Notes under the pieces: generated by a model
The model's input: the letters and a program-made list of their open reading frames with translations, nothing else
Told to the model about the DNA's origin: nothing
Database searches by the model: none
Part shown: one piece after another, positions 1 to 59,632 of the stretch
How positions within the stretch are numbered: the stretch's first letter is position 1
Layout of the letters: the number at the start of each line of letters is the position of its first letter
Made by a program: the position numbers and the translations under genes
From: a virus
Reading direction: 5' to 3' (one strand)
Length of the DNA stretch: 59,632 nucleotides
Virus record (IMG/VR): IMGVR_UViG_3300037308_000149
Coordinates: 1-59,632 of that record

Positions 1-127
1 GTTCCAGCCGCCACTTCAGTTCGCCGCCGGTGTCCTTGTTCACCGTCACATGGAGAGCCTTCTCCAGCACCGCTGTCTCTGATGGGTCAGCGGGCTCAGG
101 AAACAACACGCTGGCATTCCTGGCCCA
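1..127. repeat. Terminal direct repeat copy 1 (identical to 59506..59632). Read as the assembly overlap of a circular or circularly permuted genome.
   Basis: Read directly: the first 127 bases equal the last 127 bases. The repeat sits inside the terL reading frame. Confidence 0.95.
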
Positions 128-1087
128 AGGGATGTCAATCAGAGCACGAGCGATCTCGTTCGTATCCTTGTGGGTCACGCGGTACTCACCGACCACATAC
201 ACGTTGTCAAACACGTCAACCTGGATGGCCAACCAGACGAATGGGTTGGACCACCCGTAGTCCGTTGCTGCGTAAAGAGGAAGGTCTGGTCGGTATGGAT
301 AGTCACCGACGTGGATCTCCTCATCGAAGTCCTTGAACACACGACCCACAAACTCGGTGAAGTCAGCCGCCACCTCTTGGTTGAAGCGTTCGGCTGACAT
401 GTCGGCTTCCATCTCGAGGATCTCTGGATCTTGCCGCCCACCAGGGAACACATGGCTGTTTTCCCATGACGGCATACGCCAGGATGCCCACTGCGGCTTG
501 GAGGGATCTTGTCCAGCACGCCACCTCTCGTAGAACCAGTTCTTGCCTTCTGGTGTAGAAGTCAAGAGGCTCCAACCACCCTCGTCCGCAAGGGCAGGGC
601 GAAGATACTTGCCCCAGATGAATGGCTTCAGCTTCGCAGCCTCAACGAGCTCTACACCAAACAGTCCTTCACCGTCAAGACCCTCGGGATGCCGCGCAGA
701 CTTGCAATGGACCTGGAACAATCCATCCCACATGCTCACATGCATGAAGCCGCCAAGAGGATTGTTGTAGGATCCTGGCTTGTCGAGTGGCATCCCGAGG
801 CGCTTGAGATCGTCCCACAGAACCCGAAACTCCTTCTCGTCATCAGAGTAGTCAGGTCCAACGATCCAGAAACGCCTCTTCTTCCCCATCTGCTGCAATA
901 CGTCCCGGATACTGTAAGTGTAGATGGCCTCCGGAATCAGTTCGTGCCCACCGATCGTGCTCTTGCCAAAGCGTCGTCCACACGACGCAACGCGATGCCG
1001 CGCCATGCTGTGGTGGATGAGTTGCTGGCCCTTGTGCGGATCGTAGTTGAGGGAGGGCCAGATACGATCCTTGACGACGAATGGCAT
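1..1087 (-). CDS. terL: Terminase large subunit, N-terminal 362 codons. The ORF runs off the window start and continues at 59505..59186.
   Basis: Absent from the ORF track because it is open at base 1. Hand translation from the ATG at 1087 gives MPFVVKDRIWPSLNYDPHKGQQLIHHSMARHRVASCGRRFGKST (Walker A-like), then TSTPEGKNWFYERW and ATDYGWSNPFVWLAIQV. It reads in frame into the 127-bp overlap. Confidence 0.9.
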   Translation of the reverse strand, partial: MPFVVKDRIWPSLNYDPHKGQQLIHHSMARHRVASCGRRFGKSTIGGHELIPEAIYTYSIRDVLQQMGKKRRFWIVGPDYSDDEKEFRVLWDDLKRLGMPLDKPGSYNNPLGGFMHVSMWDGLFQVHCKSARHPEGLDGEGLFGVELVEAAKLKPFIWGKYLRPALADEGGWSLLTSTPEGKNWFYERWRAGQDPSKPQWASWRMPSWENSHVFPGGRQDPEILEMEADMSAERFNQEVAADFTEFVGRVFKDFDEEIHVGDYPYRPDLPLYAATDYGWSNPFVWLAIQVDVFDNVYVVGEYRVTHKDTNEIARALIDIPWARNASVLFPEPADPSETAVLEKALHVTVNKDTGGELKWRLE

Positions 1088-1095
1088 TGTAGGCT

Positions 1096-1347
1096 CTACT
1101 CCGTGTCGTCGGACGTTGTCGTGGTGATCTGTCGGCCAAAGCGCGGGTCAAGAGGATTCACCCACGCGATGATGATCGGCAACACCGCAATCAAACCAGC
1201 GGCCAACCACGCCATCCACTCGGACAGATCCCAGTGCACCACCTTGGTGTCAGTAAGATCTGCAAGCCACAGGCCCAGCACCACCGAGACGAACACCCGC
1301 AGCCAGCTGCCTACGGGGTTCTTGAGAAACAGCCATACCTTGCCCAT
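1096..1347 (-). CDS. Small two-TM membrane protein, holin-like
   Basis: The ATG at 1347 is preceded by GGAAGGAGGAACC. The 83-aa product MGKVWLFLKNPVGSWLRVFVSVVLGLWLADL...WLAAGLIAVLPIIIAWV has two hydrophobic segments and a charged C-terminus. Confidence 0.45.
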   Translation of the reverse strand: MGKVWLFLKNPVGSWLRVFVSVVLGLWLADLTDTKVVHWDLSEWMAWLAAGLIAVLPIIIAWVNPLDPRFGRQITTTTSDDTE

Positions 1348-1415
1348 GGTTCCTCCTTCCGTTGGAGTGGCCGGGAGACTCAGAGCTCGTCGGCAACTCC
1401 TTCGTCTCCCGACCA

Positions 1416-1787
1416 CTACCTCGTGGCTGCGATCTGCAGCACAGCCTCACCATACACCAGAACGGAGTCGTTGTCTCCGTCGCTGCGCTTCAACGCATGT
1501 GCAAACTCCTGCTGCGCACCGATCTCGAACTCAACACCAAGCGTATCTGCCGGGTCGATGTAGACCTCACACCGGCCATCTACCGCATTGGTGATCGTGA
1601 TGCCATCGCTTGTTGTCTTGGTGAGCAGAACATCTGTAGAGCTCGGTGTACGCCGCAGCACCCATTCAAGCTCCCAGTTGGTGATGTCTTGTGAGTTGTC
1701 GTCTGGGCGCAGGATGTGAAACTTCAACGTCTTCTTCTCTCCCACGAACCACTCATGCTCTTCTGTGATGGGCGAATACTGGGCCAT
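1416..1787 (-). CDS. Hypothetical protein (beta-rich; possibly structural)
   Basis: 123-aa ORF packed tightly between the giant repeat gene and the holin-like gene. No motif recognised. Confidence 0.6.
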   Translation of the reverse strand: MAQYSPITEEHEWFVGEKKTLKFHILRPDDNSQDITNWELEWVLRRTPSSTDVLLTKTTSDGITITNAVDGRCEVYIDPADTLGVEFEIGAQQEFAHALKRSDGDNDSVLVYGEAVLQIAATR

Positions 1788-1795
1788 GTCTCACC

Positions 1796-4700
1796 TCACT
1801 CCAACGAGACGCTCTCATCGTGAACACCAATCCAATCCTCGTCTGGTTCGTACACCCCGATGTGCTCACTACTTGTAGTGTACCGCCCCGACAGCTCAAT
1901 CGCCCATCGGTTGTACAGCAGAACAGCAATCGGCATGGCCTGGTCTGTCTCAGCGGAAGTCCAAACCATTGTTGCCCCAGGACGGATGAGCTGACTAGCG
2001 GAATCAACCTCCGCCGCAAGGCCAATGGCCCGAACCTTGAGCCGGCCAACAATGAAGGCTGTATCGCTCTCCAGGGCCTGCCCGATGGACACCTTCCTCA
2101 TCGACCCCACCATCAGAGCCACATCCAGCTCCTGGGCCATAGAAAGGGTTCGGGTCTTGTTCCGCGTCAACCCTCCGGCAGAGTCTGTTTCAGAGGCCAT
2201 GCCGATGGAGCGGACCTTCTTTCTGGTGATGAACTGAGCAGAATCGCTCTCTGCTGCTTGCCCAATCGGGAACTCGTTGGCGTGGCCAATGCTGAATGCC
2301 GAGTCTGTCTCTGTTGCGTCACCCACCAAGCGATGCTTCGGAGACCAAGCAACAGCATACGACGTATCGACCTCTGCCGCAAAGCCAAGCACAACACGCC
2401 TGACCAACCTATGCGCTGTATCCGTCTCGAGGGCCTGCCCAATGACGACAGTGCGGCGCAACGTGACACCAAAGGACGTATCCGACTCCAGAGCTTGGCC
2501 GATGGCATGTGCAGTGGCATGGAGCAACGCATGCGCTGTGTCGGACTCAACGGCCTGGCCAAGGAGCACAATCTTCTTCCGAAGCAGAGCTGTTGCCGTG
2601 TCTGCTTCTGCAGCCTGGCCAATGGCTGCGGTCTTCAGGCGGGAGATCTGGAAAGCCTCGTCTGTCTCGAGGGTCTGACCGATAAGCCGAGTCCCAGGAG
2701 CCTCAAGCGGGAATGCCGTGTCTGCTTCAGACGCCATTCCCACGAGACGACGAGGGACAAAGGTGACCGTCTGAGACGAATCAACTTCTGACGCAAGGCC
2801 AACCAGCCGACGCTTGGGAGCGTAGATGGCAAGAGCGGTGTCGCTTTCGATTGCCTGGGCCAGATGGAGGACGCGGTAATGCCCGACAGCAAATGCTGAA
2901 TCGGTCTCCACAGCCTGGCCAACGAGCCTGCTGCGCAACGGAGTTGCCGTGAACGCTGTATCAGTCTCTATGGCCAAGCCAACGGCGATCTTCCTGGTCG
3001 GTCGAGCCTCCTGTCCTGTGTCCGCCTCTAGAGCCTGACCGATTGCCTTGGTCCTGAGCGGTGTCGCAGCCCATGCCGTATCTGTCTCGCTGGCTTGCCC
3101 AACGGCAACCAGTTTCGTCTTGAGAACGGTGACGCCAAACGCCGTGTCCGTCTCTTGCGCTTGCGCGGTGTAGATTCGGTTGGGGCTCTCTGTGATGCCA
3201 AATGCCGTGTCCGTTTCTGTTGCTTGCCCGACGAGCTTGAACTTGGGCAACACCAGGGTGTGGGCCGTATCCGTCTCCAACGCCTGCGCCACAGGAACGA
3301 TGGATGGAGACAGATCGCTCTTGCGCTTCGGCGTCACAACCTGCGCGGTGTCTGCCTCTGACGACTGGCCCAGAGGGAACGCTCTTGCGTGGCCAACAGA
3401 GAAGGCTGTGTTCGTCTCCGTGGCCTGGCCCAAGGCGATGAAGTAGCGACGAATTGCCGTGATGGGCTGCGCTTCATCCGTCTCAAGAATCTGGTTCACC
3501 GGAATAGTGCGCAACGGAGGAGTAGCCTTGCCTGTATCCGTCTCTGTGACCATGCCGATGGCGTAGGTCCGCAGAGGCGTGACCGGCTGCGCCGTATCAA
3601 CCTCTTCTGCAAGGCCGATGGGATTGCCGCCAAGGAAGATTTGGAAGGCAGTGTCCGTTTCAGTTGCCAACCCCACGGCCACGATCTTTGGGATGATGAT
3701 GGCAGCTGCTGTGTCCTGCTCAGACGCTTGCCCCACAAGGCGACGAAGGTCGTATGTGACAGGCTGCGCCGTGTCTGTTTCGGACGACATCGAGACAAGA
3801 CGATGCTTTGGAGCCCAAGCCATTGGCTGGGCTGTGTCCGCCTCTACCGTCAGACCAACCAGCCGTCGCTCTTCAACCCCAACAGAGAACGCCGTATCTG
3901 TCTCAGTTGCTTGGCCAACATACACACGGTTCGGGTTCTCTGTGATTGGGAACGCTGTGTCTGCTTCTGACGTCAGACCAAGCATTCGGTGCTTCGGAGC
4001 CCATGCCGTGCCTTGGGCCGTATCGGCCTCTGACGCCTGACCAATTGCTTTCTGCTTCTTGATGAGCAGCGGCTGTGCAATGTCCGCCTCAATTGCCTGA
4101 CCGATTGACCTCTGTCGGTTGGGTGTCGCAGGCCAAGCAATGTCCGCCTCAATTGCCTGACCGATTGACTTGTTCTTCAGCCTCGTGATGGCGGTAGCAG
4201 TATCTGTCTCTGTCGCCAAGCCAACCGCCAGAGCCTTCGCGTGGGTGATGCTCGTGGCCGTGTCTGTTTCGGTTGCCATGCCAATGAGGCGCGTCTTGGG
4301 GATGGTGATCGCTTGCGCGGTATCTGTCTCCGTAGCCTGGAGAACATCCTCAACCAACGCAGACAAGATTGAGATCTCGCCATACGACAGAACGCCATTG
4401 TTGTCCCAGAGGTACGCGATCTTGGTGCCGTTTCTGTCGTACACCGTAGCATGGACCAGACCAGTGGTCACGTTGTTCTGCAGCTCTTCTTCGCTCCCTG
4501 TCCACGGGGCAATATCATGCCACAGATCTGTTGTAGCATCATCCACAAACAAAGCATGCAGAGTTGTGCCCGCCACCACCAGAGCAAATCGTCCCTCTGT
4601 GCTGTACACAGCATTCTCAACGGTGGTACTGCTAACATCGTCTGTTTGGGTCCATGTTGGCACATCAGCAGAGACGGCGGTCATGATGGAGAGAGCATCC

Positions 4701-6706
4701 GGGACGTTGTTGATGTAAAGAACCGCGAGCTTTGTGTCAGAACCATCCACATACGAGACAGGATGGCAATGCATTCCCTTGCTTGAGTTTCCCTGGTCTA
4801 GTTGCTGGCTCGAGCCTTGTCCTGCTGTGATGTGATGGAGCTGATCGCCGTTCTGGTTGAAGAAGACATGGATACGACTAGACGATCCGACGACAACAGA
4901 TGGCCGCGTGAGGAGCTGGCCTTCAACCAGCTTGAGTGAGAAATCGTATGACCAATCCCCATTACTGTCTCTGGTAGAGTACAAGAGCCAGCTTGTCATT
5001 GGATCGCCGTTGTCACTGGCACAATACACCACGACATGGTAGCCACTTAGATAAGCAACATCCGTTCCGATGGAAGGGTCCCATTCAGGCCCAAGGTCGC
5101 TCGCATCCTCGGCGGTGCCAAAGGACTCTGTGGTTGTATCATAACGAACAAACTGGATCTGGATACCTCCATACACTAAGTCAATATATGAACCAACGAC
5201 CACGCTGGATAGATGACGACCTACGCCGGACGCTCCTGTGTAGTGAGAGGCCATCTTGGACCATGTGCCGGTCGGATCTGACGCTCTGAACACAGAGACG
5301 TAGTTCCCGTCTTGGCCCTCAAGCACAGCATAGAAGTATGAACCGATCTTGTACGGACCTTGCCGGCCATTGCTGCTGCCGAGCTTGCCATTCGTGAAGA
5401 TGAACGTCCTAGAGGGAGTTGTGATTCGAGCGGTGTCAGTCTCCAGAACCTGTCCAACCGTAACAACCTTCTGTACAATTGGGGTGATGTTCTGCGCTGT
5501 ATCCGATTCTGTTGCCTGTCCAACCGCGATGTACTTCGGGAAGGAGAGGGTCTGGGTGAAGGTGATGAAGGAATCACCAGATGCACCCGCAGCCCCGGCA
5601 TAGTAGAGAGTTGCAGTGTAACTGGTTGCCATGCCCCCGTTGTAATCGTCAATGTAGACCCGCACACGAATCCGGGAGCCCACTGGCACAGAGTAATCGT
5701 CACCAGAGACAACGAACTCATTTGAACCCTCAGATGTAGACAACACATACGCATGGGGTGTCTTCGACCAGACAACAGGGTTCGCCCCGCTCGCATCACA
5801 GACAGCAATCTCAAGAACAGGCCTTACTTTAGCAAGGCTGTTGCTCTCCAATGCTCGGAGCTTCACCCACACTGCGCCCGTCAAGGTGAATGCGGCAACC
5901 TGATTCGAGAACCACTCCAAGTAGTTCCCACCAGCCCCAGCCGTCCACAACAACGCATTGGTGGGGCCTGCGACAGTGTTCACGGCCTTGCTCGTCGCGC
6001 CTGCGCCTCGTGACCTACTCAGGAGCTTGGCGTCGTAGGAAGCTCCGTTCGGATCGACCTCTGCAGCACTGTCCGTCAGATAGAGCGACGTGCCTGCGGG
6101 CTGGCTCGTGATGAACGAGAACGTCTCATTGAACTCGATGTACGAGTCACCAACAGCAGCCTGAGTATCCCCGTTGAAGTAGAACGTGCCGGTGTAGCCC
6201 GTGACCATCGTGTTCGCATCGTTCAGGGCCACACGAATACGAAGACGATCGCCCTTGTTGAGAGCGATTGACGCTGGGTCCGCCGTCCAGTTCTGTGCAG
6301 CGGCTGCAGAGTATGGGAGCTCCGAGCCCTTCTCAGAGTTGATGATGGTCGTGAGAGAACCGTCCGGTGCAAGCCGCTCGATGACACACTGGATACCAGT
6401 GTTGGCCGACATGCTGCTCTCAACGGCCCACAAATTGAACGTGATGAGCCCGTCAATGGTCACATCTTGGCCGAGAGGCGGTGAAAGCCATTCAAGCGGA
6501 TAGGTTCCGTCTGTGACCTCAACACCATTGGTAGCACCAGAGACCGTGTTGGCCGCAGCACTTACGTAGGCACTGCCCCTGCTATTGCTGAGCAACATCT
6601 GAGACCACCACGACGCATTGCCGTTCAACTTCGCGTCGTTGTTCACACGACCGTATGATGTGTAACTGCTGGCCACGCCGTTTTGGAAGTACAGGCGAGT
6701 TGCCAT
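1796..6706 (-). CDS. Giant repeat protein (1636 aa from the ATG at 6706). It has two paralogous N-terminal ~190-aa domains, a propeller-like core, and about 40 C-terminal ~20-aa repeats. Putative fibre or adhesin.
   Basis: Uninterrupted 4.9-kb ORF. The ATG at 6706 overlaps the upstream stop as TAATG. Repeat units include IGQATETDTAF, VGLATETDTAT and IGQALESDTAF. Asp-box-like turns SDPTGTW and RDSNGDW are present. Confidence 0.85.
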   Translation of the reverse strand: MATRLYFQNGVASSYTSYGRVNNDAKLNGNASWWSQMLLSNSRGSAYVSAAANTVSGATNGVEVTDGTYPLEWLSPPLGQDVTIDGLITFNLWAVESSMSANTGIQCVIERLAPDGSLTTIINSEKGSELPYSAAAAQNWTADPASIALNKGDRLRIRVALNDANTMVTGYTGTFYFNGDTQAAVGDSYIEFNETFSFITSQPAGTSLYLTDSAAEVDPNGASYDAKLLSRSRGAGATSKAVNTVAGPTNALLWTAGAGGNYLEWFSNQVAAFTLTGAVWVKLRALESNSLAKVRPVLEIAVCDASGANPVVWSKTPHAYVLSTSEGSNEFVVSGDDYSVPVGSRIRVRVYIDDYNGGMATSYTATLYYAGAAGASGDSFITFTQTLSFPKYIAVGQATESDTAQNITPIVQKVVTVGQVLETDTARITTPSRTFIFTNGKLGSSNGRQGPYKIGSYFYAVLEGQDGNYVSVFRASDPTGTWSKMASHYTGASGVGRHLSSVVVGSYIDLVYGGIQIQFVRYDTTTESFGTAEDASDLGPEWDPSIGTDVAYLSGYHVVVYCASDNGDPMTSWLLYSTRDSNGDWSYDFSLKLVEGQLLTRPSVVVGSSSRIHVFFNQNGDQLHHITAGQGSSQQLDQGNSSKGMHCHPVSYVDGSDTKLAVLYINNVPDALSIMTAVSADVPTWTQTDDVSSTTVENAVYSTEGRFALVVAGTTLHALFVDDATTDLWHDIAPWTGSEEELQNNVTTGLVHATVYDRNGTKIAYLWDNNGVLSYGEISILSALVEDVLQATETDTAQAITIPKTRLIGMATETDTATSITHAKALAVGLATETDTATAITRLKNKSIGQAIEADIAWPATPNRQRSIGQAIEADIAQPLLIKKQKAIGQASEADTAQGTAWAPKHRMLGLTSEADTAFPITENPNRVYVGQATETDTAFSVGVEERRLVGLTVEADTAQPMAWAPKHRLVSMSSETDTAQPVTYDLRRLVGQASEQDTAAAIIIPKIVAVGLATETDTAFQIFLGGNPIGLAEEVDTAQPVTPLRTYAIGMVTETDTGKATPPLRTIPVNQILETDEAQPITAIRRYFIALGQATETNTAFSVGHARAFPLGQSSEADTAQVVTPKRKSDLSPSIVPVAQALETDTAHTLVLPKFKLVGQATETDTAFGITESPNRIYTAQAQETDTAFGVTVLKTKLVAVGQASETDTAWAATPLRTKAIGQALEADTGQEARPTRKIAVGLAIETDTAFTATPLRSRLVGQAVETDSAFAVGHYRVLHLAQAIESDTALAIYAPKRRLVGLASEVDSSQTVTFVPRRLVGMASEADTAFPLEAPGTRLIGQTLETDEAFQISRLKTAAIGQAAEADTATALLRKKIVLLGQAVESDTAHALLHATAHAIGQALESDTSFGVTLRRTVVIGQALETDTAHRLVRRVVLGFAAEVDTSYAVAWSPKHRLVGDATETDSAFSIGHANEFPIGQAAESDSAQFITRKKVRSIGMASETDSAGGLTRNKTRTLSMAQELDVALMVGSMRKVSIGQALESDTAFIVGRLKVRAIGLAAEVDSASQLIRPGATMVWTSAETDQAMPIAVLLYNRWAIELSGRYTTSSEHIGVYEPDEDWIGVHDESVSLE
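1940..4345 (-). repeat. Protein-level tandem array: about 40 units of 18-22 codons built on G-x-A-x-E-x-D-T-A
   Basis: I listed 40 consecutive units in the translated ORF. Codons differ between units, so the DNA copies are diverged. Confidence 0.8.
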
Positions 6707-6933
6707 TATGGCCTCACCCACCTATGCCATGGCCTGCGGTGCGGTGCAGGCGCATTGAGATCTCTGATCCCAGGCCATCCGTTGATACGGAACCATATCC
6801 GCTTCCAGAGAGGCGTCTGAAGCGTATCAAATCTCTGGTCATGGTCTGACACCATACGCTCCATCTGCTCAACCCTGACAGTCAACGAGTTGAGTTGCTG
6901 TTCAGCCTCCTCACGGGAACGGATCTTGACCAC
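6706..6933 (-). CDS. Hypothetical small protein (coiled-coil-like N-terminus)
   Basis: GTG start at 6933, directly after the upstream stop. REEAEQQLNSLTVRVEQMERMV is heptad-like. Confidence 0.45.
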   Translation of the reverse strand: MVKIRSREEAEQQLNSLTVRVEQMERMVSDHDQRFDTLQTPLWKRIWFRINGWPGIRDLNAPAPHRRPWHRWVRP

Positions 6934-6934
6934 G

Positions 6935-7822
6935 CTACTTCACCGTCCTCACCTGCCACCGATGCGAATGGGAGGAGATGCTTTGGTCTGAGTAGGAATT
7001 GCTCAACACTGTGTCCAGATGGACACCGTCCCGGAAGACCTCGTACGCAGTCGCTCCTGTGACCGCATTCCAGGACAGGTCTACACGGTTCTCGCTGATG
7101 ATCGTGGCCACCAGATTCCGAGGCTTGCCAAACGTCGCCATGCTCGGAGCTGTATCGGCCTCAGACGATTGATTGACTGGCGTGGCCTGCCCTGAAGAGG
7201 CGTGGACGACAACGAGTTTGGGGTCGTAAGTGGTGCCGGTTTCATCGGCAGCCGAGAAGTGGACGGCTTCGTACCACCTCCATTGTGACCCTGGTTGGTT
7301 GCCCGCCACATGACGGGACGAACACAGCAGCATTCGTGTCGAACCGGTCTTGCTCACGTTGGACGCAAAGGCCGTTTCGGACGTGAAGTCCTTGTACTCG
7401 CCCGTCGAGCCGATACCACTCGTAGCCTTCGTCGCCAACAGCGTTTTGCTTGAAAGGTCAGCACCGGCTACCCAGTCAGCCTCGGAGAGACTGCTGCCGT
7501 AGTCATGCACGCGAACCTGAACGGTGAACTCCGCATCGGTGGAAATGTCAGTCGCCAGCCAGAGCGACAAGATTGCGGAGCTGATGGTGTCTTCGTCGGG
7601 GATGTCCGACGTAACAAACCCGATGAATCCCTCCGAACACGCGAAATAGTCAGTGTACCCCAACCACGAACTACCGGTTTGCATGTTCTCCTGGCCGACC
7701 GCAATCACGGTACTGCTAGGCCAAACGTGGAAACCGGTACCTGAGCGGCAGGTCGTGTAGTCAGACGAGTTGGACTCGATGTACCCATCGTTCGTATCGC
7801 TGTAGAACGTGGAGGTGGTCAC
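6935..7822 (-). CDS. Putative structural or accessory protein: a DNRLRE/CBM-like N-terminal domain, one SEADTA motif, and a C-terminal FN3-like domain
   Basis: 295-aa ORF. TFYSDTNDGYI...ISSAILSLWL...DPKLVV resembles DNRLRE-type domains. The C-terminus NLVATIISENRVDLSWNAVTGATAYEVFRDG is FN3-like. Confidence 0.6.
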   Translation of the reverse strand: MTTSTFYSDTNDGYIESNSSDYTTCRSGTGFHVWPSSTVIAVGQENMQTGSSWLGYTDYFACSEGFIGFVTSDIPDEDTISSAILSLWLATDISTDAEFTVQVRVHDYGSSLSEADWVAGADLSSKTLLATKATSGIGSTGEYKDFTSETAFASNVSKTGSTRMLLCSSRHVAGNQPGSQWRWYEAVHFSAADETGTTYDPKLVVVHASSGQATPVNQSSEADTAPSMATFGKPRNLVATIISENRVDLSWNAVTGATAYEVFRDGVHLDTVLSNSYSDQSISSHSHRWQVRTVK

Positions 7823-8481
7823 AGCCGATGCACCGCCTGTTCGCGGGTGAACGGTGTTCGGGCTTCTAGCGCAGACTCAACTTCCCGAGTCTCGTCATCG
7901 ACCACTACCACGCCATCCCAGGGATTGCCCCGATTCGGCCTGACCCGTTGAGTCGCCTGCGCCCGACGAACCTGTTCCGACGTCGCGCCCCAGCCGAGCC
8001 ACTTGAACAGGTCGGTCCACACGATGCGGTCGGGCGTCGTGATGTAGGCGTCCGGTCGTTCCTCAAGGACCCGAGAGTGCATCTCCCGGTAGACCCACAA
8101 CAGTTGCTCGACCTGCGTCCCATCGGGAATGGATATCTGCGGCAGGTCACCATCCCATATGCGCCGACGTTCAGGGCGCATCAAGCCGAACGCGACAGCA
8201 GAGCGAACCCACACCTCAGCGGGACGCCACAGATGGATGACCTTGCCATTCAGTCGCTCTGAAACGAAGCAGAGCCAGAACGCCACCTCGTTCGGGTGCG
8301 GCACGATGGCAGCGACTTCTGCATCCGTGACAGGCTGACGAGTCCAACTACGTCGGTTTACCCTCCGTGCATCCGCGTTGAACGCGTCCCGGCATTCGTG
8401 GTGTGTTTCGTTCACGACAGACAAACACCGGGCGAGCATGGTGGTCCCTGAGCGCGGCGGACCGACGCCGTAGACGTTCAT
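7819..8481 (-). CDS. Sulfotransferase-like protein (P-loop-type PAPS-binding motif)
   Basis: The ATG at 8481 overlaps the upstream stop (ATGA). MNVYGVGPPRSGTTML matches the 5-prime-PSB loop, and LWRPAEVWVRS is 3-prime-PB-like. Confidence 0.55.
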   Translation of the reverse strand: MNVYGVGPPRSGTTMLARCLSVVNETHHECRDAFNADARRVNRRSWTRQPVTDAEVAAIVPHPNEVAFWLCFVSERLNGKVIHLWRPAEVWVRSAVAFGLMRPERRRIWDGDLPQISIPDGTQVEQLLWVYREMHSRVLEERPDAYITTPDRIVWTDLFKWLGWGATSEQVRRAQATQRVRPNRGNPWDGVVVVDDETREVESALEARTPFTREQAVHRL

Positions 8482-8831
8482 TCTGACCATCCCAACTGAC
8501 GAGCGCGGAACGTCACGGCATCGTAGACCATCGCTTTCGCCGCGTTCAAGACCTCGGACGTGTCGATGATGGGTTCGCCGTCTCCGTAGTACCCGATGAC
8601 GATACCTAACGGCGGGTTGAAGAACTGGTATGGGTTGTCGGTAGGCAACGGCCCGTTCGCGTCCTCGGCTGTGATCGTTGCTCCGATGCCATTGCCGTCC
8701 GGCGTCATATACGGATTCTCTGCGGTAAATGTGATCCCGCGATCCGTCCAGCGCAACCTTCTCCGAGGCCCAGTCGCAATCTGGAGCCAACGGTCGTAGT
8801 GCGCCTGCGCTCGTTCTGCAGCGGTCGGCAT
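8478..8831 (-). CDS. Hypothetical protein
   Basis: 117-aa ORF with globular-looking composition. Its stop overlaps the next start. Confidence 0.6.
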   Translation of the reverse strand: MPTAAERAQAHYDRWLQIATGPRRRLRWTDRGITFTAENPYMTPDGNGIGATITAEDANGPLPTDNPYQFFNPPLGIVIGYYGDGEPIIDTSEVLNAAKAMVYDAVTFRARQLGWSE

Positions 8832-8848
8832 CTTCAGTTGTCTGACGA

Positions 8849-9325
8849 TCAGGCAGCGCGGAAGAACCCAGCAGATGCGATCTGTGCCGTGAGGTCCGAA
8901 CCGTCCGTCGTCACCGAGAAGTCATGGTACGTGCACGGGATGCCCGTGGTGTCAGCACCAGAGGTGTCTGGGAAGTAGACAATGACCAACTTCCCAAGGG
9001 TGTTGTTGGTGGCGCCACCTGCCGTTGTCCATGTCTGGTCGGCGATGTCCAGGTCGATCCTGTTGTTGCCGTCGTCCGGAGCCGGCATCGTGATGTCGGA
9101 ATCCGTCAACGTCTTTCTGGCGTAGTTTGTGAAGTCGGCCTCATCGTTGGTCCCTGCCAACAGAGCCGAGATCGTGTCGTAGTTGTTGAGCGTGTCTTCC
9201 GCCTCAAGCCCTGAGGACTTCAGGAGAACGACCTTGAAGCCTGATGTGCTCGGGTCGTTGCTGTCGACGCGATAGAAGAACTCCGCGACGCGACCCTTGG
9301 CGATGTTGAAAACGCCATCAGCCAT
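8849..9325 (-). CDS. Hypothetical protein (possibly structural)
   Basis: 158-aa ORF. The ATG at 9325 overlaps the stop of the upstream 48-aa ORF. Confidence 0.65.
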   Translation of the reverse strand: MADGVFNIAKGRVAEFFYRVDSNDPSTSGFKVVLLKSSGLEAEDTLNNYDTISALLAGTNDEADFTNYARKTLTDSDITMPAPDDGNNRIDLDIADQTWTTAGGATNNTLGKLVIVYFPDTSGADTTGIPCTYHDFSVTTDGSDLTAQIASAGFFRAA

Positions 9326-9464
9326 TCTTCACTCCTTCCTTTCCTGCGCCGGATTTCTCGCCGGCCTGCCCAACCCCAACCAACTTCTCCCTGCTGCCAT
9401 CCGAGTAGATCGTGATGGTGTTGCCGAACTCGTCCTTCTCCTCCCCGACGATGACCTTGTCCAT
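9318..9464 (-). CDS. Small hypothetical protein (48 aa)
   Basis: Below the ORF-track cutoff. The ATG at 9464 is preceded by GAAGGAGGTAGCC. Product: MDKVIVGEEKDEFGNTITIYSDGSREKLVGVGQAGEKSGAGKEGVKNG. Confidence 0.4.
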   Translation of the reverse strand: MDKVIVGEEKDEFGNTITIYSDGSREKLVGVGQAGEKSGAGKEGVKNG

Positions 9465-9466
9465 GG

Positions 9467-9703
9467 CTACCTCCTTCTCTTCTTCCATCGCTTGATGGAT
9501 GCGCTTCTCTTGGCCAGGCCAGGATACCGCCGAGACACCGCACGGTAGACCTTCGCTTTCTCCTTCGGAGACCCGTGCTGCGCAACCCTCGCCAAGGCGT
9601 TTCGCGCATGGGCCAGGTCGTTGATGGGATACCCACGCTTGCCAGGGATGGCAAACTGCTTCGACTTCATCCGTTTGCGACCCTTGCTCGTGAGACGCGC
9701 CAT
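9467..9703 (-). CDS. Small basic hypothetical protein
   Basis: ATG at 9703. It carries the motif FAIPGKRGYPINDLAHARNALARVAQHGS, which I recall as common in small phage proteins. Confidence 0.5.
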   Translation of the reverse strand: MARLTSKGRKRMKSKQFAIPGKRGYPINDLAHARNALARVAQHGSPKEKAKVYRAVSRRYPGLAKRSASIKRWKKRRR

Positions 9704-9708
9704 GTCGA

Positions 9709-9834
9709 TCACTTCCGCTTCCTGCCTCGCTGCTTCCGCACGAACTTCGCTGCAGCCCGATCCAGAGCAGCGCCCTTGAGTCCTGTCAGACGACCGATGT
9801 TCTTCTTCGCCTGCTGCTTGCTGATGCCGGCCAT
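9709..9834 (-). CDS. Small basic hypothetical protein (41 aa)
   Basis: Below the ORF-track cutoff. The ATG at 9834 is preceded by GAAGGAGGTGAGC. Product: MAGISKQQAKKNIGRLTGLKGAALDRAAAKFVRKQRGRKRK. Confidence 0.4.
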   Translation of the reverse strand: MAGISKQQAKKNIGRLTGLKGAALDRAAAKFVRKQRGRKRK

Positions 9835-9860
9835 GCTCACCTCCTTCCTCGGCACCGCCC

Positions 9861-10214
9861 TTAGTCTACCGTATGGTTCTCATCATCCCTCCTGGTCTGC
9901 GCTTCAACCTTCAGCGCAAGCTGGAGACCGATGATGAGCAGAACAATCTGTAGCGTCGCCCAGAATTCTCGCCACGAGACCGGGCTCTCGTCAACAAGGA
10001 GACTGAACCGACGAGACGCACCGTATCCTGCAACGATTGCGATGCCAGTGCCCAGCCAGACAACAGCCGTCCACATCTTCCTGATGTGATGACGATCGTG
10101 GTTGCTCTGTCGCTCTCGGAACGCACGCCATACGGTGTAGCACGCCAGTCCGAACAGGATGCCGTACAAGGCGATCCCCACAGACCTCGTCGCATCGACA
10201 ACCGTAGATGACAT
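9861..10214 (-). CDS. Membrane protein (about 3 TM segments)
   Basis: The ATG at 10214 is preceded by GGGAGG. Hydrophobic segments: IALYGILFGLACYTVW, AVVWLGTGIAIVAGY and LQIVLLIIGLQLAL. Confidence 0.55.
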   Translation of the reverse strand: MSSTVVDATRSVGIALYGILFGLACYTVWRAFRERQSNHDRHHIRKMWTAVVWLGTGIAIVAGYGASRRFSLLVDESPVSWREFWATLQIVLLIIGLQLALKVEAQTRRDDENHTVD

Positions 10215-10215
10215 A

Positions 10216-10428
10216 TCATGGCCTCCCGTTGCCGTTGCGAGAACGCCTGAAGACCCTTGCTCCCCAGATGGCCCCGATGACACCTGACATGATGAAGGCT
10301 ACTTCTGGACGAGGTTGGAAGTCCCTGATGAAGACAGCTGCACCATAGGTGATGGCCCAAACAAGAGACACCACGATGATGACGAAGACCTCAACCTTGT
10401 CACGAGCGGGCTGGGCCAACAGGATCAC
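10216..10428 (-). CDS. Small membrane protein (2 TM segments)
   Basis: 70-aa ORF with a GTG start. Hydrophobic segments: VFVIIVVSLVWAITYGAAVF and FIMSGVIGAIWGA. Confidence 0.45.
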   Translation of the reverse strand: MILLAQPARDKVEVFVIIVVSLVWAITYGAAVFIRDFQPRPEVAFIMSGVIGAIWGARVFRRSRNGNGRP

Positions 10429-10536
10429 CTACTTTCTGCGAAGACCAAAGACAGTCCAAGCCACAAGGACTCCGATGAATGCTCCGGCCGCAGACCAGAG
10501 GAAATACTGTGTGGACTCAACCATCCCCATCACCAT
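10429..10536 (-). CDS. Very small single-TM protein; start uncertain (10524-10536)
   Basis: MVMGMVESTQYFLWSAAGAFIGVLVAWTVFGLRRK. The start codons overlap the end of the TerS-like gene. Confidence 0.35.
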   Translation of the reverse strand: MVMGMVESTQYFLWSAAGAFIGVLVAWTVFGLRRK

Positions 10537-11119
10537 CGACGACCTCTCCTTCGATGATGTCCCCCTCTGTGAGTTCTGGAACATCAGCTGCCTGTCCATC
10601 ATGGCCAATGATAGCATTGGCAACCACCTTCTGCCATGGCGCTTCGGCTACAGTGACATCCATCCTTTCGATCGGCTTGCCCAGCACCCGGTCATAGAGC
10701 ATCTCAATCGCCCGGAGCTGGGTGCTGGTGATGAACTCCGGGTTGATCTTCTTGATGACCTCCATGTGCTTCTCGACTGCATACTTCAGCTCAGCAACGA
10801 ACGTGTGCTGGGCCTTGGCCATCATTCGTCGCGCCAGCTCCTGGTGGATGTCGATCGGAACAACGTGCGGCACACGGCCTCCCACACGCCTCCCGTTCTT
10901 GTCATAGTTGTACCGAGCACCACGGATGAGTTCCTCATCTGTCCATTCGGAGAGGTCTTCCTTGCCTTCCATCATGCGGACGACGTTGCGCCCCACCTTG
11001 ACGAGACCCTCGCCACTCTTCCACTTGTACACGGTGGACTTGGCCGTCTTGCTCTGTGGTCCAGACCTGCGCTGCTGCATGATGGTGGTCTTGTCGCTCG
11101 GTCGACGTCTACCGGCCAT
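10517..11119 (-). CDS. Possible terminase small subunit or DNA-binding protein
   Basis: The ATG at 11119 is preceded by GGGAGGG. The 200-aa product has a basic N-terminus, a helical middle (ELIRGARY..., IDIHQELARRMMAKA) and an acidic tail. The function call rests on general resemblance only. Confidence 0.4.
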   Translation of the reverse strand: MAGRRRPSDKTTIMQQRRSGPQSKTAKSTVYKWKSGEGLVKVGRNVVRMMEGKEDLSEWTDEELIRGARYNYDKNGRRVGGRVPHVVPIDIHQELARRMMAKAQHTFVAELKYAVEKHMEVIKKINPEFITSTQLRAIEMLYDRVLGKPIERMDVTVAEAPWQKVVANAIIGHDGQAADVPELTEGDIIEGEVVDGDGDG

Positions 11120-11216
11120 CAGCCCTCCCGATAGATGATGCGGTGCGCCCGAGGACCCCACCATGGGGCCCAACGATTGGGATCGAGATGGTCTATCCGG
11201 ACGCACCGCACCACGA

Positions 11217-11405
11217 TCACTCCTCGGCCAACACCATGTGATCGTCGGAGACGCCGAGGCGACGCATCGCCTTTTGGGCATCCTCAACGCTCTTGTATCC
11301 CTCGCCACCATCGGCGATGATCTGGCGATTCTTGAAGTCACGGATCCTGAAACGCCACTCGCCAGCAGCGTCCCTGTAATACTCTCCGACGTTATAGGTC
11401 TCCAT
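11217..11405 (-). CDS. DUF1508 (YegP-like) domain protein
   Basis: The ATG at 11405 is preceded by GGAGGGGATGAGGAAG. YYRDAAGEWRFRIRDFKNRQIIADGGEGYKSVEDAQKAM matches my recollection of the YegP repeat consensus. Confidence 0.6.
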   Translation of the reverse strand: METYNVGEYYRDAAGEWRFRIRDFKNRQIIADGGEGYKSVEDAQKAMRRLGVSDDHMVLAEE

Positions 11406-11691
11406 CTTCCTCATCCCCTCCGTCCTCTTCTGTCTCCAGGTCGTACACGGCATCCATCTGCTCCTGGATCTCGAAGTATCGGCGCGCATGGAGCAGCATC
11501 CCATCACGGAGCCATGGCGCCATGTCGGAGCTGTAGTCAGTCGCTAGCTCCTTCAAGCCAGACTCCGGAACAACGTACTCCGCAATGAGGACGTACCCAG
11601 TCAGCAGAGCACCCTCGGGGACAAGGACCTGCGTGACGATGGACTCGAGAGTCTCTTCGGCTTCCTTCTCTTCACGCTCGAGGTCGTCCAT
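11392..11691 (-). CDS. Acidic hypothetical protein
   Basis: The ATG at 11691 lies just after the upstream stop (11696). MDDLEREEKEAEETLES... with an acidic C-terminus. Confidence 0.5.
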   Translation of the reverse strand: MDDLEREEKEAEETLESIVTQVLVPEGALLTGYVLIAEYVVPESGLKELATDYSSDMAPWLRDGMLLHARRYFEIQEQMDAVYDLETEEDGGDEEDGDL

Positions 11692-11695
11692 TCCT

Positions 11696-12406
11696 TCAGC
11701 ACCTCGCTGCGTAGCCATTGATGAGCCACCAGCGACCCTCCATGTGGTTGTGGTAATGGTACCCACCGCTGTAGTAGTGCCACCCTTGGAACGGATCCCA
11801 GATCATGCTGGCGATGATCATCCTGCCGAGAGGAAGTCCGTCATCGCCATTCGTTGTCTGCCAACGCTTTCCGAGGGCCACAGCCTCGTATGCCGCGTCC
11901 TTCATGGCATCCATCGTGTTGAGGAACTCGTCGCTGGCATTGGCCCCATCGCCAGGGATGTTGTTGTTGTCCATCCATCGGCAGTGCTGGCTCAGTCGCC
12001 CAGAGGTGAACTTGTACACGCAGATGCCTGCGTTCCGACTGCCGCCGAACGTGGCATGCCACCACGTGTAGATAAGGTCGATGTCGTCGTTGCCGCTGGT
12101 GTCCTTGATCGCAGGGAGACTCTCCACCCAACGCGACACGATGGAGTACGGATGCTCCATGATGTCCACAACGATGACGTCTCCCTTGTCGTTGTTGGCT
12201 GCGGCCAGGACCTTCCACCTCTCCATCAGCTTGGCATGGTCATGGAAGATCTGACCGAACTCATCCCCTCTGATCTTCAGTCGCCAACCATCACTCGCAT
12301 TGCCCTTGCGGCGCGACTGGTCTGAGACGACATCAGCGGCATCACGCAACGACAGCGGAGGTGTGACATCTCCGTTAGGCTTCGACACCACGAGCTCCGT
12401 ATTCAT
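11696..12406 (-). CDS. Hypothetical protein with a His-rich C-terminal motif (GGYHYHNHMEG)
   Basis: The ATG at 12406 overlaps the upstream stop (ATGA). 236 aa. A metallo-enzyme role is only a guess. Confidence 0.6.
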   Translation of the reverse strand: MNTELVVSKPNGDVTPPLSLRDAADVVSDQSRRKGNASDGWRLKIRGDEFGQIFHDHAKLMERWKVLAAANNDKGDVIVVDIMEHPYSIVSRWVESLPAIKDTSGNDDIDLIYTWWHATFGGSRNAGICVYKFTSGRLSQHCRWMDNNNIPGDGANASDEFLNTMDAMKDAAYEAVALGKRWQTTNGDDGLPLGRMIIASMIWDPFQGWHYYSGGYHYHNHMEGRWWLINGYAARC

Positions 12407-12639
12407 CCGACGATCACCCCTTCCCTTGCCTTGCAAAGGACTGCTCCGCACTCGTGGCAGTGACAGAACCAGTCACGGCAGAACTGCGGCCTGTTCTCGT
12501 AGTCCATACAGAGCCGTGTCTGCCAGTTGAAGTTGACGCAGGACCATGTTCCATCCCACTGCTGCTTGAACAGATGGACGAGCTCATCGGGGACCGGACC
12601 TGGATTCCCGTGGCAACAAGACCCATCACACTCCTTCAT
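12403..12639 (-). CDS. YkgJ-type Cys-cluster (zinc/iron-chelating CxxCxxCC-like) protein
   Basis: ECDGSCCH...SCVNFNWQTRLCMDYENRPQFCRDWFC fits my recollection of the family pattern. Confidence 0.55.
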   Translation of the reverse strand: MKECDGSCCHGNPGPVPDELVHLFKQQWDGTWSCVNFNWQTRLCMDYENRPQFCRDWFCHCHECGAVLCKAREGVIVG

Positions 12640-12860
12640 CAGATCTTGATGTCCTTGATGGACTCAATGCCGCCATGCTTCCACTTGTCGGGCTCTGCCT
12701 CGATGTCCGCAGCAACATCTGGGTCCTGCTCTGTCCTGTAGATCAGCCGCAGCTTCTCCTCCGCGGTGGCTGTGCCATATACACCAGAGGCTGCAGGACC
12801 ACTGCCCTCGAACTCTGATGCGGCCAGCTTCTTCTTCTTGGGCCAGTACCACATCGTCAT
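12639..12860 (-). CDS. Hypothetical protein
   Basis: 73-aa ORF abutting its neighbours. Confidence 0.45.
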   Translation of the reverse strand: MTMWYWPKKKKLAASEFEGSGPAASGVYGTATAEEKLRLIYRTEQDPDVAADIEAEPDKWKHGGIESIKDIKI

Positions 12861-12948
12861 ATCGCCTCCTCTGGTGAGAGTTGGGGGCCGACCCGAGATG
12901 CGGCCAGCATCTCGCTTCCCCTGTTTGACGGGTCGGCCCCCAACGTCT

Positions 12949-13227
12949 TCATCGCTGCGTGATCCTCATGCCGATCCGTGTCTCGCCAACCTTGGCTGAG
13001 CAGGACAGAGCCGTGCCGTCCTTGCTTGGGGCACAGCGCACAGTCCCGCCCAGCTTGGCGATGCCAGCCACGAACACAGCCGCAGCGTCAGCAGCCAGCG
13101 TCACATACTCAGCAGCCATCGGCTTCTTCGCCGCAGGCTTCCGAACACGCTTCGCAGCAGGCCTTTTGGCCGCCGTCTTCTTCGGAGCTACCACGATCTT
13201 GCCTCCTTCTTCCGACGATGGACCCAT
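12949..13227 (-). CDS. Small protein with a histone H1-like Lys/Ala/Pro-rich N-terminal tail
   Basis: APKKTAAKRPAAKRVRKPAAKKP followed by a ~55-aa globular part. No clear RBS. Confidence 0.45.
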   Translation of the reverse strand: MGPSSEEGGKIVVAPKKTAAKRPAAKRVRKPAAKKPMAAEYVTLAADAAAVFVAGIAKLGGTVRCAPSKDGTALSCSAKVGETRIGMRITQR

Positions 13228-13242
13228 CAAGCGAAGTATACC

Positions 13243-13527
13243 CTATGTCTCCCTCCTTCCGTCTCTGTCAAATGGCAGATGCGAGGCCACAGAGAGTCCT
13301 GATGGCTTCCCATGCGGCCAACCACGAGACCCGACATGCTCACGCAGCCTCGAGAGAATCTCGTGACAACGCTGCTCTGTCCCTGTGCCCACGATGGTCT
13401 TGCCAGCAGGGCCGACAGCAACCACTGCGTGGCCACCCACCACACCGTTGTGCTTGCCGATCACCAGTGCTTCGGTCACTGCCAGGTTGCACAGCGATCC
13501 GTCCTCACATTCAACCCACATCATCAC
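13243..13527 (-). CDS. Hypothetical protein
   Basis: 94-aa ORF. Its start region overlaps the upstream stop. Confidence 0.45.
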   Translation of the reverse strand: MMMWVECEDGSLCNLAVTEALVIGKHNGVVGGHAVVAVGPAGKTIVGTGTEQRCHEILSRLREHVGSRGWPHGKPSGLSVASHLPFDRDGRRET

Positions 13528-13658
13528 TCCTCCCCATCGTCACCGTCGCCTACAATCTCAACCATGGACTCACGCAGCTGTACACAAGCGAACTGCTGGC
13601 ACTCGCAATCTGCCGCAGAGCACTCATGCTCTTCTCTGTCACACGATGAACACCACAT
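13524..13658 (-). CDS. Small Cys-rich protein (44 aa)
   Basis: Below the ORF-track cutoff. The ATG at 13658 is preceded by GGAGACGGAGGA. Product: MWCSSCDREEHECSAADCECQQFACVQLRESMVEIVGDGDDGEE. Confidence 0.35.
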   Translation of the reverse strand: MWCSSCDREEHECSAADCECQQFACVQLRESMVEIVGDGDDGEE

Positions 13659-13933
13659 CAGTCCTCCGTCTCCCTCTTCCGTCCGTACACCGCAACGATC
13701 GTCAGTCGGAACGTCTTGTCCTCAACAGCGATGTCAATCGTTCCGGAATGCTCAGAGACGTGCCCAGTCTCCCATTCCATCTCAGGCACCATCACGCCTC
13801 CGACCATGTACTCTTTGAGCGCCTCCTCGACGACGGCGACCAAGCCTCTTACGTCCACTCCGGATCCTCCTTTCTTCCCGAGTCGGCTTCTCCGGAAGCA
13901 TCTTCGCTTCCTCACCCAACCGAAGATCCTCAT
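13658..13933 (-). CDS. Hypothetical protein; the true start is probably internal (GTG near 13858)
   Basis: The globular-looking part is VDVRGLVAVVEEALKEYMVGGVMVPEMEWETGHVSEHSGTIDIAVEDKTFRLTIVAVYG. Confidence 0.4.
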   Translation of the reverse strand: MRIFGWVRKRRCFRRSRLGKKGGSGVDVRGLVAVVEEALKEYMVGGVMVPEMEWETGHVSEHSGTIDIAVEDKTFRLTIVAVYGRKRETED

Positions 13934-14069
13934 CGCTCATCAGATGCCATCGATGGTTGCCTCGGTGGCCAGCCCACAACACACAGGTCCAAGACCCAAT
14001 CGTCTCGACGGGGAAGTGCCCAGGTTCGCTGCGCAGCAGTACCTGGCGAACATACGGGCATCGCTCCAT
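13782..14069 (-). CDS. Small Cys/His protein with an Arg-rich tail; paralog of 33328..33555
   Basis: The ATG at 14069 is preceded by GAGAGGAGTGAG. It shares the motif GSWTCVLWAGHRGNH (compare GPTWTCVLNRGHVGKC) and the downstream SDEDLRLG (compare SDQERG) with the ORF at 33328..33555. Confidence 0.45.
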   Translation of the reverse strand: MERCPYVRQVLLRSEPGHFPVETIGSWTCVLWAGHRGNHRWHLMSDEDLRLGEEAKMLPEKPTREERRIRSGRKRLGRRRRGGAQRVHGRRRDGA

Positions 14070-14108
14070 CTCACTCCTCTCTCATCATATCCTGTCGGCT
14101 GCCTGCCA

Positions 14109-14678
14109 TCACAAGACATCATCCAGGATCTCCTGCCGAAAGCCGCCACGTCCAGCATACATCCTTCTCAGGAACAACACCAGATGCCTCAGGGCATCCT
14201 TGCTGTGCCGATTCTCTCCACGCAGATCGGCCATCGGGAACCCAAGGGCCTTCAGAACATCATCCGTCACAACGCCCTTCGCCTGCGATGGCGTCTGACG
14301 AACCACCGTCACACCGAACCAGTTCTCCTTCTGGCCCTCACGATGGTTCATGATGGACTGGATGGCCGAGATCGCCCCATCCAATTTGATCGGAACCAAC
14401 GACGACTTCTTCAGCGACTTGCCACCCACAAGCAAGAAATGGTCAGACGACTCCACCACCAGGATCCGCGAATGGAGACGCGTCACGCCCATCCCGATCT
14501 TCCATGACTGCTCCTCAACGGTCCCCGCAACAAGTCCCCACTCAAACTGCGCCGCATACTCAGGGTCCGCGACGCCCTTCCCCTTCAGAGGAGACTCGCC
14601 ATCCACCGCAAGCAAGAGAGGACACCACGCCAACCCAGTGGTCTCACCAGGATCGATCGCCAACACCGAGCCGTCCAT
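14109..14678 (-). CDS. ruvC: RuvC-like Holliday junction resolvase
   Basis: The ATG at 14678 overlaps the upstream stop (TGATG). It has VLAIDPGETTGLAW, VVESSD and NRHSKDALRH, the catalytic-acid pattern of phage RuvC-like nucleases. Confidence 0.75.
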   Translation of the reverse strand: MDGSVLAIDPGETTGLAWCPLLLAVDGESPLKGKGVADPEYAAQFEWGLVAGTVEEQSWKIGMGVTRLHSRILVVESSDHFLLVGGKSLKKSSLVPIKLDGAISAIQSIMNHREGQKENWFGVTVVRQTPSQAKGVVTDDVLKALGFPMADLRGENRHSKDALRHLVLFLRRMYAGRGGFRQEILDDVL

Positions 14679-14854
14679 CACATCCACTCCAGAAGCTCCG
14701 CATAGCAAACATCACACAGATCCGTCTCGCCCATCTTGTCAATCGGCTGAACATCATCGCCAACCTTCTTCACCTCGCGAACGAACACCTCGTGCCACCC
14801 TCCACTGCAATTCGCTGCGCATCGGTCACAGGTCACAACCTCCGTCTTCGCCAT
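14678..14854 (-). CDS. Small zinc-ribbon protein
   Basis: The ATG at 14854 is preceded by GGAAAGGAG. It has CDRC...CDVC pairs and is the first gene after the 14.9-15.1 kb intergenic element. Confidence 0.5.
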   Translation of the reverse strand: MAKTEVVTCDRCAANCSGGWHEVFVREVKKVGDDVQPIDKMGETDLCDVCYAELLEWM

Positions 14855-14905
14855 CACCGACTCCTTTCCCATCGCACAAGACGCCCTTCAAAGCGGCACA
14901 AGACG

Positions 14906-15106
14906 CTTCGCGCGAGAGATACGCATACGCGAAACGCCTCCCCTGCCCTCCCCGTTTCTTCTCCCTCCCTCCCTTCTGACTGACTGACTGAATCTAGTTC
15001 TAGACAAGACTACATCTTCCCCTACTCTACGTCGTAGGCCACCGGCCCTAGCACAACTTCGCGTATCCGTATCTCGCGCGCGAGCGATACGCAATACGCG
15101 AGATGG
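14906..15106. promoter_or_regulatory. Intergenic element bounded by inverted copies of a GATACGCATACGCG-type motif, with a C-rich (sense-strand G-rich) core
   Basis: The motif occurs at 14906-14936 (direct), 15057-15082 (inverted) and 15076-15106 (direct). There is no credible ORF between 14855 and 15107. Confidence 0.5.
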
Positions 15107-15107
15107 T

Positions 15108-15611
15108 TCACAGCAGGTCCTCCATCCTGCGGCGGTGCCCTGCAATGGTCTTCATGATGAGGACCGACGTGTACCTCTCACGCTTCGTGGTTGGCTCCGT
15201 GATGGCCGTAGCCGTCTCGAGCAGCGACAGCTCCGTCAAGAAGAACTCCGGCCAGTCAGGCCAGTTATGGAGTTCATCATCGGCGAACGTCGGGTGCTTC
15301 TTCAGCCACTGGTCGGCCTCAGAGAGGACCTTGTCGTAGACCGGCTTCCAGCTGCCCTTCATCTGGGTGTCCTTCTTCTTGGCTCCAGCTGGCGCCTTGA
15401 GATACGAAAGCAGGGCAGGTCCCTTCGCATGGAGCCACCAGCGCGCCTGGGCATACCCTGGCCAGAGGACACGCGACAGCACTAGGTTAACCATGCCAGG
15501 TGGCCACAGATCCTTCTCGCGGCACTGGATGGTCTCTGTGATGCCGTCCCTGAAGACCCGCACCTGGTCCTCCATGAAGAACTCCAGCCGTTCGATGCCG
15601 ACCTCATTCAT
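15108..15611 (-). CDS. Hypothetical protein
   Basis: The ATG at 15611 overlaps the end of the upstream gene by 8 nt. 167 aa. No motif recognised. Confidence 0.6.
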   Translation of the reverse strand: MNEVGIERLEFFMEDQVRVFRDGITETIQCREKDLWPPGMVNLVLSRVLWPGYAQARWWLHAKGPALLSYLKAPAGAKKKDTQMKGSWKPVYDKVLSEADQWLKKHPTFADDELHNWPDWPEFFLTELSLLETATAITEPTTKRERYTSVLIMKTIAGHRRRMEDLL

Positions 15612-16239
15612 ACCTGAACACCTCACAGTCATGCTCGGCCCATTCCTTGTCCACGACACGCTTTGCCCAGCCCACGTTCAGCCTACGAACCTCCTTCCTT
15701 CTAACTGCCCCATCCTTTCCTCTGGCCCGATCGCTGGTGTTGTTCCGATACAGCTCCTCCCGAGTGATCTTGAGACCATACCTCTCCTTGAGCGCGTGGA
15801 GTGGCTCATCTTCCAGCCGGATGAAGAGACAGCGCTCTGCGGCAGCGCCCTTCCAGAAGATGTCGCCATACTCGCTGAGGCTGTACAGCCAGAGCCATGG
15901 CGGCTTGTCAGTAGTGCGGTCCTCTCGGCCCATCCATTCACGACGCATGCGGCTGAACCAGTTCACAAACGCAAGGTAGTCCATGTCCTTGACCTCATCG
16001 TACACCGAGGCCCACACCGGCTCCCTCCGGACATGGTGGAACATGGACACGAACCGATCGTATGGATTCCTCACGATGAGGACTCTGTCCAGATCCCGAT
16101 ACTTCTGAGGGACCACCGTTGTATGGGTCTCCTTGAACCAGATGAGCTCGCCATCCGACTTCAGGGCAAGGCTCTTGAATGAGTGCGCTCCCGTCTTGGT
16201 CGGATTGCAGATCACGAACTTGCCAGGGCAGACAATCAT
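15604..16239 (-). CDS. Sulfotransferase (Sulfotransfer_2-like)
   Basis: The ATG at 16239 overlaps the upstream stop (TGATG). ICNPTKTGAHSFKS is 5-prime-PSB-like and LIVRNPYDRFVSMF is 3-prime-PB-like. Confidence 0.7.
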   Translation of the reverse strand: MIVCPGKFVICNPTKTGAHSFKSLALKSDGELIWFKETHTTVVPQKYRDLDRVLIVRNPYDRFVSMFHHVRREPVWASVYDEVKDMDYLAFVNWFSRMRREWMGREDRTTDKPPWLWLYSLSEYGDIFWKGAAAERCLFIRLEDEPLHALKERYGLKITREELYRNNTSDRARGKDGAVRRKEVRRLNVGWAKRVVDKEWAEHDCEVFRYE

Positions 16240-16547
16240 CACGCCATCCTCATGATACGGATCCTGATGTCAGGAAACTCAATCCATCCACCAGCACCAA
16301 AGATCGGGGAATCAATAAGAGCGATGTTCTCCCCATTCACAACGACCTCCGGCATCTCGAGGATCGTTTCTCCAATCCGGAGTCGAGCGCCATTGGCCCG
16401 GTCGAATGTGGCATGCCCTCCGACTGACGGAAACCAGAACACGCCCTCCTCATCCACCGTCGGTTGCCCCAGCGGAAACGACTGCACCACAACCCCATCG
16501 TCAAGCAGCTCAAACACGTTCACAACCCAAGCCACCTCCTCCACCAT
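16239..16547 (-). CDS. Hypothetical protein
   Basis: 102-aa ORF coupled to the sulfotransferase gene. Confidence 0.5.
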   Translation of the reverse strand: MVEEVAWVVNVFELLDDGVVVQSFPLGQPTVDEEGVFWFPSVGGHATFDRANGARLRIGETILEMPEVVVNGENIALIDSPIFGAGGWIEFPDIRIRIMRMA

Positions 16548-16732
16548 GTCTTCTTGACCCCAACTGGCACCTGCTCTGGAACGATGGTTCCCTTTTCTAT
16601 CATCGACTCATGGGCCTCCTCAGCTGTCATCGGTCCATACTGTAACTCTGAAACCGCTGCGGACGAGCGTTCCTTGTACCTCTTGTCGTTGCTGGGCCGA
16701 GGCTTGATGATCTTGAGCCTGATGGCTGGCAT
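16520..16732 (-). CDS. Small hypothetical protein (70 aa)
   Basis: ATG at 16732. Product: MPAIRLKIIKPRPSNDKRYKERSSAAVSELQYGPMTAEEAHESMIEKGTIVPEQ... Only this C-terminal part of the longer track ORF looks coding. Confidence 0.35.
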   Translation of the reverse strand: MPAIRLKIIKPRPSNDKRYKERSSAAVSELQYGPMTAEEAHESMIEKGTIVPEQVPVGVKKTWWRRWLGL

Positions 16733-16734
16733 CT

Positions 16735-16842
16735 TTACCACCCCCACCAACGAACAGCCAGTGTGAAGACCGTGTGCCAGAACAAGATGCAGAAGGCAAG
16801 GATCAACAGCCACACCAGCAACTTGACCCAGTCGATCTTCAC
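16735..16842 (-). CDS. Very small single-TM peptide (35 aa)
   Basis: Below the ORF-track cutoff. The GTG at 16842 is preceded by AAGAGGAGGGTGGC. Product: VKIDWVKLLVWLLILAFCILFWHTVFTLAVRWWGW. Confidence 0.3.
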   Translation of the reverse strand: MKIDWVKLLVWLLILAFCILFWHTVFTLAVRWWGW

Positions 16843-16854
16843 GCCACCCTCCTC

Positions 16855-19800
16855 TTATTCGAACACCCACATGTCTGACACATACACCATCTTCTGAGGA
16901 AGATCCCCTCGCTTGACGCCTCTGACCAGGACAAGGTCCTTGCCCAGCTTGATGTTCCACACGGCGTTCTTGAACCTGGGGTATCGGTATCTGTCGATCC
17001 GTAGCGTCACCGTGTCGAAGCCATCGTACCCATACAGCAGCACCCACTCCCTGAGGTCTGGCCTCTTGACCGACGCAGGGTCCAGCGGAACACCTGTGCG
17101 GCTGAAGTTGACCTCAAACAGATCGCGCAAGTTCCTTGCGGTGCAAACGCCAATCCAAACCAGCTGGATGTCTGGTCCACGCAACGTCGGAATGTCGGCC
17201 GCTGTATGGGTGGGGACCGGGACCCTGCTGCCGTCATACGTCTTGTGCTTGCCAACCTGGATCTCAGACACAATCCGCTTCAGCTGCTTGTCCAACACGT
17301 GAACGCCAAGCGGATCTTCTTGGCCCACCCAAGAGAGGATATTCATGATGGTCTTTGGGCCGATGCCATTCACCCCGATGATGTCTTCCCACTCAACGTG
17401 GTCACGGTCACCACGCCATTGGACGATGGCCTCGCCCATCTTCAACCCAATCCCAGGGATCTGGCTGAAACCAGCGATGATTGTGTGTTTTCCCTCTGAT
17501 TTCCATGTAACACCGCTCCGAGCAGGGTCCGGCGCAAGGACTTTGATGCCGTGCTTGACGGCGTCGCGCAAGACCTCCTGTTGCTTGATCTTGGGCAGAT
17601 GCTTGAGGGCTGCGATGTAGAAGATGAGTGGGTGGTGACGCTTCAGCCACATACACCACCAAGCGATCATCCCATAGGAGACAGAATGGGCCGCGTTGAA
17701 GGCATACGACCCTGCCGTGATGCACATGCCCCAGATCTTCTCTGCCGTGTCCTGGGGCACGCCATTCTCCTTGGCGCCCTTGAGAAACCGAGCTTTCTCT
17801 CGGTTGAATGCTTGGTCACCGATCTTGCGGCTGATGATCTTGCGGATCCTTGCATGCGCCGTCCAGTCGAAGTTGCCGATCTCACGTACGATACGAAGGA
17901 TCTGCTCCTGGTACACCACCTGGTACTGTGTGTTGGCCACGATGCGGTCGAACAAGGGATGGTACCGATCGGGTTCCATCACACCGAGTTTGGTGTCCAC
18001 GTAGAAGGTGGTGGCTCGATTATGTAGCGGTCCTGGCCGCGCAAGGGCATTGACCACGCAGACCTCGTAGAAACTGTCAGGAACCAAGTTCCCGTTGACC
18101 GTCCTCATGGCTCGGCCATCGAACTGAAACACCCCAACAACATCGTTCTCTCGGAAGCCCCGGAGAGTCTCCTTGTCGTCCAGCGGAACAGAGTAAAGGT
18201 CGTTGATGGTCATCCCCAGCATACCAACGGCTTCAGAGAGCATGCCCATCGTACTCAACCCGAGCAAGTCCATCTTCAAGAGGTTGAGGTACTCGGCGTC
18301 ATACTTGTCCACGGCCAGCTTGTCGCCGTACACGGCACAGACATCTGTCAAGGGACCAGAGGCCACGATGGCGCCAGCCGCGTGCTTCCCCATGCCCTTG
18401 ACCATGCCCTCAAGACGCGTGCTCTGCAACAGTTTCGGGTGTTCCTTGACGATCTCGGCTGCCGGCGGGAACATGGCCACTGTGTCTTCGATGGTGGCAG
18501 AAGCCCGAAGGTCGCCAGACGACCGAACGATGAGGAGTTCTTTGACCTTGTCCACGTCCCATTTGGGAATTCTGTACACACGAGCCACGTCATCAAGGGC
18601 CAGCTTCGCCTTGTAGGTTGTGAATGTGCCCAGCTGTCCAACGTGGTCTGCTCCATACTTGCGCGCAAGGTACTCGAAGACCTCATGCCTTCGTCCGTCG
18701 TCAAAGTCCAAATCAATGTCAGGCAGATCAATTCGCGTCACATCGATGAATCGCTCAAAGACCAGATCTGGGAAGATGAGTGGGTCAACTTCGGTGATGC
18801 GGAGCAAGTAACAAACCAAGGACGCTGCGGCGGAACCTCTTGCGGGACCAACTGCAATGCCGTTATCCTTCGACCAACGAACCAAGTCAGACACGAAGAG
18901 GAAGTAGTCAACAAAGTCCTTCTCTTCGATGAGCCCCAGCTCATACTTCAACCTCTCAGCGTACTCATCAGCATTGGGCTTGTCATCGATGCGCCTGAAG
19001 TCCCACCCTGCCTTCAGCCAACGACGAACCAGAACTGAAGCAGAGTCACTCCCAGGGTACTTGAGAGGTGCAGCCTTCGGCAACTCCACCGTGCAACGCT
19101 CAGCGATCTCAGCCGTGTTGGCGATAGCCTGCAGCGCAGCCTTCTTGCTGAGCCCTGTGCCCAATAGCCGCTCAAGCACATACGCATCAGACTCTGGATG
19201 GCACATCGGAACGTCGTAGCCCCATGAGTTGGCCTCCTGCTCAAACGTCCTGTTGGACCCAGGCCTCGTGGCGTGGAGGATGACCTGCATGTCGTAGTCC
19301 TCACGCCGGCAGTAGTGCACGTCTCCTGTGGCTACCAATTGAATGTTGAGTGACTTGGCCAGCTCTTCCAGATGGGCGTTGATGGCCCTGGTGGACTCGA
19401 GCTCTGGGAACGCTTGCACCTCAAGGTAGTAGCGATCTCCAAGAAGCGATCTGAATCTCTCTGCAACACGCTTGCCGCGATTGTAACTTGCCTCCGACTT
19501 CGGGATGTTCTTGCCACCGATAAGCGAAGTTGCCAAGAGCCCACCTGTACAACCCGATCCCACGATGAGCCCTTCTTGAAACGATCTGAAGCATTCTCCA
19601 TCAACAGTTGGCTCATAGTAGAATCCCTCCTGCCAAGCCCACGTGACCATACGGATGAGGTTCTGGTATCCGTTGCGGTCCATAGCCCATGCGCTGAGAT
19701 GGTTCTTCCGCTGAGACGGCTGCGATCCGGTGTATAGCTCGCACCCAAAGATGGGCTTGATGCCGGCTTCTCTTGCAGCCTGTTCCAGTTTGGGGTGGCT

Positions 19801-19935
19801 GCTGATGTTGCCGTGCTCTGTCAAGGCAAGGGCCGACATCCCAAGCTCTGCGGCACGAGCCACGTGTTCCTTTGGATGGCCGTATCCGTCCAGGAACGAG
19901 TAGGTTGAATGATGATGAAGGCTGACGTACTTCAT
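16855..19935 (-). CDS. dnaE: DNA polymerase III alpha subunit (DnaE-type, N-terminal PHP domain)
   Basis: 1026 aa. MKYVSLHHHSTYSFLDGYG...LALTEHGN is the PHP motif. Length and downstream motifs are typical of C-family polymerases. Confidence 0.9.
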   Translation of the reverse strand: MKYVSLHHHSTYSFLDGYGHPKEHVARAAELGMSALALTEHGNISSHPKLEQAAREAGIKPIFGCELYTGSQPSQRKNHLSAWAMDRNGYQNLIRMVTWAWQEGFYYEPTVDGECFRSFQEGLIVGSGCTGGLLATSLIGGKNIPKSEASYNRGKRVAERFRSLLGDRYYLEVQAFPELESTRAINAHLEELAKSLNIQLVATGDVHYCRREDYDMQVILHATRPGSNRTFEQEANSWGYDVPMCHPESDAYVLERLLGTGLSKKAALQAIANTAEIAERCTVELPKAAPLKYPGSDSASVLVRRWLKAGWDFRRIDDKPNADEYAERLKYELGLIEEKDFVDYFLFVSDLVRWSKDNGIAVGPARGSAAASLVCYLLRITEVDPLIFPDLVFERFIDVTRIDLPDIDLDFDDGRRHEVFEYLARKYGADHVGQLGTFTTYKAKLALDDVARVYRIPKWDVDKVKELLIVRSSGDLRASATIEDTVAMFPPAAEIVKEHPKLLQSTRLEGMVKGMGKHAAGAIVASGPLTDVCAVYGDKLAVDKYDAEYLNLLKMDLLGLSTMGMLSEAVGMLGMTINDLYSVPLDDKETLRGFRENDVVGVFQFDGRAMRTVNGNLVPDSFYEVCVVNALARPGPLHNRATTFYVDTKLGVMEPDRYHPLFDRIVANTQYQVVYQEQILRIVREIGNFDWTAHARIRKIISRKIGDQAFNREKARFLKGAKENGVPQDTAEKIWGMCITAGSYAFNAAHSVSYGMIAWWCMWLKRHHPLIFYIAALKHLPKIKQQEVLRDAVKHGIKVLAPDPARSGVTWKSEGKHTIIAGFSQIPGIGLKMGEAIVQWRGDRDHVEWEDIIGVNGIGPKTIMNILSWVGQEDPLGVHVLDKQLKRIVSEIQVGKHKTYDGSRVPVPTHTAADIPTLRGPDIQLVWIGVCTARNLRDLFEVNFSRTGVPLDPASVKRPDLREWVLLYGYDGFDTVTLRIDRYRYPRFKNAVWNIKLGKDLVLVRGVKRGDLPQKMVYVSDMWVFE

Positions 19936-20411
19936 GCTTTTGGCGTCTCCCTGTACATGTTGTAGGCCAAGGACATCGTGAGCAGAGGAGCGTCTTTCTC
20001 ATATCCCTGCTCCCAGACCTCACTGATGAGCAGATCATTCAAGCCATGTGGACTCAACGGTTGGAACATCCCCCACCAAGGAGCCTCCTCTGGAGGTGTC
20101 TCGGAAAGGGTACAGGTCATGATGCTGTAGCCGAACGAGTCCCTCAGAGCGTTCTGTACAGACGAGTTGGCTACATGCTGGTGGTTGGACATCAGCTGCT
20201 TCCATCGGTAGTAACATGCGTTGGTGTCCACCACAAGAGCGCGGATCCCGAGTCGGACCCAGCACTCAATCCCATACTCAGCCGCCTTGAATGGAGCAAT
20301 GTCACGGAACCATGACTCTCCAATCAGCCACTTGTAGGTCTCATCTGTACACTGCCGAGAGAAGGTTGCCTCCCAACGCTGCAGGAGAACCAGATACTCG
20401 TCCAGGGTCAC
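19932..20411 (-). CDS. Hypothetical protein
   Basis: The GTG at 20411 overlaps the SDR stop (GTGA). About 159 aa. Confidence 0.5.
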   Translation of the reverse strand: MTLDEYLVLLQRWEATFSRQCTDETYKWLIGESWFRDIAPFKAAEYGIECWVRLGIRALVVDTNACYYRWKQLMSNHQHVANSSVQNALRDSFGYSIMTCTLSETPPEEAPWWGMFQPLSPHGLNDLLISEVWEQGYEKDAPLLTMSLAYNMYRETPKA

Positions 20412-21196
20412 CGAACACCTCCCGGGAGATCGATCTGTTGGCCGCTGAGCCAACCAGCAGATTCATTCGTGGCCAGCCAATAGCAAACCTCTGCGATGTC
20501 ACCGGCGTTGAGCCATCTGGGCATGAGGTTGGTGCTGGCCCAATATGCTCGAGCATCGTCCATGTTCAAGTCACGGAACCTCGCCAACTCACGAATCGTC
20601 TTCTCCGTCATCGGGGTGTCCTCGGTGTTGCTCGGGTGAACGGCGAAGATGTCGAATCCCTTGGGCGTCAGTTCCCATCCCATGCACCGAACAAAGTGCG
20701 CTACACCGGCCTTAGCTGCGCAGTATGGGGCACTGGCGTTGAGCACTGCGCGATGCGCCATGCTTCCGATCACGACGATGCGCTTCCTGAACTCGTTGTT
20801 GATGGTTGCCTTCACAAAGGCTTGCACCGCAAGGATCGTTCCGGTGAGATTGGTACTGATGATGTCCTCGATCTCCCCGACCGGCATGTCCTCAATCCAG
20901 TCCAGGGCAGCGTATCCATGAGATAGCACAAGAGTGTCTACCGACGGCCTCTCGCTGAAGTAGTCTGCACAGTCAATTGCCCAACGAACATCCAGCCTGG
21001 ACATATCTGGCGTCTCCACCAGGTTAAACACACCGGACCGCAACCTGTTTGCAATGGCTTGGCCGATGTTGCCCTTGGACACGCCAACGACGATTGCTGC
21101 CTTGTCTGCCTGGGCAAGTGGCTTGGACGCATGCCGACGCTTCATCGTGTCGATGTAGTCGCCGTGGATGGCTCCCTTGTTCACCTGCTCCTCCAT
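20408..21196 (-). CDS. Short-chain dehydrogenase/reductase (SDR)
   Basis: It has the GVSKGNIGQAIANRL dinucleotide loop and the YCAAKAG (YxxxK) catalytic motif. Confidence 0.8.
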   Translation of the reverse strand: MEEQVNKGAIHGDYIDTMKRRHASKPLAQADKAAIVVGVSKGNIGQAIANRLRSGVFNLVETPDMSRLDVRWAIDCADYFSERPSVDTLVLSHGYAALDWIEDMPVGEIEDIISTNLTGTILAVQAFVKATINNEFRKRIVVIGSMAHRAVLNASAPYCAAKAGVAHFVRCMGWELTPKGFDIFAVHPSNTEDTPMTEKTIRELARFRDLNMDDARAYWASTNLMPRWLNAGDIAEVCYWLATNESAGWLSGQQIDLPGGVR

Positions 21197-21810
21197 TCGT
21201 CAGTCCTTGCCACGATGATCTGGAGTGCCTCATCGAACGTGTCGAACGTTCGCTTGTACCTCGCCCCTCTGTTGTGGGACCTCTGAGGCTGGAGCACCAC
21301 ATCCCCGAACTTCATTTCAGCTGCAACACACTGCTCCAGCAGGTCCTCTATGACGCCAACCACCCGGCCATCGTCCACCTGGTCGCCCAGCATGTCATAC
21401 TTCTCCTCGCCATAGATGATGTGGTCATACGGGATGTGGTGGCGTTCCAGCCAATGCCGAGTATCAGGGTCGATGTTGTCCAGGCGGAGGTATGGCCGCG
21501 TTGTAGCAATCCAGATCTCGGCTCCTGCTGTGTGCTTCAGCTCGTACATGAACGTCATGGCCCCATTGAACACCGGCATGCTACGCTTCTGCGCTCCCTG
21601 ACGATAGGCCAACTTGATGTCTCTGTACAGCTGCTTCTCAAGCCCGAGGTACTCGCTGTACTCAACACTCCCATCATAGTTGAGCGGCACCGACTCACCA
21701 AGGTACAGAGCCGCGAATTGCTCAAACTGATGGTAGTAGTTGCCTAAGGTGCCATCGATGTCCACCGCCACGATTGGCTGAAGGGCTCTGCTACATGATG
21801 TACAGAGCAT
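21181..21810 (-). CDS. HAD-superfamily phosphatase, 5-prime(3-prime)-deoxyribonucleotidase-like
   Basis: It has IVAVDIDGTLGNYY (DxDxT). Size and layout resemble phage NT5C-type nucleotidases. Confidence 0.6.
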   Translation of the reverse strand: MLCTSCSRALQPIVAVDIDGTLGNYYHQFEQFAALYLGESVPLNYDGSVEYSEYLGLEKQLYRDIKLAYRQGAQKRSMPVFNGAMTFMYELKHTAGAEIWIATTRPYLRLDNIDPDTRHWLERHHIPYDHIIYGEEKYDMLGDQVDDGRVVGVIEDLLEQCVAAEMKFGDVVLQPQRSHNRGARYKRTFDTFDEALQIIVARTDEWRSR

Positions 21811-22641
21811 TCACTTCCCCTTCCAGTCCCAGGCCTCTTTGGTCTCGATGTTCTCCGGCGGCCATGAACAGATGCCGAAGTCTTCGAACATCAGCCGCCA
21901 CCTACACTTGTACTGCTTCTTGATGCTTCGATTGGGATCGTAGTTGCCTGGGTCCGAAACGTATGCGGGCCAACGCCGGTTGATGCGAACCCAGTTCTGG
22001 TACATCAACTTCTCTCTGTTGCCAAGGTCAGCAATGCCTCCCTGCGTCTGAATGCCAACCTGGTTGGCCCATGCTCCGGTGTAGACGTACCAAGGCAACT
22101 CCAAGAGAGCTACGCCGCAACGGGCCAACTCATGGTCGTCCCAGTGAGAGATGGTGGAGTCGTACCCATTGACCCTGTTCAGATTCCTGACGTTGATCGC
22201 CACGATCTGATGAGCGAACGACCCTGAGTGAAGGAAGAACTTGTCCCGATGCGGAGGAACTGCTTTGGAGAACTTGGTGCCGGTGGTGTACAAGGCCTGG
22301 ATGCTCTTGGAGATCCCAACACCAAGAACGTCTCTGCGCTTTGCGAACTCAGCCATCTTCAGAACGTTCCCGTGTGGCGACTGGTCGTCATCAGCCATGA
22401 TGAACGACTTCAGCCTCATCCTTGAAGCCTCCTTGGCAATACAGTGCCGCGCAAATCCGATGCCTTTGTTGCGGCTCTTCAGCTGAAGGATGTCGGCGTC
22501 TGTCACCCTATGGAGCGAGCGCACCTCGCCAGGCTCCACCACGAGAACGACCTCTGCTCCCGCTGCGCGCCAACGCTTCACAGCCTTGGCTGCACGATCT
22601 GGCCGGCCCTTGGTTGGGATGAAGACAATCGGAGTAGTCAC
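21811..22641 (-). CDS. Putative GT-A-fold glycosyltransferase
   Basis: The GTG start overlaps the upstream stop (GTGA). IVFIPTKGRPDR and FIMADDD (DxD-like) are typical of nucleotide-sugar transferases. Confidence 0.45.
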   Translation of the reverse strand: MTTPIVFIPTKGRPDRAAKAVKRWRAAGAEVVLVVEPGEVRSLHRVTDADILQLKSRNKGIGFARHCIAKEASRMRLKSFIMADDDQSPHGNVLKMAEFAKRRDVLGVGISKSIQALYTTGTKFSKAVPPHRDKFFLHSGSFAHQIVAINVRNLNRVNGYDSTISHWDDHELARCGVALLELPWYVYTGAWANQVGIQTQGGIADLGNREKLMYQNWVRINRRWPAYVSDPGNYDPNRSIKKQYKCRWRLMFEDFGICSWPPENIETKEAWDWKGK

Positions 22642-23444
22642 ATGTCACCACCCCAGACCCGCAATGTGTCCACTACGCTGTTGAACGCATGCATAGTAAG
22701 GACTCCCTTGGTCCAAGCCCCAAACCGACCGATGCGCTGAACCCAAGGGAAGCAGTTGCAGTTTGTCGCAATGGGCTTGCTGACCGTCTTCGTCGAGACC
22801 GGAGGCAGAGGAGCCGTTGCGCCCCACTCTGTCGAGCCAACACCGAAGATCTTGCTCATGCGGTAGTATGAATGCTCCTCTGTACCGTCATAGACGATGG
22901 TATTGTTGGGCATGTCCTCCCAAAGAGCTGCGTTGTGGATTCGGACAGGCTGAGACCTGAACGAATGTTGAACGTCCATGTCGATTGTTGCCCTGCAGAT
23001 TGCACTCAGAGGAACAGACGAGAAGATGACATCAAACGGATGCCCGGCTGACATCTTCTCCATGAACTCCGGGCTGATCTCTGTCTCAACAACAAGTTTC
23101 CCGTACACATCCCACAGACGTTCGTAGATCTGGCGCAAGTTCCAGGCAGGGACCTCTTTCCCGTCAGTCACATTCTTGATGCTCACGAACGGAACAGACG
23201 ACTCCCCATACACCTTCTTCTGGTACTCCTCACCCGAGCCCCTGACGCGATACGTCAGCATAACATCAGGGTCATGGTCGGTCAGACCAGGGATCGGTAT
23301 GTGACTGTATTGCGCCCCACCGAGTTCCGACGGCTGAGGCCGACTGAAGATGACAAACGGAACTCTGGCGGTATCACAGGCCCATGCTGCCAACAAACCA
23401 GACGGGCCACAACCAAGGATGGCAACCAACGGCTTCCTGTTCAT
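22638..23444 (-). CDS. FAD/NAD(P)-binding Rossmann protein (flavin oxidoreductase or mutase-like)
   Basis: N-terminal VAILGCGPSGLLAAWA (GxGxxG). 268 aa. ATGA overlap with the primase-helicase stop. Confidence 0.55.
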   Translation of the reverse strand: MNRKPLVAILGCGPSGLLAAWACDTARVPFVIFSRPQPSELGGAQYSHIPIPGLTDHDPDVMLTYRVRGSGEEYQKKVYGESSVPFVSIKNVTDGKEVPAWNLRQIYERLWDVYGKLVVETEISPEFMEKMSAGHPFDVIFSSVPLSAICRATIDMDVQHSFRSQPVRIHNAALWEDMPNNTIVYDGTEEHSYYRMSKIFGVGSTEWGATAPLPPVSTKTVSKPIATNCNCFPWVQRIGRFGAWTKGVLTMHAFNSVVDTLRVWGGDM

Positions 23445-26209
23445 ATTCCTTCCTCTTCCATCTCGCGCAGCAACTCATGCAGCGCAGGGTTCATCTTGAT
23501 TGCGTATCCGTTCGGGGACACCAGTCCCCAGGCGAACAACCTGTTCACGATCCCATTGGCCTCCTCTCTTGAGACGTTCACCATCTGCTCGATGAGGTCC
23601 CGACGGAATTGCCCCTCAACGCCCTGCAGAAACTCAACCAGCATCCGGTTCTCGAGCAGGTAGGACTTTGCTCTCTGGGCATTGGCCGCCGCACGCTTGC
23701 GCTGGTCTCTTGCCTTGTCACTCATCCTGTGATAGCCAAACGTGTCCTTAGAGTAGATGTGATGGATGAACCGCACAGCATCCTTCACATGCTGCTTCTT
23801 GATGATGACGAACCGACCCGTCGAGTCTGTGCTGAACGTTGCTGCCGCAAGGGCGGCTGCGATGCGTGCTGTCTTCACATGGGCGTTGGCGGCTTGGAGA
23901 AGCGGAGGGTCTGCAACATACTGCTCCCCAAGCCATTCGGCACCCTTCAGAACCAGCCTCTCGGCTCCAGGCTCCCATTCTACGTCTTCGGCTGCCCTTG
24001 ACCATGCCCAGATGACCCGCATGTGGCAATCCTCTGACGCATACTTGGGCGTTCGACGAGATGGAGCCTGATAGATCTGGTCCATGTCCACCTCGCGGGT
24101 GGTCAACGCCATTGCGAAGTCGAACCGAGCGATGTCCTCTCTGTTTCCGATGAGAGGCTGGATGGCCTGGACTCCGTACATGTACCTGTCCATTGACTCG
24201 TTGCGTGGATTGGAGAGCCACAACAATCGCGTTCTAGCCCAAGCCTGGTCAGCCTGGATCTTCGCCATTTTGATGACTCCGCGCGAGCGAACATCGCTCA
24301 TCTTTTGGATCTCTTCCTGGCTCAGCCCACTTGCTTCATCGAGGACGACAAGACGGCGGTCCGACATGGGTACCACACCCCAGGTGACAGCCCATTGTCG
24401 GTCAGCCATCTGCTGAAGTCCTCCAATGACTCCAGCGAAAGTTGCAGCCTCGCAGTTGACAAACTGCCCTGTCCTGTAATGTTCCAGAACTCGCTGAGCA
24501 ACTTCAGACTTGCCGGTCCTGGTGTCTCCAATGACAAGCGCGTCAAGCCATCCCCTCCTCTCCAGCTTGCCCTGGAACGGGAACGAGATCAGCGAATGGA
24601 ACACCACATCAACAGCCATGTGTAAGTCAAGCCGTCCGTAGATACGAGTCACATGCTGTTCAAGGTCCAGGGCAATGTCGCCCATCTTCTGAAGAGGTGT
24701 TTGGTCTCCTCGTGGACGAAACTGCCGCAACGACTTCACGATGTCTGGCGTCACCCTGAACTCGTCGATCGCATTCTCGGCCTCTCGGACTTCCCACGCC
24801 ATGAACTCATTCACCTGTCGCTTCGGATCCGGGTGAGTTGTACCCACAACATGGACCACCTGGCTGGGCATGGTGTTGTGCTTCCCAACTGAGATGATCT
24901 TCCTTGGCGTGAAGTCCCCCGAATGCTCGTCCCAGGATGGGCGAACAAACAGTTGTTCAATGGTCTGGTGTGATTTGACCTCGTGCTGGATACGGTCACA
25001 CTTGACGGCTCCGACATGTTGCCGAAGAGCTTCGTTGCGGACAGAGATTGAGCTGTCCATCATGGTCAGAATGGTCTGGCTAGACGGACTGATCTCATAG
25101 TTGTGCTTTCCCCTGCGGCCCAACATGGGGCAGAACTTACACCTCGGCCCTGCGTCCATCGTACAGACAGAGGTGACAACCTTGGGCAAGGCATACATCT
25201 CCTTTGTCTTGCCAAGGATGAGCACATCCATCCCTTGAGCATGCCCGATGTTCTGGCTGTCAAACGACTCCATCACACTGACCTTGCGCTCCTCCTCGTT
25301 CATCGGGTCAGCGATCCGCTTCTGGAATGGCCTGCTCTTCCGGAGCAACTCATTGAAGTCCTCGTGTGAGTGAGGGTACTTCACAAAGTAGTCCGTGACG
25401 TCAGCGCCCTTCTTGCGGATAGGGATCTTGACAATCCAGATGGCCGAAGCAAACGGTTCCAAGTGCTCTGCAACCATCTTGGCACCGCGCTCACCGGGGC
25501 TGTCGCGGTCATAGACGATGAAGACTCGTTTGTCCTTGAACCGCTCAGACCATTCAACGTGCCAAGTACCGGCACCAGCAGTTCCAGAAACAGCCGGGAA
25601 GTCAAACTGGTTGGCTATCAGCGCGTCCATCTCGCCCTCTGTGATGACCACCCAATCCGTATCCTCTAGAACATGTTCCGGATAGAGGGGAACGGTGATT
25701 CCCGGCTCCTTCTTGGAAGCCCACCAGATCTTCCTGTCTGATGGAGCATTAGGCCGGTACTTGCGCACGTTGAACAGATCTCCGTTTTGGAGATACACAG
25801 GGATGGTGAAAGCCTGACTGGCTCTGTCAAAGCCAAGCAGATACTCAGTGATGATCTGTTCGCTGATTCCCCGTTCAGACCACAGGTACTCGGTGGCGTG
25901 CTCATCGTTGATGAGGTTGAGGTGCCAACGATCTACCTGCTCCTGGGTGACTGCAGGAGCCTTGCTCTGCTTGGTTTTCGGCTGAGGGTCGGCCTGGGGA
26001 GAGGAGCCCAGCCTCTTCAACAGGCCAGTCAGGCTTCCATGTCCGCAACCAGCGAAGCACTTCCAGACACCTTTGTCGAAGTTGACCCGAGCGCTGCGCT
26101 TCTTGTCGTCGTGAAGGGGACAACGCATGTCCCACTCACCAGGAGAGATCTCCTGGCCGCCGATCAGAAACGGCTCAAGTCGTTGTCTGGCGCGCTTCGA
26201 TGTCTCCAT
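23441..26209 (-). CDS. Bifunctional primase-helicase (CHC2 zinc finger, Toprim, P-loop NTPase)
   Basis: It has CPLHDDKKRSARVNFDKGVWKCFAGCGHG, a Toprim-like ITEGEMDAL...VYDRDSPGE, and the Walker A VIGDTRTGKSEV. Confidence 0.85.
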   Translation of the reverse strand: METSKRARQRLEPFLIGGQEISPGEWDMRCPLHDDKKRSARVNFDKGVWKCFAGCGHGSLTGLLKRLGSSPQADPQPKTKQSKAPAVTQEQVDRWHLNLINDEHATEYLWSERGISEQIITEYLLGFDRASQAFTIPVYLQNGDLFNVRKYRPNAPSDRKIWWASKKEPGITVPLYPEHVLEDTDWVVITEGEMDALIANQFDFPAVSGTAGAGTWHVEWSERFKDKRVFIVYDRDSPGERGAKMVAEHLEPFASAIWIVKIPIRKKGADVTDYFVKYPHSHEDFNELLRKSRPFQKRIADPMNEEERKVSVMESFDSQNIGHAQGMDVLILGKTKEMYALPKVVTSVCTMDAGPRCKFCPMLGRRGKHNYEISPSSQTILTMMDSSISVRNEALRQHVGAVKCDRIQHEVKSHQTIEQLFVRPSWDEHSGDFTPRKIISVGKHNTMPSQVVHVVGTTHPDPKRQVNEFMAWEVREAENAIDEFRVTPDIVKSLRQFRPRGDQTPLQKMGDIALDLEQHVTRIYGRLDLHMAVDVVFHSLISFPFQGKLERRGWLDALVIGDTRTGKSEVAQRVLEHYRTGQFVNCEAATFAGVIGGLQQMADRQWAVTWGVVPMSDRRLVVLDEASGLSQEEIQKMSDVRSRGVIKMAKIQADQAWARTRLLWLSNPRNESMDRYMYGVQAIQPLIGNREDIARFDFAMALTTREVDMDQIYQAPSRRTPKYASEDCHMRVIWAWSRAAEDVEWEPGAERLVLKGAEWLGEQYVADPPLLQAANAHVKTARIAAALAAATFSTDSTGRFVIIKKQHVKDAVRFIHHIYSKDTFGYHRMSDKARDQRKRAAANAQRAKSYLLENRMLVEFLQGVEGQFRRDLIEQMVNVSREEANGIVNRLFAWGLVSPNGYAIKMNPALHELLREMEEEGI

Positions 26210-26211
26210 CG

Positions 26212-26460
26212 CTACTGGTTCCTTGGGTTAGAGTCCCAGACGATCTTCTTGAACTTGGCCACAGACGGGAAGTATGACATGGGGTCGACTCTAGCCTTGC
26301 CCTGCGTATACTCCTCTAGGTCCTCATTGGCCTTGTCTGGGAACGTCCAGGAGCACCTCTTCTCCTCCCATTGGATCTCCAGTAGGTCGTGCCCTCTGTA
26401 CCAGAGATAGCACGCCAGAGACATGTCGCTTGTTGTGATTGGCTCCTCCATCACGATCAC
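26212..26460 (-). CDS. DUF5659-like small protein
   Basis: TTSDMSLACYLWYRGHDLLEIQWEEKRCSWTFPD matches my recollection of the family pattern. Confidence 0.45.
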   Translation of the reverse strand: MIVMEEPITTSDMSLACYLWYRGHDLLEIQWEEKRCSWTFPDKANEDLEEYTQGKARVDPMSYFPSVAKFKKIVWDSNPRNQ

Positions 26461-27299
26461 TCGTCAAAGGGGAAGCCGCTCCGCTTGCGACCACGTGTTG
26501 CGGTGCGCTTGGCAGGCGTCTTCTTCGCAGGTGCCTTGCGTGCCGGTGCCTTGCGTGCCGGTGCCTTGCGTGCCGGTGCCTTGCGTGCCGGTGCCTTCTT
26601 CGCAGGAGCACGACGACGAGGAGCAGGCTCTTCCTCTTCCTCCTCTTCCTCGTCCTCCTCGTCCTCCTCTTCCTCCTCTTCCTCTTCCTCCTCTTCCTCG
26701 TCCTCCTCTTCCTCCTCTTCCTCTTCCTCCTCTTCCTCGTCCTCCTCTTCCTCCTCTTCCTCGTCGTCATCCTCGTCCTCGTCCGCTTCCTCGATCTCGT
26801 CCTCGTCGTACTCCTCTTCCTCGTCGTCATCGTCCTCAGACGTGGCCCATGTGTCCTCGTCATAGGACAGAACGTTGGCCACCTCTCCGCGGTACTCGTC
26901 GTTGAGGTTCTTCCCAGCCCTGACGATCACGATCACGTCGAGACCAACGAGCTTGTCCGTGTCCAAGACGCCCTTCCGCTTGCGCTTGGTGACGATCCCC
27001 GTGGCCAGAAGGAACTGGTCCAGCTTCTGCTGCGGAAAGCCTTCGTAGGAAGGGTGTCCCGGAAGGACCAGGTAGTACCACAGGCGAGCGCCGACATACT
27101 TCTCGTTCGTCTTCTTCTCAGCAGCGGAGATCTCGAACACAATCTCCAGCATGGGCTTCTCCGGGTCACCGCCAGAATCACGAGGATTGACCTCGACGAT
27201 CGATGCGACGTATTGACCGGGCTTCGGAGACTCGAAACTCCGAACCTTCACTGCCTCGTCAGGGTCGCTGCCGCTGACATCGAACTTGATCTTTGCCAT
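26457..27299 (-). CDS. Putative ssDNA-binding protein with an extreme acidic tract followed by (PARKA)n
   Basis: The ATG at 27299 is preceded by AGGAGGAAG. A ~150-aa globular N-terminus is followed by a 70-residue tract with 67 Asp/Glu, then PAKKAPARKAPARKAPARKAPARKAPAKKTPAKR...GFPFDE. It sits between the Sak4-like ATPase and the primase-helicase. Confidence 0.45.
   Translation of the reverse strand: MAKIKFDVSGSDPDEAVKVRSFESPKPGQYVASIVEVNPRDSGGDPEKPMLEIVFEISAAEKKTNEKYVGARLWYYLVLPGHPSYEGFPQQKLDQFLLATGIVTKRKRKGVLDTDKLVGLDVIVIVRAGKNLNDEYRGEVANVLSYDEDTWATSEDDDDEEEEYDEDEIEEADEDEDDDEEEEEEEDEEEEEEEEEEEEDEEEEEEEEEEEEDEEDEEEEEEEEPAPRRRAPAKKAPARKAPARKAPARKAPARKAPAKKTPAKRTATRGRKRSGFPFDE
26530..26598. 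repeat. 15-bp tandem repeat GGTGCCTTGCGTGCC: 4 perfect copies plus a partial copy
   Basis: Read directly. It encodes the PARKA units on the minus strand. Confidence 0.95.
26629..26838. repeat. Triplet low-complexity tract (CTC/TTC/GTC)n encoding poly-Glu/Asp
   Basis: Read directly. It generates spurious ORFs in several frames on both strands. Confidence 0.9.
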
Positions 27300-27300
27300 G

Positions 27301-28092
27301 TTAGGACTTCCTCCTGTTGATTGACTCAACGATCTGTGCCATGGTCGGGTTGACCAACTCCGTACCCAGTGCGGCGAAACGGTCCTTCGCGTACCACTTC
27401 CCACTGGGCTGGGCCTGAAGCACGCGGGTCCTTCTCACAACTGGCCTACCACCTCCCTTCGGCGCCACCCTCTTTCGATGGATGTACATGCGGCCAACGA
27501 TGCCCACGTATCCACAGATCTTGCTGGACATGTTGCCCTGGCCGCCCTGGATGGCCGGCATGTACTGAACACCGCTCTCCTCTTCGTCGTCATCATCCGT
27601 GCCGATCTTCATCACATGGGCTGTCATGCCGAAGTTCATCGGCAACCCTTTCATGCGACGAATCCACAGCCCGAGTTTGTTCTGGGTCAAGAGGTACTGA
27701 GGCTTGTCGGGCAAGTTGATGTCCCGGTGAGGGCTCTTCTTCACCAACTCTGCCATGATTTGGTCCATGCCCAACTCTTGGAACAGCGTGATGCTGTCCA
27801 GCCAAACCCAGTCGTACTCCTCACGGCCTCCGTGACGAAGGTACTCGTATGCTTCATCCAATTCCTTGAACGACTTGACGTCATACACGTCCGGGTCATA
27901 CCCCATGGCGCGCATTGATTCTGGGCCGTCCGGCCCATCGGCGTTGAGGATCAACGTCTTCCCGACCTCGGCACTGCTCCCTGCCAGAACAGACTTGCCC
28001 ACTCCAGGGTAGGAGTAGACCAGAATCCTGACATGGCTTGGCCTACGGCTGAGTTGCTTGATACCTCTCGGCTTCTCCCTCGTGATGGCCAT
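27301..28092 (-). CDS. Sak4-like / AAA_24 RecA-fold ATPase (recombination mediator)
   Basis: The ATG at 28092 is preceded by AAGGAGGTGACG. It has ILVYSYPGVGKSVLAGS (Walker A), WVWLDSIT (Walker B-like) and a C-terminal WYAKDRF. Confidence 0.7.
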   Translation of the reverse strand: MAITREKPRGIKQLSRRPSHVRILVYSYPGVGKSVLAGSSAEVGKTLILNADGPDGPESMRAMGYDPDVYDVKSFKELDEAYEYLRHGGREEYDWVWLDSITLFQELGMDQIMAELVKKSPHRDINLPDKPQYLLTQNKLGLWIRRMKGLPMNFGMTAHVMKIGTDDDDEEESGVQYMPAIQGGQGNMSSKICGYVGIVGRMYIHRKRVAPKGGGRPVVRRTRVLQAQPSGKWYAKDRFAALGTELVNPTMAQIVESINRRKS

Positions 28093-28300
28093 CGTCACCT
28101 CCTTGTGTATTGCGGAAGAACCTGACCCGCTCCTTGCAGTTGAAGCATTGGAGCATCGGGTTCTCTTCCCAGGACGACCATGGGTATTGCTGGTACCCAC
28201 CGATGTCCCTGGTGCATAGAGTACGTCCGTTTGCCGCCAGATGATACATGACGCCTGTTGGCTTGCCAGTTCTGACGACGATGAGATCATGACTTGCCAT
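28043..28300 (-). CDS. Small hypothetical protein (85 aa); overlaps both neighbours
   Basis: ATG at 28300. Product: MASHDLIVVRTGKPTGVMYHLAANGRTLCTRDIGGYQQYPWSSWEENPMLQCFNCKE... It fills the 195-bp gap between the two neighbouring genes. Confidence 0.3.
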   Translation of the reverse strand: MASHDLIVVRTGKPTGVMYHLAANGRTLCTRDIGGYQQYPWSSWEENPMLQCFNCKERVRFFRNTQGGDDGHHEGEAERYQATQP

Positions 28301-29276
28301 CGAACAGGTCCTTTCTGTAGTCCTCATACGGATCGCCGACCACAAACATCTGGTCACGATATGACTCCCAGTCCGATGAGGTCTCGTGCAACTCACACAT
28401 GTTCATGAACACGCAGTCCCATGTGCAGTTCTTCGTGGGGTTCTTGTACACCGGCAACTTGCCCTGCTTCACCAACCTCATCTCAAACGCTTCAGCACGA
28501 ATCCGGCGCATCTGCTCCTTTCTGTCGTCCGGATCCCGGTACACCGCAATGCGTTCAAAGAGGGGAGGTGGTTGCTTCTTGCTGACAGAGCCGTCCTTGT
28601 TCAGATACAGCCCTTCCTCGTTCTGGGGCCGAAGATCCTTCTTGGCCTTGCGCGCGAAGTTGTACAGGATGATGTCCAACTCCTCACCAGACTCCATGAT
28701 GCCCAACTTCCGAAGATGCATCGGAGCGAACGTCCAGTAGGAACCTGCTTGCTCATCCAGCTGGAGATGAGGCTTCAGATCCTCCGAGCCTGTCTTGTGC
28801 TCAAGAAGTCCTTTCTCCCCGGTGGTACGCCACTTGAACAGCGCATCAAACCTACCGATGTACCAGAACGGCTTCCCTCCAAGATCCTTGAGTTGCACCC
28901 TGAATGGATGCTCAGGGTAGATGATCTCAATGTCCTCGTCCTTGCCGTACTGGCTGATGTAGTTGTTGAGGACCTCAATCCCGAGTTCTCCAAGGTCAAC
29001 TCGCTCGTCCTCGTTGTCCATGTCAGCGATCTTCAGCTTGCCTTGCTCATCGATGTACTGCATGTACAACTTCTCGAATGTCTTGGATGGATGGGGCCCA
29101 CGTTTCACACCCGGCTTGTAGTACGCAGCCAACGACTGATGGAAGAGGTCGCCAAACACCAGGGCTGGCTTGGTCTGTCGCTCGAGCCTCAAACCCTGAA
29201 CGTGTCCCCACCACCACTTCTGACGGCAGCGCTTGAACGTGGCCCTCTCGCTGGTGCGAATCAGAGGCGTGTCCAT
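28287..29276 (-). CDS. PD-(D/E)XK exonuclease, Cas4/RecB-like with a 4-Cys cluster
   Basis: It has GRFDALF...LLEHKTG (D...ExK), QLDEQAGSY (QxxxY), and Cys17 plus NCTWDCVFMNMC. Confidence 0.8.
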   Translation of the reverse strand: MDTPLIRTSERATFKRCRQKWWWGHVQGLRLERQTKPALVFGDLFHQSLAAYYKPGVKRGPHPSKTFEKLYMQYIDEQGKLKIADMDNEDERVDLGELGIEVLNNYISQYGKDEDIEIIYPEHPFRVQLKDLGGKPFWYIGRFDALFKWRTTGEKGLLEHKTGSEDLKPHLQLDEQAGSYWTFAPMHLRKLGIMESGEELDIILYNFARKAKKDLRPQNEEGLYLNKDGSVSKKQPPPLFERIAVYRDPDDRKEQMRRIRAEAFEMRLVKQGKLPVYKNPTKNCTWDCVFMNMCELHETSSDWESYRDQMFVVGDPYEDYRKDLFDGKS

Positions 29277-29285
29277 GGCTACGCC

Positions 29286-30164
29286 TCAGCCGATTCGGAG
29301 TTTGGGGTCAGGTCTGTACAGCCTGAGTTCCTCTTTCGCCCAGGGCAATGTACAGTGACCCTCGATCTGCTCCCATCCTTGGAAGGTACATCGTTGGGAT
29401 TTCTCGCAGGAGATCTTGATGTATGGTTCCAGCCACGGATGGGCTGCCACGAGGAGCTTCCTCATCTCACGCATCACATGAACGTACTCCCATTGGAACA
29501 TTGGGCAGCCACGGTATGCGTAGACCTCCAAGAACGTCCTGAGGGGATACTCACACATGATGTACGTCTCTGTGGCCTCTGGAAGAATCCACCTTGCATC
29601 CTGGTAAGAGACGCCAGCGTTGCACGCGTCGTTGTAGGCTCGAACAGACTGGTACGCAGCGATCCCCCAGGCCATCCTCGCCTGCTCATTTCGCCAAACG
29701 CTCTCAGGCATACGGAGGTTTGGCCAATACCCCATGAATGTCGCTCGCTGTGACTGCTGGTGGAACGTTGCCCTGCGGGTGCGAACGAGCTGGTGGGTAC
29801 AGGTCCGGCTGACACCCGCAACATCGAAGACAATGACCTCAGTCTCCAATGCCGTCTGGAGACCGCCCTTCATCATCTCTTCCCAAGGAAGGTTGTCGGG
29901 CAGGTTGTCCGGGTCAATGCCAGTGGTAGCCATCACAGCCCGACCAACCACCTGCTTGAACTTCTCTTCTGTGATGCCCTTGACCAACCGAACCTTGAGG
30001 TTGTCCAGGCCAACATCAATCCTGCCCTCATCAAACGGCGACTCATGACGTCGTTCACCGATCGGAGGAAGCTGAGGGTTCAGATCGTGCTTGTTGAACG
30101 GACCGTCACTGAGCAATGGGTTGCCATCCAACTCGTTGCGGGGACGCGAGTAGATGTAGTCCAT
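29286..30164 (-). CDS. thyX: Flavin-dependent thymidylate synthase ThyX-like
   Basis: SRTCTHQLVRTRRATFHQQSQR aligns to the ThyX signature RHRxxSxxxxSxR (with His to Thr and Ser to Thr changes). QDARWILPEATET is also present. Confidence 0.75.
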   Translation of the reverse strand: MDYIYSRPRNELDGNPLLSDGPFNKHDLNPQLPPIGERRHESPFDEGRIDVGLDNLKVRLVKGITEEKFKQVVGRAVMATTGIDPDNLPDNLPWEEMMKGGLQTALETEVIVFDVAGVSRTCTHQLVRTRRATFHQQSQRATFMGYWPNLRMPESVWRNEQARMAWGIAAYQSVRAYNDACNAGVSYQDARWILPEATETYIMCEYPLRTFLEVYAYRGCPMFQWEYVHVMREMRKLLVAAHPWLEPYIKISCEKSQRCTFQGWEQIEGHCTLPWAKEELRLYRPDPKLRIG

Positions 30165-30233
30165 CTGACCTCTTCCTTTCTTCTTGTGTTTTGACCCCAG
30201 GGAACCTATTCTACCGTAAGTTTCCCGGCTTGG

Positions 30234-30746
30234 CTATCCGGCCAACGCAGACAACCTGACCACAACGCCACCCAGTTGAGACATGTTGGCCTCAACACGA
30301 GAACCGAAGTCATCCACCGTCCAAAGTGACCGATGCTTCTCAGGTGGCACCTCCTTGTGTTCAGGGTTCTGGAAGAACTGTTCTGGAGTACAGACCACCA
30401 CGCGTCCAGGGATTCGCTCCAACAGCCCAATGGCGTCAGGCTTGTCTATGTGCTCAATGACATCCACCATCAGGACCAGGTCATACCTCTCGAGCTCGTG
30501 GTCGGCCATCTCGAGAACATCCATGATGTAGACGTTGTCATAGACAGCCTTCAAACGAGGTGTGACGTAAGGCTCCCAGGCCTCAACGGCATCCACCCGG
30601 ACGATCGGAGGGCAGCCGATGTACTCCCTCAAGAGCATGGCGCCCTTGCCTCTGCCCGGCCCCACATCAAGGATGACACTCGGCTGAACCTGATGCACAA
30701 GATGAAGGATGGCCGGCCAGATCGCCAGATTGGAAGTAGGCATCAT
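30234..30746 (-). CDS. Class I SAM-dependent methyltransferase
   Basis: VILDVGPGRGKGAMLL (motif I), VDAVEAW and LVLMVDVIEHI. ATGA overlap with the upstream gene. Confidence 0.7.
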   Translation of the reverse strand: MMPTSNLAIWPAILHLVHQVQPSVILDVGPGRGKGAMLLREYIGCPPIVRVDAVEAWEPYVTPRLKAVYDNVYIMDVLEMADHELERYDLVLMVDVIEHIDKPDAIGLLERIPGRVVVCTPEQFFQNPEHKEVPPEKHRSLWTVDDFGSRVEANMSQLGGVVVRLSALAG

Positions 30747-31354
30747 CTTCTCCTCAGCACGTGGAACTGTCCGTGGTTCGGGCCGATGCGATTGTATGCG
30801 AATGGCCCTTTGTTTGCTTTCATGGACTCGATGTCAAAGCCTGACTCATCGGCTGCTTCCTCCAGCATGCCAGGAGTCCAGACCGCGACGTCTGTCCAGG
30901 ATTGGGCAACGCGTGGTCTGTCATACAGCGGAACATCCATCAGGAAGATGCTGTCCCGCCAAAGGACGTTGGCAATATCCTTCATGATAACGATACCGTC
31001 TTCAAATCTCTGGTGGACAAAAACAGAGATCGTGAAAGCCATCTCCACCTTTGTGGCCCAATGGGTCCAAGGGTAGAGCAGAGACGCCACATTCTTGATG
31101 CCGAGACTTCGCACACCCTCGAGCATGGTGGGTGACCCGTCACACGCCACAACCACAGAGAAGGAAGAAGCAAGATGGCGCAACACACGGCCTGCCCCGC
31201 ATCCAAAGTCCATGACAGACCGCTCTTCTGTTTGGTACGCGAGAACTCGAGCCGCATCACGGCGACCAGACTCGTCCCAGTCGAATGGCGTGATGGCCCT
31301 ACGATGGTCAGATCTCTTGGCCGCGCTCTCCCATTCAGAGGTGACAGAGTCCAT
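30743..31354 (-). CDS. Class I SAM-dependent methyltransferase
   Basis: VMDFGCGAGRVLRHLA (motif I) and VVVACDGSPTML. Confidence 0.7.
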   Translation of the reverse strand: MDSVTSEWESAAKRSDHRRAITPFDWDESGRRDAARVLAYQTEERSVMDFGCGAGRVLRHLASSFSVVVACDGSPTMLEGVRSLGIKNVASLLYPWTHWATKVEMAFTISVFVHQRFEDGIVIMKDIANVLWRDSIFLMDVPLYDRPRVAQSWTDVAVWTPGMLEEAADESGFDIESMKANKGPFAYNRIGPNHGQFHVLRRR

Positions 31355-32304
31355 CAGATTGGGCTTTCTATGTTGAGCAGAGCTTCTTCAAACACAGGGA
31401 GCTCCGCCAGCGATTGCTGCTCAAGGATCTCGGCTCGTTGGAGGGACAACAGAGACCTCTCTTGGTAATAGTCCTTGTCCTCAAGTCTTCTCAGTTCATG
31501 GACCCACCAGTTGATGTCATTCTGGGCCACAAAGATGCCAGCGCGTCCCAGTGACTCGACCAAGCCAGGTGTAGGAGTACAAACGGTCGGAATGCCAGAG
31601 CAAGCAGCCTCTACCGCAACCCTGCCGAATGACTCGTACGAGGAGGGCATCACGATCGTGTTGGTGACCTCATAGATGTCCCTGACGTCCTCTGCGTTCT
31701 CAACATACTTGATGTTGGGTGCGCCGGGATAGATCTGGACTCCATACGACCCCATGACGCCAAGGAACTCCCGGTCACGCATAGCACGAGCCATGTGCAA
31801 CCATTGCTGCACACCCTTCTTGATGCTGAGATTGATGAGAGTGGTGTAGCCTCTCTCGATAAGATGCTCCACCTTGTAATCCTTGACCCACACAGGAGGG
31901 TGGACCACCATCCATGGTCCGTTGGTCCAATCCACCTCCTTGGCCATCCAGTGAGAGTTGAAGACCACCAGATCTGCATTCTCAATACCGTGGAATGCGA
32001 GTTGCCACTGGTTGTGAACCAGATGGACCAACGGCTTCTTGAAGAAGCGAGCAACGCCAAGAACCCAGTGTGTGAGATCTAGATGGGTGATGACCACATC
32101 ACACCACTTGTACAGGGCCTCGTCTGGTTCTGATATGCCCACCCCATCTATGGACCGTTGTGACGGACGTAGATCGTCATCACCAACGATGACAGCTGCC
32201 TCATGCCCTCGTTCGACCAGCCACTTGAGCATCGCGTGAAGCATGTGTTCAGCTCCTGCGTTGTGAACAGGAGGGTAGCCATGCACATGGGCCAACACCT
32301 TCAT
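31354..32304 (-). CDS. GT-B glycosyltransferase (GT4/GT1-like)
   Basis: It has MKVLAHVHGYPP...AGAEHML and the C-terminal VMPSSYESFGRVAVEAACSGIPTV (E-x7-E region). Confidence 0.8.
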   Translation of the reverse strand: MKVLAHVHGYPPVHNAGAEHMLHAMLKWLVERGHEAAVIVGDDDLRPSQRSIDGVGISEPDEALYKWCDVVITHLDLTHWVLGVARFFKKPLVHLVHNQWQLAFHGIENADLVVFNSHWMAKEVDWTNGPWMVVHPPVWVKDYKVEHLIERGYTTLINLSIKKGVQQWLHMARAMRDREFLGVMGSYGVQIYPGAPNIKYVENAEDVRDIYEVTNTIVMPSSYESFGRVAVEAACSGIPTVCTPTPGLVESLGRAGIFVAQNDINWWVHELRRLEDKDYYQERSLLSLQRAEILEQQSLAELPVFEEALLNIESPI

Positions 32305-32447
32305 CTGAAGTCCTTTCCCTTGGAGTGTGGTTGGAGAGGGCTGGGCACGAATCCTTCATGGCTCCAGCTACAAGCAGCGAGGTCGGACTGCGAGCGAGCC
32401 GAGGCGCCGCAACCCAAACCCTCTCCATACCACGACCTTATGTTACC

Positions 32448-32930
32448 CTATGCGCAACTCCAAGGGGACCAGCTCCCAGCATGGACGATCCTGATGGCCA
32501 AGAGGACATTTGATCGCCCATTGAACGGAGCATCCCGCACAGACCAGCGCTCCATGAAGTTCTCCCAGTTAGAGGTCGCACGAGACCACGTGTCTGGGTG
32601 GAACTGGTAGACGCCCATGTACGGTGGATTACCATACTCATCGGCATCCATTCCGCTCTCACAGGCAGCAACTGACTTGGCCTTGCCGATGCCGCCATCG
32701 ACAGGCCAATGGTCTACCGCGCACTCTATGGTTCGCGCCACTTCTCTGATGGACCAGCCGGCATCACCGTCTAAATGTTTGAACCGACAACGATCCCAGC
32801 GCCATGAGTCCTGGTGGTCAGCTCCGGCCGCAACAGCCGGAGTGAACATGGCAGCGACCACCAATGCTGCAGTCAGGAGTCGTTTGAGCACGACACCTCC
32901 CAGTATCGGGACATAACCCCTCGGAGCCAT
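32448..32930 (-). CDS. Secreted transglycosylase-like protein (Rpf-like domain) with a signal peptide; candidate lysin
   Basis: The ATG at 32930 is preceded by GTAGGAGGC. The signal peptide is LKRLLTAALVVAAMFTPAVAAGA. The domain region is VAACESGMDADEYGNPPYMGVYQFHPDTW. Confidence 0.6.
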   Translation of the reverse strand: MAPRGYVPILGGVVLKRLLTAALVVAAMFTPAVAAGADHQDSWRWDRCRFKHLDGDAGWSIREVARTIECAVDHWPVDGGIGKAKSVAACESGMDADEYGNPPYMGVYQFHPDTWSRATSNWENFMERWSVRDAPFNGRSNVLLAIRIVHAGSWSPWSCA

Positions 32931-33287
32931 GCCTCCTACAAGGACGCTTATCGAGCGGCCTCACCTCCCTCATGCCGATGGATGATGCGCTGCCACCACG
33001 GCTGATGCCGCATGGCAGACGTGATGACGACCTCACGCTGCTTGGGCCTCTTGCTCCTTGGCTTTGACCTCATGCGAAGCGCCCACAGCTCGTTCTGACT
33101 GCCCACCCTAGAGCCCTCCTCTCAGGCCACACCGTTGCAGGGCTCCTCCCGTGCGAAGACCGGCGAAGACCCATGGCCCGGCCCCTCGCCCTACCCTGTG
33201 CCCTGCCGGCCTCCTCGCACCTCCTCGCGCCTGCAAACGTGTACCCTGCCTACCAGGTAGTTTACCGCCCTGTTGAGGGGAGCCGCC

Positions 33288-33428
33288 CTTCGCGCGATAC
33301 GCATACGCGAGGAACTGTTGGCTCCCCTCAGCTGGCACCAGGAGGAGACCTCCTTCTTGTAGACCTCCTTCTCTCTTGTTTGAAGTACATACCGAATCCA
33401 GGTTCCTCCCGTATCCGTATCGCGCGAA
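33288..33428. promoter_or_regulatory. Second inverted pair of the GATACGCATACGCG-type motif
   Basis: 33288-33310 (cttcgcgcgatacgcatacgcga) and 33409-33428 (inverted). The first copy lies in the loop of a GAGGGGAGCC / GGCTCCCCTC stem. Confidence 0.45.
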
Positions 33429-33555
33429 CGCCTCGCTCCTGGTCGCTGCGTACCGCAAGCAGACACTTGCCGACGTGTCCCCTGTTGAGGACGCAAGTCC
33501 ATGTTGGCCCATCGAACCCTTGGGGTGCGTACATGGACAAACACTGCTCTGCCAT
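33328..33555 (-). CDS. Small Cys/His protein with an Arg-rich tail; paralog of 13782..14069
   Basis: The ATG at 33555 is preceded by GGAGGAGTGAGCGC. Product: MAEQCLSMYAPQGFDGPTWTCVLNRGHVGKCLLAVRSDQERG. Whether the 3-prime end is coding is uncertain. Confidence 0.45.
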   Translation of the reverse strand: MAEQCLSMYAPQGFDGPTWTCVLNRGHVGKCLLAVRSDQERGVRAIRIREEPGFGMYFKQERRRSTRRRSPPGAS

Positions 33556-33559
33556 GCGC

Positions 33560-33814
33560 TCACTCCTCCGGAATCAGGGCAGCATCCGCTTCAGCGTCGG
33601 CCTGTCCCTTGCTGTATCCGAGATCACGAGCGATGATGATGGCTCGGCTGAATATCTCGTCATCTTCCCAGCCACAGTCGATGATGTCGCCAGCGATTCC
33701 TTCGTTGTGGCACTTGCGGGTGAACTCGGCCCAAAACTCCTCCTCCTCCAGATCCTCAGGCCGATTGCCGGGGATGTCGCTGATGGACACGCCGGGTGGA
33801 AGATTGCTTGCCAT
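33560..33814 (-). CDS. Acidic hypothetical protein
   Basis: The ATG at 33814 is preceded by AAGGAGGTCAGCC. The 84-aa product is strongly acidic. Confidence 0.65.
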   Translation of the reverse strand: MASNLPPGVSISDIPGNRPEDLEEEEFWAEFTRKCHNEGIAGDIIDCGWEDDEIFSRAIIIARDLGYSKGQADAEADAALIPEE

Positions 33815-33825
33815 GGCTGACCTCC

Positions 33826-35622
33826 TTAGTACAGGCGCAGGCTGCGGTTGTCCAGGATCCGCTTGTTGATGCGGGTCTTGCCCTGGGTGATAGCGAAGAT
33901 GTACTCCTCAATCGTGTTGCGGGTCCTGAGGTAGTACACCGTCACCTGGTGGATGCGGCTGACTCGATGCGCTCGGTCCTCGACCTGCTCCTGGTCGTCA
34001 GGGTTCCAGGTCTCGTCCAACACGAACACCGTGTCGGCTCTGTCCAGCGTGATACTGACGCCACCCGTGGCTGTGGTCATGACAACAACCCTGGTGTCGC
34101 TCTGCTGGAACGAACGGGTGACCTCTGCCCGATCCTTGGTTCCACCAACCAGGAGCGTCACGGCCACACCCTTCTCCTTGAGATGGTTGTAGACCATACG
34201 GGCCATCTTCTCAAACTGACTGGTCACCAGGACCTGAGCATCGCTGGAACCATCCATGATGCCCATCTCGTCCAGCTTCTCAACCAGCAGTTCCAGCTTC
34301 GGGCTCTCATCTGTGGGGATGAGGACGCCGTCTTCGAATCGCTGCTTGGCCGAAGCGAACTGCTTGAGCCTGGTGTAGATGGCCAGGATGGACGTGGCTG
34401 TGAGAGTCTCGTCGCCCAGCTCGATCTCCGCCATCTTGGCGAACTTCATGTACTGCTCGGCCTGGTCTTCACTCATGGAGACCCACAGATCGTGACGGTC
34501 CTTGGGTGGGAGCTCCTTGAGCACCTGCTCCTTGGTACGACGAATCATGATGGGCATGAGGTGACGATCGAACTCCTCCTGCTTCTCCTCCACAACGTCA
34601 CCGACCACCGTGCCGTACTGATTGCGGTCCATCTCCAGCCAGCGCTCGGCCCACTTGTACTTGGATGGGAACTGCTCAGGGTACAACCAGTGAAGGATCC
34701 CGAACAGGTTGATGGGCTTCCCACCGACAGGCGTACCACTCAGGCCGATCTTCTTTCCTCCGGCACGCAGCTTGAGGCTGAGCATACCCTTGGCAGTGAC
34801 TGACTGAACATTCCTCACAGCATTCCGGTGAACCTCATCAATGATGATGTTGGCCCACTCATTCTCGTGGAGGAATGGGTATCGGCTGAACAGATTGTCC
34901 TGAACAGCCTCCATCTTGGCGTTGTGCTTCTGGTACCGAACCATCTCAGGGTTCACAATCAGCCAGAAGGGTCGCCCAGCCTCAGTCGCCAACTCAGCCT
35001 CATGGATGAAGTGTTCCCTGGCGTCGCCCAGGCCAGATCCCGATGCCCTGATGACCGGCAGCTTCTGCCACTTGAGCAGTTCATCCTCCCACACAGATTC
35101 AAGGGAGGTCTTGGGCGCGATGACCAGGTTGGGGCCATCCTCGGTCCCGGCCTCATAGATGGCGCCGATGCTCTCCACCGTCTTGCCCAACCCAGGCTGG
35201 TCAGCACACAGAGGGTTCTCCACCGTGGCCATGTACGCCACCGCCACACGCTGGTATGGGCGCAGCCACTTGTGGAGTTGAGGCAGGGCCTTGGGCAGTC
35301 GCTTCAGGTCCCAGTCCTCGGCCTTGAGGATCTCGCCGATGGTCTTCTCCATGTCACGAACGGACCACGCCCACTCAGCGAGGGCCGTACCCAGCTCGAT
35401 GTTGTCCTGGCCCACCTTGTCGGTGAGGTCCTTGGCAGCGAAGAAGTCCAAGGCCAGTCGCCAATGAGGCTGCTGACCTTCAGGGACCTTGTCCTTCGCC
35501 ATGAAACGTGCCCTCAGCTGATGCATCGTCTCAACGAGGATGGCGTTGGGCTTGAAGTAGATCTCGATGAACTTGCCGTCCTCGCTGGTCTCTGCGAAGA
35601 CTGCTTTGGTTGTCGTTGTCAT
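33826..35622 (-). CDS. SNF2-family helicase/ATPase
   Basis: It has LRPYQRVAVAYM, ADQPGLGKTVESIG, IIIDEVHRN and a C-terminal helicase domain (VLVTSQF...VVVMTTATGG). Confidence 0.85.
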   Translation of the reverse strand: MTTTTKAVFAETSEDGKFIEIYFKPNAILVETMHQLRARFMAKDKVPEGQQPHWRLALDFFAAKDLTDKVGQDNIELGTALAEWAWSVRDMEKTIGEILKAEDWDLKRLPKALPQLHKWLRPYQRVAVAYMATVENPLCADQPGLGKTVESIGAIYEAGTEDGPNLVIAPKTSLESVWEDELLKWQKLPVIRASGSGLGDAREHFIHEAELATEAGRPFWLIVNPEMVRYQKHNAKMEAVQDNLFSRYPFLHENEWANIIIDEVHRNAVRNVQSVTAKGMLSLKLRAGGKKIGLSGTPVGGKPINLFGILHWLYPEQFPSKYKWAERWLEMDRNQYGTVVGDVVEEKQEEFDRHLMPIMIRRTKEQVLKELPPKDRHDLWVSMSEDQAEQYMKFAKMAEIELGDETLTATSILAIYTRLKQFASAKQRFEDGVLIPTDESPKLELLVEKLDEMGIMDGSSDAQVLVTSQFEKMARMVYNHLKEKGVAVTLLVGGTKDRAEVTRSFQQSDTRVVVMTTATGGVSITLDRADTVFVLDETWNPDDQEQVEDRAHRVSRIHQVTVYYLRTRNTIEEYIFAITQGKTRINKRILDNRSLRLY

Positions 35623-36062
35623 CTTGTTCCCCTTCGCTTCGGTGGACGCTTCATCGCGTCCAAGACGACCACAAAGTATGTCAGGAGCACCTCCTTGAAG
35701 TCTAGCTCTGGCGGCAGATTCTTCGGCTGGCCTCTGAATGCGAGGATCCGAGCTACGAGGCCATGGGCGTCATCGGCGTTGATGAGGATTGCACACGAGT
35801 CACAGGCATACCATACATCATCGAAGTTGATGATGCTGACATCTTGCTCGACACCCTCGCTGTCCATGACCACCATGCCAAATGGCTGAGCATCGTACGA
35901 CCATACAGCCTCTCCGTCGCCGCAGAAGTCACAGACGCTGTCGTCGGTGACTTCATCGAAGCAGTTCTCACATGCCAGGCCACCAGGGACCGTCAGCAGA
36001 GATCCTTCAGCCAGTGGCATGCCGCACCGCATGCATCTGAGATCGATTGTTGGGTTGCTCAT
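35619..36062 (-). CDS. Zinc-finger hypothetical protein
   Basis: Several CxxC pairs (CMRC, CENC, CDFC, CDSC). ATGA overlap with the SNF2 gene. Confidence 0.55.
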   Translation of the reverse strand: MSNPTIDLRCMRCGMPLAEGSLLTVPGGLACENCFDEVTDDSVCDFCGDGEAVWSYDAQPFGMVVMDSEGVEQDVSIINFDDVWYACDSCAILINADDAHGLVARILAFRGQPKNLPPELDFKEVLLTYFVVVLDAMKRPPKRRGTR

Positions 36063-36274
36063 GGCACCTTCACCCAGATCTTGCCCTCTTTGATGGATTT
36101 GTCGAGACTGTACAACCTGGTTGATGTCTTCGTCTTGAGGTGGGTAACATCAGCACAGCGTTCATGCCACACCAGACTTTCAACACGGTAGATGAACTTG
36201 CGCTGGTCTCCACGATACACGATGATGTCACCAGGCCGCAGGTCCCGCCAACCCACCGCCCTGCGTACCTTCAC
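36059..36274 (-). CDS. Hypothetical protein
   Basis: 71-aa ORF. It is the first gene after the 36.3-36.65 kb intergenic region. Confidence 0.5.
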   Translation of the reverse strand: MKVRRAVGWRDLRPGDIIVYRGDQRKFIYRVESLVWHERCADVTHLKTKTSTRLYSLDKSIKEGKIWVKVP

Positions 36275-36655
36275 CCTGACCTACCTCCTCCCCTGATACC
36301 CTTTCTATGAGCCCTGGGCCGTACCTGCACGCTCGAGCCGCCCTGGAACGGCCGAGGGCCTCTCCCCTACCCCACGTTTGCAGGGCCGGAGCCATGCGTA
36401 GACGAACGTTCATGCAGGCCCCGGCCCTTTACCCTACCTTGCCTCCTGCAGCCGTTCTCGCAGCCCTCCGGCCCTGCAACGGTGCGGTACGCTCTAGCGG
36501 CCCCGGAGCCTAGGCTCGGGCCGCGCTCGGCCGTCCACCCTGACACCGGCCGGCAAGCGTAGGTCACGATCCATGTACCAGCCGTCACGCCACTCCCAGT
36601 ACATGATGAGCAGGACCAGGACCGCCAGGCAGCAGCCGACGACGAACGCTTCCAA

Positions 36656-37351
36656 CTACACACCTCCTACGATTTGTGCGCACTCGGGGCCCAGTCCGCG
36701 ATGGATGGAAGCCGGCACCGTGAGGGTCCGGCCGCAACGCCAGCAGTTGGAAGATGCCAGGGCGTAGGTCATGCCGGCTTCTTGACGCTGCTCGGCATCA
36801 CCATCTGCCAAGTACCTGATGGCGTCGTTGATCTTCTTGTTGTTCAGGTAGGACGCCCAGACCCTGTATCCGTTCCCGGCCCAGTTGGCGCATCGGCGGA
36901 AGTCCCGGTCGTTGTTCGGACCATACAGATACTCCGCCAGCTGGGTGCCCTGCCACTTCCCGTATCGTGGTGCTCGGAACCTCATGGTGATCCGATCATC
37001 ACCGATGTTGTCGCTGAACACCACGGTGTAGGTCCCTTGCGGAACTTGGCCACTCTCGATTGTTGCCGCAAGTGCCAGCTGGACAGGTTCCCTTCTGGGC
37101 ATAGACGCCTTGAACTCTTTGAGCCACTCGATGGACTTGCTGGCCTCCTCAACGTCCATCTGGTTGATGGGCTTGGCGAGATCCTGCTCCGTCTTGCCGG
37201 TCTGCTCAAGCAATGCCCTGATGAAGTCGGCCTGACGTTCCGTGGACCCTGACCTCACAGATGCCGGAGGAGCCGAGCGAACGGCCTCCTGGTGGCAAGC
37301 CTTGACCTCGGCGATGGTGTCGTGTGAACCCCTACAGTGACCACACTTCAT
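36656..37351 (-). CDS. Hypothetical protein with a DUF6011-like C-terminal zinc motif
   Basis: The ATG at 37351 is preceded by GGAAGGAG. The C-terminus is CWRCGRTLTVPASIHRGLGPECA. Confidence 0.55.
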   Translation of the reverse strand: MKCGHCRGSHDTIAEVKACHQEAVRSAPPASVRSGSTERQADFIRALLEQTGKTEQDLAKPINQMDVEEASKSIEWLKEFKASMPRREPVQLALAATIESGQVPQGTYTVVFSDNIGDDRITMRFRAPRYGKWQGTQLAEYLYGPNNDRDFRRCANWAGNGYRVWASYLNNKKINDAIRYLADGDAEQRQEAGMTYALASSNCWRCGRTLTVPASIHRGLGPECAQIVGGV

Positions 37352-37442
37352 GGTCAGATCTCCTTCCGTCTGATGAGAGGCTAGGGTGGGGCAGCCGCCG
37401 ACGTCAGCCACCCCACCCACACCTCTCTGGACTATGGGCGCG

Positions 37443-38321
37443 TCACCTCAGGTTAGTGATCTCCTTCGCGGCACAGAACCGAACACGCTGGTCCTCGTCC
37501 ACGTACTCAATCACCTTGCCTTCTCTGTCATGAGGCGTGACGGACTTCACTTTCAGCACCTTGTGGCTGATGGGCTTCATCGGCCGGTCGTTCACAGTGC
37601 GGCTGATGTCGATCGTCCGCTCCTCAAGAGCGTCCTTCATCGACTCCAGGTCCATCACGTCCAGATTCCAGATGACGTCGGTGAGGAGCTGCTTGTTACG
37701 CTCCCTTCGCGCCCTTGGTCCTTTTGGGCGGCCTGCCGAGGTGGTCTTCTTGGCGCCGATCTTCTTGACGCGCTCGGCCCTCGCTGTGCGCCGCTCAGTC
37801 TTGCTGACCGGAGCCTTGGCCGTCCTCTTGGCCGGAGCCTTGGGCTTGGCCTCCTTCTTCAGGCCAGACTCCTTCCAGCTCTTGTTGGTCGCCTCTTCGT
37901 ACAGGTGGCGGATCTTGGCCCCACCCAGGCCGGTGCGCGCACGGATCTGCGGCCACGGCACTCCTTCCACATCACGCAGCTTCGCGATGACCTTGCCGAC
38001 CTCAGCGTCTGTACCGACGATGCGATCGGTTGCCTTCACAGAGCCGGTGAGCCACAGACGCTTGGCACGCGCCCTGGGGATGTCCAGCTTCTCAGCCACC
38101 TCAGGGATCGTGGCTCCCTTCTTCATGAGGGCAACCACCTCGGTCTGCAGCTTGTGGTCCTCGGCCAGCTTGGCCTTGGCCGCTGCCTCACGATCGACCT
38201 TGGGCTTGGCAGCCGCAGGTTTGCGGGAGGCCGCAGGCTTCCGCTTGATGATGGTCTTCGGCTCACGAGTGGAGACTCGCTTCTTGGGCCGACCGACCGG
38301 CTTGCGCTTCACAACTGTCAT
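37443..38321 (-). CDS. Basic DNA-binding protein with AT-hook-like GRPKK motifs and Lys/Ala/Pro-rich linkers
   Basis: The ATG at 38321 is preceded by AAGGAGAACCAACC. It has PVGRPKKR, SAGRPKGP, AKPKAPAKRTAKAP and an HTH-like ATIPEVAEKLDIPRARAKRL. Confidence 0.6.
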   Translation of the reverse strand: MTVVKRKPVGRPKKRVSTREPKTIIKRKPAASRKPAAAKPKVDREAAAKAKLAEDHKLQTEVVALMKKGATIPEVAEKLDIPRARAKRLWLTGSVKATDRIVGTDAEVGKVIAKLRDVEGVPWPQIRARTGLGGAKIRHLYEEATNKSWKESGLKKEAKPKAPAKRTAKAPVSKTERRTARAERVKKIGAKKTTSAGRPKGPRARRERNKQLLTDVIWNLDVMDLESMKDALEERTIDISRTVNDRPMKPISHKVLKVKSVTPHDREGKVIEYVDEDQRVRFCAAKEITNLR

Positions 38322-38376
38322 GGTTGGTTCTCCTTCTTGATGGTCCAGCAAGGACAGGTGTTCTGTTGGTGGTCTA

Positions 38377-39288
38377 TCACCTCCCGTCTGGCAGCGCACT
38401 CCGGCTGCCGGCCCTCATGCGGGTCTGGCCAAGATCGGCCTCACGGCCTGCCTTTGACCCACGCGTGTATGCCGCTCCGAGGAACTTGCCCTCTGCGCGG
38501 CCCTTGTAGGTAGAGCCCAGGTACGGGAACGCCTCAACGAACTTGATGTTCACAGCGTTGCTGAGGTCGTACAGGACGAGGTCCTTGCCCGAACCCTTCA
38601 GCTCTTCACCCTGGCGCTTCTTCAGCTCGATGAGCCGATCCCACACCGCACCGACGTATCCGTTGGCGAAGTTGCGCGCATACGTCAGGTTGTTGGGCCT
38701 GGTTTGGAACTCACCGTTCCGATCGCACCACTCCTTCCAGATCTTGCTCATCTTGGCCATGGCCCTCTTCTTCTCAGGCCCAGGCTCATGCCCCATGAGA
38801 CGAGCGACCGTGCCTCGGTCCAGGCCGCTCTGAAGGAGCATCACCACGTTGTCATCGTACGACAGATCCTGGTTGGGCTGAGGCTCAAGGCCACGGCTCA
38901 TCTGAAGCCACAACGAGGTAAACAGCATCTCGCAGTACTCAGTGTCAGCCGGGAATCCGACCACCGTACCCTCAACCTCACCTGAGCCGAGCCGAGCGCC
39001 ATGAAGGACACCCTTGCACCTTGTGTGGTCAGCCACAGCGCTGAAGAGTGTGATGATCTCATCCTTCACCGGATTGTCTGCACGGCAGATGAAGAATCGG
39101 CGAAGCACGGGTTCAGCTCTACGCTCTGTGGCCGGCCTGCTCTGCTCAAGTTCGTACGACTCAATGGCGTACTTGAGCATGAGCTCGTCTGCCTTCGCTC
39201 TGAAGGCATCGGCCTCAGCCTCAAATGGTGTTGAGTCGGCCTTGTCCAGCAGAGCTCGGACTTTCCTGAGCATGTCTTCACGTTCCAA
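38377..39288 (-). CDS. DUF2786-domain protein
   Basis: MLRKVRALLDKADSTPFEAEADAFRAKADELMLKYAI is the characteristic N-terminus. The TTG start at 39288 is preceded by AGGAGGTCC. Confidence 0.6.
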   Translation of the reverse strand: MEREDMLRKVRALLDKADSTPFEAEADAFRAKADELMLKYAIESYELEQSRPATERRAEPVLRRFFICRADNPVKDEIITLFSAVADHTRCKGVLHGARLGSGEVEGTVVGFPADTEYCEMLFTSLWLQMSRGLEPQPNQDLSYDDNVVMLLQSGLDRGTVARLMGHEPGPEKKRAMAKMSKIWKEWCDRNGEFQTRPNNLTYARNFANGYVGAVWDRLIELKKRQGEELKGSGKDLVLYDLSNAVNIKFVEAFPYLGSTYKGRAEGKFLGAAYTRGSKAGREADLGQTRMRAGSRSALPDGR

Positions 39289-39480
39289 CGTTTGGACCTC
39301 CTGGTGACCTCAGGTCAATTGTACCTCGTGACTTTCACAAACATGACGCCACGCGCCATGACCGCGAAAGCCTCTTTGTCTACGCATCTCATGCATGCTG
39401 GCCCTCCTGTGTACGCAGAGATCCCACGACGAGTTGTCCTGTCGTAGTGTATCCGCCACACAGCAGGACCGTTCCCGCAT

Positions 39481-40047
39481 CTACAGATCCTCGTCCTGGA
39501 CGGATTTGACCTCTTGGCACTTCTGGCAGCCATCATACTCGGCCTCCTCGCTCGGCGTAGGCACATAGCCTCTCTTGATGGCCTTGCCGCATGCAGCTGA
39601 TACGTTGTCCACCCACTGGGTGATGGGCAGAACCTTCACCTCCTCCCTGCCCACCAGGTGCATGCGGCTGCCGCTTGCCGGAACCACCCGGATGTACATG
39701 GCGTCCTCCATGCGCCGGATCTTGGCCTCCTGAACAGTCGGAACGTTGACCTCATCAACGAGGTACTTGGGCAACTCGGTGATCTGAACTCTCTTGGGCT
39801 TGTGCGTTCGGCAGTACCCTTTGAGTTTGAGAATCCCCTCCACCATCTCGAACTCAACATGGCTCACCGGACGTGTACACGGAAACGGCATGGCCGCTCC
39901 CTCCTGCTTGATGAGGGCACAGCACCCAGACGGCAGCGTGTTTGCCGCCACTGTCTTCACCGAGTCTCCCTGGATGTGGTCATAGATGGAACGGGTGATG
40001 ACTCGTTTGGTTCGGTACTTGCGGATGGCTCCACGGCGACGAGGCAT
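39481..40047 (-). CDS. Hypothetical protein
   Basis: 188-aa ORF. Its start abuts the upstream stop. Confidence 0.55.
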   Translation of the reverse strand: MPRRRGAIRKYRTKRVITRSIYDHIQGDSVKTVAANTLPSGCCALIKQEGAAMPFPCTRPVSHVEFEMVEGILKLKGYCRTHKPKRVQITELPKYLVDEVNVPTVQEAKIRRMEDAMYIRVVPASGSRMHLVGREEVKVLPITQWVDNVSAACGKAIKRGYVPTPSEEAEYDGCQKCQEVKSVQDEDL

Positions 40048-40694
40048 CAGCGGTAGTACCTCCCTTCCCTGATGAACTTGGACGCCTCATGCCGCTTGTA
40101 GTCATCACGGAACGAGTCACCGACGAGCTGCTCGGTGAGACCTTCAACGATCTTGAGGTAGCGGTCTGCCAGGTTCAGCTCGAAGGATGTGCCGGTCTCC
40201 CGGTCGTACCCTTCCATCGGAGACGCTACCTTGGCCCACAGCTCATAGACGTATGTGCTCTCTATGATGATCTGGCCGTAGTGCTCGATCGCCAAGGGGA
40301 TGTTGCCTGCCTCCCAGTACTTCATGAATGAAGTCTTGGCGTTCTCCAAGTCCTGGGCGGCCTCATCGATCCGATTCTTGACCCATGTTGCCAATTGCAC
40401 CTGGTCCGGACGAACGCCGAGATCCTCAGACGCCAACTCATCCTGGCACTTCTGGCACATAAGCATGAACTCATTGACGGGATACGGATCGGTGAACGAC
40501 CGGCGGTCCTCACCCTCACCGTGCAGGCCCATGTCGTGGTCACGGCCAACACGCTCCAACATCTCACGTCGCTCGGCGTTGTACATAGTCAGGTGCTTTT
40601 GGCACAGAGTGAGGGCCTTGGGCCCGATCCCCCACGATAGCCTCTTGCCCTGGCATGCCTTGCCGCCACGAACAGTCCTTGCGCAACCCACCAT
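40047..40694 (-). CDS. Hypothetical protein
   Basis: 215-aa ORF with a Cys-containing N-terminus and a helical C-terminus. Confidence 0.55.
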   Translation of the reverse strand: MVGCARTVRGGKACQGKRLSWGIGPKALTLCQKHLTMYNAERREMLERVGRDHDMGLHGEGEDRRSFTDPYPVNEFMLMCQKCQDELASEDLGVRPDQVQLATWVKNRIDEAAQDLENAKTSFMKYWEAGNIPLAIEHYGQIIIESTYVYELWAKVASPMEGYDRETGTSFELNLADRYLKIVEGLTEQLVGDSFRDDYKRHEASKFIREGRYYR

Positions 40695-40800
40695 GGCCTC
40701 CTTCAGCTGATGACCTCGATGACGTGGGGGACATCCTGGTGCTTGTCCGCCTCACCACGTGCATACAGCACAGCCTCATCGAATGACAGGTTGTTGGCCG

Positions 40801-40829
40801 GGTGGGCGGCTCACCGTATACCGCCCACC
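40801..40829. other. Perfect 9-bp stem hairpin (GGTGGGCGG, 11-nt loop, CCGCCCACC) in a 165-bp intergenic gap
   Basis: Read directly. No U-run follows it on the minus strand, so it is not a classical intrinsic terminator. Confidence 0.4.
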
Positions 40830-40860
40830 CAACATCAGTGACCCGATCGGTCAGGGCTGT

Positions 40861-41184
40861 TTACTTGAAGACCACCGTCACGACGGCACGGTGCTTCACG
40901 TTGTTGACCTCAAACCTGAATGCCTGCATGAACCCGGACCGCGTGCCCTTCAGCTCCCGCAGGTTGGCACCGATGAAGCCGATGTCCTCCTGCTCCAGGA
41001 TCGCCTCTTCGAACGCAGCACACGCAGCGGCCCCGGCCTTGCGGACGGAGTCGGGCATCGGGGCCGCAGCCTTACGGGTCTTGCGCCCAGCCGTGGCCTT
41101 GGTAGCCGCAGCCTTGGCGGTCGTGGCCTTAGGAGCAGGCTTGCGCGTGGTGGGCTTGCGGGTGGTCGTGGTCTTGGACTCCAT
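40861..41184 (-). CDS. Small protein with a histone H1-like Thr/Lys/Ala/Pro-rich N-terminal tail
   Basis: The ATG at 41184 is preceded by AAGGAGGTCACC. Product begins MESKTTTTRKPTTRKPAPKATTAKAAATKATAGRKTRKAAAP, followed by a ~60-aa globular part. Confidence 0.55.
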   Translation of the reverse strand: MESKTTTTRKPTTRKPAPKATTAKAAATKATAGRKTRKAAAPMPDSVRKAGAAACAAFEEAILEQEDIGFIGANLRELKGTRSGFMQAFRFEVNNVKHRAVVTVVFK

Positions 41185-41527
41185 CTTGGTGACCTCCTTG
41201 GGGTCTGAGTGGAACCTCTTACAGATGGCCGGTGATACCGTCTTGCCGTGCGTACACTCCATCACGCTCTCCTTTCGTCCATCACCTCCCTGCGCCGACG
41301 GAATCTCCGTCCACCGCCATGAATGCAGCTGCCTTCATGAGCCCGTCCTTGAGCCCACGGTAGTAGTCACGGCCCTCACCCATGAAGACATCGGTTGTGC
41401 GCCTCCTCAGGGACAGCCTTACGGATCTTGGCCTTGACGTTGTCCAGCCGGATGTTCTTGCCGGCCGCATTCTCGTCCCACATCTCCACCCACACCCTAG
41501 TGCCCAGCTCATCTATCACACGGCTGG

Positions 41528-41547
41528 GGTTCAGGTCGGTTCAGGTC
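41528..41547. repeat. Perfect 10-bp tandem duplication GGTTCAGGTC x2
   Basis: Read directly. On the minus strand it shifts the frame of a small ORF that starts at the ATG at 41553. Confidence 0.95.
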
Positions 41548-41564
41548 CGTCATCGTGACGTGCT

Positions 41565-41699
41565 TCACGACGCCCTCCTGACCATAGCTGTGATACGGAA
41601 CGTGCGGCTCAGGTAGTCCGCCAGCGCCCTAGCCTGGGCATAGGGAAGCATGTAGGTGACGACCTTGCCGTCCCGGACGTACTCAATCACGTACAGCAT
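41565..41699 (-). CDS. Small hypothetical protein (44 aa)
   Basis: Below the ORF-track cutoff. The ATG at 41699 is preceded by GAAGGAGGTCACT. Product: MLYVIEYVRDGKVVTYMLPYAQARALADYLSRTFRITAMVRRAS. Confidence 0.35.
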   Translation of the reverse strand: MLYVIEYVRDGKVVTYMLPYAQARALADYLSRTFRITAMVRRAS

Positions 41700-41728
41700 A
41701 GTGACCTCCTTCGTGACGCTTGGCTGCG

Positions 41729-41881
41729 TCAAGCGGCAACGCGCACGGCGTACTTCAAGTTGCCCTGCTCGTCGCGGACCTTACGGATGACCACAGCACG
41801 CTCACCTGCGCGCACCAGGCTGATGGCGTAGGCATTGGCGTCGCCGCGTGAACTGAACTGCTTGACCTCGCGCTGCTTCAT
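41729..41881 (-). CDS. Small hypothetical protein (50 aa)
   Basis: Below the ORF-track cutoff. The ATG at 41881 is preceded by GAGGAGGTCATC. Product: MKQREVKQFSSRGDANAYAISLVRAGERAVVIRKVRDEQGNLKYAVRVAA. Confidence 0.45.
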   Translation of the reverse strand: MKQREVKQFSSRGDANAYAISLVRAGERAVVIRKVRDEQGNLKYAVRVAA

Positions 41882-42115
41882 GATGACCTCCTCGGGTCAG
41901 CACCTCACAGACCGTGCTGATAGGTTCCTTGTGGCCTCCTCACCTCGGCCGTTCATAGGGTGGATAGCTACCCCACGGCCCACGCTTCATCTGACCTCAA
42001 CACGTACAGGCTGCCGTCGCTTCTTTTGCTCACGACGTTGACCCTCATTCCAGGTCCCCCACGTCCGTGCGGTACTCAACTTCCCACTCACGTGACGCTA
42101 GACCCTTCAGCTGCC

Positions 42116-42325
42116 TCATCTCATCAACAGGCCGTAGACACGGACCGTGTTCCGGGCATCAGCCGATGCTCGCCGTGGAAGGGCTGTGGTTACATCCACG
42201 ACGTCAGCTCCCGGAGCAGCCAGGCGGTACTCACATTCCCACTCCTGGTTGACGTGAACCTTGGAAGCATCCCGATATGCCATGGTGGCCGGAGGATCAT
42301 CCATTCCATCCCCGACCAGACTCAT
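42116..42325 (-). CDS. Small hypothetical protein
   Basis: ATGA overlap with the upstream ORF, and ATGA overlap of its stop with a further 24-codon ORF. It contains EWECEYR, which is repeated as EWEVEYR in the next micro-ORF. Confidence 0.35.
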   Translation of the reverse strand: MSLVGDGMDDPPATMAYRDASKVHVNQEWECEYRLAAPGADVVDVTTALPRRASADARNTVRVYGLLMR

Positions 42326-42600
42326 GAGGCTCGGTGCGATTGTGAACGTCTCCGCTCACAACTGCTTGTAGCGGGAGTCGGCGGTCGCACACCGCCAGCG
42401 CTTCGGCTCATCTCTGGGCCTAGGACCATGGTTCGGTGAACTTCCTCGTTCCCATCTGTCCGGCTCACACCGCCATCCTTCAGGTGCTCGCCTTCACCAC
42501 GTTGAGCCATCGGCCGTTTGCCCTGGGTTTCATCCACTGCCCCAGGTGGTCCCTCCGGAAGAGGTGGTGAGGGGATTGAGGTATGTTGAGATCGGTTCAT
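42322..42600 (-). CDS. Hypothetical protein; first ORF after the 42.6-43.25 kb non-coding hub
   Basis: The ATG at 42600 is preceded by GGGAGGGACCGAG. The composition is low-complexity, so coding status is uncertain. Confidence 0.35.
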   Translation of the reverse strand: MNRSQHTSIPSPPLPEGPPGAVDETQGKRPMAQRGEGEHLKDGGVSRTDGNEEVHRTMVLGPEMSRSAGGVRPPTPATSSCERRRSQSHRAS

Positions 42601-42881
42601 CTCGGTCCCTCCCGCTACGGAGGCCCATCAGGGAGGTCCGGTACTCCGTTCCCGGGTCCCATCGCTGGCCGCACCGCAACGTACAGGGGAACCCTACCCT
42701 GCCGGCAGGGCGGTCGCCTGCACCCTGCAGGGCCTGGGGGCCGCGACCCGGCCGGAGCGCGGGAAAATGGGGTGTAGAAAAGGTCACACGTTCCCGCAGG
42801 TAGATGGGGTCGCCGCCGGTGCCTGCAGGGGACCCGTTTGCAGGCCCTAGAACGTGCGAGAAGGGCCGTTTTGAGCCCCAC

Positions 42882-42901
42882 CGGCCCTACGGGGCCGTTT
42901 T
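42882..42901 (+). terminator. Plus-strand intrinsic-terminator-like hairpin (CGGCCC, loop tacg, GGGCCG, then TTTT)
   Basis: Read directly. An upstream GGGCCG (42863-42868) could pair with the same CGGCCC as an alternative structure. Confidence 0.3.
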
Positions 42902-43063
42902 GGGTCTGCGAGGCTCCTCGCAGCGCTCCGCGCCTGCAACGGTGTGCAGGCTTTCTAAGGTGCGAGAAGGGCCGCTTGTTGAACATTTTTCGCTAAAGCC
43001 CCGGCTGTCCCGTCTCGCATGGCAGGAGGCCCCGTCAGTTGGCAGGAAACAGCCCCTCGGAAA

Positions 43064-43239
43064 TCCTTGCGCCGCAACGATCTCGGGACGGCCCCTCTCA
43101 AAAGCCTTGCAGCGCAACGGTCTCTGCTGGGGGTACTTACGGCGTAAGTGAAAAACGGCCCTTGCAGCGTATCGTCCCGAAACCGTTGCAGCGCAACGAT
43201 CTCCGCAACCACAGCAAAACCCTTGCGCCGCAACGGTTT
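43064..43239. repeat. Five ~20-bp iteron-like repeats, consensus CCTTGCRSCGCAACGRTCTC
   Basis: Copies at 43064-43083, 43104-43123, 43159-43177 (degenerate), 43183-43202 and 43220-43239. Each has a TTGCG-n-CGCAA dyad core. Confidence 0.75.
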
Positions 43240-43251
43240 CGGAGCGACAGC

Positions 43252-43449
43252 CTACGGCCCCTCCTCACCAGGGTCTGGTGCGGCGGCGGACGCCTCCTTC
43301 ACAGCTTGAGAAGCCTCGGCGAAGACCCGGTCAAACTCAGCCTCCTTCTCAGCCGCAAGTTCAGGGGTGAGGGCGGCTTCCCACTCAAGGCGGATGGCCT
43401 CGGCCTGCTCCATCATCTTCTGTGCTTCTTCGAACATGGCCTTATTCAC
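43252..43449 (-). CDS. Hypothetical helical, acidic protein
   Basis: 65-aa ORF. The GTG start overlaps the upstream stop (GTGA). It is the last gene of the structural operon. Confidence 0.45.
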   Translation of the reverse strand: MNKAMFEEAQKMMEQAEAIRLEWEAALTPELAAEKEAEFDRVFAEASQAVKEASAAAPDPGEEGP

Positions 43450-43631
43450 GGCAGCACCTCGTCTTCTGTATCGTGGGAGTGACGGCCCCGAAGGGAATCA
43501 CAGATGTGCTCAAGTTCCTCAGCACATCGTAGGAGCAGGTAGGTGTCCACCATGATGCGGTCTCGTCTCCGCAACTTCCGTCCTTGACGGACCATGTCTG
43601 CCAGAGACGGGAAGTTCTTAGGCTCAACCAT
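43446..43631 (-). CDS. Hypothetical protein
   Basis: 61-aa ORF coupled to its neighbours. Confidence 0.45.
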   Translation of the reverse strand: MVEPKNFPSLADMVRQGRKLRRRDRIMVDTYLLLRCAEELEHICDSLRGRHSHDTEDEVLP

Positions 43632-43641
43632 CTTTCATCTC

Positions 43642-43860
43642 CTAGATGTTCAAAGCCGACGACAGAGATGACAGCTCATCCTCGTACTTCTTGATGTATG
43701 CCTTCAGCATCAAGATCGTCTTCTGGTCTACAGAGCTGAGGATCTCCGGAGGGGCTGCTGGGTTGTCGGCGTCAAACCGCAGCATGCCCAAGTTGTATCC
43801 CTGGGCCGGATCTGAACTCCGGTCCACCATCGTGATAGAAACCTCAATGTGCCTGGCCAC
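43642..43860 (-). CDS. Hypothetical protein (possible fibre assembly or accessory protein, by position)
   Basis: 72-aa ORF directly after the tail-tip gene. Confidence 0.45.
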   Translation of the reverse strand: MARHIEVSITMVDRSSDPAQGYNLGMLRFDADNPAAPPEILSSVDQKTILMLKAYIKKYEDELSSLSSALNI

Positions 43861-43873
43861 CTTCCACCTCCTT

Positions 43874-46800
43874 TCAGGTCTTGATGATGTAGTGGATTCT
43901 CAGATGCGGTCGCTGTTGTTGGTCATGCTGATGCCCATGCTTGTGGCCATGCTTGTGGCCATGCTTGTGGCCATGCTTGTGGCCGTGGCTATGTCCATGC
44001 TTGTGACTGTGCCCGTGCCCATGGTTGTGATTGCCATGGGTGTGGCTGTGGCCGTGAGAATGAGAGTGGCTATGGCTGTGGGCACCATGGGAATGACCAT
44101 GGCTGTGGCCCACGTCACGAGGGCCAGTCTGACCCTGGACGTTATGGGTGTGGCCGATGCGAGTCAAGTCCGTTGGGGTGCCGCTGCCTCCGGAAGCCGG
44201 TCCGCTAGAAGCCTGCCCGGTGGTCAGATAGCCAGCCGTCCCGTGGGTATGGGTTGAAGAGTCACCTGTGGTGTCAGACGTTGGCGTTTGCCCTGTAGCG
44301 TCTCCCTGAGCATTGCTCGTTGCATCAGACGTTGGCGTTGACTCTGTGTAGTCAGCAGATGCATCAGCCACCTCATTGTCGCCGGTGTAATCTGTCGTCT
44401 CGTTGTCGGCTGTTTCGTCGTTCACCTCATTGTCAGCTGTCTCGTCCAACAGGTGCTGATGGGTGGCAACACGAAGGCTCTCGGCAAGCCCCTCATTGGC
44501 GCCCAGTGCACCAGTCGTACTGACGCCCATCCCATGACGACCTCTAAAGTCTGGAACGTTGAACGAACTCCCTCCACCACCATATGTGTACCCAATGGCA
44601 GCGAACAGATCGGGATACAATGCTGTGGAGTAAGCATCGCCGTTACATCGAAGCCATCCGTTCGGTGTACCAGCACCAGCCCACTTCTTGATGGTGCCAG
44701 GTTCATCCGCAGAATCGACATCACACAGCACGGACTGCCCTGTGTCCGATGGTTGCCAAGAGCCAGCATTGCCGGCACCATCGATCGTTCGCAACCTAAA
44801 GTAGTGGGTGACGTCACGATCGGCCGCAGGCACCGCATAGCGGTGGCTCCCCATGCCGGCCTTCTTGTACGCCTCATCCATCAGAGGACTGAACCCTGTG
44901 TTTTTGGCGATCTGGATGTGGATGTGAGCAATGCTCTCGTCAGGCACGTTGCCGTCCATCGGAACGTTCCACTTGGCACCTACACGCCTTGGGGCCGTCA
45001 CAGCCGTGATGCCGCTGACAGAGGCTGGAGTATCGCTCGCCGAGGGTTGCTGCCCAGCTGTCCACGATGAGAACGACGAACGTCGGCCTTGGGTATCAAC
45101 CGAGCGTGCCCGAGCAAAGACGTAGTGAGCCTTGGGGATGTTCTTGAAGACAGCCGTCAGATCATCGCCGGTGGCGTCCCCTTCTAGACGTCTGATCTCA
45201 CGCTTGTCTCCTGTGGTTGGTTCTGCATTGGTCGGCTTGTGACAGAGCTGAACGATGTACTTCTCGATCTCAGCATCTGTAGCTGCCACAGCAGACACCG
45301 TGACCAATGCGCGGAACCGAGCCGAACGAGTACCCTTTGCATCAAACGACAACGATGGTGTGTTGGGTGTGCTGGGCGTGTTCCTTGATGCACTCGTGGT
45401 TGCGTAGGTCGAGAAGTTGCCCCACGCATCAACATTCCGGACACGGCAGTAGTATGTGCCGGTGCCAGGCTTCGAGATCCTGAACGACTTGTGGTCACTT
45501 TTGAACTTCTTGTCGCTCTTGACGATATTGGTGTACCCAGCGTCAGTTGCGATGTCCACCTGACTGTATGCGATCCGCTGGTCTTCCACTCCAGAGTCAT
45601 CGCTGTCATTGGGCTGCGTCACAAGGACTTGGAACCGATGCTCGTCCACATCCAAGGAGACAGACGAGGGAGCCGGTGGAGCAAACGCAGCTGGCTTGCC
45701 GGCATTGACCACCGTAGACCATGCACTCCGATTGCCCTGCACGTCGATTGCAGCGACCTTCACCTGCCAGCGCCATCGGTGAGGATGGGTGATGCGAGTG
45801 ACAACACATCGCCTTGGCTGCTCGTCGTTGTCGACCTCTCCATCAATGGTGTTGCGTCGCCGAGTCTCTCGCCATCCACCACCGTCATCATCAGGGATTG
45901 GGTTGTTGCCGGCATCAACAGGGCGGTACTTGTAGATGTACGACCGGATGTACGTTCCGTTTCCGTCGATGTCTTCAACTACATCATCGTGGGTGATGAC
46001 CATTGCATAGTTGGTTCGGCCATCAGCCTTCTCTTGCTGCTTGAAGACCACCGCCACGTTCTCAGGAGCCGAGGGTTCATCAAGGTCTAGAACCCCAAGC
46101 GTTGCAGCGTCAGGCGAGCGACCCTTGTTGATGAGTCGCTTACGGCGCGCCAACCACTTGTCCAACAGAGGCTGGCCAGTGGACAACTCAACAGATGTGA
46201 TCTTCCCGGCATCATCATACTGGACACTGGACACCGCCACTTCGATGTTGCCGTAGTTCTCCAGAATCAGAGTGTCGCCTGGTTGGACAACGGTCCCGTG
46301 ATACTCTATGGCGTCAGCCTCGTCCTTCACATAGGTGAAGACCGCCGTGCCGCTCATCCGTTTCGTCACAAGGTAGTTGGCAACTGCTTGGGCGAAGATC
46401 GTGGCCGGCCCTTCATGGGGAGGATCTCCGCCCCAATCAAGAACGAACACATGTCGATAGCCAACTGGAACCGGATCTGGGTTGGCCTCAACAGACTTAC
46501 TCAGGACCACTCCTCCAGGCCCCTTGTATTCGAACCGCACATGGCTGAAACGTTCCTCCGGAATGAGTTCCACAGGCGACTGTGTACGCTCCAGCCTCCA
46601 CGTATACCGCCCGATGGGTCCGGCATATCCCTTCTTGTCACCAGATGCATCCGGCTCAATTCGCCAGAACCAATTGTCAAGAAGAGCGACCTCATCCGCG
46701 ATCTGAGCCCATGATGCCTGGTCAGCCTCAAAAGGTATGGCCTGCACCGTTGATGCCGACACATCCACGGAGGCAGCGCCCATCTTGGGCAAGATGTAGT

Positions 46801-47623
46801 CGAACATGTCATGAAGCGTGAAGTCATCATCCTGGCTGACCGAGCCGATCCGCAAGTTCTTGATGATGAAGCGTCGCTCGCGAACCTGCTTTTTCTCTGC
46901 CGTTCGTATGAGCCTCAACCCAACCATGTCGTAGCCAGCCACGATGGTCTGGGCCACCGTCGCCGGTCCGCCAGCACCTAGGCTGTAGGTCTGCAGGATG
47001 TCCAGCGACCCGTTGGGTCCATCAGCTCCCACCAGCTCAAGGCTGTAGGCATCATCATTGCGGCTCTTGTCGATGGTGAACGCGATGTACCGGATGTCTG
47101 TATTTGGAGTCCACCGATACATGCCAGTCTGCCACTTGGTCGGGTTGCCGCCCTTGTTGCGGCGAAACTCTGTATGGCGCCGAACTCTGAAGACCAAACG
47201 GTCTCCGACCAAGTTCGACATCATCTTGTCTGTGCCGCCGTATGAAAGCGGTTCCTGGTCGCCCGGAACCCATTGGTCTAGAGCGTAGCTGATGACCAGG
47301 AAATGCTCGGCATACTTGTCAGCCTGCTTGCCCCACCCATCGGCGACCAGCGTTACAGACCCGTCCATCATCACCTGTACGTCTCTGAGGTTCCCCGCCC
47401 AGACGTACTTGTTGGCGATGGTGTCCTTCACGAGCCATGTGGTGCCAAGATCGTACAGAGCTGTCCGGCTGTTGTACTCCGTAGCGGAGATGGTTCCGCT
47501 TGCAGAGGAAGGGCCTCCCATGTCCGAGTCGTTCTGGAAGTCGCCCAGAAGACGGTTGTTGACTACATCCGGCAGGGTTCTGGTCGTCTCTCCTGCCCTT
47601 CTGAACTCATGCTGGAGTGCCAT
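43874..47623 (-). CDS. Tail-tip / fibre protein (1249 aa): N-terminal tail-hub-like region, FN3-like repeats, a tail-collar domain, an acidic TADNE linker, and a His-alternating C-terminus
   Basis: It lies downstream of the tape measure and a minor tail gene. The collar motif is GTIKKWAGAGTPNGWLRCNGDAYSTALYPDLFAAIGYTYGGGGSSFNVPDFRGR. The C-terminus reads GHSHGHSHGAHSHSHSHSHGHSHTHGNHNHGHGHSHKHGHSHGHKHGHKHGHKHGHKHGHQH. Confidence 0.8.
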   Translation of the reverse strand: MALQHEFRRAGETTRTLPDVVNNRLLGDFQNDSDMGGPSSASGTISATEYNSRTALYDLGTTWLVKDTIANKYVWAGNLRDVQVMMDGSVTLVADGWGKQADKYAEHFLVISYALDQWVPGDQEPLSYGGTDKMMSNLVGDRLVFRVRRHTEFRRNKGGNPTKWQTGMYRWTPNTDIRYIAFTIDKSRNDDAYSLELVGADGPNGSLDILQTYSLGAGGPATVAQTIVAGYDMVGLRLIRTAEKKQVRERRFIIKNLRIGSVSQDDDFTLHDMFDYILPKMGAASVDVSASTVQAIPFEADQASWAQIADEVALLDNWFWRIEPDASGDKKGYAGPIGRYTWRLERTQSPVELIPEERFSHVRFEYKGPGGVVLSKSVEANPDPVPVGYRHVFVLDWGGDPPHEGPATIFAQAVANYLVTKRMSGTAVFTYVKDEADAIEYHGTVVQPGDTLILENYGNIEVAVSSVQYDDAGKITSVELSTGQPLLDKWLARRKRLINKGRSPDAATLGVLDLDEPSAPENVAVVFKQQEKADGRTNYAMVITHDDVVEDIDGNGTYIRSYIYKYRPVDAGNNPIPDDDGGGWRETRRRNTIDGEVDNDEQPRRCVVTRITHPHRWRWQVKVAAIDVQGNRSAWSTVVNAGKPAAFAPPAPSSVSLDVDEHRFQVLVTQPNDSDDSGVEDQRIAYSQVDIATDAGYTNIVKSDKKFKSDHKSFRISKPGTGTYYCRVRNVDAWGNFSTYATTSASRNTPSTPNTPSLSFDAKGTRSARFRALVTVSAVAATDAEIEKYIVQLCHKPTNAEPTTGDKREIRRLEGDATGDDLTAVFKNIPKAHYVFARARSVDTQGRRSSFSSWTAGQQPSASDTPASVSGITAVTAPRRVGAKWNVPMDGNVPDESIAHIHIQIAKNTGFSPLMDEAYKKAGMGSHRYAVPAADRDVTHYFRLRTIDGAGNAGSWQPSDTGQSVLCDVDSADEPGTIKKWAGAGTPNGWLRCNGDAYSTALYPDLFAAIGYTYGGGGSSFNVPDFRGRHGMGVSTTGALGANEGLAESLRVATHQHLLDETADNEVNDETADNETTDYTGDNEVADASADYTESTPTSDATSNAQGDATGQTPTSDTTGDSSTHTHGTAGYLTTGQASSGPASGGSGTPTDLTRIGHTHNVQGQTGPRDVGHSHGHSHGAHSHSHSHSHGHSHTHGNHNHGHGHSHKHGHSHGHKHGHKHGHKHGHKHGHQHDQQQRPHLRIHYIIKT
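43935..43982. repeat. 12-bp tandem repeat CCATGCTTGTGG, 4 perfect copies (encodes HKHG units)
   Basis: Read directly. Confidence 0.95.
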
Positions 47624-48093
47624 CAGGCCATCGTTCCTCTGCCGCGGAACAGCGGCTGTCGCTCGATCTGAACAACGACCAAGGTCCCATCATGTCCTAC
47701 CCACGGGGACCTTCTCTTTGCTCCTTGATGGAGAGACACCAATTCACTCTTGAAGGTGTCGATGAGGAAGTTGTTTCCTGTCAGGTCATCAGGAAGATAC
47801 GCAATGCAGTTGGTGTCCCTTGCGAGCTCTGTGTTGAGGGCATTGACCAACGTCTCCATGGCACTCGCCGACGCTTGCGGCGTAAGGATGAGGGGAATGG
47901 TCATGGTCACAGGGGAACCAAACCAAGCATCAGCCATCTCCACGCCATCAACACCAGGCTGAGACAAGAACTTCTGGCTTGCCGCTGTTCGCCCAATGCT
48001 CATACCTTCGCCTAGATACCAACCACTCCTGTTCAGCAGCTCAAGGCGAAGAGCTTGGGTACCAGGATCGACGAATCGGAAGACCTTCGCCAT
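47623..48093 (-). CDS. Minor tail protein (possible distal tail protein)
   Basis: 156-aa ORF between the tape measure and the tail-tip protein. Start and stop are coupled on both sides. Confidence 0.55.
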   Translation of the reverse strand: MAKVFRFVDPGTQALRLELLNRSGWYLGEGMSIGRTAASQKFLSQPGVDGVEMADAWFGSPVTMTIPLILTPQASASAMETLVNALNTELARDTNCIAYLPDDLTGNNFLIDTFKSELVSLHQGAKRRSPWVGHDGTLVVVQIERQPLFRGRGTMA

Positions 48094-50525
48094 CAGACTC
48101 GCCTCCCCATCTTGATCCGATTCGACCTTGAGTGAAGTTCAACGATCTTGGTCAGTGTCACACCATCAACCTCGATTGAGACAGACAGAGGTTCTGCCGA
48201 GTATCCGTCTCCTCCTTGCATCGGCATTCCTCCAAGTCCACTTGAGAGTTTCTGCAACAGCCGCAACGTCTCATATGATGGAAGCACTCCAGCGCCACGC
48301 GGAAGGAACAAGAGCTCAGGTCCCTTCTCCCCAACAATCGTCATGCCACCAGACGAGACGCCACCAGAGGCCATGCCGTCTTCATCACCAGGAGGCTTGC
48401 CGCTGTGGGTGTACGTCGTGTGGACGTGCAACTGGAGATCGCTGTAGTGGTTCTTCAGGTAGTCCAGCTTCGTAGAGAGATCTGTGAGGCCCTGGTTGGC
48501 AGCGTTCTCAGCCTCCTGATTCAGTTGCGCTAGAGGGTCCTCGGTCGCAGCGATGGCGTCTTGACCGGACTTGAACGACTCCCGCACCTTGGCCAGCTCT
48601 CGCTTGGACAGGTTGGAGAATTGCTGCATGATGGTAGAGCCTTCAACACCCATGTCGATGATCTGCTGCTTGAGTTCACTAGGGATGTTGAGGGTTGAGA
48701 AGTCAGCGAGGTTCTTGGCATAGTGCTCGAACTCTCGCTGCTGTCGCCGGAAGGAGTTCACGATTGAGTCTGTCGTGATTCTGGCACGACCCGCCAATCG
48801 GTCAAGAGCTGGAGTGGTGGCGTTGAGATTGGCGACAACTCCTGCCTTCCAATCCTCAAACTCCTTCACGGTCATGCGAGCAAACGTTCGGATTCTCTCG
48901 CCTGTTGCCACAACACTACGTTCGTTGCGGCGCAACGCTGCATCAAGTCCGTCTGCCTGTCGAGTTGCATCTTCGTATGAGACCCCCAGAACGACCAGAG
49001 CATTGATGAGCTCGTTTCTGGTCATCTGGCCGGCGTTGAACATCTCGATTGCAAGGGCCTGTGTTCTGGCCGTAGCATATTCTGTCGCCGTCGCGCCATT
49101 GGTGACCTCGTTGGCCCATTCGGCGTAAGCTCCTCCGGACTCCCTTGCCTTGTTGATGAGGTCTGTGTACTGAACGACAGCCTCTCTGATTGAGAGATTG
49201 CCCGAGCGAACCTCGTGAGCAAGTCCTTGGTTGGCCATCCTGAACGACTCAATGGCCGCCTCGCCGCCTGCGACCTCCTCTACTGCAACAAGCAGCTCTG
49301 CGGAGAGCTCATTGATTGCACGCTTCCCATCAACAGCCGCCTTGACGAGAGCCTGACCAAACTTCGCCATCTCGGCCTTGGCCCGCTTGGTTGCATTCAG
49401 CGTGTAGTAGATGGCCAGGCCGATACCGGCGATGACGGCCGCATATGGACCAAACTTCGCGAGAGAGGCCAACATGCTGCCAGCGCCCACGGCTGCAGAC
49501 GCTTGCGCCGCACTGAGTGCCAGCGTAGCCTGGGTGGTCACAAGCATCTGGCCCGTGGCGGCCGCCATTGCGATCCGCATTGCGCCCCAGAGCTTGAGAA
49601 GGGCCAACCCGATCTTCAGGAAGCCTCCAATCATCCATGTGAGCGGCCCCAGCACAGCCAACAGACCAACGAAGACGCCAAGGACAGCCTTGACAGGAGC
49701 TGGCAACTTGGAGATCCACTCGACGACGGCTTTGAGCCCTGAAGCAATGCCAGCCAGAACAGGAGCGACAAGCGCACCTAGTTCTTCCAGAGTGTCCCCG
49801 AGCTGGCCAAGAGCAATCTGGAGTTTGCCATACTCTGTCTGGCCCAGCTCTTCTGCCGAACGGCCAAACTCCGTGTTCAGCTCTGCCAGAATGACTTTCT
49901 GCGCCCCCATGACGTCGTTGTTCTCCATCATGGTTCGGATCATCTGCTCTTGCTCGCTGGTAAAGACAACACCGACCCTTCTCAGAGCCGTCATCCCTCG
50001 AACAGGATCGTTCAGCGCCTTGCCCAACTGCACTGCAGATGTGACCATGTCTCTTCCAGTGGCCACAGAAAGGTCAGTCAGGATCTCAACGGCTTGGTTG
50101 AACACGTCATTGCCTTCACCAACCTCATTGCGGATGTTCGTGAAGGTCAGGAGCATATTGGCGCCCTGCTGAATGGCCTCATCAGAGACGCTGCTGTAGT
50201 CACGGATGGAGTTGGCCAGAGATACAACCTCGTCTGCGGCGACATTGGCCTTGCCGCCTGTTGACTCAATCACGGCTTCCGTTTGCGCTGCAGCCTTCTC
50301 TGCCTCACTGAATGCCTTGACTGCAAGCCCAAGTGCACCAACAACCGGAAGAGTGACGCCCAGCGTCATCTTCCTTCCGAACGACGACATGGCATTGGCT
50401 GTCGCCGCCATCGACGACGCCATGGTCTTCTCGAACGACTTGGTGGCTGCTTCAGCCGACTTGAGGCCTGTGGTATCGATCTCAATTCTGCCCTCAGCAG
50501 TCCCCAGGTCGTAGTTGCCTGCCAT
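48093..50525 (-). CDS. Tape measure protein
   Basis: 810 aa, Ala/Gly/Leu-rich and helical with central hydrophobic segments. It sits directly after the chaperone pair. The RBS is AAGGAGTGACAC. Confidence 0.9.
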   Translation of the reverse strand: MAGNYDLGTAEGRIEIDTTGLKSAEAATKSFEKTMASSMAATANAMSSFGRKMTLGVTLPVVGALGLAVKAFSEAEKAAAQTEAVIESTGGKANVAADEVVSLANSIRDYSSVSDEAIQQGANMLLTFTNIRNEVGEGNDVFNQAVEILTDLSVATGRDMVTSAVQLGKALNDPVRGMTALRRVGVVFTSEQEQMIRTMMENNDVMGAQKVILAELNTEFGRSAEELGQTEYGKLQIALGQLGDTLEELGALVAPVLAGIASGLKAVVEWISKLPAPVKAVLGVFVGLLAVLGPLTWMIGGFLKIGLALLKLWGAMRIAMAAATGQMLVTTQATLALSAAQASAAVGAGSMLASLAKFGPYAAVIAGIGLAIYYTLNATKRAKAEMAKFGQALVKAAVDGKRAINELSAELLVAVEEVAGGEAAIESFRMANQGLAHEVRSGNLSIREAVVQYTDLINKARESGGAYAEWANEVTNGATATEYATARTQALAIEMFNAGQMTRNELINALVVLGVSYEDATRQADGLDAALRRNERSVVATGERIRTFARMTVKEFEDWKAGVVANLNATTPALDRLAGRARITTDSIVNSFRRQQREFEHYAKNLADFSTLNIPSELKQQIIDMGVEGSTIMQQFSNLSKRELAKVRESFKSGQDAIAATEDPLAQLNQEAENAANQGLTDLSTKLDYLKNHYSDLQLHVHTTYTHSGKPPGDEDGMASGGVSSGGMTIVGEKGPELLFLPRGAGVLPSYETLRLLQKLSSGLGGMPMQGGDGYSAEPLSVSIEVDGVTLTKIVELHSRSNRIKMGRRV

Positions 50526-50528
50526 GTG

Positions 50529-50828
50529 TCACTCCTTGGGTGAGACCATTCCCATGGTCACAGGGTCAGCAAACGGCTGCTCCATCTTCAAGACCTTCCT
50601 CAGAACCATCTCTCGCTGCAGTTTGATCTGCTGGGGAGTCTTTCCGCTGACCTCGTCCAGCATCTGCTCGATGGTGGCGCCGAAGAACGCAGTCGCTTCA
50701 TCGAGACAGTAAGCCACGTACACATCACTGACTCCGAGGAGCTCGCTTGGCCTTGCTCCCCACCGGCTTGCGACTTGATACAGCCCCCACATCTCTCGAG
50801 GGTTGGCCGCGAAAAGACGCCAGATCAT
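50529..50828 (-). CDS. Tail assembly chaperone, frameshift-extension (T-like) reading frame
   Basis: It overlaps the 3-prime 104 nt of the G-like ORF and ends 4 nt before the tape measure start. It is in the +1 frame relative to the G-like ORF. Confidence 0.55.
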   Translation of the reverse strand: MIWRLFAANPREMWGLYQVASRWGARPSELLGVSDVYVAYCLDEATAFFGATIEQMLDEVSGKTPQQIKLQREMVLRKVLKMEQPFADPVTMGMVSPKE

Positions 50829-51228
50829 CTACCGCCCCGATGGCATACTGATATGCGAATGCCTTGTCGTCGAGAGCAACCTCATCCACGTAGAGCTTGC
50901 TGTCGTCGCGCTTCTCACCGTCTTGCGGGACAGGGTACACCTGTGGCTCAACGACACACTCAATGGTGACAAGGTCCATGATCTGGAGAAGATCAGCGAT
51001 CTGCTCTGGCGTCCATTTCTGGTTCTGGGTTGGCGGCTTGCCGGTGGCCAGAGACTGTTCGATGATGGGGAGCAGGGAGTTGGGGATCTTCCCTGCCTTC
51101 CAGAACGCTTCAAGAGGCCTGCGCCGCATGAGGGCAACGTTCCCGCTCGGGAACTCAACCGGATGAGGCAGTGCCTCCTTCTTCCATTCCTTGACGGATG
51201 TTGCCTTGAGGGGCTCCTGGGCCTCCAT
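50725..51228 (-). CDS. Tail assembly chaperone (G-like)
   Basis: 167-aa ORF between the major tail and tape measure genes. Confidence 0.7.
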   Translation of the reverse strand: MEAQEPLKATSVKEWKKEALPHPVEFPSGNVALMRRRPLEAFWKAGKIPNSLLPIIEQSLATGKPPTQNQKWTPEQIADLLQIMDLVTIECVVEPQVYPVPQDGEKRDDSKLYVDEVALDDKAFAYQYAIGAVDDLASFRGQPSRDVGAVSSRKPVGSKAKRAPRSQ

Positions 51229-51242
51229 GACTCCTCCTCTTC

Positions 51243-51773
51243 TCAGCTGGCGGCGACAGCGGTCTCGTTGTGGACGAACTCATAGAGGTTGCCCTCAGAG
51301 TTCACATATCCACGACCGGAGCAGGATGTCAGGAAGAACGATCCTTCGCTGAACTCTCCGCCGATGTCACCTTCTGCCTTGCACTTGAACACGACGCAGT
51401 GGACATCGCCTCCGCTGTCGCTGATGACTTGGCCCTCTACCTTGAAGTAGGGACGAGCATCCGTTCCCTTCTTCACGTAGACCTTCTTCTCGTTGGGCGA
51501 GACTCCGCTGGAGAAGACTGCACCACCAGCCAGCACCACGTAGGCTGCAAGGCTGATGCCGCCAGCCTCGAGAGACCAGTCCACTGCAGGACCCGCCCCA
51601 TGGCTGGCGATTGCACTGTCATCACCACGGAGCTCCTCAAACGCTTCAGACTCAGCGAATGAGAACGTCCGCGATGCGGGAAGGTCCACGGCCGAACCAA
51701 GAACATCTCCGTTGTAGGGCGTGATCTTCACATCACGCAGACCGAACGGCAGGGCGTAGGATGATAGTGTCAT
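51243..51773 (-). CDS. Major tail protein
   Basis: 176-aa beta-rich ORF in the canonical position after the tail terminator. Confidence 0.7.
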   Translation of the reverse strand: MTLSSYALPFGLRDVKITPYNGDVLGSAVDLPASRTFSFAESEAFEELRGDDSAIASHGAGPAVDWSLEAGGISLAAYVVLAGGAVFSSGVSPNEKKVYVKKGTDARPYFKVEGQVISDSGGDVHCVVFKCKAEGDIGGEFSEGSFFLTSCSGRGYVNSEGNLYEFVHNETAVAAS

Positions 51774-51963
51774 CTCTGGTTGTCACCTCCTTCGATGGGT
51801 CTTTGAATCGCTGGGTAGACAAGAGATTGCCTGTGATGATGTCGAACTTATGCAGCACAACGATGCCAGAACGAGCGCCACATCTGGAGTTTCGGCACTT
51901 GACTTCCAAGACGCCATCCTCCAACACCCCATGCATCGTATGGCCGCAACGGAGCTCTGTCAT
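51733..51963 (-). CDS. Small Cys/His protein (zinc-ribbon-like)
   Basis: ATGA overlap with the tail-terminator stop. Product begins MTELRCGHTMHGVLEDGVLEVKCRNSRCGARSG. It overlaps the major tail start by 41 nt. Confidence 0.4.
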   Translation of the reverse strand: MTELRCGHTMHGVLEDGVLEVKCRNSRCGARSGIVVLHKFDIITGNLLSTQRFKDPSKEVTTRDDTIILRPAVRSA

Positions 51964-52325
51964 GCGGCAACCAGCCTGAAGGTCGAGTACCGCATCACAG
52001 TCCTTCGGTCAGGGTCTGCAAGATCCCCGCTGTTGCCGGTCCACTGCGCAGCAATGGCTCCGCTTTCCGGAACAGGCCCTTCAAGAACGTTGCGCACCAA
52101 GGCTAGGATCTGGTCGATTCTCACATACGATCCCGGCTGGTCATGGACCCACACCGTCACGTCTGTGAGAGGACCCACGTCTACAACATCGCCTGTGATG
52201 CGAAACACGAGAAAGGGTTTCTGCTCAGGAGGTGTTTCAAGTTGGCTGTAGATCCTGTCCCCCACAAGGGCGGTGATGCCGCCATTTGAGGACAGAACAT
52301 CATACAACCATGAACGCCAATCCAT
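51960..52325 (-). CDS. Tail terminator-like protein (DUF3168 / gp17-like)
   Basis: 121 aa. Called from position and the N-terminus MDWRSWLYDVLSSNGGITALVGDRIY, which is typical of this family as I recall it. Confidence 0.55.
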   Translation of the reverse strand: MDWRSWLYDVLSSNGGITALVGDRIYSQLETPPEQKPFLVFRITGDVVDVGPLTDVTVWVHDQPGSYVRIDQILALVRNVLEGPVPESGAIAAQWTGNSGDLADPDRRTVMRYSTFRLVAA

Positions 52326-52792
52326 CAGACCCTCACTCCCATCTTGCCAAGCAAGCCCTTGATGAACTGCATGAGCTCTTGGCCTTCATGGGTGATCGTC
52401 GGAACGATGATGGCGTATCTACCTTCCCATCTGACTTCAAGCCAGATGCCGTATGGAACCGAATGGGACAGAACGATCCCATGTCGCTTCATCGGCTCAT
52501 GGAATGGCTCTGTGCGCAATCCGTTCCTTGCATTGCCTGTTCTGTCGGTCCATGGAGCATTGCTGCGGGCATATGCCTCTGTGCGCATGTCGAAGTAATC
52601 GACTGACTTGGAGATCATGCTGTCAACCTTAGGCGTGAACTCCTTCAGCCCAGGAGTCAACGTGTCTCTGGTCCAAACGATGCCGGCACTCTTAGCCACG
52701 GCTAACAGCCTCCGCCACAACACGCCACGCAGGGTCTCGCTGAACATTGATGACTTCATACGTATGACCAGCATGGTCAAACGTGTCACCAA
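52325..52792 (-). CDS. HK97 gp10-like tail/neck component; start uncertain
   Basis: APWTDRTGNARNGL resembles the gp10-family TG-x-L motif. Several in-frame starts lie between 52747 and 52792. Confidence 0.55.
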   Translation of the reverse strand: MVTRLTMLVIRMKSSMFSETLRGVLWRRLLAVAKSAGIVWTRDTLTPGLKEFTPKVDSMISKSVDYFDMRTEAYARSNAPWTDRTGNARNGLRTEPFHEPMKRHGIVLSHSVPYGIWLEVRWEGRYAIIVPTITHEGQELMQFIKGLLGKMGVRV

Positions 52793-53045
52793 TCTCCACG
52801 TCGAGGTCTGGCATGCCCACGACTGCCTTGTCTGCCTGTATCTGACGCCCCTCTGCCGTCACACGAGTAGGAGGCCGAACCTGCCCAACCACCCTGACTC
52901 TTTGATGCGGCAGAGAACTGGTTTGAGCCACAAGGACGCCACCGGCACCATCCGGCTGATGAACCTCACGGCTGAAGACGAGGGACGTTGGAGCGTAGTC
53001 GATGAACCGCTCTGTTTGAGCCGCGTGGAGATCAGTCTCTTGCAA
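52692..53045 (-). CDS. Head-tail joining (head closure) protein
   Basis: 117 aa. The pattern HQRVRVVG...AEGRQIQADKAVV...GDTFDHAGHTYEVINV is typical of the head-tail adaptor family. Confidence 0.55.
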   Translation of the reverse strand: MQETDLHAAQTERFIDYAPTSLVFSREVHQPDGAGGVLVAQTSSLPHQRVRVVGQVRPPTRVTAEGRQIQADKAVVGMPDLDVEIGDTFDHAGHTYEVINVQRDPAWRVVAEAVSRG

Positions 53046-53337
53046 TGGTCTTCACCCTTGCTCGGTCAGAGCTTTCGACCTGGCTGTCCTTGTCTTCGTA
53101 GACCTTGGCCATCGCAAGAGCGTTGCGGTGGAGGTCGCTGAAGGAGTGAGATGCACCTGCCTCGCTGACATTCACGAGTTTCGCAAGGTCACCGGCCTTC
53201 TTTCGCCAGATGATCGCCGAGGTTCCGTTGATGCCGTGCTCGTCAACCAGGTCACTTATGTAGTTGTCCGTGAAGGACTGGTCGGTCGGTTCATCAACGT
53301 TTTGCCGAACCTCGGCGATCTCTGACGTGGTGGCCAT
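53032..53337 (-). CDS. Head-tail connector (gp6-like) protein
   Basis: 101 aa. Called from position after the capsid gene and from composition. Confidence 0.5.
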   Translation of the reverse strand: MATTSEIAEVRQNVDEPTDQSFTDNYISDLVDEHGINGTSAIIWRKKAGDLAKLVNVSEAGASHSFSDLHRNALAMAKVYEDKDSQVESSDRARVKTIARD

Positions 53338-53338
53338 G

Positions 53339-53680
53339 TTACCCTCCGCTCTCCATCAGCTGCGCGATCATCTCAGCCTTGGTTCCGCTCAGCTCGACTC
53401 CCATTGCGGCGCCGAGGTCAGCGATCTGAGCCTTGGTCATCGCATTCAGGGTGTCTTCATCCAGCGTCACACCAGGCTGGGCTTCAGAGGGCCGAGGGTA
53501 CTGGTCCACACTGATGGTCGGACGAGGAGGACGACCGAAGTCTCCACTCTCTGCCTTGATCTCACCAGCAGGGACACCGTACTCTTCGGGAAGAGCGATT
53601 CCTCTGTCGCGAGCGTACTTGACTTCGAACTCAGTCAGCGTCTCGCCGCTGGCGAGCTTTGCCGCGATGTCAATGGCCAT
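53339..53680 (-). CDS. Hypothetical protein with a HeH/SAP-like motif
   Basis: LNAMTKAQIADLGAAMGVELSGTKAEMIAQL resembles Rho-N/HeH helix-extension-helix motifs. Confidence 0.5.
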   Translation of the reverse strand: MAIDIAAKLASGETLTEFEVKYARDRGIALPEEYGVPAGEIKAESGDFGRPPRPTISVDQYPRPSEAQPGVTLDEDTLNAMTKAQIADLGAAMGVELSGTKAEMIAQLMESGG

Positions 53681-53690
53681 CCGTCACCAC

Positions 53691-54923
53691 CTACCACTCG
53701 TACCCAGATGGCACGGTGTACGAAGCACCAGCGTCGATGAACATCACGACGCCGGCACCGCGCTGCCGGATCCCGGTCCCGAACCCACGCTGGTAGTACG
53801 AATCCACCAGTGGGTAGTCGGGCCGCTGACCCTTCACAAGACGCAGTCCGCGAAGGCTTGCGTTGGCGTGCTCTCGGACGCCCACCAGGTTGGCAGCGTT
53901 CTCCTCGCCACCGCTGGCAAAGCCGAGCATGTAGCCAGCAGGGATGAGGTCCTCCTCGACGATGAGCCATGGGCCGTACCGACCCTCGATAGGGAGGCCA
54001 CGGAACGAGGAAGGAGGCGCAGCACCAGGGCGCTCCTGCGAGGCAGCGATGTCCATGGTGGTCCACGCCCAGGCCGGGACACCGGCCGCAGCGATGAAGT
54101 CGTACAGATCGCCGCCGTCGGTGCTGAAGCCGCGGATCGTGTTCATCTGAGCGCTGTTCACGAGCAGGATGAGCGCAGATCCGTTCTGCCATCCGTATCC
54201 GTGGTGCTTGAGGTGGGCTTCCATATCCTCCAGGTCATCGCTGACGACCGTCGCCCCACCACTCACCAGGAAGTGGGTGTGAGGAGCGGTGTGGATCGTG
54301 TTCTTGTACGCTGGGGGAACGGTGCTGTCTCCGTTGTAGATCGGGAACACGTTGTAGTTGTTCCCGGTGATCGTGGCGGTCCGCGTGCTGTCGTTGAACA
54401 CCTGCTTGAACACTTCGCGGAACTGGTTGCGGTTGTCCGCCTCCAGGATCATGTTGTTCAGCGCATCCACCTGGTCGGCATTGTTCTCTGCCAGGAACTT
54501 CCAGGTGAACCGCATCCCGATGTCCCACCACTTGAACGAGTAGGCCAGGGAGAAGTATGCCGGCAACTCGGCACGCACGCCGACCGGAACACCGAACTCC
54601 GAAGCCTCCTCGAAGTCGACCGTGTTGCCGCCCTGGTAGACGTCCTCGATGACTTGCGACACCGGGAACACCAGATTCGACAACAGACGATCGCGCTGGG
54701 AGTTGTACATCGCCAACGCAGCCCGGAACGCAGCCCAGATCTCGTTGAGATCGCGGCCGTCCGAGGTCTGGGTGACGATGTCCCCAATCTGGTTGTAGCC
54801 TTGCGCCCCACCCTCGATGCTGGGGTAGATGCCAAGGCTTCTGAGGTCCTGCAGTGCGCGAGGATCGATCGCCGATGACGGGGCGATGAGCCGCTCACGC
54901 TTGGCAACGTGGAGTCGCTCCAT
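53691..54923 (-). CDS. Major capsid protein
   Basis: 410 aa, directly after the scaffold and decoration-like genes. Its start overlaps the upstream stop. Confidence 0.8.
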   Translation of the reverse strand: MERLHVAKRERLIAPSSAIDPRALQDLRSLGIYPSIEGGAQGYNQIGDIVTQTSDGRDLNEIWAAFRAALAMYNSQRDRLLSNLVFPVSQVIEDVYQGGNTVDFEEASEFGVPVGVRAELPAYFSLAYSFKWWDIGMRFTWKFLAENNADQVDALNNMILEADNRNQFREVFKQVFNDSTRTATITGNNYNVFPIYNGDSTVPPAYKNTIHTAPHTHFLVSGGATVVSDDLEDMEAHLKHHGYGWQNGSALILLVNSAQMNTIRGFSTDGGDLYDFIAAAGVPAWAWTTMDIAASQERPGAAPPSSFRGLPIEGRYGPWLIVEEDLIPAGYMLGFASGGEENAANLVGVREHANASLRGLRLVKGQRPDYPLVDSYYQRGFGTGIRQRGAGVVMFIDAGASYTVPSGYEW

Positions 54924-55294
54924 CAGCTCGCCACCGCCTCTCTACCCAAACGCACGATGAGGCGCGTGGCCTCAACCGTGAACCCCACTCGGGTGTCTCC
55001 GGTCACGTCCAGAGCTCCGGTGACGGCGTCTGCGAAGATGGGAGTGCCTGCTGTAAGGTTCTCCATCTCCACGATCTCACCGTCGGTCATGACATCGACC
55101 ACCTGGCCAGCCAACTTGTTCTCCTTGACCAGGATCACGATGCCAGCGATACCGGAGTTGCCGACTCCTGGAACGACCTTGCCCGACGTGTTGAGCCCAA
55201 CTCCTACGGGCTCACCGTCGTCAGCCGTCCAGTCAGCAGCAAGGACAGCACGGAACCCACCGCTGATGGGGTCGTACTTGTCAAACCTTGCCAT
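54923..55294 (-). CDS. Possible head decoration protein (DUF2190-like)
   Basis: 123-aa Gly/Val-rich ORF between the scaffold and the capsid gene. The RBS is CAGGAGGCTCGT. Confidence 0.4.
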   Translation of the reverse strand: MARFDKYDPISGGFRAVLAADWTADDGEPVGVGLNTSGKVVPGVGNSGIAGIVILVKENKLAGQVVDVMTDGEIVEMENLTAGTPIFADAVTGALDVTGDTRVGFTVEATRLIVRLGREAVAS

Positions 55295-55416
55295 ACGAGC
55301 CTCCTGCTCTGTTCTGGCACCAACAAGGACATCCTATCGGCTGCTTGCCGAGAGGTTTGCCGCAGGCAGGCAGGCCGCTGGCTCTACCTGACGAAAGTAT
55401 ACCGCGGATTTGCTCA

Positions 55417-56106
55417 TCATGTGCTCCGGTGCCGCGCAAGGTGCGGCATGCGCTTGACGAGCTCCTCCGGAGTGTACCCAGATGTCTTGTCTTTCCTCTT
55501 CTTCGGAGGAGAAGCACTGCGCTTCTGCTCCTCCTCATCGTCATCGTCTCCGGGCTCCTCGAAGAGCTGAGGGTACTCCTTCTCCAGAGCCACAACCAGC
55601 TCCTCCAGATTGCTGTCTCCGTCTTCATCGATCTCAAGATCGTCAGACAGCAGCTTCATGGCGAACTTGCGGCCCTTGGGAGGCAAGGCAGAGATCTTCT
55701 CGTGGGACAGCATCAGGATCGTCGCATCACGCTCCGCCACAGCTGTCTCCAGCTCAGCAATGCGCCTCTCCTTGCCGACGAGCTCCTCAGACTTTCTCTC
55801 CTCGTCGGTCTTCTCTGCGTCCTCTTTCTCCTTCAGCTTCTTCTCGAGCTCTGCCTTCTCTCGCTCCAGACGCTTGGCCTTTTTGGCGTGACGAGATTTC
55901 TCGTCCTCAAGCGCCTTGATCTTCGCAGCAGGATCCTTGATCGGGTCGTCGGCCTCCTGCTCTTCTTCTTCCTCTTCTTCCTGCTCTTCGTCTTCATGCC
56001 CTTCCTCTTCATCACCAGAGCCTCCGGCAATAAGCGGGAAGAACCGTCCATCTGGCATCTGCCAGCCTTGCACACCGTTGCGCAGCAACAGGATTGGTTC
56101 TGTCAT
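55417..56106 (-). CDS. Scaffolding protein
   Basis: The ATG at 56106 is preceded by GCGAGGAAGCAGAA. The product is highly charged and coiled-coil-like (KIKALEDEKSRHAKKAKRLEREKAELEKKLKEKE), in the position before the capsid gene. Confidence 0.7.
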   Translation of the reverse strand: MTEPILLLRNGVQGWQMPDGRFFPLIAGGSGDEEEGHEDEEQEEEEEEEQEADDPIKDPAAKIKALEDEKSRHAKKAKRLEREKAELEKKLKEKEDAEKTDEERKSEELVGKERRIAELETAVAERDATILMLSHEKISALPPKGRKFAMKLLSDDLEIDEDGDSNLEELVVALEKEYPQLFEEPGDDDDEEEQKRSASPPKKRKDKTSGYTPEELVKRMPHLARHRST

Positions 56107-56221
56107 TTCTGCTTCCTCGCTTCCTCTCTCTTGCGTCGTTGTTCCTCGTCCTTCTTTGGGTCCACCACGACCCGTATGTCCTCCTTCCTTCTCCATTTGA
56201 ATCGGCTCGCCCGCTGTTTAT

Positions 56222-56842
56222 TCATGTCAACATCTCCAAGATCACACGCTTGGCTTCTTTGTCCACGTACAGAACTCGCATACGCTGACCTCGAGCAAAC
56301 AACATCTCATACTCGTTCCCAAAGACAGAGAACCAATCTCCCATATAGGCACCATTTGCACCTTGCGGCACAAAGATCTCCATGACCCATTCGTCTCCAC
56401 TTCGGAATGCTTCGGCTGTACGGATGTCCAAAGAGGTAGATAAGAATCCATCATCAGCAACAACCGCTCCTACATCAAATGCTTCATCCCACCAACCGCC
56501 GCGATACACCATCACATCTTGCGGCACTATTGCTCCTCGCAAAGCACCATCGATCTGAGCAAGAGCAATGTCAGGGTTGCTACCGATCTGAGCAGCCGCC
56601 CTGCTTTCACCAATGAGCCCTCTGGCATAGTCATTGATGGTGTGGCTTTGCGCTACATACGTTTTGATGCCCTCTCGGCCGTTGGCACTCAACCCGGCCT
56701 TCCAGTCCTCATATGCAGACCGACCCCACTCGTCCGCCTCTGACGGAGTTGTCCCAAAGTCTGCGGCCCTTTCCACGCGACTAGGATCCGCAGACGGCGA
56801 CATCCCTTCTGTACTACACACCCGCACAGTCGTACTCCCCAT
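56222..56842 (-). CDS. ADP-ribosyltransferase-like protein (R-S-E class)
   Basis: It has IKTYVAQSHTINDYARG, VMVYRGG (Arg), GFLSTSL (S-T-S) and GNEYEMLF (E-x-E). It overlaps the MuF-like gene by 29 nt. Confidence 0.75.
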   Translation of the reverse strand: MGSTTVRVCSTEGMSPSADPSRVERAADFGTTPSEADEWGRSAYEDWKAGLSANGREGIKTYVAQSHTINDYARGLIGESRAAAQIGSNPDIALAQIDGALRGAIVPQDVMVYRGGWWDEAFDVGAVVADDGFLSTSLDIRTAEAFRSGDEWVMEIFVPQGANGAYMGDWFSVFGNEYEMLFARGQRMRVLYVDKEAKRVILEMLT

Positions 56843-57701
56843 TCAAGAGCTGCTCCTGAAACTCCTCCTGCGTAGGTGTGATGGGAACCAAGTAGCAGAA
56901 GCAGTTGGGATGCGGCGAATCAGGGACCTCATCCGAAGGGAACACGCCGTCCCCCAGCCCATACTCATCAATCTCGGCCAAGGCATCACAGTCGTCGTCA
57001 CCAGGGTGTGAACCAGACAGGGTCCATTGGACTCCGGTGACATATGGCGACTCAGCGTATGTCATCGCGCTGGTGGTTCGGAAGGCATTGTTCAGCTCGG
57101 TCCTCCCGAGGCGCTGCGCTGCATACTTCGCGCCACCAGGGGTGCTGGGGTTGATGTAGCCCACAACAGCATCAGCGATCTCTCGAGCAGATTGCCCAAG
57201 TGCGATGCCGTTGTTGACAATCCGATCAATCGTCCCCCGAGACAGAGCCTCATTCCTGTACACAGACGGGCTGAGATTGACACCGTTGAGAACCCGAGAC
57301 CTCATGTCAGCGAACGTCGCTGCTGCCGAATGAAGCATTGAGTCCCGCAAGATGGCCGCATACTCTGGAGTGGCCTTGGACAACAGGTACAGCATTCGTC
57401 GTTGAGCATTGACGGCCATCTGGGTAGATGTTGACAGACCCTGGGTGATGGCGGTAGGAACCTTGCCGCGCCATGTCTCTGCCAGCACCTGATAGATCTG
57501 CTGTTGCCGTTGGATGTACATGGCGCGACGAGCCATTGCTCCAACACCCTTGCCGGGCAAGCCTCCGATGATCTTCTCCAGATCCTTGGCGGCCTGGAGC
57601 ATGATGCGGGCAATCTCGTCATCTGTCTGCTGCATGAGCCGCATCAGTCCCCGCTGGCTCTGCTTGGAGAAAGACTTAGACCAGTTGCTCGGTGCCGCCA
57701 C
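56814..57701 (-). CDS. MuF / SPP1 gp7-like head morphogenesis (minor capsid) protein
   Basis: GTG start at 57701. The C-terminal PHPNCFCYLVP motif is typical of the Phage_Mu_F family. It follows the portal gene. Confidence 0.8.
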   Translation of the reverse strand: MAAPSNWSKSFSKQSQRGLMRLMQQTDDEIARIMLQAAKDLEKIIGGLPGKGVGAMARRAMYIQRQQQIYQVLAETWRGKVPTAITQGLSTSTQMAVNAQRRMLYLLSKATPEYAAILRDSMLHSAAATFADMRSRVLNGVNLSPSVYRNEALSRGTIDRIVNNGIALGQSAREIADAVVGYINPSTPGGAKYAAQRLGRTELNNAFRTTSAMTYAESPYVTGVQWTLSGSHPGDDDCDALAEIDEYGLGDGVFPSDEVPDSPHPNCFCYLVPITPTQEEFQEQLLNGEYDCAGV

Positions 57702-59196
57702 CTGTCACCTCTCCGGCAATCCTTGAAGCGATCGCATCAGCTTGCTGCGCAGCGTATTGGGACTGCTCACTCATGATCTCCGCCATGAGGATGCCCTCTT
57801 CCGTGAATGAGAAGCCGAGCTTCGCCAACATACGGCGAGCCTCAGCCCCAGAGACCAATGGCACCGGCCCTGCCCCGGCCAACGCCACGATCTGGTCGAA
57901 CACTTCCTTCTTGTTCACGGGGAGCTTGTCTCCATACACAGGGCGCCAGCGGATGTCTTCCAACCCCGGCAATCCCTCATACGCCATAAACCACTTGCGG
58001 ATGTCGTAGAGCATCTGGTTCATCACGTCCGTGATGATGAGTTCCTTCTCTTCCATCCGGCTGAGGATTGGGCCCATCCGAAGAGCAAGCGCGATACCGG
58101 ACTCCGCAACGGCCACATCAGCACGCCCTCGTGTGATGTCATTGGCTCCGGTCGTGGCGTCGATCTGGTCATGGAGATACTTCAGGTGGTCAACGTAGGG
58201 CTGCAACGTTCCCACGCCCTGCTCTCTCTTGAACGACTTGCCTGTGGGCAGCTCTACAACATGTCCTGGCGAAACGATCCACGGGATCTCTTCATCGTTC
58301 TCATCCACAGGGCTGCCTGCATCCGTCACCCAGACGCCCAATCCGTCAAGGACCAGGGCGAGCTCCTCATCTGTGATCGCCTGGTTGATGCTGCGCATAA
58401 GGAGCTCAATGCCTCGCATCTCACTTGAGCCCCAACCGAATTGAGCCTCATACACGTTGGGTATGTGGTACACTGGGATTGCATCGATCTCAGGAGGCAA
58501 CGTCATCTCTGGGGCGAGAGTAGCGACCACTGTCTCCTTCATGTCCGTCCCGGGCTGGCCCCACTCATCTGCCTTGCAGATGTACTCTTCGACCGTGATT
58601 GGGCTTGGGCCTCCTGTCGTGATCTGCTTCCGATACACCGTCTTGTGGATGACAGTGTCGCCATTGTCGTTGGTTGTTGGCTCTGCGATGTGGACGGCAA
58701 TGATCCTCGTGATGTCGTCCCCATCGGCGTACTCCGGGAAGTAGTTCGACGGGTCCAGAGGGAAGATGCTCACCCGAGAGCCTTCCGGCCGAGTCGGATC
58801 GGCCCAGATATGCCACAGCCAATCCCCTCGCATCAGTCCGTGCAACTTGTTGGAGGAGAACTTGCTGTAGAACCGCTCTCGGTAGGCGAACTCTGTGAAC
58901 AACAGATCCGCTTCCGTTCTGGCTTCAGGAGTCCCGAACAGGGGATCTGTGATGACCTGCAGCCGAGGCGCCATGAAGCGATGCGCGGTCTCGACCACCT
59001 GTCTTCCACTCGGGATGTGGATGGGTTCGCCTTCCTGTCCCCGCAGGGTGATCTGGAATGCTTCCGGGGATGTCCAGAAGATGGCTTCGTACAGGTCATA
59101 TGCGCCAATCCTCGAACGATCCTCACCTGACAGCCAAGATGGGATGTTGGCTTCCTGGATGAATCTCTCCGCAGAGGCCCAATGGCTAACGAGCAT
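57676..59196 (-). CDS. Portal protein
   Basis: 506 aa, immediately downstream of terL (11-nt overlap). Confidence 0.85.
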   Translation of the reverse strand: MLVSHWASAERFIQEANIPSWLSGEDRSRIGAYDLYEAIFWTSPEAFQITLRGQEGEPIHIPSGRQVVETAHRFMAPRLQVITDPLFGTPEARTEADLLFTEFAYRERFYSKFSSNKLHGLMRGDWLWHIWADPTRPEGSRVSIFPLDPSNYFPEYADGDDITRIIAVHIAEPTTNDNGDTVIHKTVYRKQITTGGPSPITVEEYICKADEWGQPGTDMKETVVATLAPEMTLPPEIDAIPVYHIPNVYEAQFGWGSSEMRGIELLMRSINQAITDEELALVLDGLGVWVTDAGSPVDENDEEIPWIVSPGHVVELPTGKSFKREQGVGTLQPYVDHLKYLHDQIDATTGANDITRGRADVAVAESGIALALRMGPILSRMEEKELIITDVMNQMLYDIRKWFMAYEGLPGLEDIRWRPVYGDKLPVNKKEVFDQIVALAGAGPVPLVSGAEARRMLAKLGFSFTEEGILMAEIMSEQSQYAAQQADAIASRIAGEVTGGGTEQLV

Positions 59197-59632
59197 TTGC
59201 TATCACCGCCCTCCTCACACGCGAACGTCCTCTGGTGGCTGGTCCTTCAGGCCCACCAAAGTATCCGCGGAAGAATCTGCCCAGGGCCTCAGGGCCATGG
59301 TTGTCCTTGTCCAACGGCATCTCCGGTTGAGCTCTGACTGATTCTTCCTTCGTCTCTGGGTATCGGTAGTCCTGCATCTCTCTGATGAGACCTCCGTCGC
59401 CAAGCGGAAGACCAATACATGACCGATCGATGAACAACTTGGGCTTCCGCTTCTCATCAGGGTGGCCCTCACTCTCCCAATCATACTTGAGTTGGTTGCG
59501 GATGAGTTCCAGCCGCCACTTCAGTTCGCCGCCGGTGTCCTTGTTCACCGTCACATGGAGAGCCTTCTCCAGCACCGCTGTCTCTGATGGGTCAGCGGGC
59601 TCAGGAAACAACACGCTGGCATTCCTGGCCCA
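59186..59632 (-). CDS. terL: Terminase large subunit, C-terminal (nuclease) part. It is contiguous with 1..1087 across the 127-bp overlap.
   Basis: It has DKDNHGPEALGRFFRGYFG. The joined ORF is 1087 + 320 = 1407 nt (468 aa). Confidence 0.9.
   Translation of the reverse strand, partial: WARNASVLFPEPADPSETAVLEKALHVTVNKDTGGELKWRLELIRNQLKYDWESEGHPDEKRKPKLFIDRSCIGLPLGDGGLIREMQDYRYPETKEESVRAQPEMPLDKDNHGPEALGRFFRGYFGGPEGPATRGRSRVRRAVIANAR
59506..59632. repeat. Terminal direct repeat copy 2 (identical to 1..127)
   Basis: Read directly. Confidence 0.95.

Follow-up and report, generated by a model that had tools for sequence, protein, structure and literature searches.

A predicted accessory virion appendage in an uncultured siphophage: a giant 20-residue-repeat protein and its conserved 158-residue partner

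The window analyzed here is the whole 59,632-nucleotide stretch of IMG/VR record IMGVR_UViG_3300037308_000149, whose assembly is circular, with a terminal repeat of 127 bp, and represents a siphophage genome of 59.5 kb. Two small ORFs upstream of the TerL and portal genes lies a giant gene that belongs to a cassette coding for a 158-aa protein, a sulfotransferase-like protein, a 295-aa protein, a 75-aa protein, and the giant itself; these genes and the modules described below are all on the minus strand. The ORF call for the giant gene is 1796 to 6721, with the true start codon at 6706, an ATG that is preceded by an SD-like GGTGAGG and overlaps the TAA of the preceding 75-aa ORF (TAATG). The gene, including a stop codon at 1796-1798, therefore occupies positions 1796 to 6706, as an earlier note made from the sequence had it, and its 1636-aa product is identical to the JGI gene call P0001, although an exact-sequence look-up of P0001 returned no record.

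The genes ahead of the giant contribute further recognizable features. The 75-aa protein (6706 to 6933), translationally coupled to the giant gene through the TAATG overlap, has an N-terminal coiled coil and a Trp/Arg-rich C terminus, and homologues are coded directly upstream of genes related to the N-terminal part of the giant in contigs L003 (58% identity, E 4e-19) and L004/L005. The 295-aa protein (6935 to 7822) has a DNRLRE-like lectin domain (NCBIfam DNRLRE_dom, E 0.0017, below the family cut-off), a single copy of the repeat unit found in the giant (VNQSSEADTAP), an FN3-like domain, and a match to an Ig-like region in PHROG 7440. The 220-aa protein (7819 to 8481) has a P-loop (GPPRSGTT) and is sulfotransferase-like (Pfam Sulfotransfer_3, E 0.0032, below cut-off), with gene boundaries that agree with the call in the near-identical contig L155. 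The 158-aa protein is coded at 8849 to 9325, ∼2.1 kbp upstream of the giant gene and on the same strand. A 123-aa protein downstream of the giant (1416-1787) was considered as a BppU_N relative by eye only, and was set aside when BLAST and Pfam gave no support.

The first 392 residues of the giant form two domains, N1 (aa 1-193; 6128 to 6706) and N2 (aa 194-392; 5531 to 6127), which are paralogous, as had been noticed earlier, with 33% identity (E 1.5e-15). Both are modeled by AF2 as beta-sandwiches with pLDDT above 90, and their Foldseek neighbors are CocE/PepX C-terminal domains and CBM22/CBM32 (probability 1.0, E about 1e-5), jelly-rolls of the galactose-binding domain-like/CBM type. The best viral-model matches (Foldseek, BFVD) are collagen-repeat, S74-chaperone, minor-tail, and receptor-binding proteins. 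Two N1/N2 homologues carry a precomputed Pfam PF08530 tag, and in ∼40 of the 50 homologues found N1+N2 constitutes a stand-alone protein of ∼415 aa; tblastn of N1/N2 among phage records gave no match. From these models, N1 and N2 are most likely galactose-binding-like, lectin-like beta-sandwiches and putative sugar binders.

N2 is joined by a linker with two repeat units (aa ∼392-436; ∼5399 to 5530; core Glu residues at aa 400 and 422) to a central orphan beta-rich domain (aa 437-784; 4355 to 5398). Two Asp-box-like turns had suggested a beta-propeller, and both are present (SDPTGTW at aa 476 and RDSNGDW at aa 579), though each is one residue longer than a true Asp-box, with an insertion between the D and G of S-x-D-x-G-x-T-W. 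BNR/Asp-box domains are recognized by repeated Asp-boxes together with a profile match; here there are only these two motifs, and no BNR/sialidase profile in Pfam or NCBIfam matches the central domain even at E<=10. AF2 without homologues gives a confident four-stranded sheet at aa 452-489 and pLDDT of 30-50 in the rest of the domain, in which ∼7 segments of ∼50 aa with a blade-like pattern can be discerned by eye. A word-indexed search found no homologues of the central domain, jackhmmer on all fetched sequences returned only the self-hit, there is no match among PDB sequences, and BLASTP shows no similarity to the BNR-containing N terminus of P0003, a repeat protein from another contig. The domain is possibly a 6- to 7-bladed propeller. 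P0001 also carries a precomputed Pfam tag, PF26607, which is not among the matches of direct Pfam scans of the 1636-aa protein and for which we found no literature mention; because other repeat proteins and N1/N2 homologues do not have the tag, it probably marks the central domain or the C terminus.

Behind the central domain is an array of 39 units of 20 aa, plus one degenerate unit (SAETDQA), at aa 785-1593 (1928 to 4354), followed by an acidic, non-repeat tail of ∼43 aa (1799 to 1927; net charge -7) that has low AF2 confidence and shares a GVHDES motif with the C terminus of another protein, P0002. The pattern E-x-[DN]-[TSIEV]-[AGS] occurs 41 times in the protein versus 0.77 +/- 0.88 times in 2000 shuffles (maximum 6), and these 41 phased units are the 39 of the array and the 2 of the linker, close to the ∼40 tandem units, with two set apart, of the earlier note. 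Spacing is exactly 20 aa in 28 of the 40 intervals, residue autocorrelation is maximal at lag 20 (0.31 against a background of ∼0.06), and the array consensus is a-[VI]-G-Q-A-x-E-T-D-T-A-[QF]-x-[IV]-T-x-x-[KR]-x-[KR]. Tandem Repeats Finder (TRF) detects no tandem repeat in the gene DNA, which rules out recent DNA duplication as the origin of the array. Mean identity between units is 37% for amino acids and 46% for nucleotides, and identical residues in different units use the same codon only 40% of the time. With codons thus scrambled, the periodicity is held at the protein level, as was proposed before.

The unit had not been matched to any named family, and this assessment holds across Pfam, NCBIfam, PDB sequences, a Foldseek search against the PDB, and the literature, where we found no description of the 20-aa repeat. 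Searches of the 1636-aa protein (whole and as five segments) against Pfam, and against NCBIfam, gave only sub-threshold noise (DHQS_C, BACON_2, and Mcl1_mid, all rejected), the whole protein has no match among PDB sequences, and no Pfam or PHROG profile of annotated fiber, tailspike, or collagen-like families matches it. The sole PHROG match is PHROG 14065 (E 9.5e-49), to which no function is assigned. The repeat is, however, neither rare nor private: in addition to the PHROG 14065 match, 2371 protein clusters (50% identity) carry it at E<=1e-3 and 382 at E<=1e-30, in phages and prophages of many phyla. Conservation was scored over 820 units from 41 proteins, in which the Glu is conserved at 98% and the Asp at 92%, and the window protein follows the family consensus of ∼20-aa tandem units, h-G-Q-A-x-E-T-D-T-A-Q. 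Arrays in the relatives range from 1 to more than 45 units and alternate with LamG and other varied lectin-like globular domains; repeats toward the C-terminal side are the usual arrangement, and the layout that had seemed unusual is therefore typical. Among phage records, megablast of the giant gene and tblastn of the canonical repeat protein P0133 gave no match, and tblastn against 50,697 phage records found only Hiyaavirus 'minor tail / hypothetical' proteins (24-30% identity), whose units do not have the E/D pair. By these sequence comparisons, the unit defines a large, previously undescribed repeat family that is common in uncultured phages.

The 158-aa protein matches PHROG 26662 (E 3.1e-34; no function assigned) and is the most informative feature of the locus, although it was absent from the earlier note. 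We chose 119 IMG/VR viral loci by the repeat only and not by the partner, and 76 of them code for a 158-aa homologue, mostly at E<1e-30. All 76 also hold a member of a repeat-protein cluster, which starts at a median of 809 nt past the end of the 158-aa gene, and in the 57 listed loci with an ORF of at least three units the partner is upstream on the same strand, with the exceptions of L112 and L128. The window has the same order and orientation. The partner is also present at 25 bacterial genome loci from many phyla, and the pairing extends to MAGs and genomes of Proteobacteria, Chloroflexi, Planctomycetes, Gemmatimonadetes, Bacteroidetes, and Actinomycetes. Homologues adjoin repeat proteins in Hiyaavirus, contig L006, and Pam4; the window protein shares 57% identity with the product of the gene behind the capsid gene in L006, and 42% with Keanu gp12, coded directly ahead of the Keanu repeat protein. 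A recurrent ∼220-aa N-terminal domain of the partner-adjacent repeat proteins has no Pfam match. Gene order and homology show the repeat proteins and the 158-aa protein to be tightly linked, and this two-gene pairing is a new finding.

Gene maps drawn for 15 loci, with upstream genes sampled at 10, place the cassette mostly within virion structural genes. In Hiyaavirus, the P0003 contig, and L006 it is located between the major capsid gene and the head-tail adaptor; six of the 10 sampled upstream genes code for major head proteins from five different PHROGs, with a portal and an S49 protease farther upstream, and the sampled downstream genes include those for head-tail adaptor, head closure, tail terminator, and major tail protein. 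In the window phage and two of the 10 sampled loci the cassette adjoins DNA-metabolism genes. The gene had been described as lying outside the canonical tail module, which is literally true but misleading, given the circular genome, the proximity of TerL and portal genes, and the capsid-connector site in relatives. Judged by its neighborhoods, the cassette is portable between phages with unrelated capsid families and hosts of many phyla. The capsid-to-adaptor placement speaks for an appendage of the head or neck no less than for a tail fiber, while the high conservation of the 158-aa protein across phages with different capsid families fits a fiber partner better than a capsid-binding protein. 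We estimate about an even chance that the giant gene codes for an accessory virion appendage, predicted to be a long adhesin fiber of interchangeable modules. The long fiber or shaft of the earlier note is thus retained insofar as this is a modular, all-beta, fiber-like phage protein whose relatives have virion-structural neighborhoods; the novelty of its fold and the oddity of its C-terminal repeats are not.

An appendage of the same type could instead be attached at the tail tip, as a side fiber or 'wing' like that of mycobacteriophage Bxb1, which has its base on the tail tip and a glycan-binding brush at the distal end. In the Bxb1 wing, gp31 bridges the base, gp30, and the brush, gp33, and the phage can do without the base (PMC12646305). 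Two 158-aa profiles both have the gp31 'tail wing arm' as their top PDB match, with sub-significant E values of 0.11 and 0.57; hhalign gives probabilities of 78% and 61% over only the C-terminal 45-46 columns, which cover the conserved Y..HD..F.V.P.G.DI..GF.R positions of the 158-aa protein, and a deeper profile neither improved the match nor made it statistically significant. The order of arm, small ORF, and distal protein is shared with Bxb1 (gp31-gp32-gp33), the 295-aa neighbor has an FN3-like domain, as reported for gp30 (bioRxiv 10.64898/2025.12.12.693979), and the tail module of the window encodes no other long fiber. In Pam4, the 158-aa homologue is in the tail-tip block after the tape-measure and baseplate genes, adjoining a J-like protein with degenerate G-Q-A units in its N terminus; this locus, and gp31 being a tail-tip protein, leave room for a tail location. 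However, most sampled loci have the cassette between capsid and connector genes rather than after tape-measure or tip genes, and no gp30 or gp33 homologue was found, such that we regard tail-tip attachment as unlikely.

The lectin-like domains would also suit a non-virion protein, either one that is secreted or freed by lysis and binds or degrades glycans, or a host-surface modifier, for instance for superinfection exclusion or biofilm interaction, with the sulfotransferase-like neighbor acting on host glycans. The sulfotransferase-like gene in the cassette, the methyltransferases beside it in Keanu and the P0003 contig, and the adjoining DNA-metabolism genes noted above are compatible with such a role. 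Nonetheless, no signal peptide, catalytic family, or depolymerase match was found in the 1636-aa protein, structural fibers typically combine a repetitive shaft with a length of >1000 aa, and the viral structural neighbors of N1/N2 are fiber or minor-tail proteins. As the dominant placement is in the head-to-connector structural block on the same strand, we consider a non-virion function very improbable.

For the proposed fiber, the structure of the array is central. The AF2 monomer has each unit as a beta-hairpin, with a mean pLDDT of 46 and a best stretch of 55-77, and the five models do not agree with one another (pLDDT from 46 to as low as 28); Foldseek of the array model finds nothing in the PDB below E=2. 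A new fold, as suggested earlier, cannot be asserted at this confidence, and hairpin units, oligomer formation, and acids that point to the axis are all putative. The array could alternatively be a monomeric beta-solenoid or beta-roll in which each 20-aa rung contributes one or two strands, perhaps with a Ca requirement as in RTX rolls or curli-type solenoids, forming a ∼20-nm rod, in which case the protein could be a capsid decoration, a spacer, or a surface 'brush.' Regular strand-turn-strand rungs are seen in the better-scored half of the AF2 monomer, the conserved turn Gly and acidic pair are compatible with Ca-binding turns, and the sole Foldseek neighbors are right-handed beta-helix proteins, although these are non-significant and we have not used them. 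We note, however, that AF2 is usually confident on monomeric solenoids, whereas here pLDDT is low and the models diverge; that only ∼2 positions per unit are large and hydrophobic, few for a core; and that single or double units link globular domains, where a solenoid cannot form. The RTX beta-roll signature GGxGxDxUx is also missing, as the period is 20 aa with one Gly per unit and no GGxGxD. A monomeric solenoid is accordingly a quite unlikely arrangement.

The invariant Glu/Asp pair may bind cations, a putative role suggested by its conservation. No basic position is conserved above 60% across the 820 units, and the P0003 array has 11 K/R versus 48 D/E in 400 aa; with so few basic residues, the acids are not paired with basic partners. 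The related protein P0004 has the same N-terminal module followed by A-x-H-x-H-T-A units spaced like A-x-E-x-D-T-A, including one hybrid, A-Y-H-A-D-S-A, but the unit HMM has no sequence similarity to these repeats, so the link between ExD and HxH is by pattern only. The window family itself does not have the T4-type H-x-H, His being absent at the E/D positions in all 820 units. Because the Hiyaavirus units have no E/D pair, cation sites would not be universal in the wider family. Two further ideas were discarded as improbable: a protein that laces the capsid, each capsomer taking one unit, as unit number varies from 1 to >45 among homologues, and Lys-Asp isopeptide or Thr-Gln ester cross-links, as Lys reaches only ∼25% at any position and Gln 66%.

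In the preferred reading of an accessory fiber, the 158-aa protein would be a virion-side adaptor that docks the fiber onto the capsid or neck. The array would oligomerize into a slender shaft of beta structure, probably trimeric and ∼20-50 nm long, with the conserved A-x-E-x-D-x-A strand directed toward the fiber axis and the Glu/Asp pair chelating cations at every rung, much as H-x-H sites hold metal in T4 gp37-type fibers; the P0004 units are a parallel to the latter. The beta-sandwich and central domains would bind host-surface polysaccharide reversibly and so speed adsorption, and the appendage would be expected to be non-essential. A larger claim, that the 158-aa and repeat proteins constitute an undescribed, phylum-spanning appendage system in which a cation-stapled, new-fold shaft presents interchangeable lectin domains from a common dock, is possible but on balance doubtful.

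The host range of a phage, its adsorption kinetics, and its sticking to surfaces are all influenced by accessory fibers and by adhesins on the capsid or neck; in uncultured phages most of these are unannotated. An odd giant ORF has here become a searchable two-gene signature, the 158-aa partner and the E-x-D-T-A repeat protein. Protein clusters with this signature number in the thousands, and prophages from six or more bacterial phyla contain it, yet it is unnamed and has neither a structure nor a publication. A shaft that proves to be a cation-stapled oligomer would be a new fibrous-protein building block and a modular scaffold for the display of binding domains. The Streptomyces phages Hiyaa, Keanu, and Galactica, cyanophage Pam4, and an Actinomadura sp. 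DC4 prophage provide cultivable entries, so the appendage question is directly testable.

PHROG 14065 and PHROG 26662 are direct profile matches, but these families are without function, structure, or literature description. The Bxb1 tail wing (PDB 9D93) similarly has a gene for a small arm or adaptor protein that is followed, after one small ORF, by the distal module, an FN3-containing neighbor, and the non-essential, accessory character proposed here, and gp31 can be aligned to the C-terminal ∼45 residues of the 158-aa protein, conserved positions included, at a sub-significant E of 0.11-0.57. The distal part of the wing is a Gly-rich PPII bundle, however, rather than a 20-aa beta repeat, and the wing genes end the tail module, whereas the present cassette usually follows the capsid gene. 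Capsid-anchored head fibers and decorations include phi29 gp8.5, T4 Hoc, and the crAss001 head fiber with its auxiliary capsid protein. They resemble the cassette in having an accessory, portable gene directly after the major capsid gene, adhesin-like domains, and a small protein together with a fiber, but no sequence or fold similarity was detected, and conservation of the 158-aa partner across unrelated capsid families is unusual for a capsid-binding protein. Metal-stapled trimeric fibers with H-x-H sites are represented by the T4 gp37 needle and gp12, and by the P2 gpV and phi92 gp138 spike tips. These also have a periodic potential ligand pair at i and i+2 on a beta-strand with small flanking residues; their ligands are His at few sites, in contrast to putative carboxylates at a site repeated 41 times. 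Triple beta-spiral shafts, as in adenovirus fiber and reovirus sigma1, have a ∼15-aa unit and share a short hairpin repeat (here predicted), a conserved turn Gly, few hydrophobics per unit, a long thin shaft, and a globular lectin-like head, but the repeat described here has a 20-aa unit, another consensus, and an invariant acidic pair, and its heads are N-terminal or internal.

The main new result is a 158-aa protein and its linkage to the giant repeat protein. Both are encoded in a siphophage genome in which nearly every gene is on the minus strand, with structural genes coding for a portal, a MuF-like protein, a major head protein (53691-54923), a major tail protein, a tape-measure protein, and a J-like protein, and replication genes coding for a helicase, a primase, and a DnaE-like polymerase. 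The termini carry an exact 127-bp direct repeat (window 1-127 and 59506-59632) so that the contig represents a 59,505-bp genome assembled as a circle, with the TerL gene (59189..1147, minus strand; about 470-488 aa) spanning the circular junction; gene calls in a near-identical contig (L155) are the same. The DnaE-like DNA polymerase III alpha gene (16855-19935, minus strand) has its nearest DNA matches, at 66-67% identity, in Microbacterium, Mycobacterium, Gordonia, and Streptomyces phages. We note that the host hints disagree, as this gene is the sole actinobacterial one and the closest homologues of the 158-aa protein are from proteobacterial and Chloroflexi MAGs.

The 158-aa gene (8849-9325) is the first in transcription order of a minus-strand cassette and is followed by a 76-aa ORF, a 220-aa P-loop sulfotransferase-like gene (7819-8481; Pfam Sulfotransfer_3, E 0.0032), a 295-aa gene (6935-7822), a gene for a Trp/Arg-rich 75-aa coiled-coil protein (6706-6933), and the giant gene (1796-6706). 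The 295-aa protein has a single E-x-D-T-A unit (ATPVNQSSEADTAPS) between DNRLRE-like lectin and FN3-like domains, and the unit is thus also a single, interdomain element in a second cassette protein. Relatives of the 75-aa protein (72-76 aa; L003 9782-10000, L004 2196-2426, and L005 216-446) have a coiled-coil N terminus and a conserved C terminus, LQT..WK.(I/V)WF.(I/V)NGWPG...W.RW.RP, and here and in those three loci the genes are always immediately 5' of genes with the N-terminal double domain of the giant. A second sulfotransferase-like gene (15604-16242, minus strand; 211 aa) has a weak precomputed Sulfotransfer_2 match in the twin contig, and methyltransferase genes adjoin the equivalent cassette in Streptomyces phages Keanu and Galactica and in the contig of the relative P0003; these enzymes might modify the fiber or glycans.

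Following the giant gene are minus-strand genes for a 123-aa protein (1416-1787; weak PHROG 1084 match) and a 106-aa membrane protein (1096-1416; apparent transmembrane segment VWLFLKNPVGSWLRVFVSVVLGLWLADL); no gene was recognized as coding for a small terminase subunit. The earlier note placed the giant outside the tail module, and this is correct to the letter but misleading: after the giant come the 123-aa gene, the 106-aa gene, TerL, and portal, and the giant gene adjoins the beginning of the morphogenesis block.

The 158-aa protein belongs to PHROG 26662, with homologues after the capsid gene in the contig of the relative P0002 (57% identity), in Keanu (gp12, immediately 5' of the Hiyaavirus repeat protein; 42% identity), and in cyanophage Pam4 (gp34). 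Linkage was assessed in at least 119 viral loci chosen solely by a DNA pattern of two E-T-D-T-A cores 20 codons apart. An ORF with at least three units is present in 94/119, and a 158-aa homologue in 76/119, mostly at E<1e-30. The repeat-protein cluster is represented in all of the partner-positive loci (76/76), and the median distance from the end of the 158-aa gene to the start of the cluster member is 809 nt. In the 57 listed partner-positive loci with an ORF of at least three units, the 158-aa gene is upstream on the same strand, with two exceptions (L112 and L128). The two genes are thus tightly linked. The pairing is also seen in bacterial genome and MAG contigs of Alpha- and Gammaproteobacteria, Chloroflexi, Planctomycetes, Gemmatimonadetes, Bacteroidetes, and Actinomycetes.

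The pair is located inside structural gene blocks. The gene upstream codes for a major head protein in 6/10 sampled cases, from five different PHROGs, with portal and S49 protease genes farther upstream, and the sampled downstream genes code for head-tail adaptor, head closure, tail terminator, and major tail proteins. The order is alike in the Hiyaaviruses, the P0003 contig, and locus L006, and the canonical layout is capsid gene, 158-aa gene, repeat protein, and connector genes. In the genome described here the whole cassette has relocated in one piece, as it has in 2/10 sampled loci.

At least six phyla have homologues of the 158-aa protein, in prophage-like regions or on MAG contigs (L130-L154), and the carriers include the cultured actinomycetes Actinomadura sp. 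DC4, Amycolatopsis jejuensis, Herbidospora mongoliensis, and several Streptomyces. The Actinomadura sp. DC4 prophage (L144) codes for a 519-aa protein with 9 canonical units. The Streptomyces loci code downstream for 620-850-aa proteins that are unrecognized by the E-x-D unit model and may have degenerate units. Repeat proteins directly 3' of the 158-aa gene recurrently have a ~220-aa N-terminal domain with the pattern ..GD(L/I)hhhhh....P.GW... (L041 7458-8177, L046 7500-8259, L073 5990-6670, L088 5002-5661, L105 1234-2050, and L125 1100-1900), for which there is no Pfam match; the Pam4 J-like protein (Pam4_36; L007 13552-14700) has a similar stretch toward its N terminus. Repeat proteins may contact the 158-aa protein through this domain.

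The giant is 1636 aa long and matches exactly the JGI gene call P0001, which is on a contig as long as the window. The ORF extends over 1796-6721, with the start at the ATG at 6706, which overlaps, as TAATG, the stop codon of the 75-aa ORF before it and has an SD-like GGTGAGG upstream. It contains 41 E-x-[DN]-[TSIEV]-[AGS] cores, compared to 0.77 +/- 0.88 in shuffled sequences (n=2000), and the repeats described previously are real and far above chance. Successive cores are exactly 20 residues apart in 28/40 cases, and the autocorrelation of residues has sharp maxima at lags of 20 and 40. The main array (aa 785-1593) has 39 units plus one degenerate unit, with the consensus a-[VI]-G-Q-A-x-E-T-D-T-A-[QF]-x-[IV]-T-x-x-[KR]-x-[KR], and two further units (aa 392-436) form the connection between the N-terminal and central domains. 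As proposed, the periodicity is kept at the protein level, because Tandem Repeats Finder reports no DNA repeat, mean identity between units is 37% for protein and 46% for DNA, and only 40% of identical residues share a codon between units.

The repeat is by no means rare. When 1.84 billion cluster representatives are scanned in full by HMMER, with aa 785-1636 as the query, 2371 match at E<=1e-3, of which 1616 reach E<=1e-10 and 382 reach E<=1e-30. The relatives have units still more canonical than those of the giant (e.g., VNQASETDTAQPIT), in arrays that alternate with globular domains of several kinds, LamG and small beta-sandwiches among them. Across 820 units in 41 proteins, the Glu is conserved in 98%, the Asp in 92%, the turn Gly in 77%, and the Ala after it in 81%, and, judged from these sequences, the Glu/Asp pair is invariant family-wide. 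The sole library match is PHROG 14065, a family without annotated function, and a literature search did not find the repeat described. Among 50,697 deposited phage genomes, a degenerate version is present in Streptomyces Hiyaaviruses only, and a canonical repeat protein used as the query has no match in deposited phage genomes. The giant is best classed as a putative phage accessory fiber or adhesin, with a repeat that is uncharacterized yet very common, and with an uncharacterized partner.

The duplicated N-terminal domains N1 (aa 1-193) and N2 (aa 194-392) are, as suggested, true paralogues (33% identity; E 1.5e-15). AlphaFold2 (AF2) modeling of aa 1-800 aligned with 37 homologues gives two beta-sandwiches for aa 1-392 (pLDDT above 90), with Foldseek neighbors among galactose-binding-like domains (e.g., the CocE/PepX C-terminal domain, CBM22, and CBM32) and best viral-model matches to collagen-repeat, S74-chaperone, minor-tail, and receptor-binding proteins; the predicted folds are lectin-like. 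This module is mostly a free-standing protein of ~415 aa (~40/50 matches). Other proteins sharing it have quite different 14-22-aa tandem repeats, and the family is therefore a kit of exchangeable heads and shafts. These unrelated repeats (in P0004, P0006, P0007, P0009, P0010, and L003 11816-13891) are on proteins with the double domain or adjoining it, and include a His-rich A-x-H-x-H-T-A-A-N-V, THLVDALLKKTQTK, TWGTWTATATA, P-x-G-I-A-S-x-E-x-F-G, and V-H-G-V-A-G-x-L-x-G-x-G-D-A, representing a whole set of uncharacterized shaft repeats.

The central domain (aa 437-784) is an orphan, with no homologue in a 5.8-billion-protein index and no match in Pfam, NCBIfam, or PDB sequences. Two Asp-box-like motifs are present, as the propeller proposal held, but they are degenerate. 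About seven blade-like segments can be discerned by eye. The AF2 model is of low confidence outside a single four-stranded sheet, and a propeller is at most a plausible fold. The array is predicted to be all-beta. Its AF2 model, built with 40 homologues, has a mean pLDDT of 46 and no Foldseek match in the PDB; in the best half (pLDDT 55-77) each unit is predicted to be a beta-hairpin, with strand K-x-R-a-V, turn G-Q, strand A-x-E-T-D-T-A, and a loop.

The proposal of a long fiber is reasonable but unproven, corrected as to rarity, the meaning of location, and the propeller. The giant would be an accessory virion fiber and the 158-aa protein its docking adaptor; gene order favors the head or neck as the site. 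The array would oligomerize into a thin shaft, of about 20 nm with solenoid geometry (0.48 nm per rung) or about 50 nm with triple-beta-spiral-like geometry (about 1.3 nm per unit). The A-x-E-x-D-x-A face would line the fiber axis, with the acids holding cations. Counting for cation binding by the Glu/Asp pair, no basic unit position is conserved above 60% over the 820 units, the P0003 array has 11 K/R versus 48 D/E per 400 aa, and in the paralogue P0004, A-x-H-x-H-T-A recurs with the spacing of A-x-E-x-D-T-A and one unit is an H-A-D hybrid, a pattern recalling the H-x-H metal sites known from T4 gp37-type fibers; counting against it, Hiyaavirus units are without the pair. The value here is in a searchable two-gene system with cultivable representatives, rather than in a demonstrated new mechanism.

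The 158-aa family profile has one top match in the PDB, the Bxb1 gp31 "tail wing arm" (9D93), with E-values of 0.11 (5-sequence profile) and 0.57 (63-sequence profile) and hhalign probabilities of 78% and 61%, each confined to 45-46 C-terminal columns; the alignment coincides with conserved positions of the 158-aa family. We regard a relationship to gp31 as a lead, not a result. Together with Pam4, it suggests the tail tip as another possible attachment site. The wing base of Bxb1, gp30, is bound to the tail spike protein and serves as the attachment site for both gp31 and the brush gp33; its deletion is tolerated (PMC12646305). The Bxb1 order of gp31, small gp32, and gp33 is paralleled here by the 158-aa gene, small ORFs, and the putative fiber.

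Follow-up and report, generated by a model that had tools for sequence, protein, structure and literature searches.

How does an enzyme that is encoded next to a minor head protein, and not fused to it, get into a phage capsid, and is it carried there at all? This question is raised by the window analysed here, a whole stretch of 59,632 nt of viral DNA, in which an ADP-ribosyltransferase (ART) gene directly follows a MuF-like head gene. The gene pairing is of a known kind: MuF-linked, head-packaged ARTs have been described before, and head packaging was proposed for Alt/VIP2 ARTs either fused to MuF or adjacent to head genes (PMC5576092, PMC9503650). That ARTs are packaged in heads and toxins fused to MuF is an accepted idea, its basis being almost entirely computational, and the route of a non-fused enzyme into the capsid is not addressed in the literature searched. 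Split systems make this question of non-fused loading testable. For the present locus we favour, with reasonable though not high confidence, the reading that the ART is a separately translated cargo of MuF which is packaged into the head, injected, and silenced by a 40-aa protein.

Head gene locus and the encoded ADP-ribosyltransferase

The source is a metagenome contig which is cut inside the terminase gene. In this soil phage, the head genes are arranged on the (−) strand in the order portal, MuF, separate ART, 40-aa ORF, and scaffold-like gene, and all features given in the following are located on this strand. Of the large terminase subunit, the C-terminal part is present (59186..59614), running off the contig end. 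It was assigned through a 466-aa protein of the relative L089, whose C-terminus is 50% identical to it (E 6e-30) and which has a weak Terminase_6N match; the terminase position is the same in relatives. Next come the genes for the portal protein (57676..59196; 506 aa; phrog_64 portal, E 2e-22), the MuF-like minor head protein (56814..57701; 295 aa), the ART (56222..56842; 206 aa from ATG 56842), and a conserved 40-aa ORF (56103..56225) with ATGA overlaps to both the ART stop and the scaffold start. An acidic coiled-coil protein (55417..56106) was assigned as scaffold-like by its position, at which PF06810 Phage_scaffold is found in relatives; its probable start is ATG 56106 (229 aa), with the ORF being open to 56196. 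Further downstream, a small head protein (phrog_5042; 54923..55294), with homologues located in 55 loci, served as landmark and is followed by the major head protein (53691..54923; phrog_3990, E 2.1e-117). By its overlaps at both ends, the ART gene is chained translationally to the head genes.

Between the portal and capsid genes, no prohead protease gene was recognised in Pfam and PHROG searches, and none of 50,697 phage records matched the head region in a DNA search for near-identity. Replication genes of the phage include those for a DNA polymerase, a primase/helicase, Sak4, and an exonuclease. Among the 20 larger ORFs scanned, no match to an integrase or repressor was obtained.

The first-pass annotation had called the gene upstream of the ART MuF-like. 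This is supported by a match to phrog_1657 'head morphogenesis' (E 3e-39) and to 13 other MuF/head-morphogenesis PHROGs, while a Pfam search of the protein gave no match. Scanning viral_contigs with a MuF pattern did not yield a confirmed relative. The MuF homologues (n=87) share an invariant HP..D.C and PHP.C.C cluster. In the AF2 model (pLDDT 87.2), residues 287-295 are coil and disordered, with a pLDDT of 57 for the last block. This flexible C-terminal tail reads ...GEYDCAGV* and contains Cys292 (codon 56826..56828).

For the downstream ORF, the Pfam match, the catalytic residues, and the predicted fold agree on an ART, well beyond what chance would give. All three parts of the R-S-E triad are present, in order, where they had been placed before, namely Arg114 in VYRG (56501..56503), S135-T136-S137 in FLSTS (56432..56440), and E177-Y-E179 in GNEYEMLF (56306..56314), and so is the upstream region YVAQSHTINDYARG. 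The protein matches PF03496 ADPrib_exo_Tox with 82.8 bits (gathering cut-off 23.4; E 2.6e-23) and phrog_3895 'ADP-ribosyltransferase exoenzyme toxin' (E 7.4e-12). A sequence search of the PDB retrieved Vip2, CDTa, and iota Ia (E 3.5e-15 to about 1e-9); thereby, YRG, STS, and ExE were aligned with YRW, STS, and E-K-E of Vip2. In an alignment of 32 ART sequences, N70, R74, and the catalytic R114 are invariant, and S135, T136, E177, and E179 are each conserved to at least 90%. Some orthologous ARTs have ExE and others QxE; the ExE motif of the window's enzyme suggests, by analogy, arginine specificity.

The AF2 model of the ART (pLDDT 93.7, pTM 0.89) matches ART toxins in Foldseek. Against the PDB, 99 matches at E<=1e-3 were obtained, the best 50 of which are all ART toxins, with Vip2 (1qs2), Certhrax, the Lmo0066 ART, Plx2A, and C3 at the top (E about 1e-13); CDTa and iota are also among the matches listed, and the TM scores are 0.63-0.75, normalised to the query. 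The protein consists of a single ART domain of 201-206 aa, and it aligns most strongly with the C-terminal half of Vip2 (residues about 200-395). As judged from sequence and model, the ORF encodes a real R-S-E mono-ADP-ribosyltransferase of the active type, belonging to the Alt/VIP2 (C2/C3-like) clade, with enzymatic activity being predicted. It is a very divergent ART: none of its relatives in 1.8 billion protein representatives is more than 41% identical, a word-indexed protein search with the window's ART retrieved only itself and the profile version five proteins only, and there was no strong match among cultured phages.

Gene overlap and translation of the ART

The ORF 56222-56842 exists as annotated, on the (−) strand with 206 aa and an ATG start. 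It overlaps MuF by 29 nt in frame +1, since the MuF stop codon TAG is located at 56816-56814 and the ART ATG at 56842. With MuF stopping at 56814 and the ART having its own start in the +1 frame, the toxin domain of the window is not fused to MuF. Two start codons had been considered in the first-pass annotation. ATG 56842 is still a candidate, whereas ATG 56803 is unlikely because it lies downstream of the N-terminal motif V-C-S/A, which is conserved at the protein level. The start best supported by the sequence, and thus the probable one, is a GTG (56825..56827), which overlaps the MuF Cys292 codon and has GGGGAG 7 nt upstream. Starting at GTG 56827, the ART comprises 201 aa and overlaps MuF by 14 nt. 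L003, L006, L007, L011, L012, and L019 have this GTG as well, likewise 7 nt after GGxGAG, and gene callers begin ART homologues at MVVCS, VAVCS, or MAVCS. The resulting N-terminal peptide M-x-V-C-S/A is conserved, and no similarity to anything known was found for it.

Overlapping reading frames might also point to recoding, and a frameshift fusion to MuF had been suggested for this locus. All of the ART, or a fraction of it, would then arise as a MuF-ART fusion, either by a programmed +1 frameshift within the 29-nt overlap or by a hop in which peptidyl-tRNA-Cys leaves the Cys codon of MuF and lands on that of the ART, 10 nt further downstream, and junction peptides such as ...GEYDCSTEGMSPS... 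or ...NGSTTVRVC... would be expected. Besides the overlap itself, several observations are in line with this: true fusions exist among relatives, the program PRFect flagged adjacent MuF and VIP2 genes of actinophages as frameshift candidates (PMC10885494), a GGGG run is present inside the overlap, the junction RNA of the window folds somewhat better than shuffled sequences (z -2.5), and all split loci have a matching Cys codon on either side of the MuF stop, as a hop would need.

Comparison with the relatives argues against recoding. The frame offset varies, being +1 in the window and in the six relatives that share its GTG, and +2 in L004, L016, and L008 of the same clade as well as in other clades. 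The +1 group shares GGxGAG-7nt-GTG, and in the +2 group stop and start overlap as ATGA or TGATG. In L007 and L011, GGGG is changed to GGAGAG, and the homology in the MuF frame (GEYD) continues beyond this site. The codons before the stop (GTG/CTG-TAG) are unable to re-pair in the +1 frame, and the junction RNA structure is not conserved (consensus -1.39 kcal/mol). After this comparison, we rejected GGGG as a +1 site, the stop codon as a place of slippage, and a conserved stimulatory RNA. No cargo ORF lacks an in-frame start, which either follows an SD-like sequence or overlaps the stop as TGATG/ATGA. The residues before the Cys are conserved in the protein sequence (V-x-V-C, I-V-C-P). For a hop, any codon would be usable, yet Cys alone is used across lineages, which points to thiol chemistry. 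We therefore regard a recoded fusion as highly improbable.

A simpler explanation of the split would be an assembly or sequencing indel in a single MuF-ART gene, as could be suspected from the metagenomic origin of the contig and the GGGG homopolymer in the overlap. The same split with the same conserved C-terminal end of MuF is present in more than 10 independent contigs (JGI, ENA, Logan), by which the indel reading is effectively refuted at the sequence level.

Split and fused relatives and their terminal cysteines

Portal, MuF, PF03496 gene, a 36-52-aa ORF, and scaffold follow each other in this order in every relative with a readable downstream region. The split loci, found on independent contigs from different samples, encode MuF proteins of 285-306 aa and PF03496 proteins of 183-223 aa; the split state was seen in only about four MuF lineages. 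Single-polypeptide fusions occur only in more distant MuF homologues. In P0148/L002, 43% identity extends along the whole MuF, and the protein then runs on into PF03496; P0211, P0216, and P0233 are further MuF-PF03496 fusions, and the extensions found on other MuF relatives are ART-PolyVal, Gln_amidase, or DUF3626. The fused toxin domains start exactly where the ART gene of the window starts. Based on these alignments, the window's ART appears to provide in trans, as 'cargo', what homologous phages encode as a MuF-toxin fusion.

The split proteins have terminal cysteines in common. The only Cys codon of the ART (56816..56818; Cys9 of the 206-aa ORF and Cys4 when counted from the GTG) overlaps the MuF stop codon. 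This N-terminal Cys is invariant in the ART alignment of the clade and kept via synonymous codon changes in relatives with the other frame offset. On the MuF side, a tail Cys is present in 11 of 11 unique MuFs that have a separate ART, and the subclade L014/L015/L017 has neither ART nor tail Cys. For a broader comparison of short MuFs, cargo presence was measured as the distance from the MuF stop to the post-scaffold gene. Of the MuFs with a Cys in the last 8 residues, 14 of 15 have an extra cargo gene ahead of the scaffold gene (1427-3609 nt), and without a tail Cys the scaffold gene is directly next and no cargo gene is present in 28 of 28 (719-958 nt; Fisher p 1.9e-10, uncorrected for phylogeny). 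Four loci were picked by the tail Cys alone, and all four have a cargo gene with an N-terminal Cys, encoding a GNAT, Gln_amidase (twice), or ART domain.

The cargo proteins have a Cys within the first 2-17 residues and are Cys-poor (0.45%), the N-terminal Cys being the only one in about half of them, and an N-terminal adaptor is common to cargos with unrelated toxin domains. No Cys is found at MuF-toxin fusion junctions. Cultured phages with the split, Cys-paired form were sought, and only fused forms were found. From the correlated cysteines, we infer that a Cys-Cys tether could rejoin MuF and cargo. This terminal Cys pair is a previously undescribed detail which, judging from the sequences, may link the enzyme to MuF for delivery.

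Other roles of these cysteines were considered and rejected. A lipoprotein lipobox does not fit the cargo Cys, which is not preceded by a signal peptide and is found at positions 2-17. CaaX-like prenylation of the MuF tail was dismissed with 0 to 6, variable, residues after the Cys, and joining by a split intein or by native-chemical-ligation-type chemistry with no room for intein fragments and a Cys that is not residue 1. In G-alpha-i, a Cys is located four residues from the C-terminus, and the MuF tail Cys resembles it. Its use as ADP-ribosylation acceptor was discarded as well, because the non-ART cargos have the same Cys pairing.

The ART may also be no virion cargo, but a late intracellular enzyme or a moron toxin against eukaryotic grazers. 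In the producing cell it would modify host or phage proteins like ModA/ModB of T4, and it would adjoin MuF only because the slot tolerates insertions. Standalone PF03496 genes do exist far from MuF, e.g. genes 79/80 of a Gordonia phage and gp2 of cluster A15 (PMC10586128), and the relative L095 has tandem ARTs after a scaffold-like gene. Against this stand the use of the exact site at which homologues fuse a toxin to MuF and the overlaps of the ART gene with its head-operon neighbours at both ends. Also, paired cysteines and an adaptor shared by unrelated toxins are hard to explain without a contact between MuF and cargo, and the N-terminal Cys is missing from ARTs that are not adjacent to MuF. 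Taken together, a role outside the virion seems rather unlikely to us. Of the earlier proposal of a MuF-associated, capsid-delivered effector, the association is thereby supported, if indirectly, by the fused homologues, the conserved split, and the correlated cysteines; the delivery by the capsid is a proposal, as detailed below.

Possible delivery of the enzyme and known systems

In the favoured reading of a MuF-borne cargo, the ART would be translated alone from GTG 56827 (or ATG 56842), coupled to the end of MuF translation in the late head-gene operon. MuF, as portal-associated minor head protein, would carry it into the procapsid, with the flexible C-terminal tail (Cys292) docking to the N-terminal peptide M-R-V-C-S-T-E-G of the ART. 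The two cysteines may fix the docking through a disulfide or a bridging metal and thereby recreate the junction of the fused homologues. Non-covalent docking of MuF and cargo must come first, because disulfides normally do not form in the cytoplasm. The enzyme would enter the host with the DNA and ADP-ribosylate a host protein early in infection, perhaps for takeover or anti-defence; if it is tethered by a disulfide, the bond would break in the reducing host cytoplasm and set the enzyme free. In general terms, a Cys in the last 1-8 residues of MuF and a Cys in the first 2-17 residues of the cargo would constitute a coupling, by disulfide or metal clasp, that loads separate effectors into heads via MuF. 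This is an attractive possibility which we put forward only tentatively.

Silence of the ART in the producing cell could be provided by the 40-aa protein. An ORF of 36-52 aa lies 3′ of the ART in all clade relatives with readable sequence; 40 aa is unusually small for an immunity protein. L003 and L006 have the motif RKEDIR[IV]VVDPKKDE in common with the window's ORF, and L004, L007, L002, and L097 have it in weaker form. The small ORF is missing where the ART is missing (L015, L017). The window's ORF gave no match to a Pfam or PHROG family, and the analogous small ORF of L090 matches phrog_3585 'immunity protein' (E 5.5e-14). By its conservation and position, the 40-aa ORF is a candidate immunity or inhibitor protein.

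An immunity protein would also be expected if the ART is packaged with MuF and serves as polymorphic toxin for interbacterial killing or kin discrimination, as in the model of Jamet. Injected cells without the small immunity protein would then be intoxicated, and the purpose would be neither takeover nor anti-defence. This model is consistent with a conserved carrier whose cargos differ in their domain (ART, Gln_amidase, GNAT) and each have a small variable ORF after them, with the one small ORF matching an immunity PHROG, with the ExE/QxE variation among orthologous ARTs, and with the small downstream ORFs of most published MuF toxins (PMC5576092). However, the model rests on temperate phages and prophages with immunity expressed in lysogens, and published MuF toxins have been reported almost only from temperate phages (PMC5576092), a point that also weighs against the favoured reading. 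In the window, the ORFs scanned include no integrase or repressor, the phage has its own replication machinery, and the small ORF is part of the late operon. We consider this use of the packaged enzyme improbable.

If the proposed coupling is true, the rule would extend to an entire family of polymorphic cargos with ART, glutamine deamidase-like, GNAT, and unknown domains, and a C-terminal Cys on a short MuF would predict a hidden cargo gene. This would be a simple sequence signature for the annotation of injected phage effectors of unknown fold, and it would suggest a way of loading foreign proteins into phage heads.

Among known systems, the MuF polymorphic toxins (Jamet et al. 2017, PMC5576092; Zhang et al. 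2012, PMC3482391), such as the EFV MuF-ART toxin from a prophage of Enterococcus faecalis V583, share with the window a MuF gene directly after portal, a PF03496-type ART, a small ORF (<150 aa) after the toxin, polymorphic domains in relatives, and the proposed head-carried delivery together with the DNA. They differ in that the toxin of the window has a reading frame other than that of MuF and forms a polypeptide of its own, the MuF has a short Cys tail and the toxin starts with a conserved Cys peptide, and the phage has no temperate features in the ORFs scanned. MuF-VIP2 fusions are known from the Microbacterium phages Percival, Goodman, Johann, and PermaG and from Arthrobacter phages including Amyev and Cassia (PMC7302621). 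They combine the same two domains in the same slot between portal and scaffold/capsid genes, they infect Actinobacteria from soil, and among cultured phages their MuFs are the closest to that of the window. Unlike the window's proteins, they are single polypeptides of 670-975 aa, and their ARTs are only about 31-33% identical to the cargo ART of L077.

Alt of T4 is an R-S-E mono-ADP-ribosyltransferase of the same Alt/VIP2 clade, and head packaging and injection are its features. An N-terminal capsid-targeting sequence loads Alt on the scaffolding core and is trimmed by the prohead protease. T4 differs from the window's phage by the myovirus virion, an Alt protein of about 70 kDa, and the lack of a MuF in this system.

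The enzymes of binary toxins (Vip2, C2I, iota Ia, CDTa) and C3 are the best matches and have the same fold and the same constellation of R, S-T-S, and E-x-E. Binary-toxin enzymes contain two ART-like domains (about 400 aa), have a pore-forming partner, and act on eukaryotic actin, whereas the window's ART is a single domain of roughly 200 aa in a phage head operon.

Two further likenesses are analogies without homology. Type VI secretion (T6SS) likewise has 'specialised' effectors fused to the carrier and 'cargo' effectors, separate toxins bound via an adaptor. In AB toxins, the enzyme stays attached to its carrier by an interchain disulfide until this bond is reduced in the cytosol of the target. 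The disulfide, hypothetical here, would likewise hold the ART to MuF and, if true, move this logic inside a virus capsid.

The ADP-ribosyltransferase gene

The window, 59,632 bp long, corresponds to an entire metagenome contig, and its head genes lie on the minus strand. The ADP-ribosyltransferase (ART) ORF at 56222-56842 (minus strand) encodes 206 aa from ATG 56842. The R-S-E triad and the upstream YVAQSHTINDYARG region reported in the first-pass annotation are all present in the order claimed, YVAQSHTINDYARG being followed by VYRG, FLSTS and GNEYEMLF. The protein matches PF03496 (ADPrib_exo_Tox) of Pfam with 82.8 bits (E 2.6e-23; cut-off 23.4 bits). Its sequence alone also retrieves the solved structures of Vip2, CDTa, iota Ia, BECa, Certhrax, C3larvin, Plx2A and a Listeria ART effector (E 3.5e-15 to 1e-7), and Vip2 counterparts line up with YRG, STS and E-x-E in the sequence alignment. 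When the protein is aligned with 31 homologues, N70, R74 and R114 show no variation, and S135, T136, E177 and E179 are conserved to at least 90%. An AlphaFold2 model built from this alignment (pLDDT 93.7, pTM 0.89) has only ADP-ribosyltransferase toxins as top PDB fold matches (Vip2 1qs2, Certhrax, C3, CDTa and iota; E ~1e-13). Sequence, catalytic residues and predicted fold all place the protein in the PF03496 / Alt-VIP2 ART family. It is very divergent by sequence comparison; among 1148 homologues at E<=1e-3 (exhaustive HMMER search, 1.84 billion representatives), identity does not exceed 41%, self excepted.

The source gene calls begin ART at residue 51 (156 aa) and give MuF 276 aa, and both remove conserved, confidently modelled N-terminal residues. 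E-x-E is found in the ARTs of the window (56306-56314) and of the related loci L004, L006 and L007, while orthologous ARTs carry Q-x-E instead, namely Q-Q-E in L003 and Q-M-E in the fused MuF homologue P0148 (locus L002). This variation at a specificity-linked motif suggests target diversification inside one phage clade.

A separate gene in the toxin slot behind MuF

The gene before ART, annotated earlier as MuF-like, is confirmed as such by its match to phrog_1657 (E 3e-39); it lies at 56814-57701 (minus strand) and encodes 295 aa. The gene order is terminase large-subunit C-terminus, portal (phrog_64), MuF, ART, a 40-aa ORF, an acidic scaffold-like protein and then two head proteins, a small one (phrog_5042) and the major one (phrog_3990, E 2e-117). 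Among cultured phages no near DNA-level match to the head region was found; the window MuF is ~37% identical to MuFs of Gordonia phages. The nearest of 87 metagenomic MuF homologues share 48-58% identity and also have ~295 aa. Their clade shares the order portal, MuF, separate PF03496 gene (183-223 aa), 36-52-aa ORF and scaffold in every contig with a readable downstream region, and therefore the split is a conserved state; that it arose as an assembly artefact has a negligible probability.

More distant homologues carry the domain in fused form. P0148 aligns with the window MuF over its full length (43% identity) and continues via a ~45-aa linker into PF03496, and P0211, P0216 and P0233 are similar MuF-PF03496 fusions. 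Other C-terminal extensions are ART-PolyVal, a glutamine-deamidase-like papain toxin, DUF3626 with HTH, and unknown domains; annotated MuF-VIP2 fusion proteins occur in cultured Arthrobacter and Microbacterium phages. The window encodes an intact R-S-E ART in a gene of its own, at the place taken in homologous phages by toxins fused to MuF. In L024 (3983-5728, plus strand), a ~250-aa insertion in the MuF homologue begins with Cys inside the conserved PHP.C.C motif; since it has a weak Intein_splicing match (E 0.004) and the MuF profile resumes past it, this is probably an intein in the MuF gene. L095 (372-1634, plus strand) contains tandem PF03496 ART genes (211 and 207 aa) with Gly-rich, Cys-free N-termini (MPSKGSGGGAAG...). 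They come after an Ala/Gln-rich scaffold-like gene, not after MuF, and this arrangement may reflect a different loading route.

The 29-nt overlap and the +1 frame of ART described in the first-pass annotation are borne out by the ORF coordinates (MuF stop TAG 56816-56814, ART ATG 56842). The alternative start given there, ATG 56803, is unlikely because it removes conserved N-terminal residues. For the suggested frameshift fusion to MuF, the junctions of nine clade members were aligned. The ART frame is +1 in seven (window, L003, L006, L007, L011, L012 and L019) and +2 in L004 and L016; the downstream ORF of L008, whose contig stops short of a readable domain, is also +2, as is ART in other clades. 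A GGGG run in the overlap provides codons for the Gly-Glu that is conserved in MuF, and two relatives have GGAGAG in its place; MuF-frame homology (G-E-Y-D) extends past the run, and re-pairing in the +1 frame is impossible for the codons ahead of the MuF stop. No RNA structure is conserved across the seven +1 junctions (consensus energy -1.39 kcal/mol); taken by itself, the window junction has a moderately more stable fold than shuffles (z -2.5). Every downstream ORF at the junctions has its own start. In the +1 group this is a conserved GTG, preceded by GGxGAG at a distance of exactly 7 nt (GTG 56827 in the window), in the +2 group stop-start overlaps (ATGA or TGATG) are found, and gene-caller starts of ART homologues read MVVCS, VAVCS, MAVCS or MAKVC. 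The variable frame offset, the lack of a conserved RNA structure and the own start on every ART argue against the frameshift fusion, and recoding to a MuF-ART product is considered highly improbable. Separate, translationally coupled initiation of ART is the model supported by these sequence comparisons.

The small ORF after ART (56103-56225, minus strand; 40 aa, MNKQRASRFKWRRKEDIRVVVDPKKDE...) has ATGA overlaps at both ends, with the ART stop overlapping its start and its own stop overlapping ATG 56106, probably the true scaffold start. The scaffold-like ORF (55417-56196, minus strand) is likely annotated too long; its homologous N-terminus (..GW.MPDGRFFPLIAGG) starts at ATG 56106, which gives 229 aa. 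No promoter-like sites were found in the ART/head-gene region and two terminator-like sites are both on the opposite strand. The overlaps and the lack of an internal promoter-like site indicate a translationally chained late operon. The RKEDIR[IV]VVDPKKDE motif of the small ORF recurs in L003 and L006, with weaker similarity in other clade members. Such an ORF directly follows ART in every ART-bearing locus, the fused L002 included, and is missing wherever ART is missing. Other lineages have different small ORFs (54-97 aa) at this place, and that of L090 matches a PHROG 'immunity protein' family (E 5.5e-14); the window ORF matched no known family in Pfam or PHROG. Immunity genes of polymorphic toxins show like position and variability (PMC5576092), and we infer a candidate role as immunity protein or inhibitor for the 40-aa product.

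Elsewhere, the contig encodes DNA polymerase, primase/helicase, helicase, a Sak4-like protein and exonuclease. The ORFs scanned yielded no integrase, and the contig has no tRNA genes. A 1641-aa ORF (1796-6721, minus strand) has phrog_14065 (unknown function, E 1e-48) as sole match. A weak small-terminase-like match (10517-11341, minus strand; phrog_10899, E 2.8e-7) and the large terminase fragment, which is at the opposite contig end, are ~48 kb apart; this placement would be compatible with a genome that is circular or circularly permuted and was cut in the terminase region.

Paired terminal cysteines of MuF and cargo

Just past the start, the ART frame in the clade encodes V-C-S/A. These residues are kept via synonymous codon changes even where the offset to the MuF frame differs (GTG TGT AGT ACA GAA in the window vs. 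GTC TGC GCG ACG GAA in L004), which argues for protein-level selection. MuF of the same loci ends in ...G-E-Y-D-C-x(0-4)*. A cysteine in the last 8 residues (tail Cys; Cys292 in the window) is present in 11/11 unique MuFs that precede a separate ART (all loci fetched); at least four lineages are represented, with the tail types YDCxxx*, GV[VT]C*, GTSC* and QMGCARA*. For short MuFs, the distance from the MuF stop to the conserved post-scaffold gene was determined. With tail Cys it was 1427-3609 nt in 14 of 15 cases, with extra gene(s) present, and 1010 nt in the remaining one (L075), where part of the cargo N-terminal motif survives; without tail Cys it was 719-958 nt in all 28, with the scaffold gene only. 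The association of tail Cys and extra gene in these ~45 non-redundant loci, which all belong to one MuF subfamily, has a Fisher p of 1.9e-10, computed without phylogenetic correction. A subclade inside the window's clade (L014, L015, L017) is without both ART and tail Cys. No Cys was found at the junctions of fused MuF homologues, and no N-terminal Cys in ART homologues not adjoining MuF.

To test the prediction, four further MuFs were chosen on tail Cys alone, and all four loci carry an extra gene with a Cys-bearing N-terminal peptide ahead of the scaffold gene: IVCPVP on a GNAT (L088), IVCPIP and IACPLP on Gln_amidase proteins (L089, L090) and MKTCSIS on a 797-aa ART protein (L091). In one lineage, a ~45-aa N-terminal adaptor starting with [IV]-[VA]-C-P is common to cargos with different toxin domains. 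The Cys content of cargo proteins is low (0.45%), and about half of them have no Cys besides the N-terminal one; the window ART and two proteins >450 aa belong to this half. MuF residues 287-295 are modelled as low-confidence coil (AlphaFold2), which places Cys292 on a flexible tail.

L075 (517-730, plus strand) has kept the MuF Cys tail (..QMGCERG*) and lost the cargo gene, with a VVTCPPSA remnant before the scaffold gene; this looks like a recent cargo deletion. In the cargos at L069:4822-6228 and L077:3669-5033 (both plus strand), a helix-turn-helix region with weak sigma-70 region 4 / AraC-type matches is combined with the Cys peptide at the N-terminus and an ART at the C-terminus. Behind each of these cargos lies a 73-80-aa ORF that contains a C-x-x-C motif.

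Proposed loading and comparison with known systems

In the mechanism that we consider rather probable, ART would be translated in a manner coupled to MuF, associate with it, enter the procapsid together with it, be delivered to the host along with the DNA and ADP-ribosylate a host protein; E-x-E suggests an arginine acceptor. More tentatively, the Cys in the MuF tail and the one at the cargo N-terminus might form a disulfide or metal bridge that recreates the fused MuF-toxin junction and comes apart in the reducing cytoplasm. Given these reducing conditions, the terminal peptides would first have to dock non-covalently. It is unlikely that ART goes unpackaged and acts as a late enzyme or moron toxin, and still less likely that it is a packaged toxin serving competition rather than takeover. 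Under a paired-cysteine architecture, the MuF tail alone predicts cargo genes and the loading mechanism becomes directly testable.

An ART beside MuF is of an already known kind. The MuF polymorphic-toxin pattern was described by Zhang et al. 2012 (PMC3482391), Jamet et al. 2017 (PMC5576092), Jacobs-Sera et al. 2020 and Iyer et al. 2022, who proposed head packaging and T4 Alt-like injection for MuF-toxin ARTs; the earlier interpretation of the window repeats this published hypothesis. No mention of MuF/cargo Cys pairing was found in the literature searched, whose coverage was incomplete. The window ART resembles MuF polymorphic toxins in carrier, slot and downstream small ORF, but the defining MuF-toxin fusion was looked for and is absent, so that it is not one in the strict sense; on the present analysis, it would work like one. 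The likeness to T4 Alt is in proposed function only, and binary toxins are two-domain enzymes, whereas the window ART is a single catalytic domain. What appears to be new lies in the conserved arrangement in trans, in which terminal cysteines are paired and cargos have an adaptor in common.
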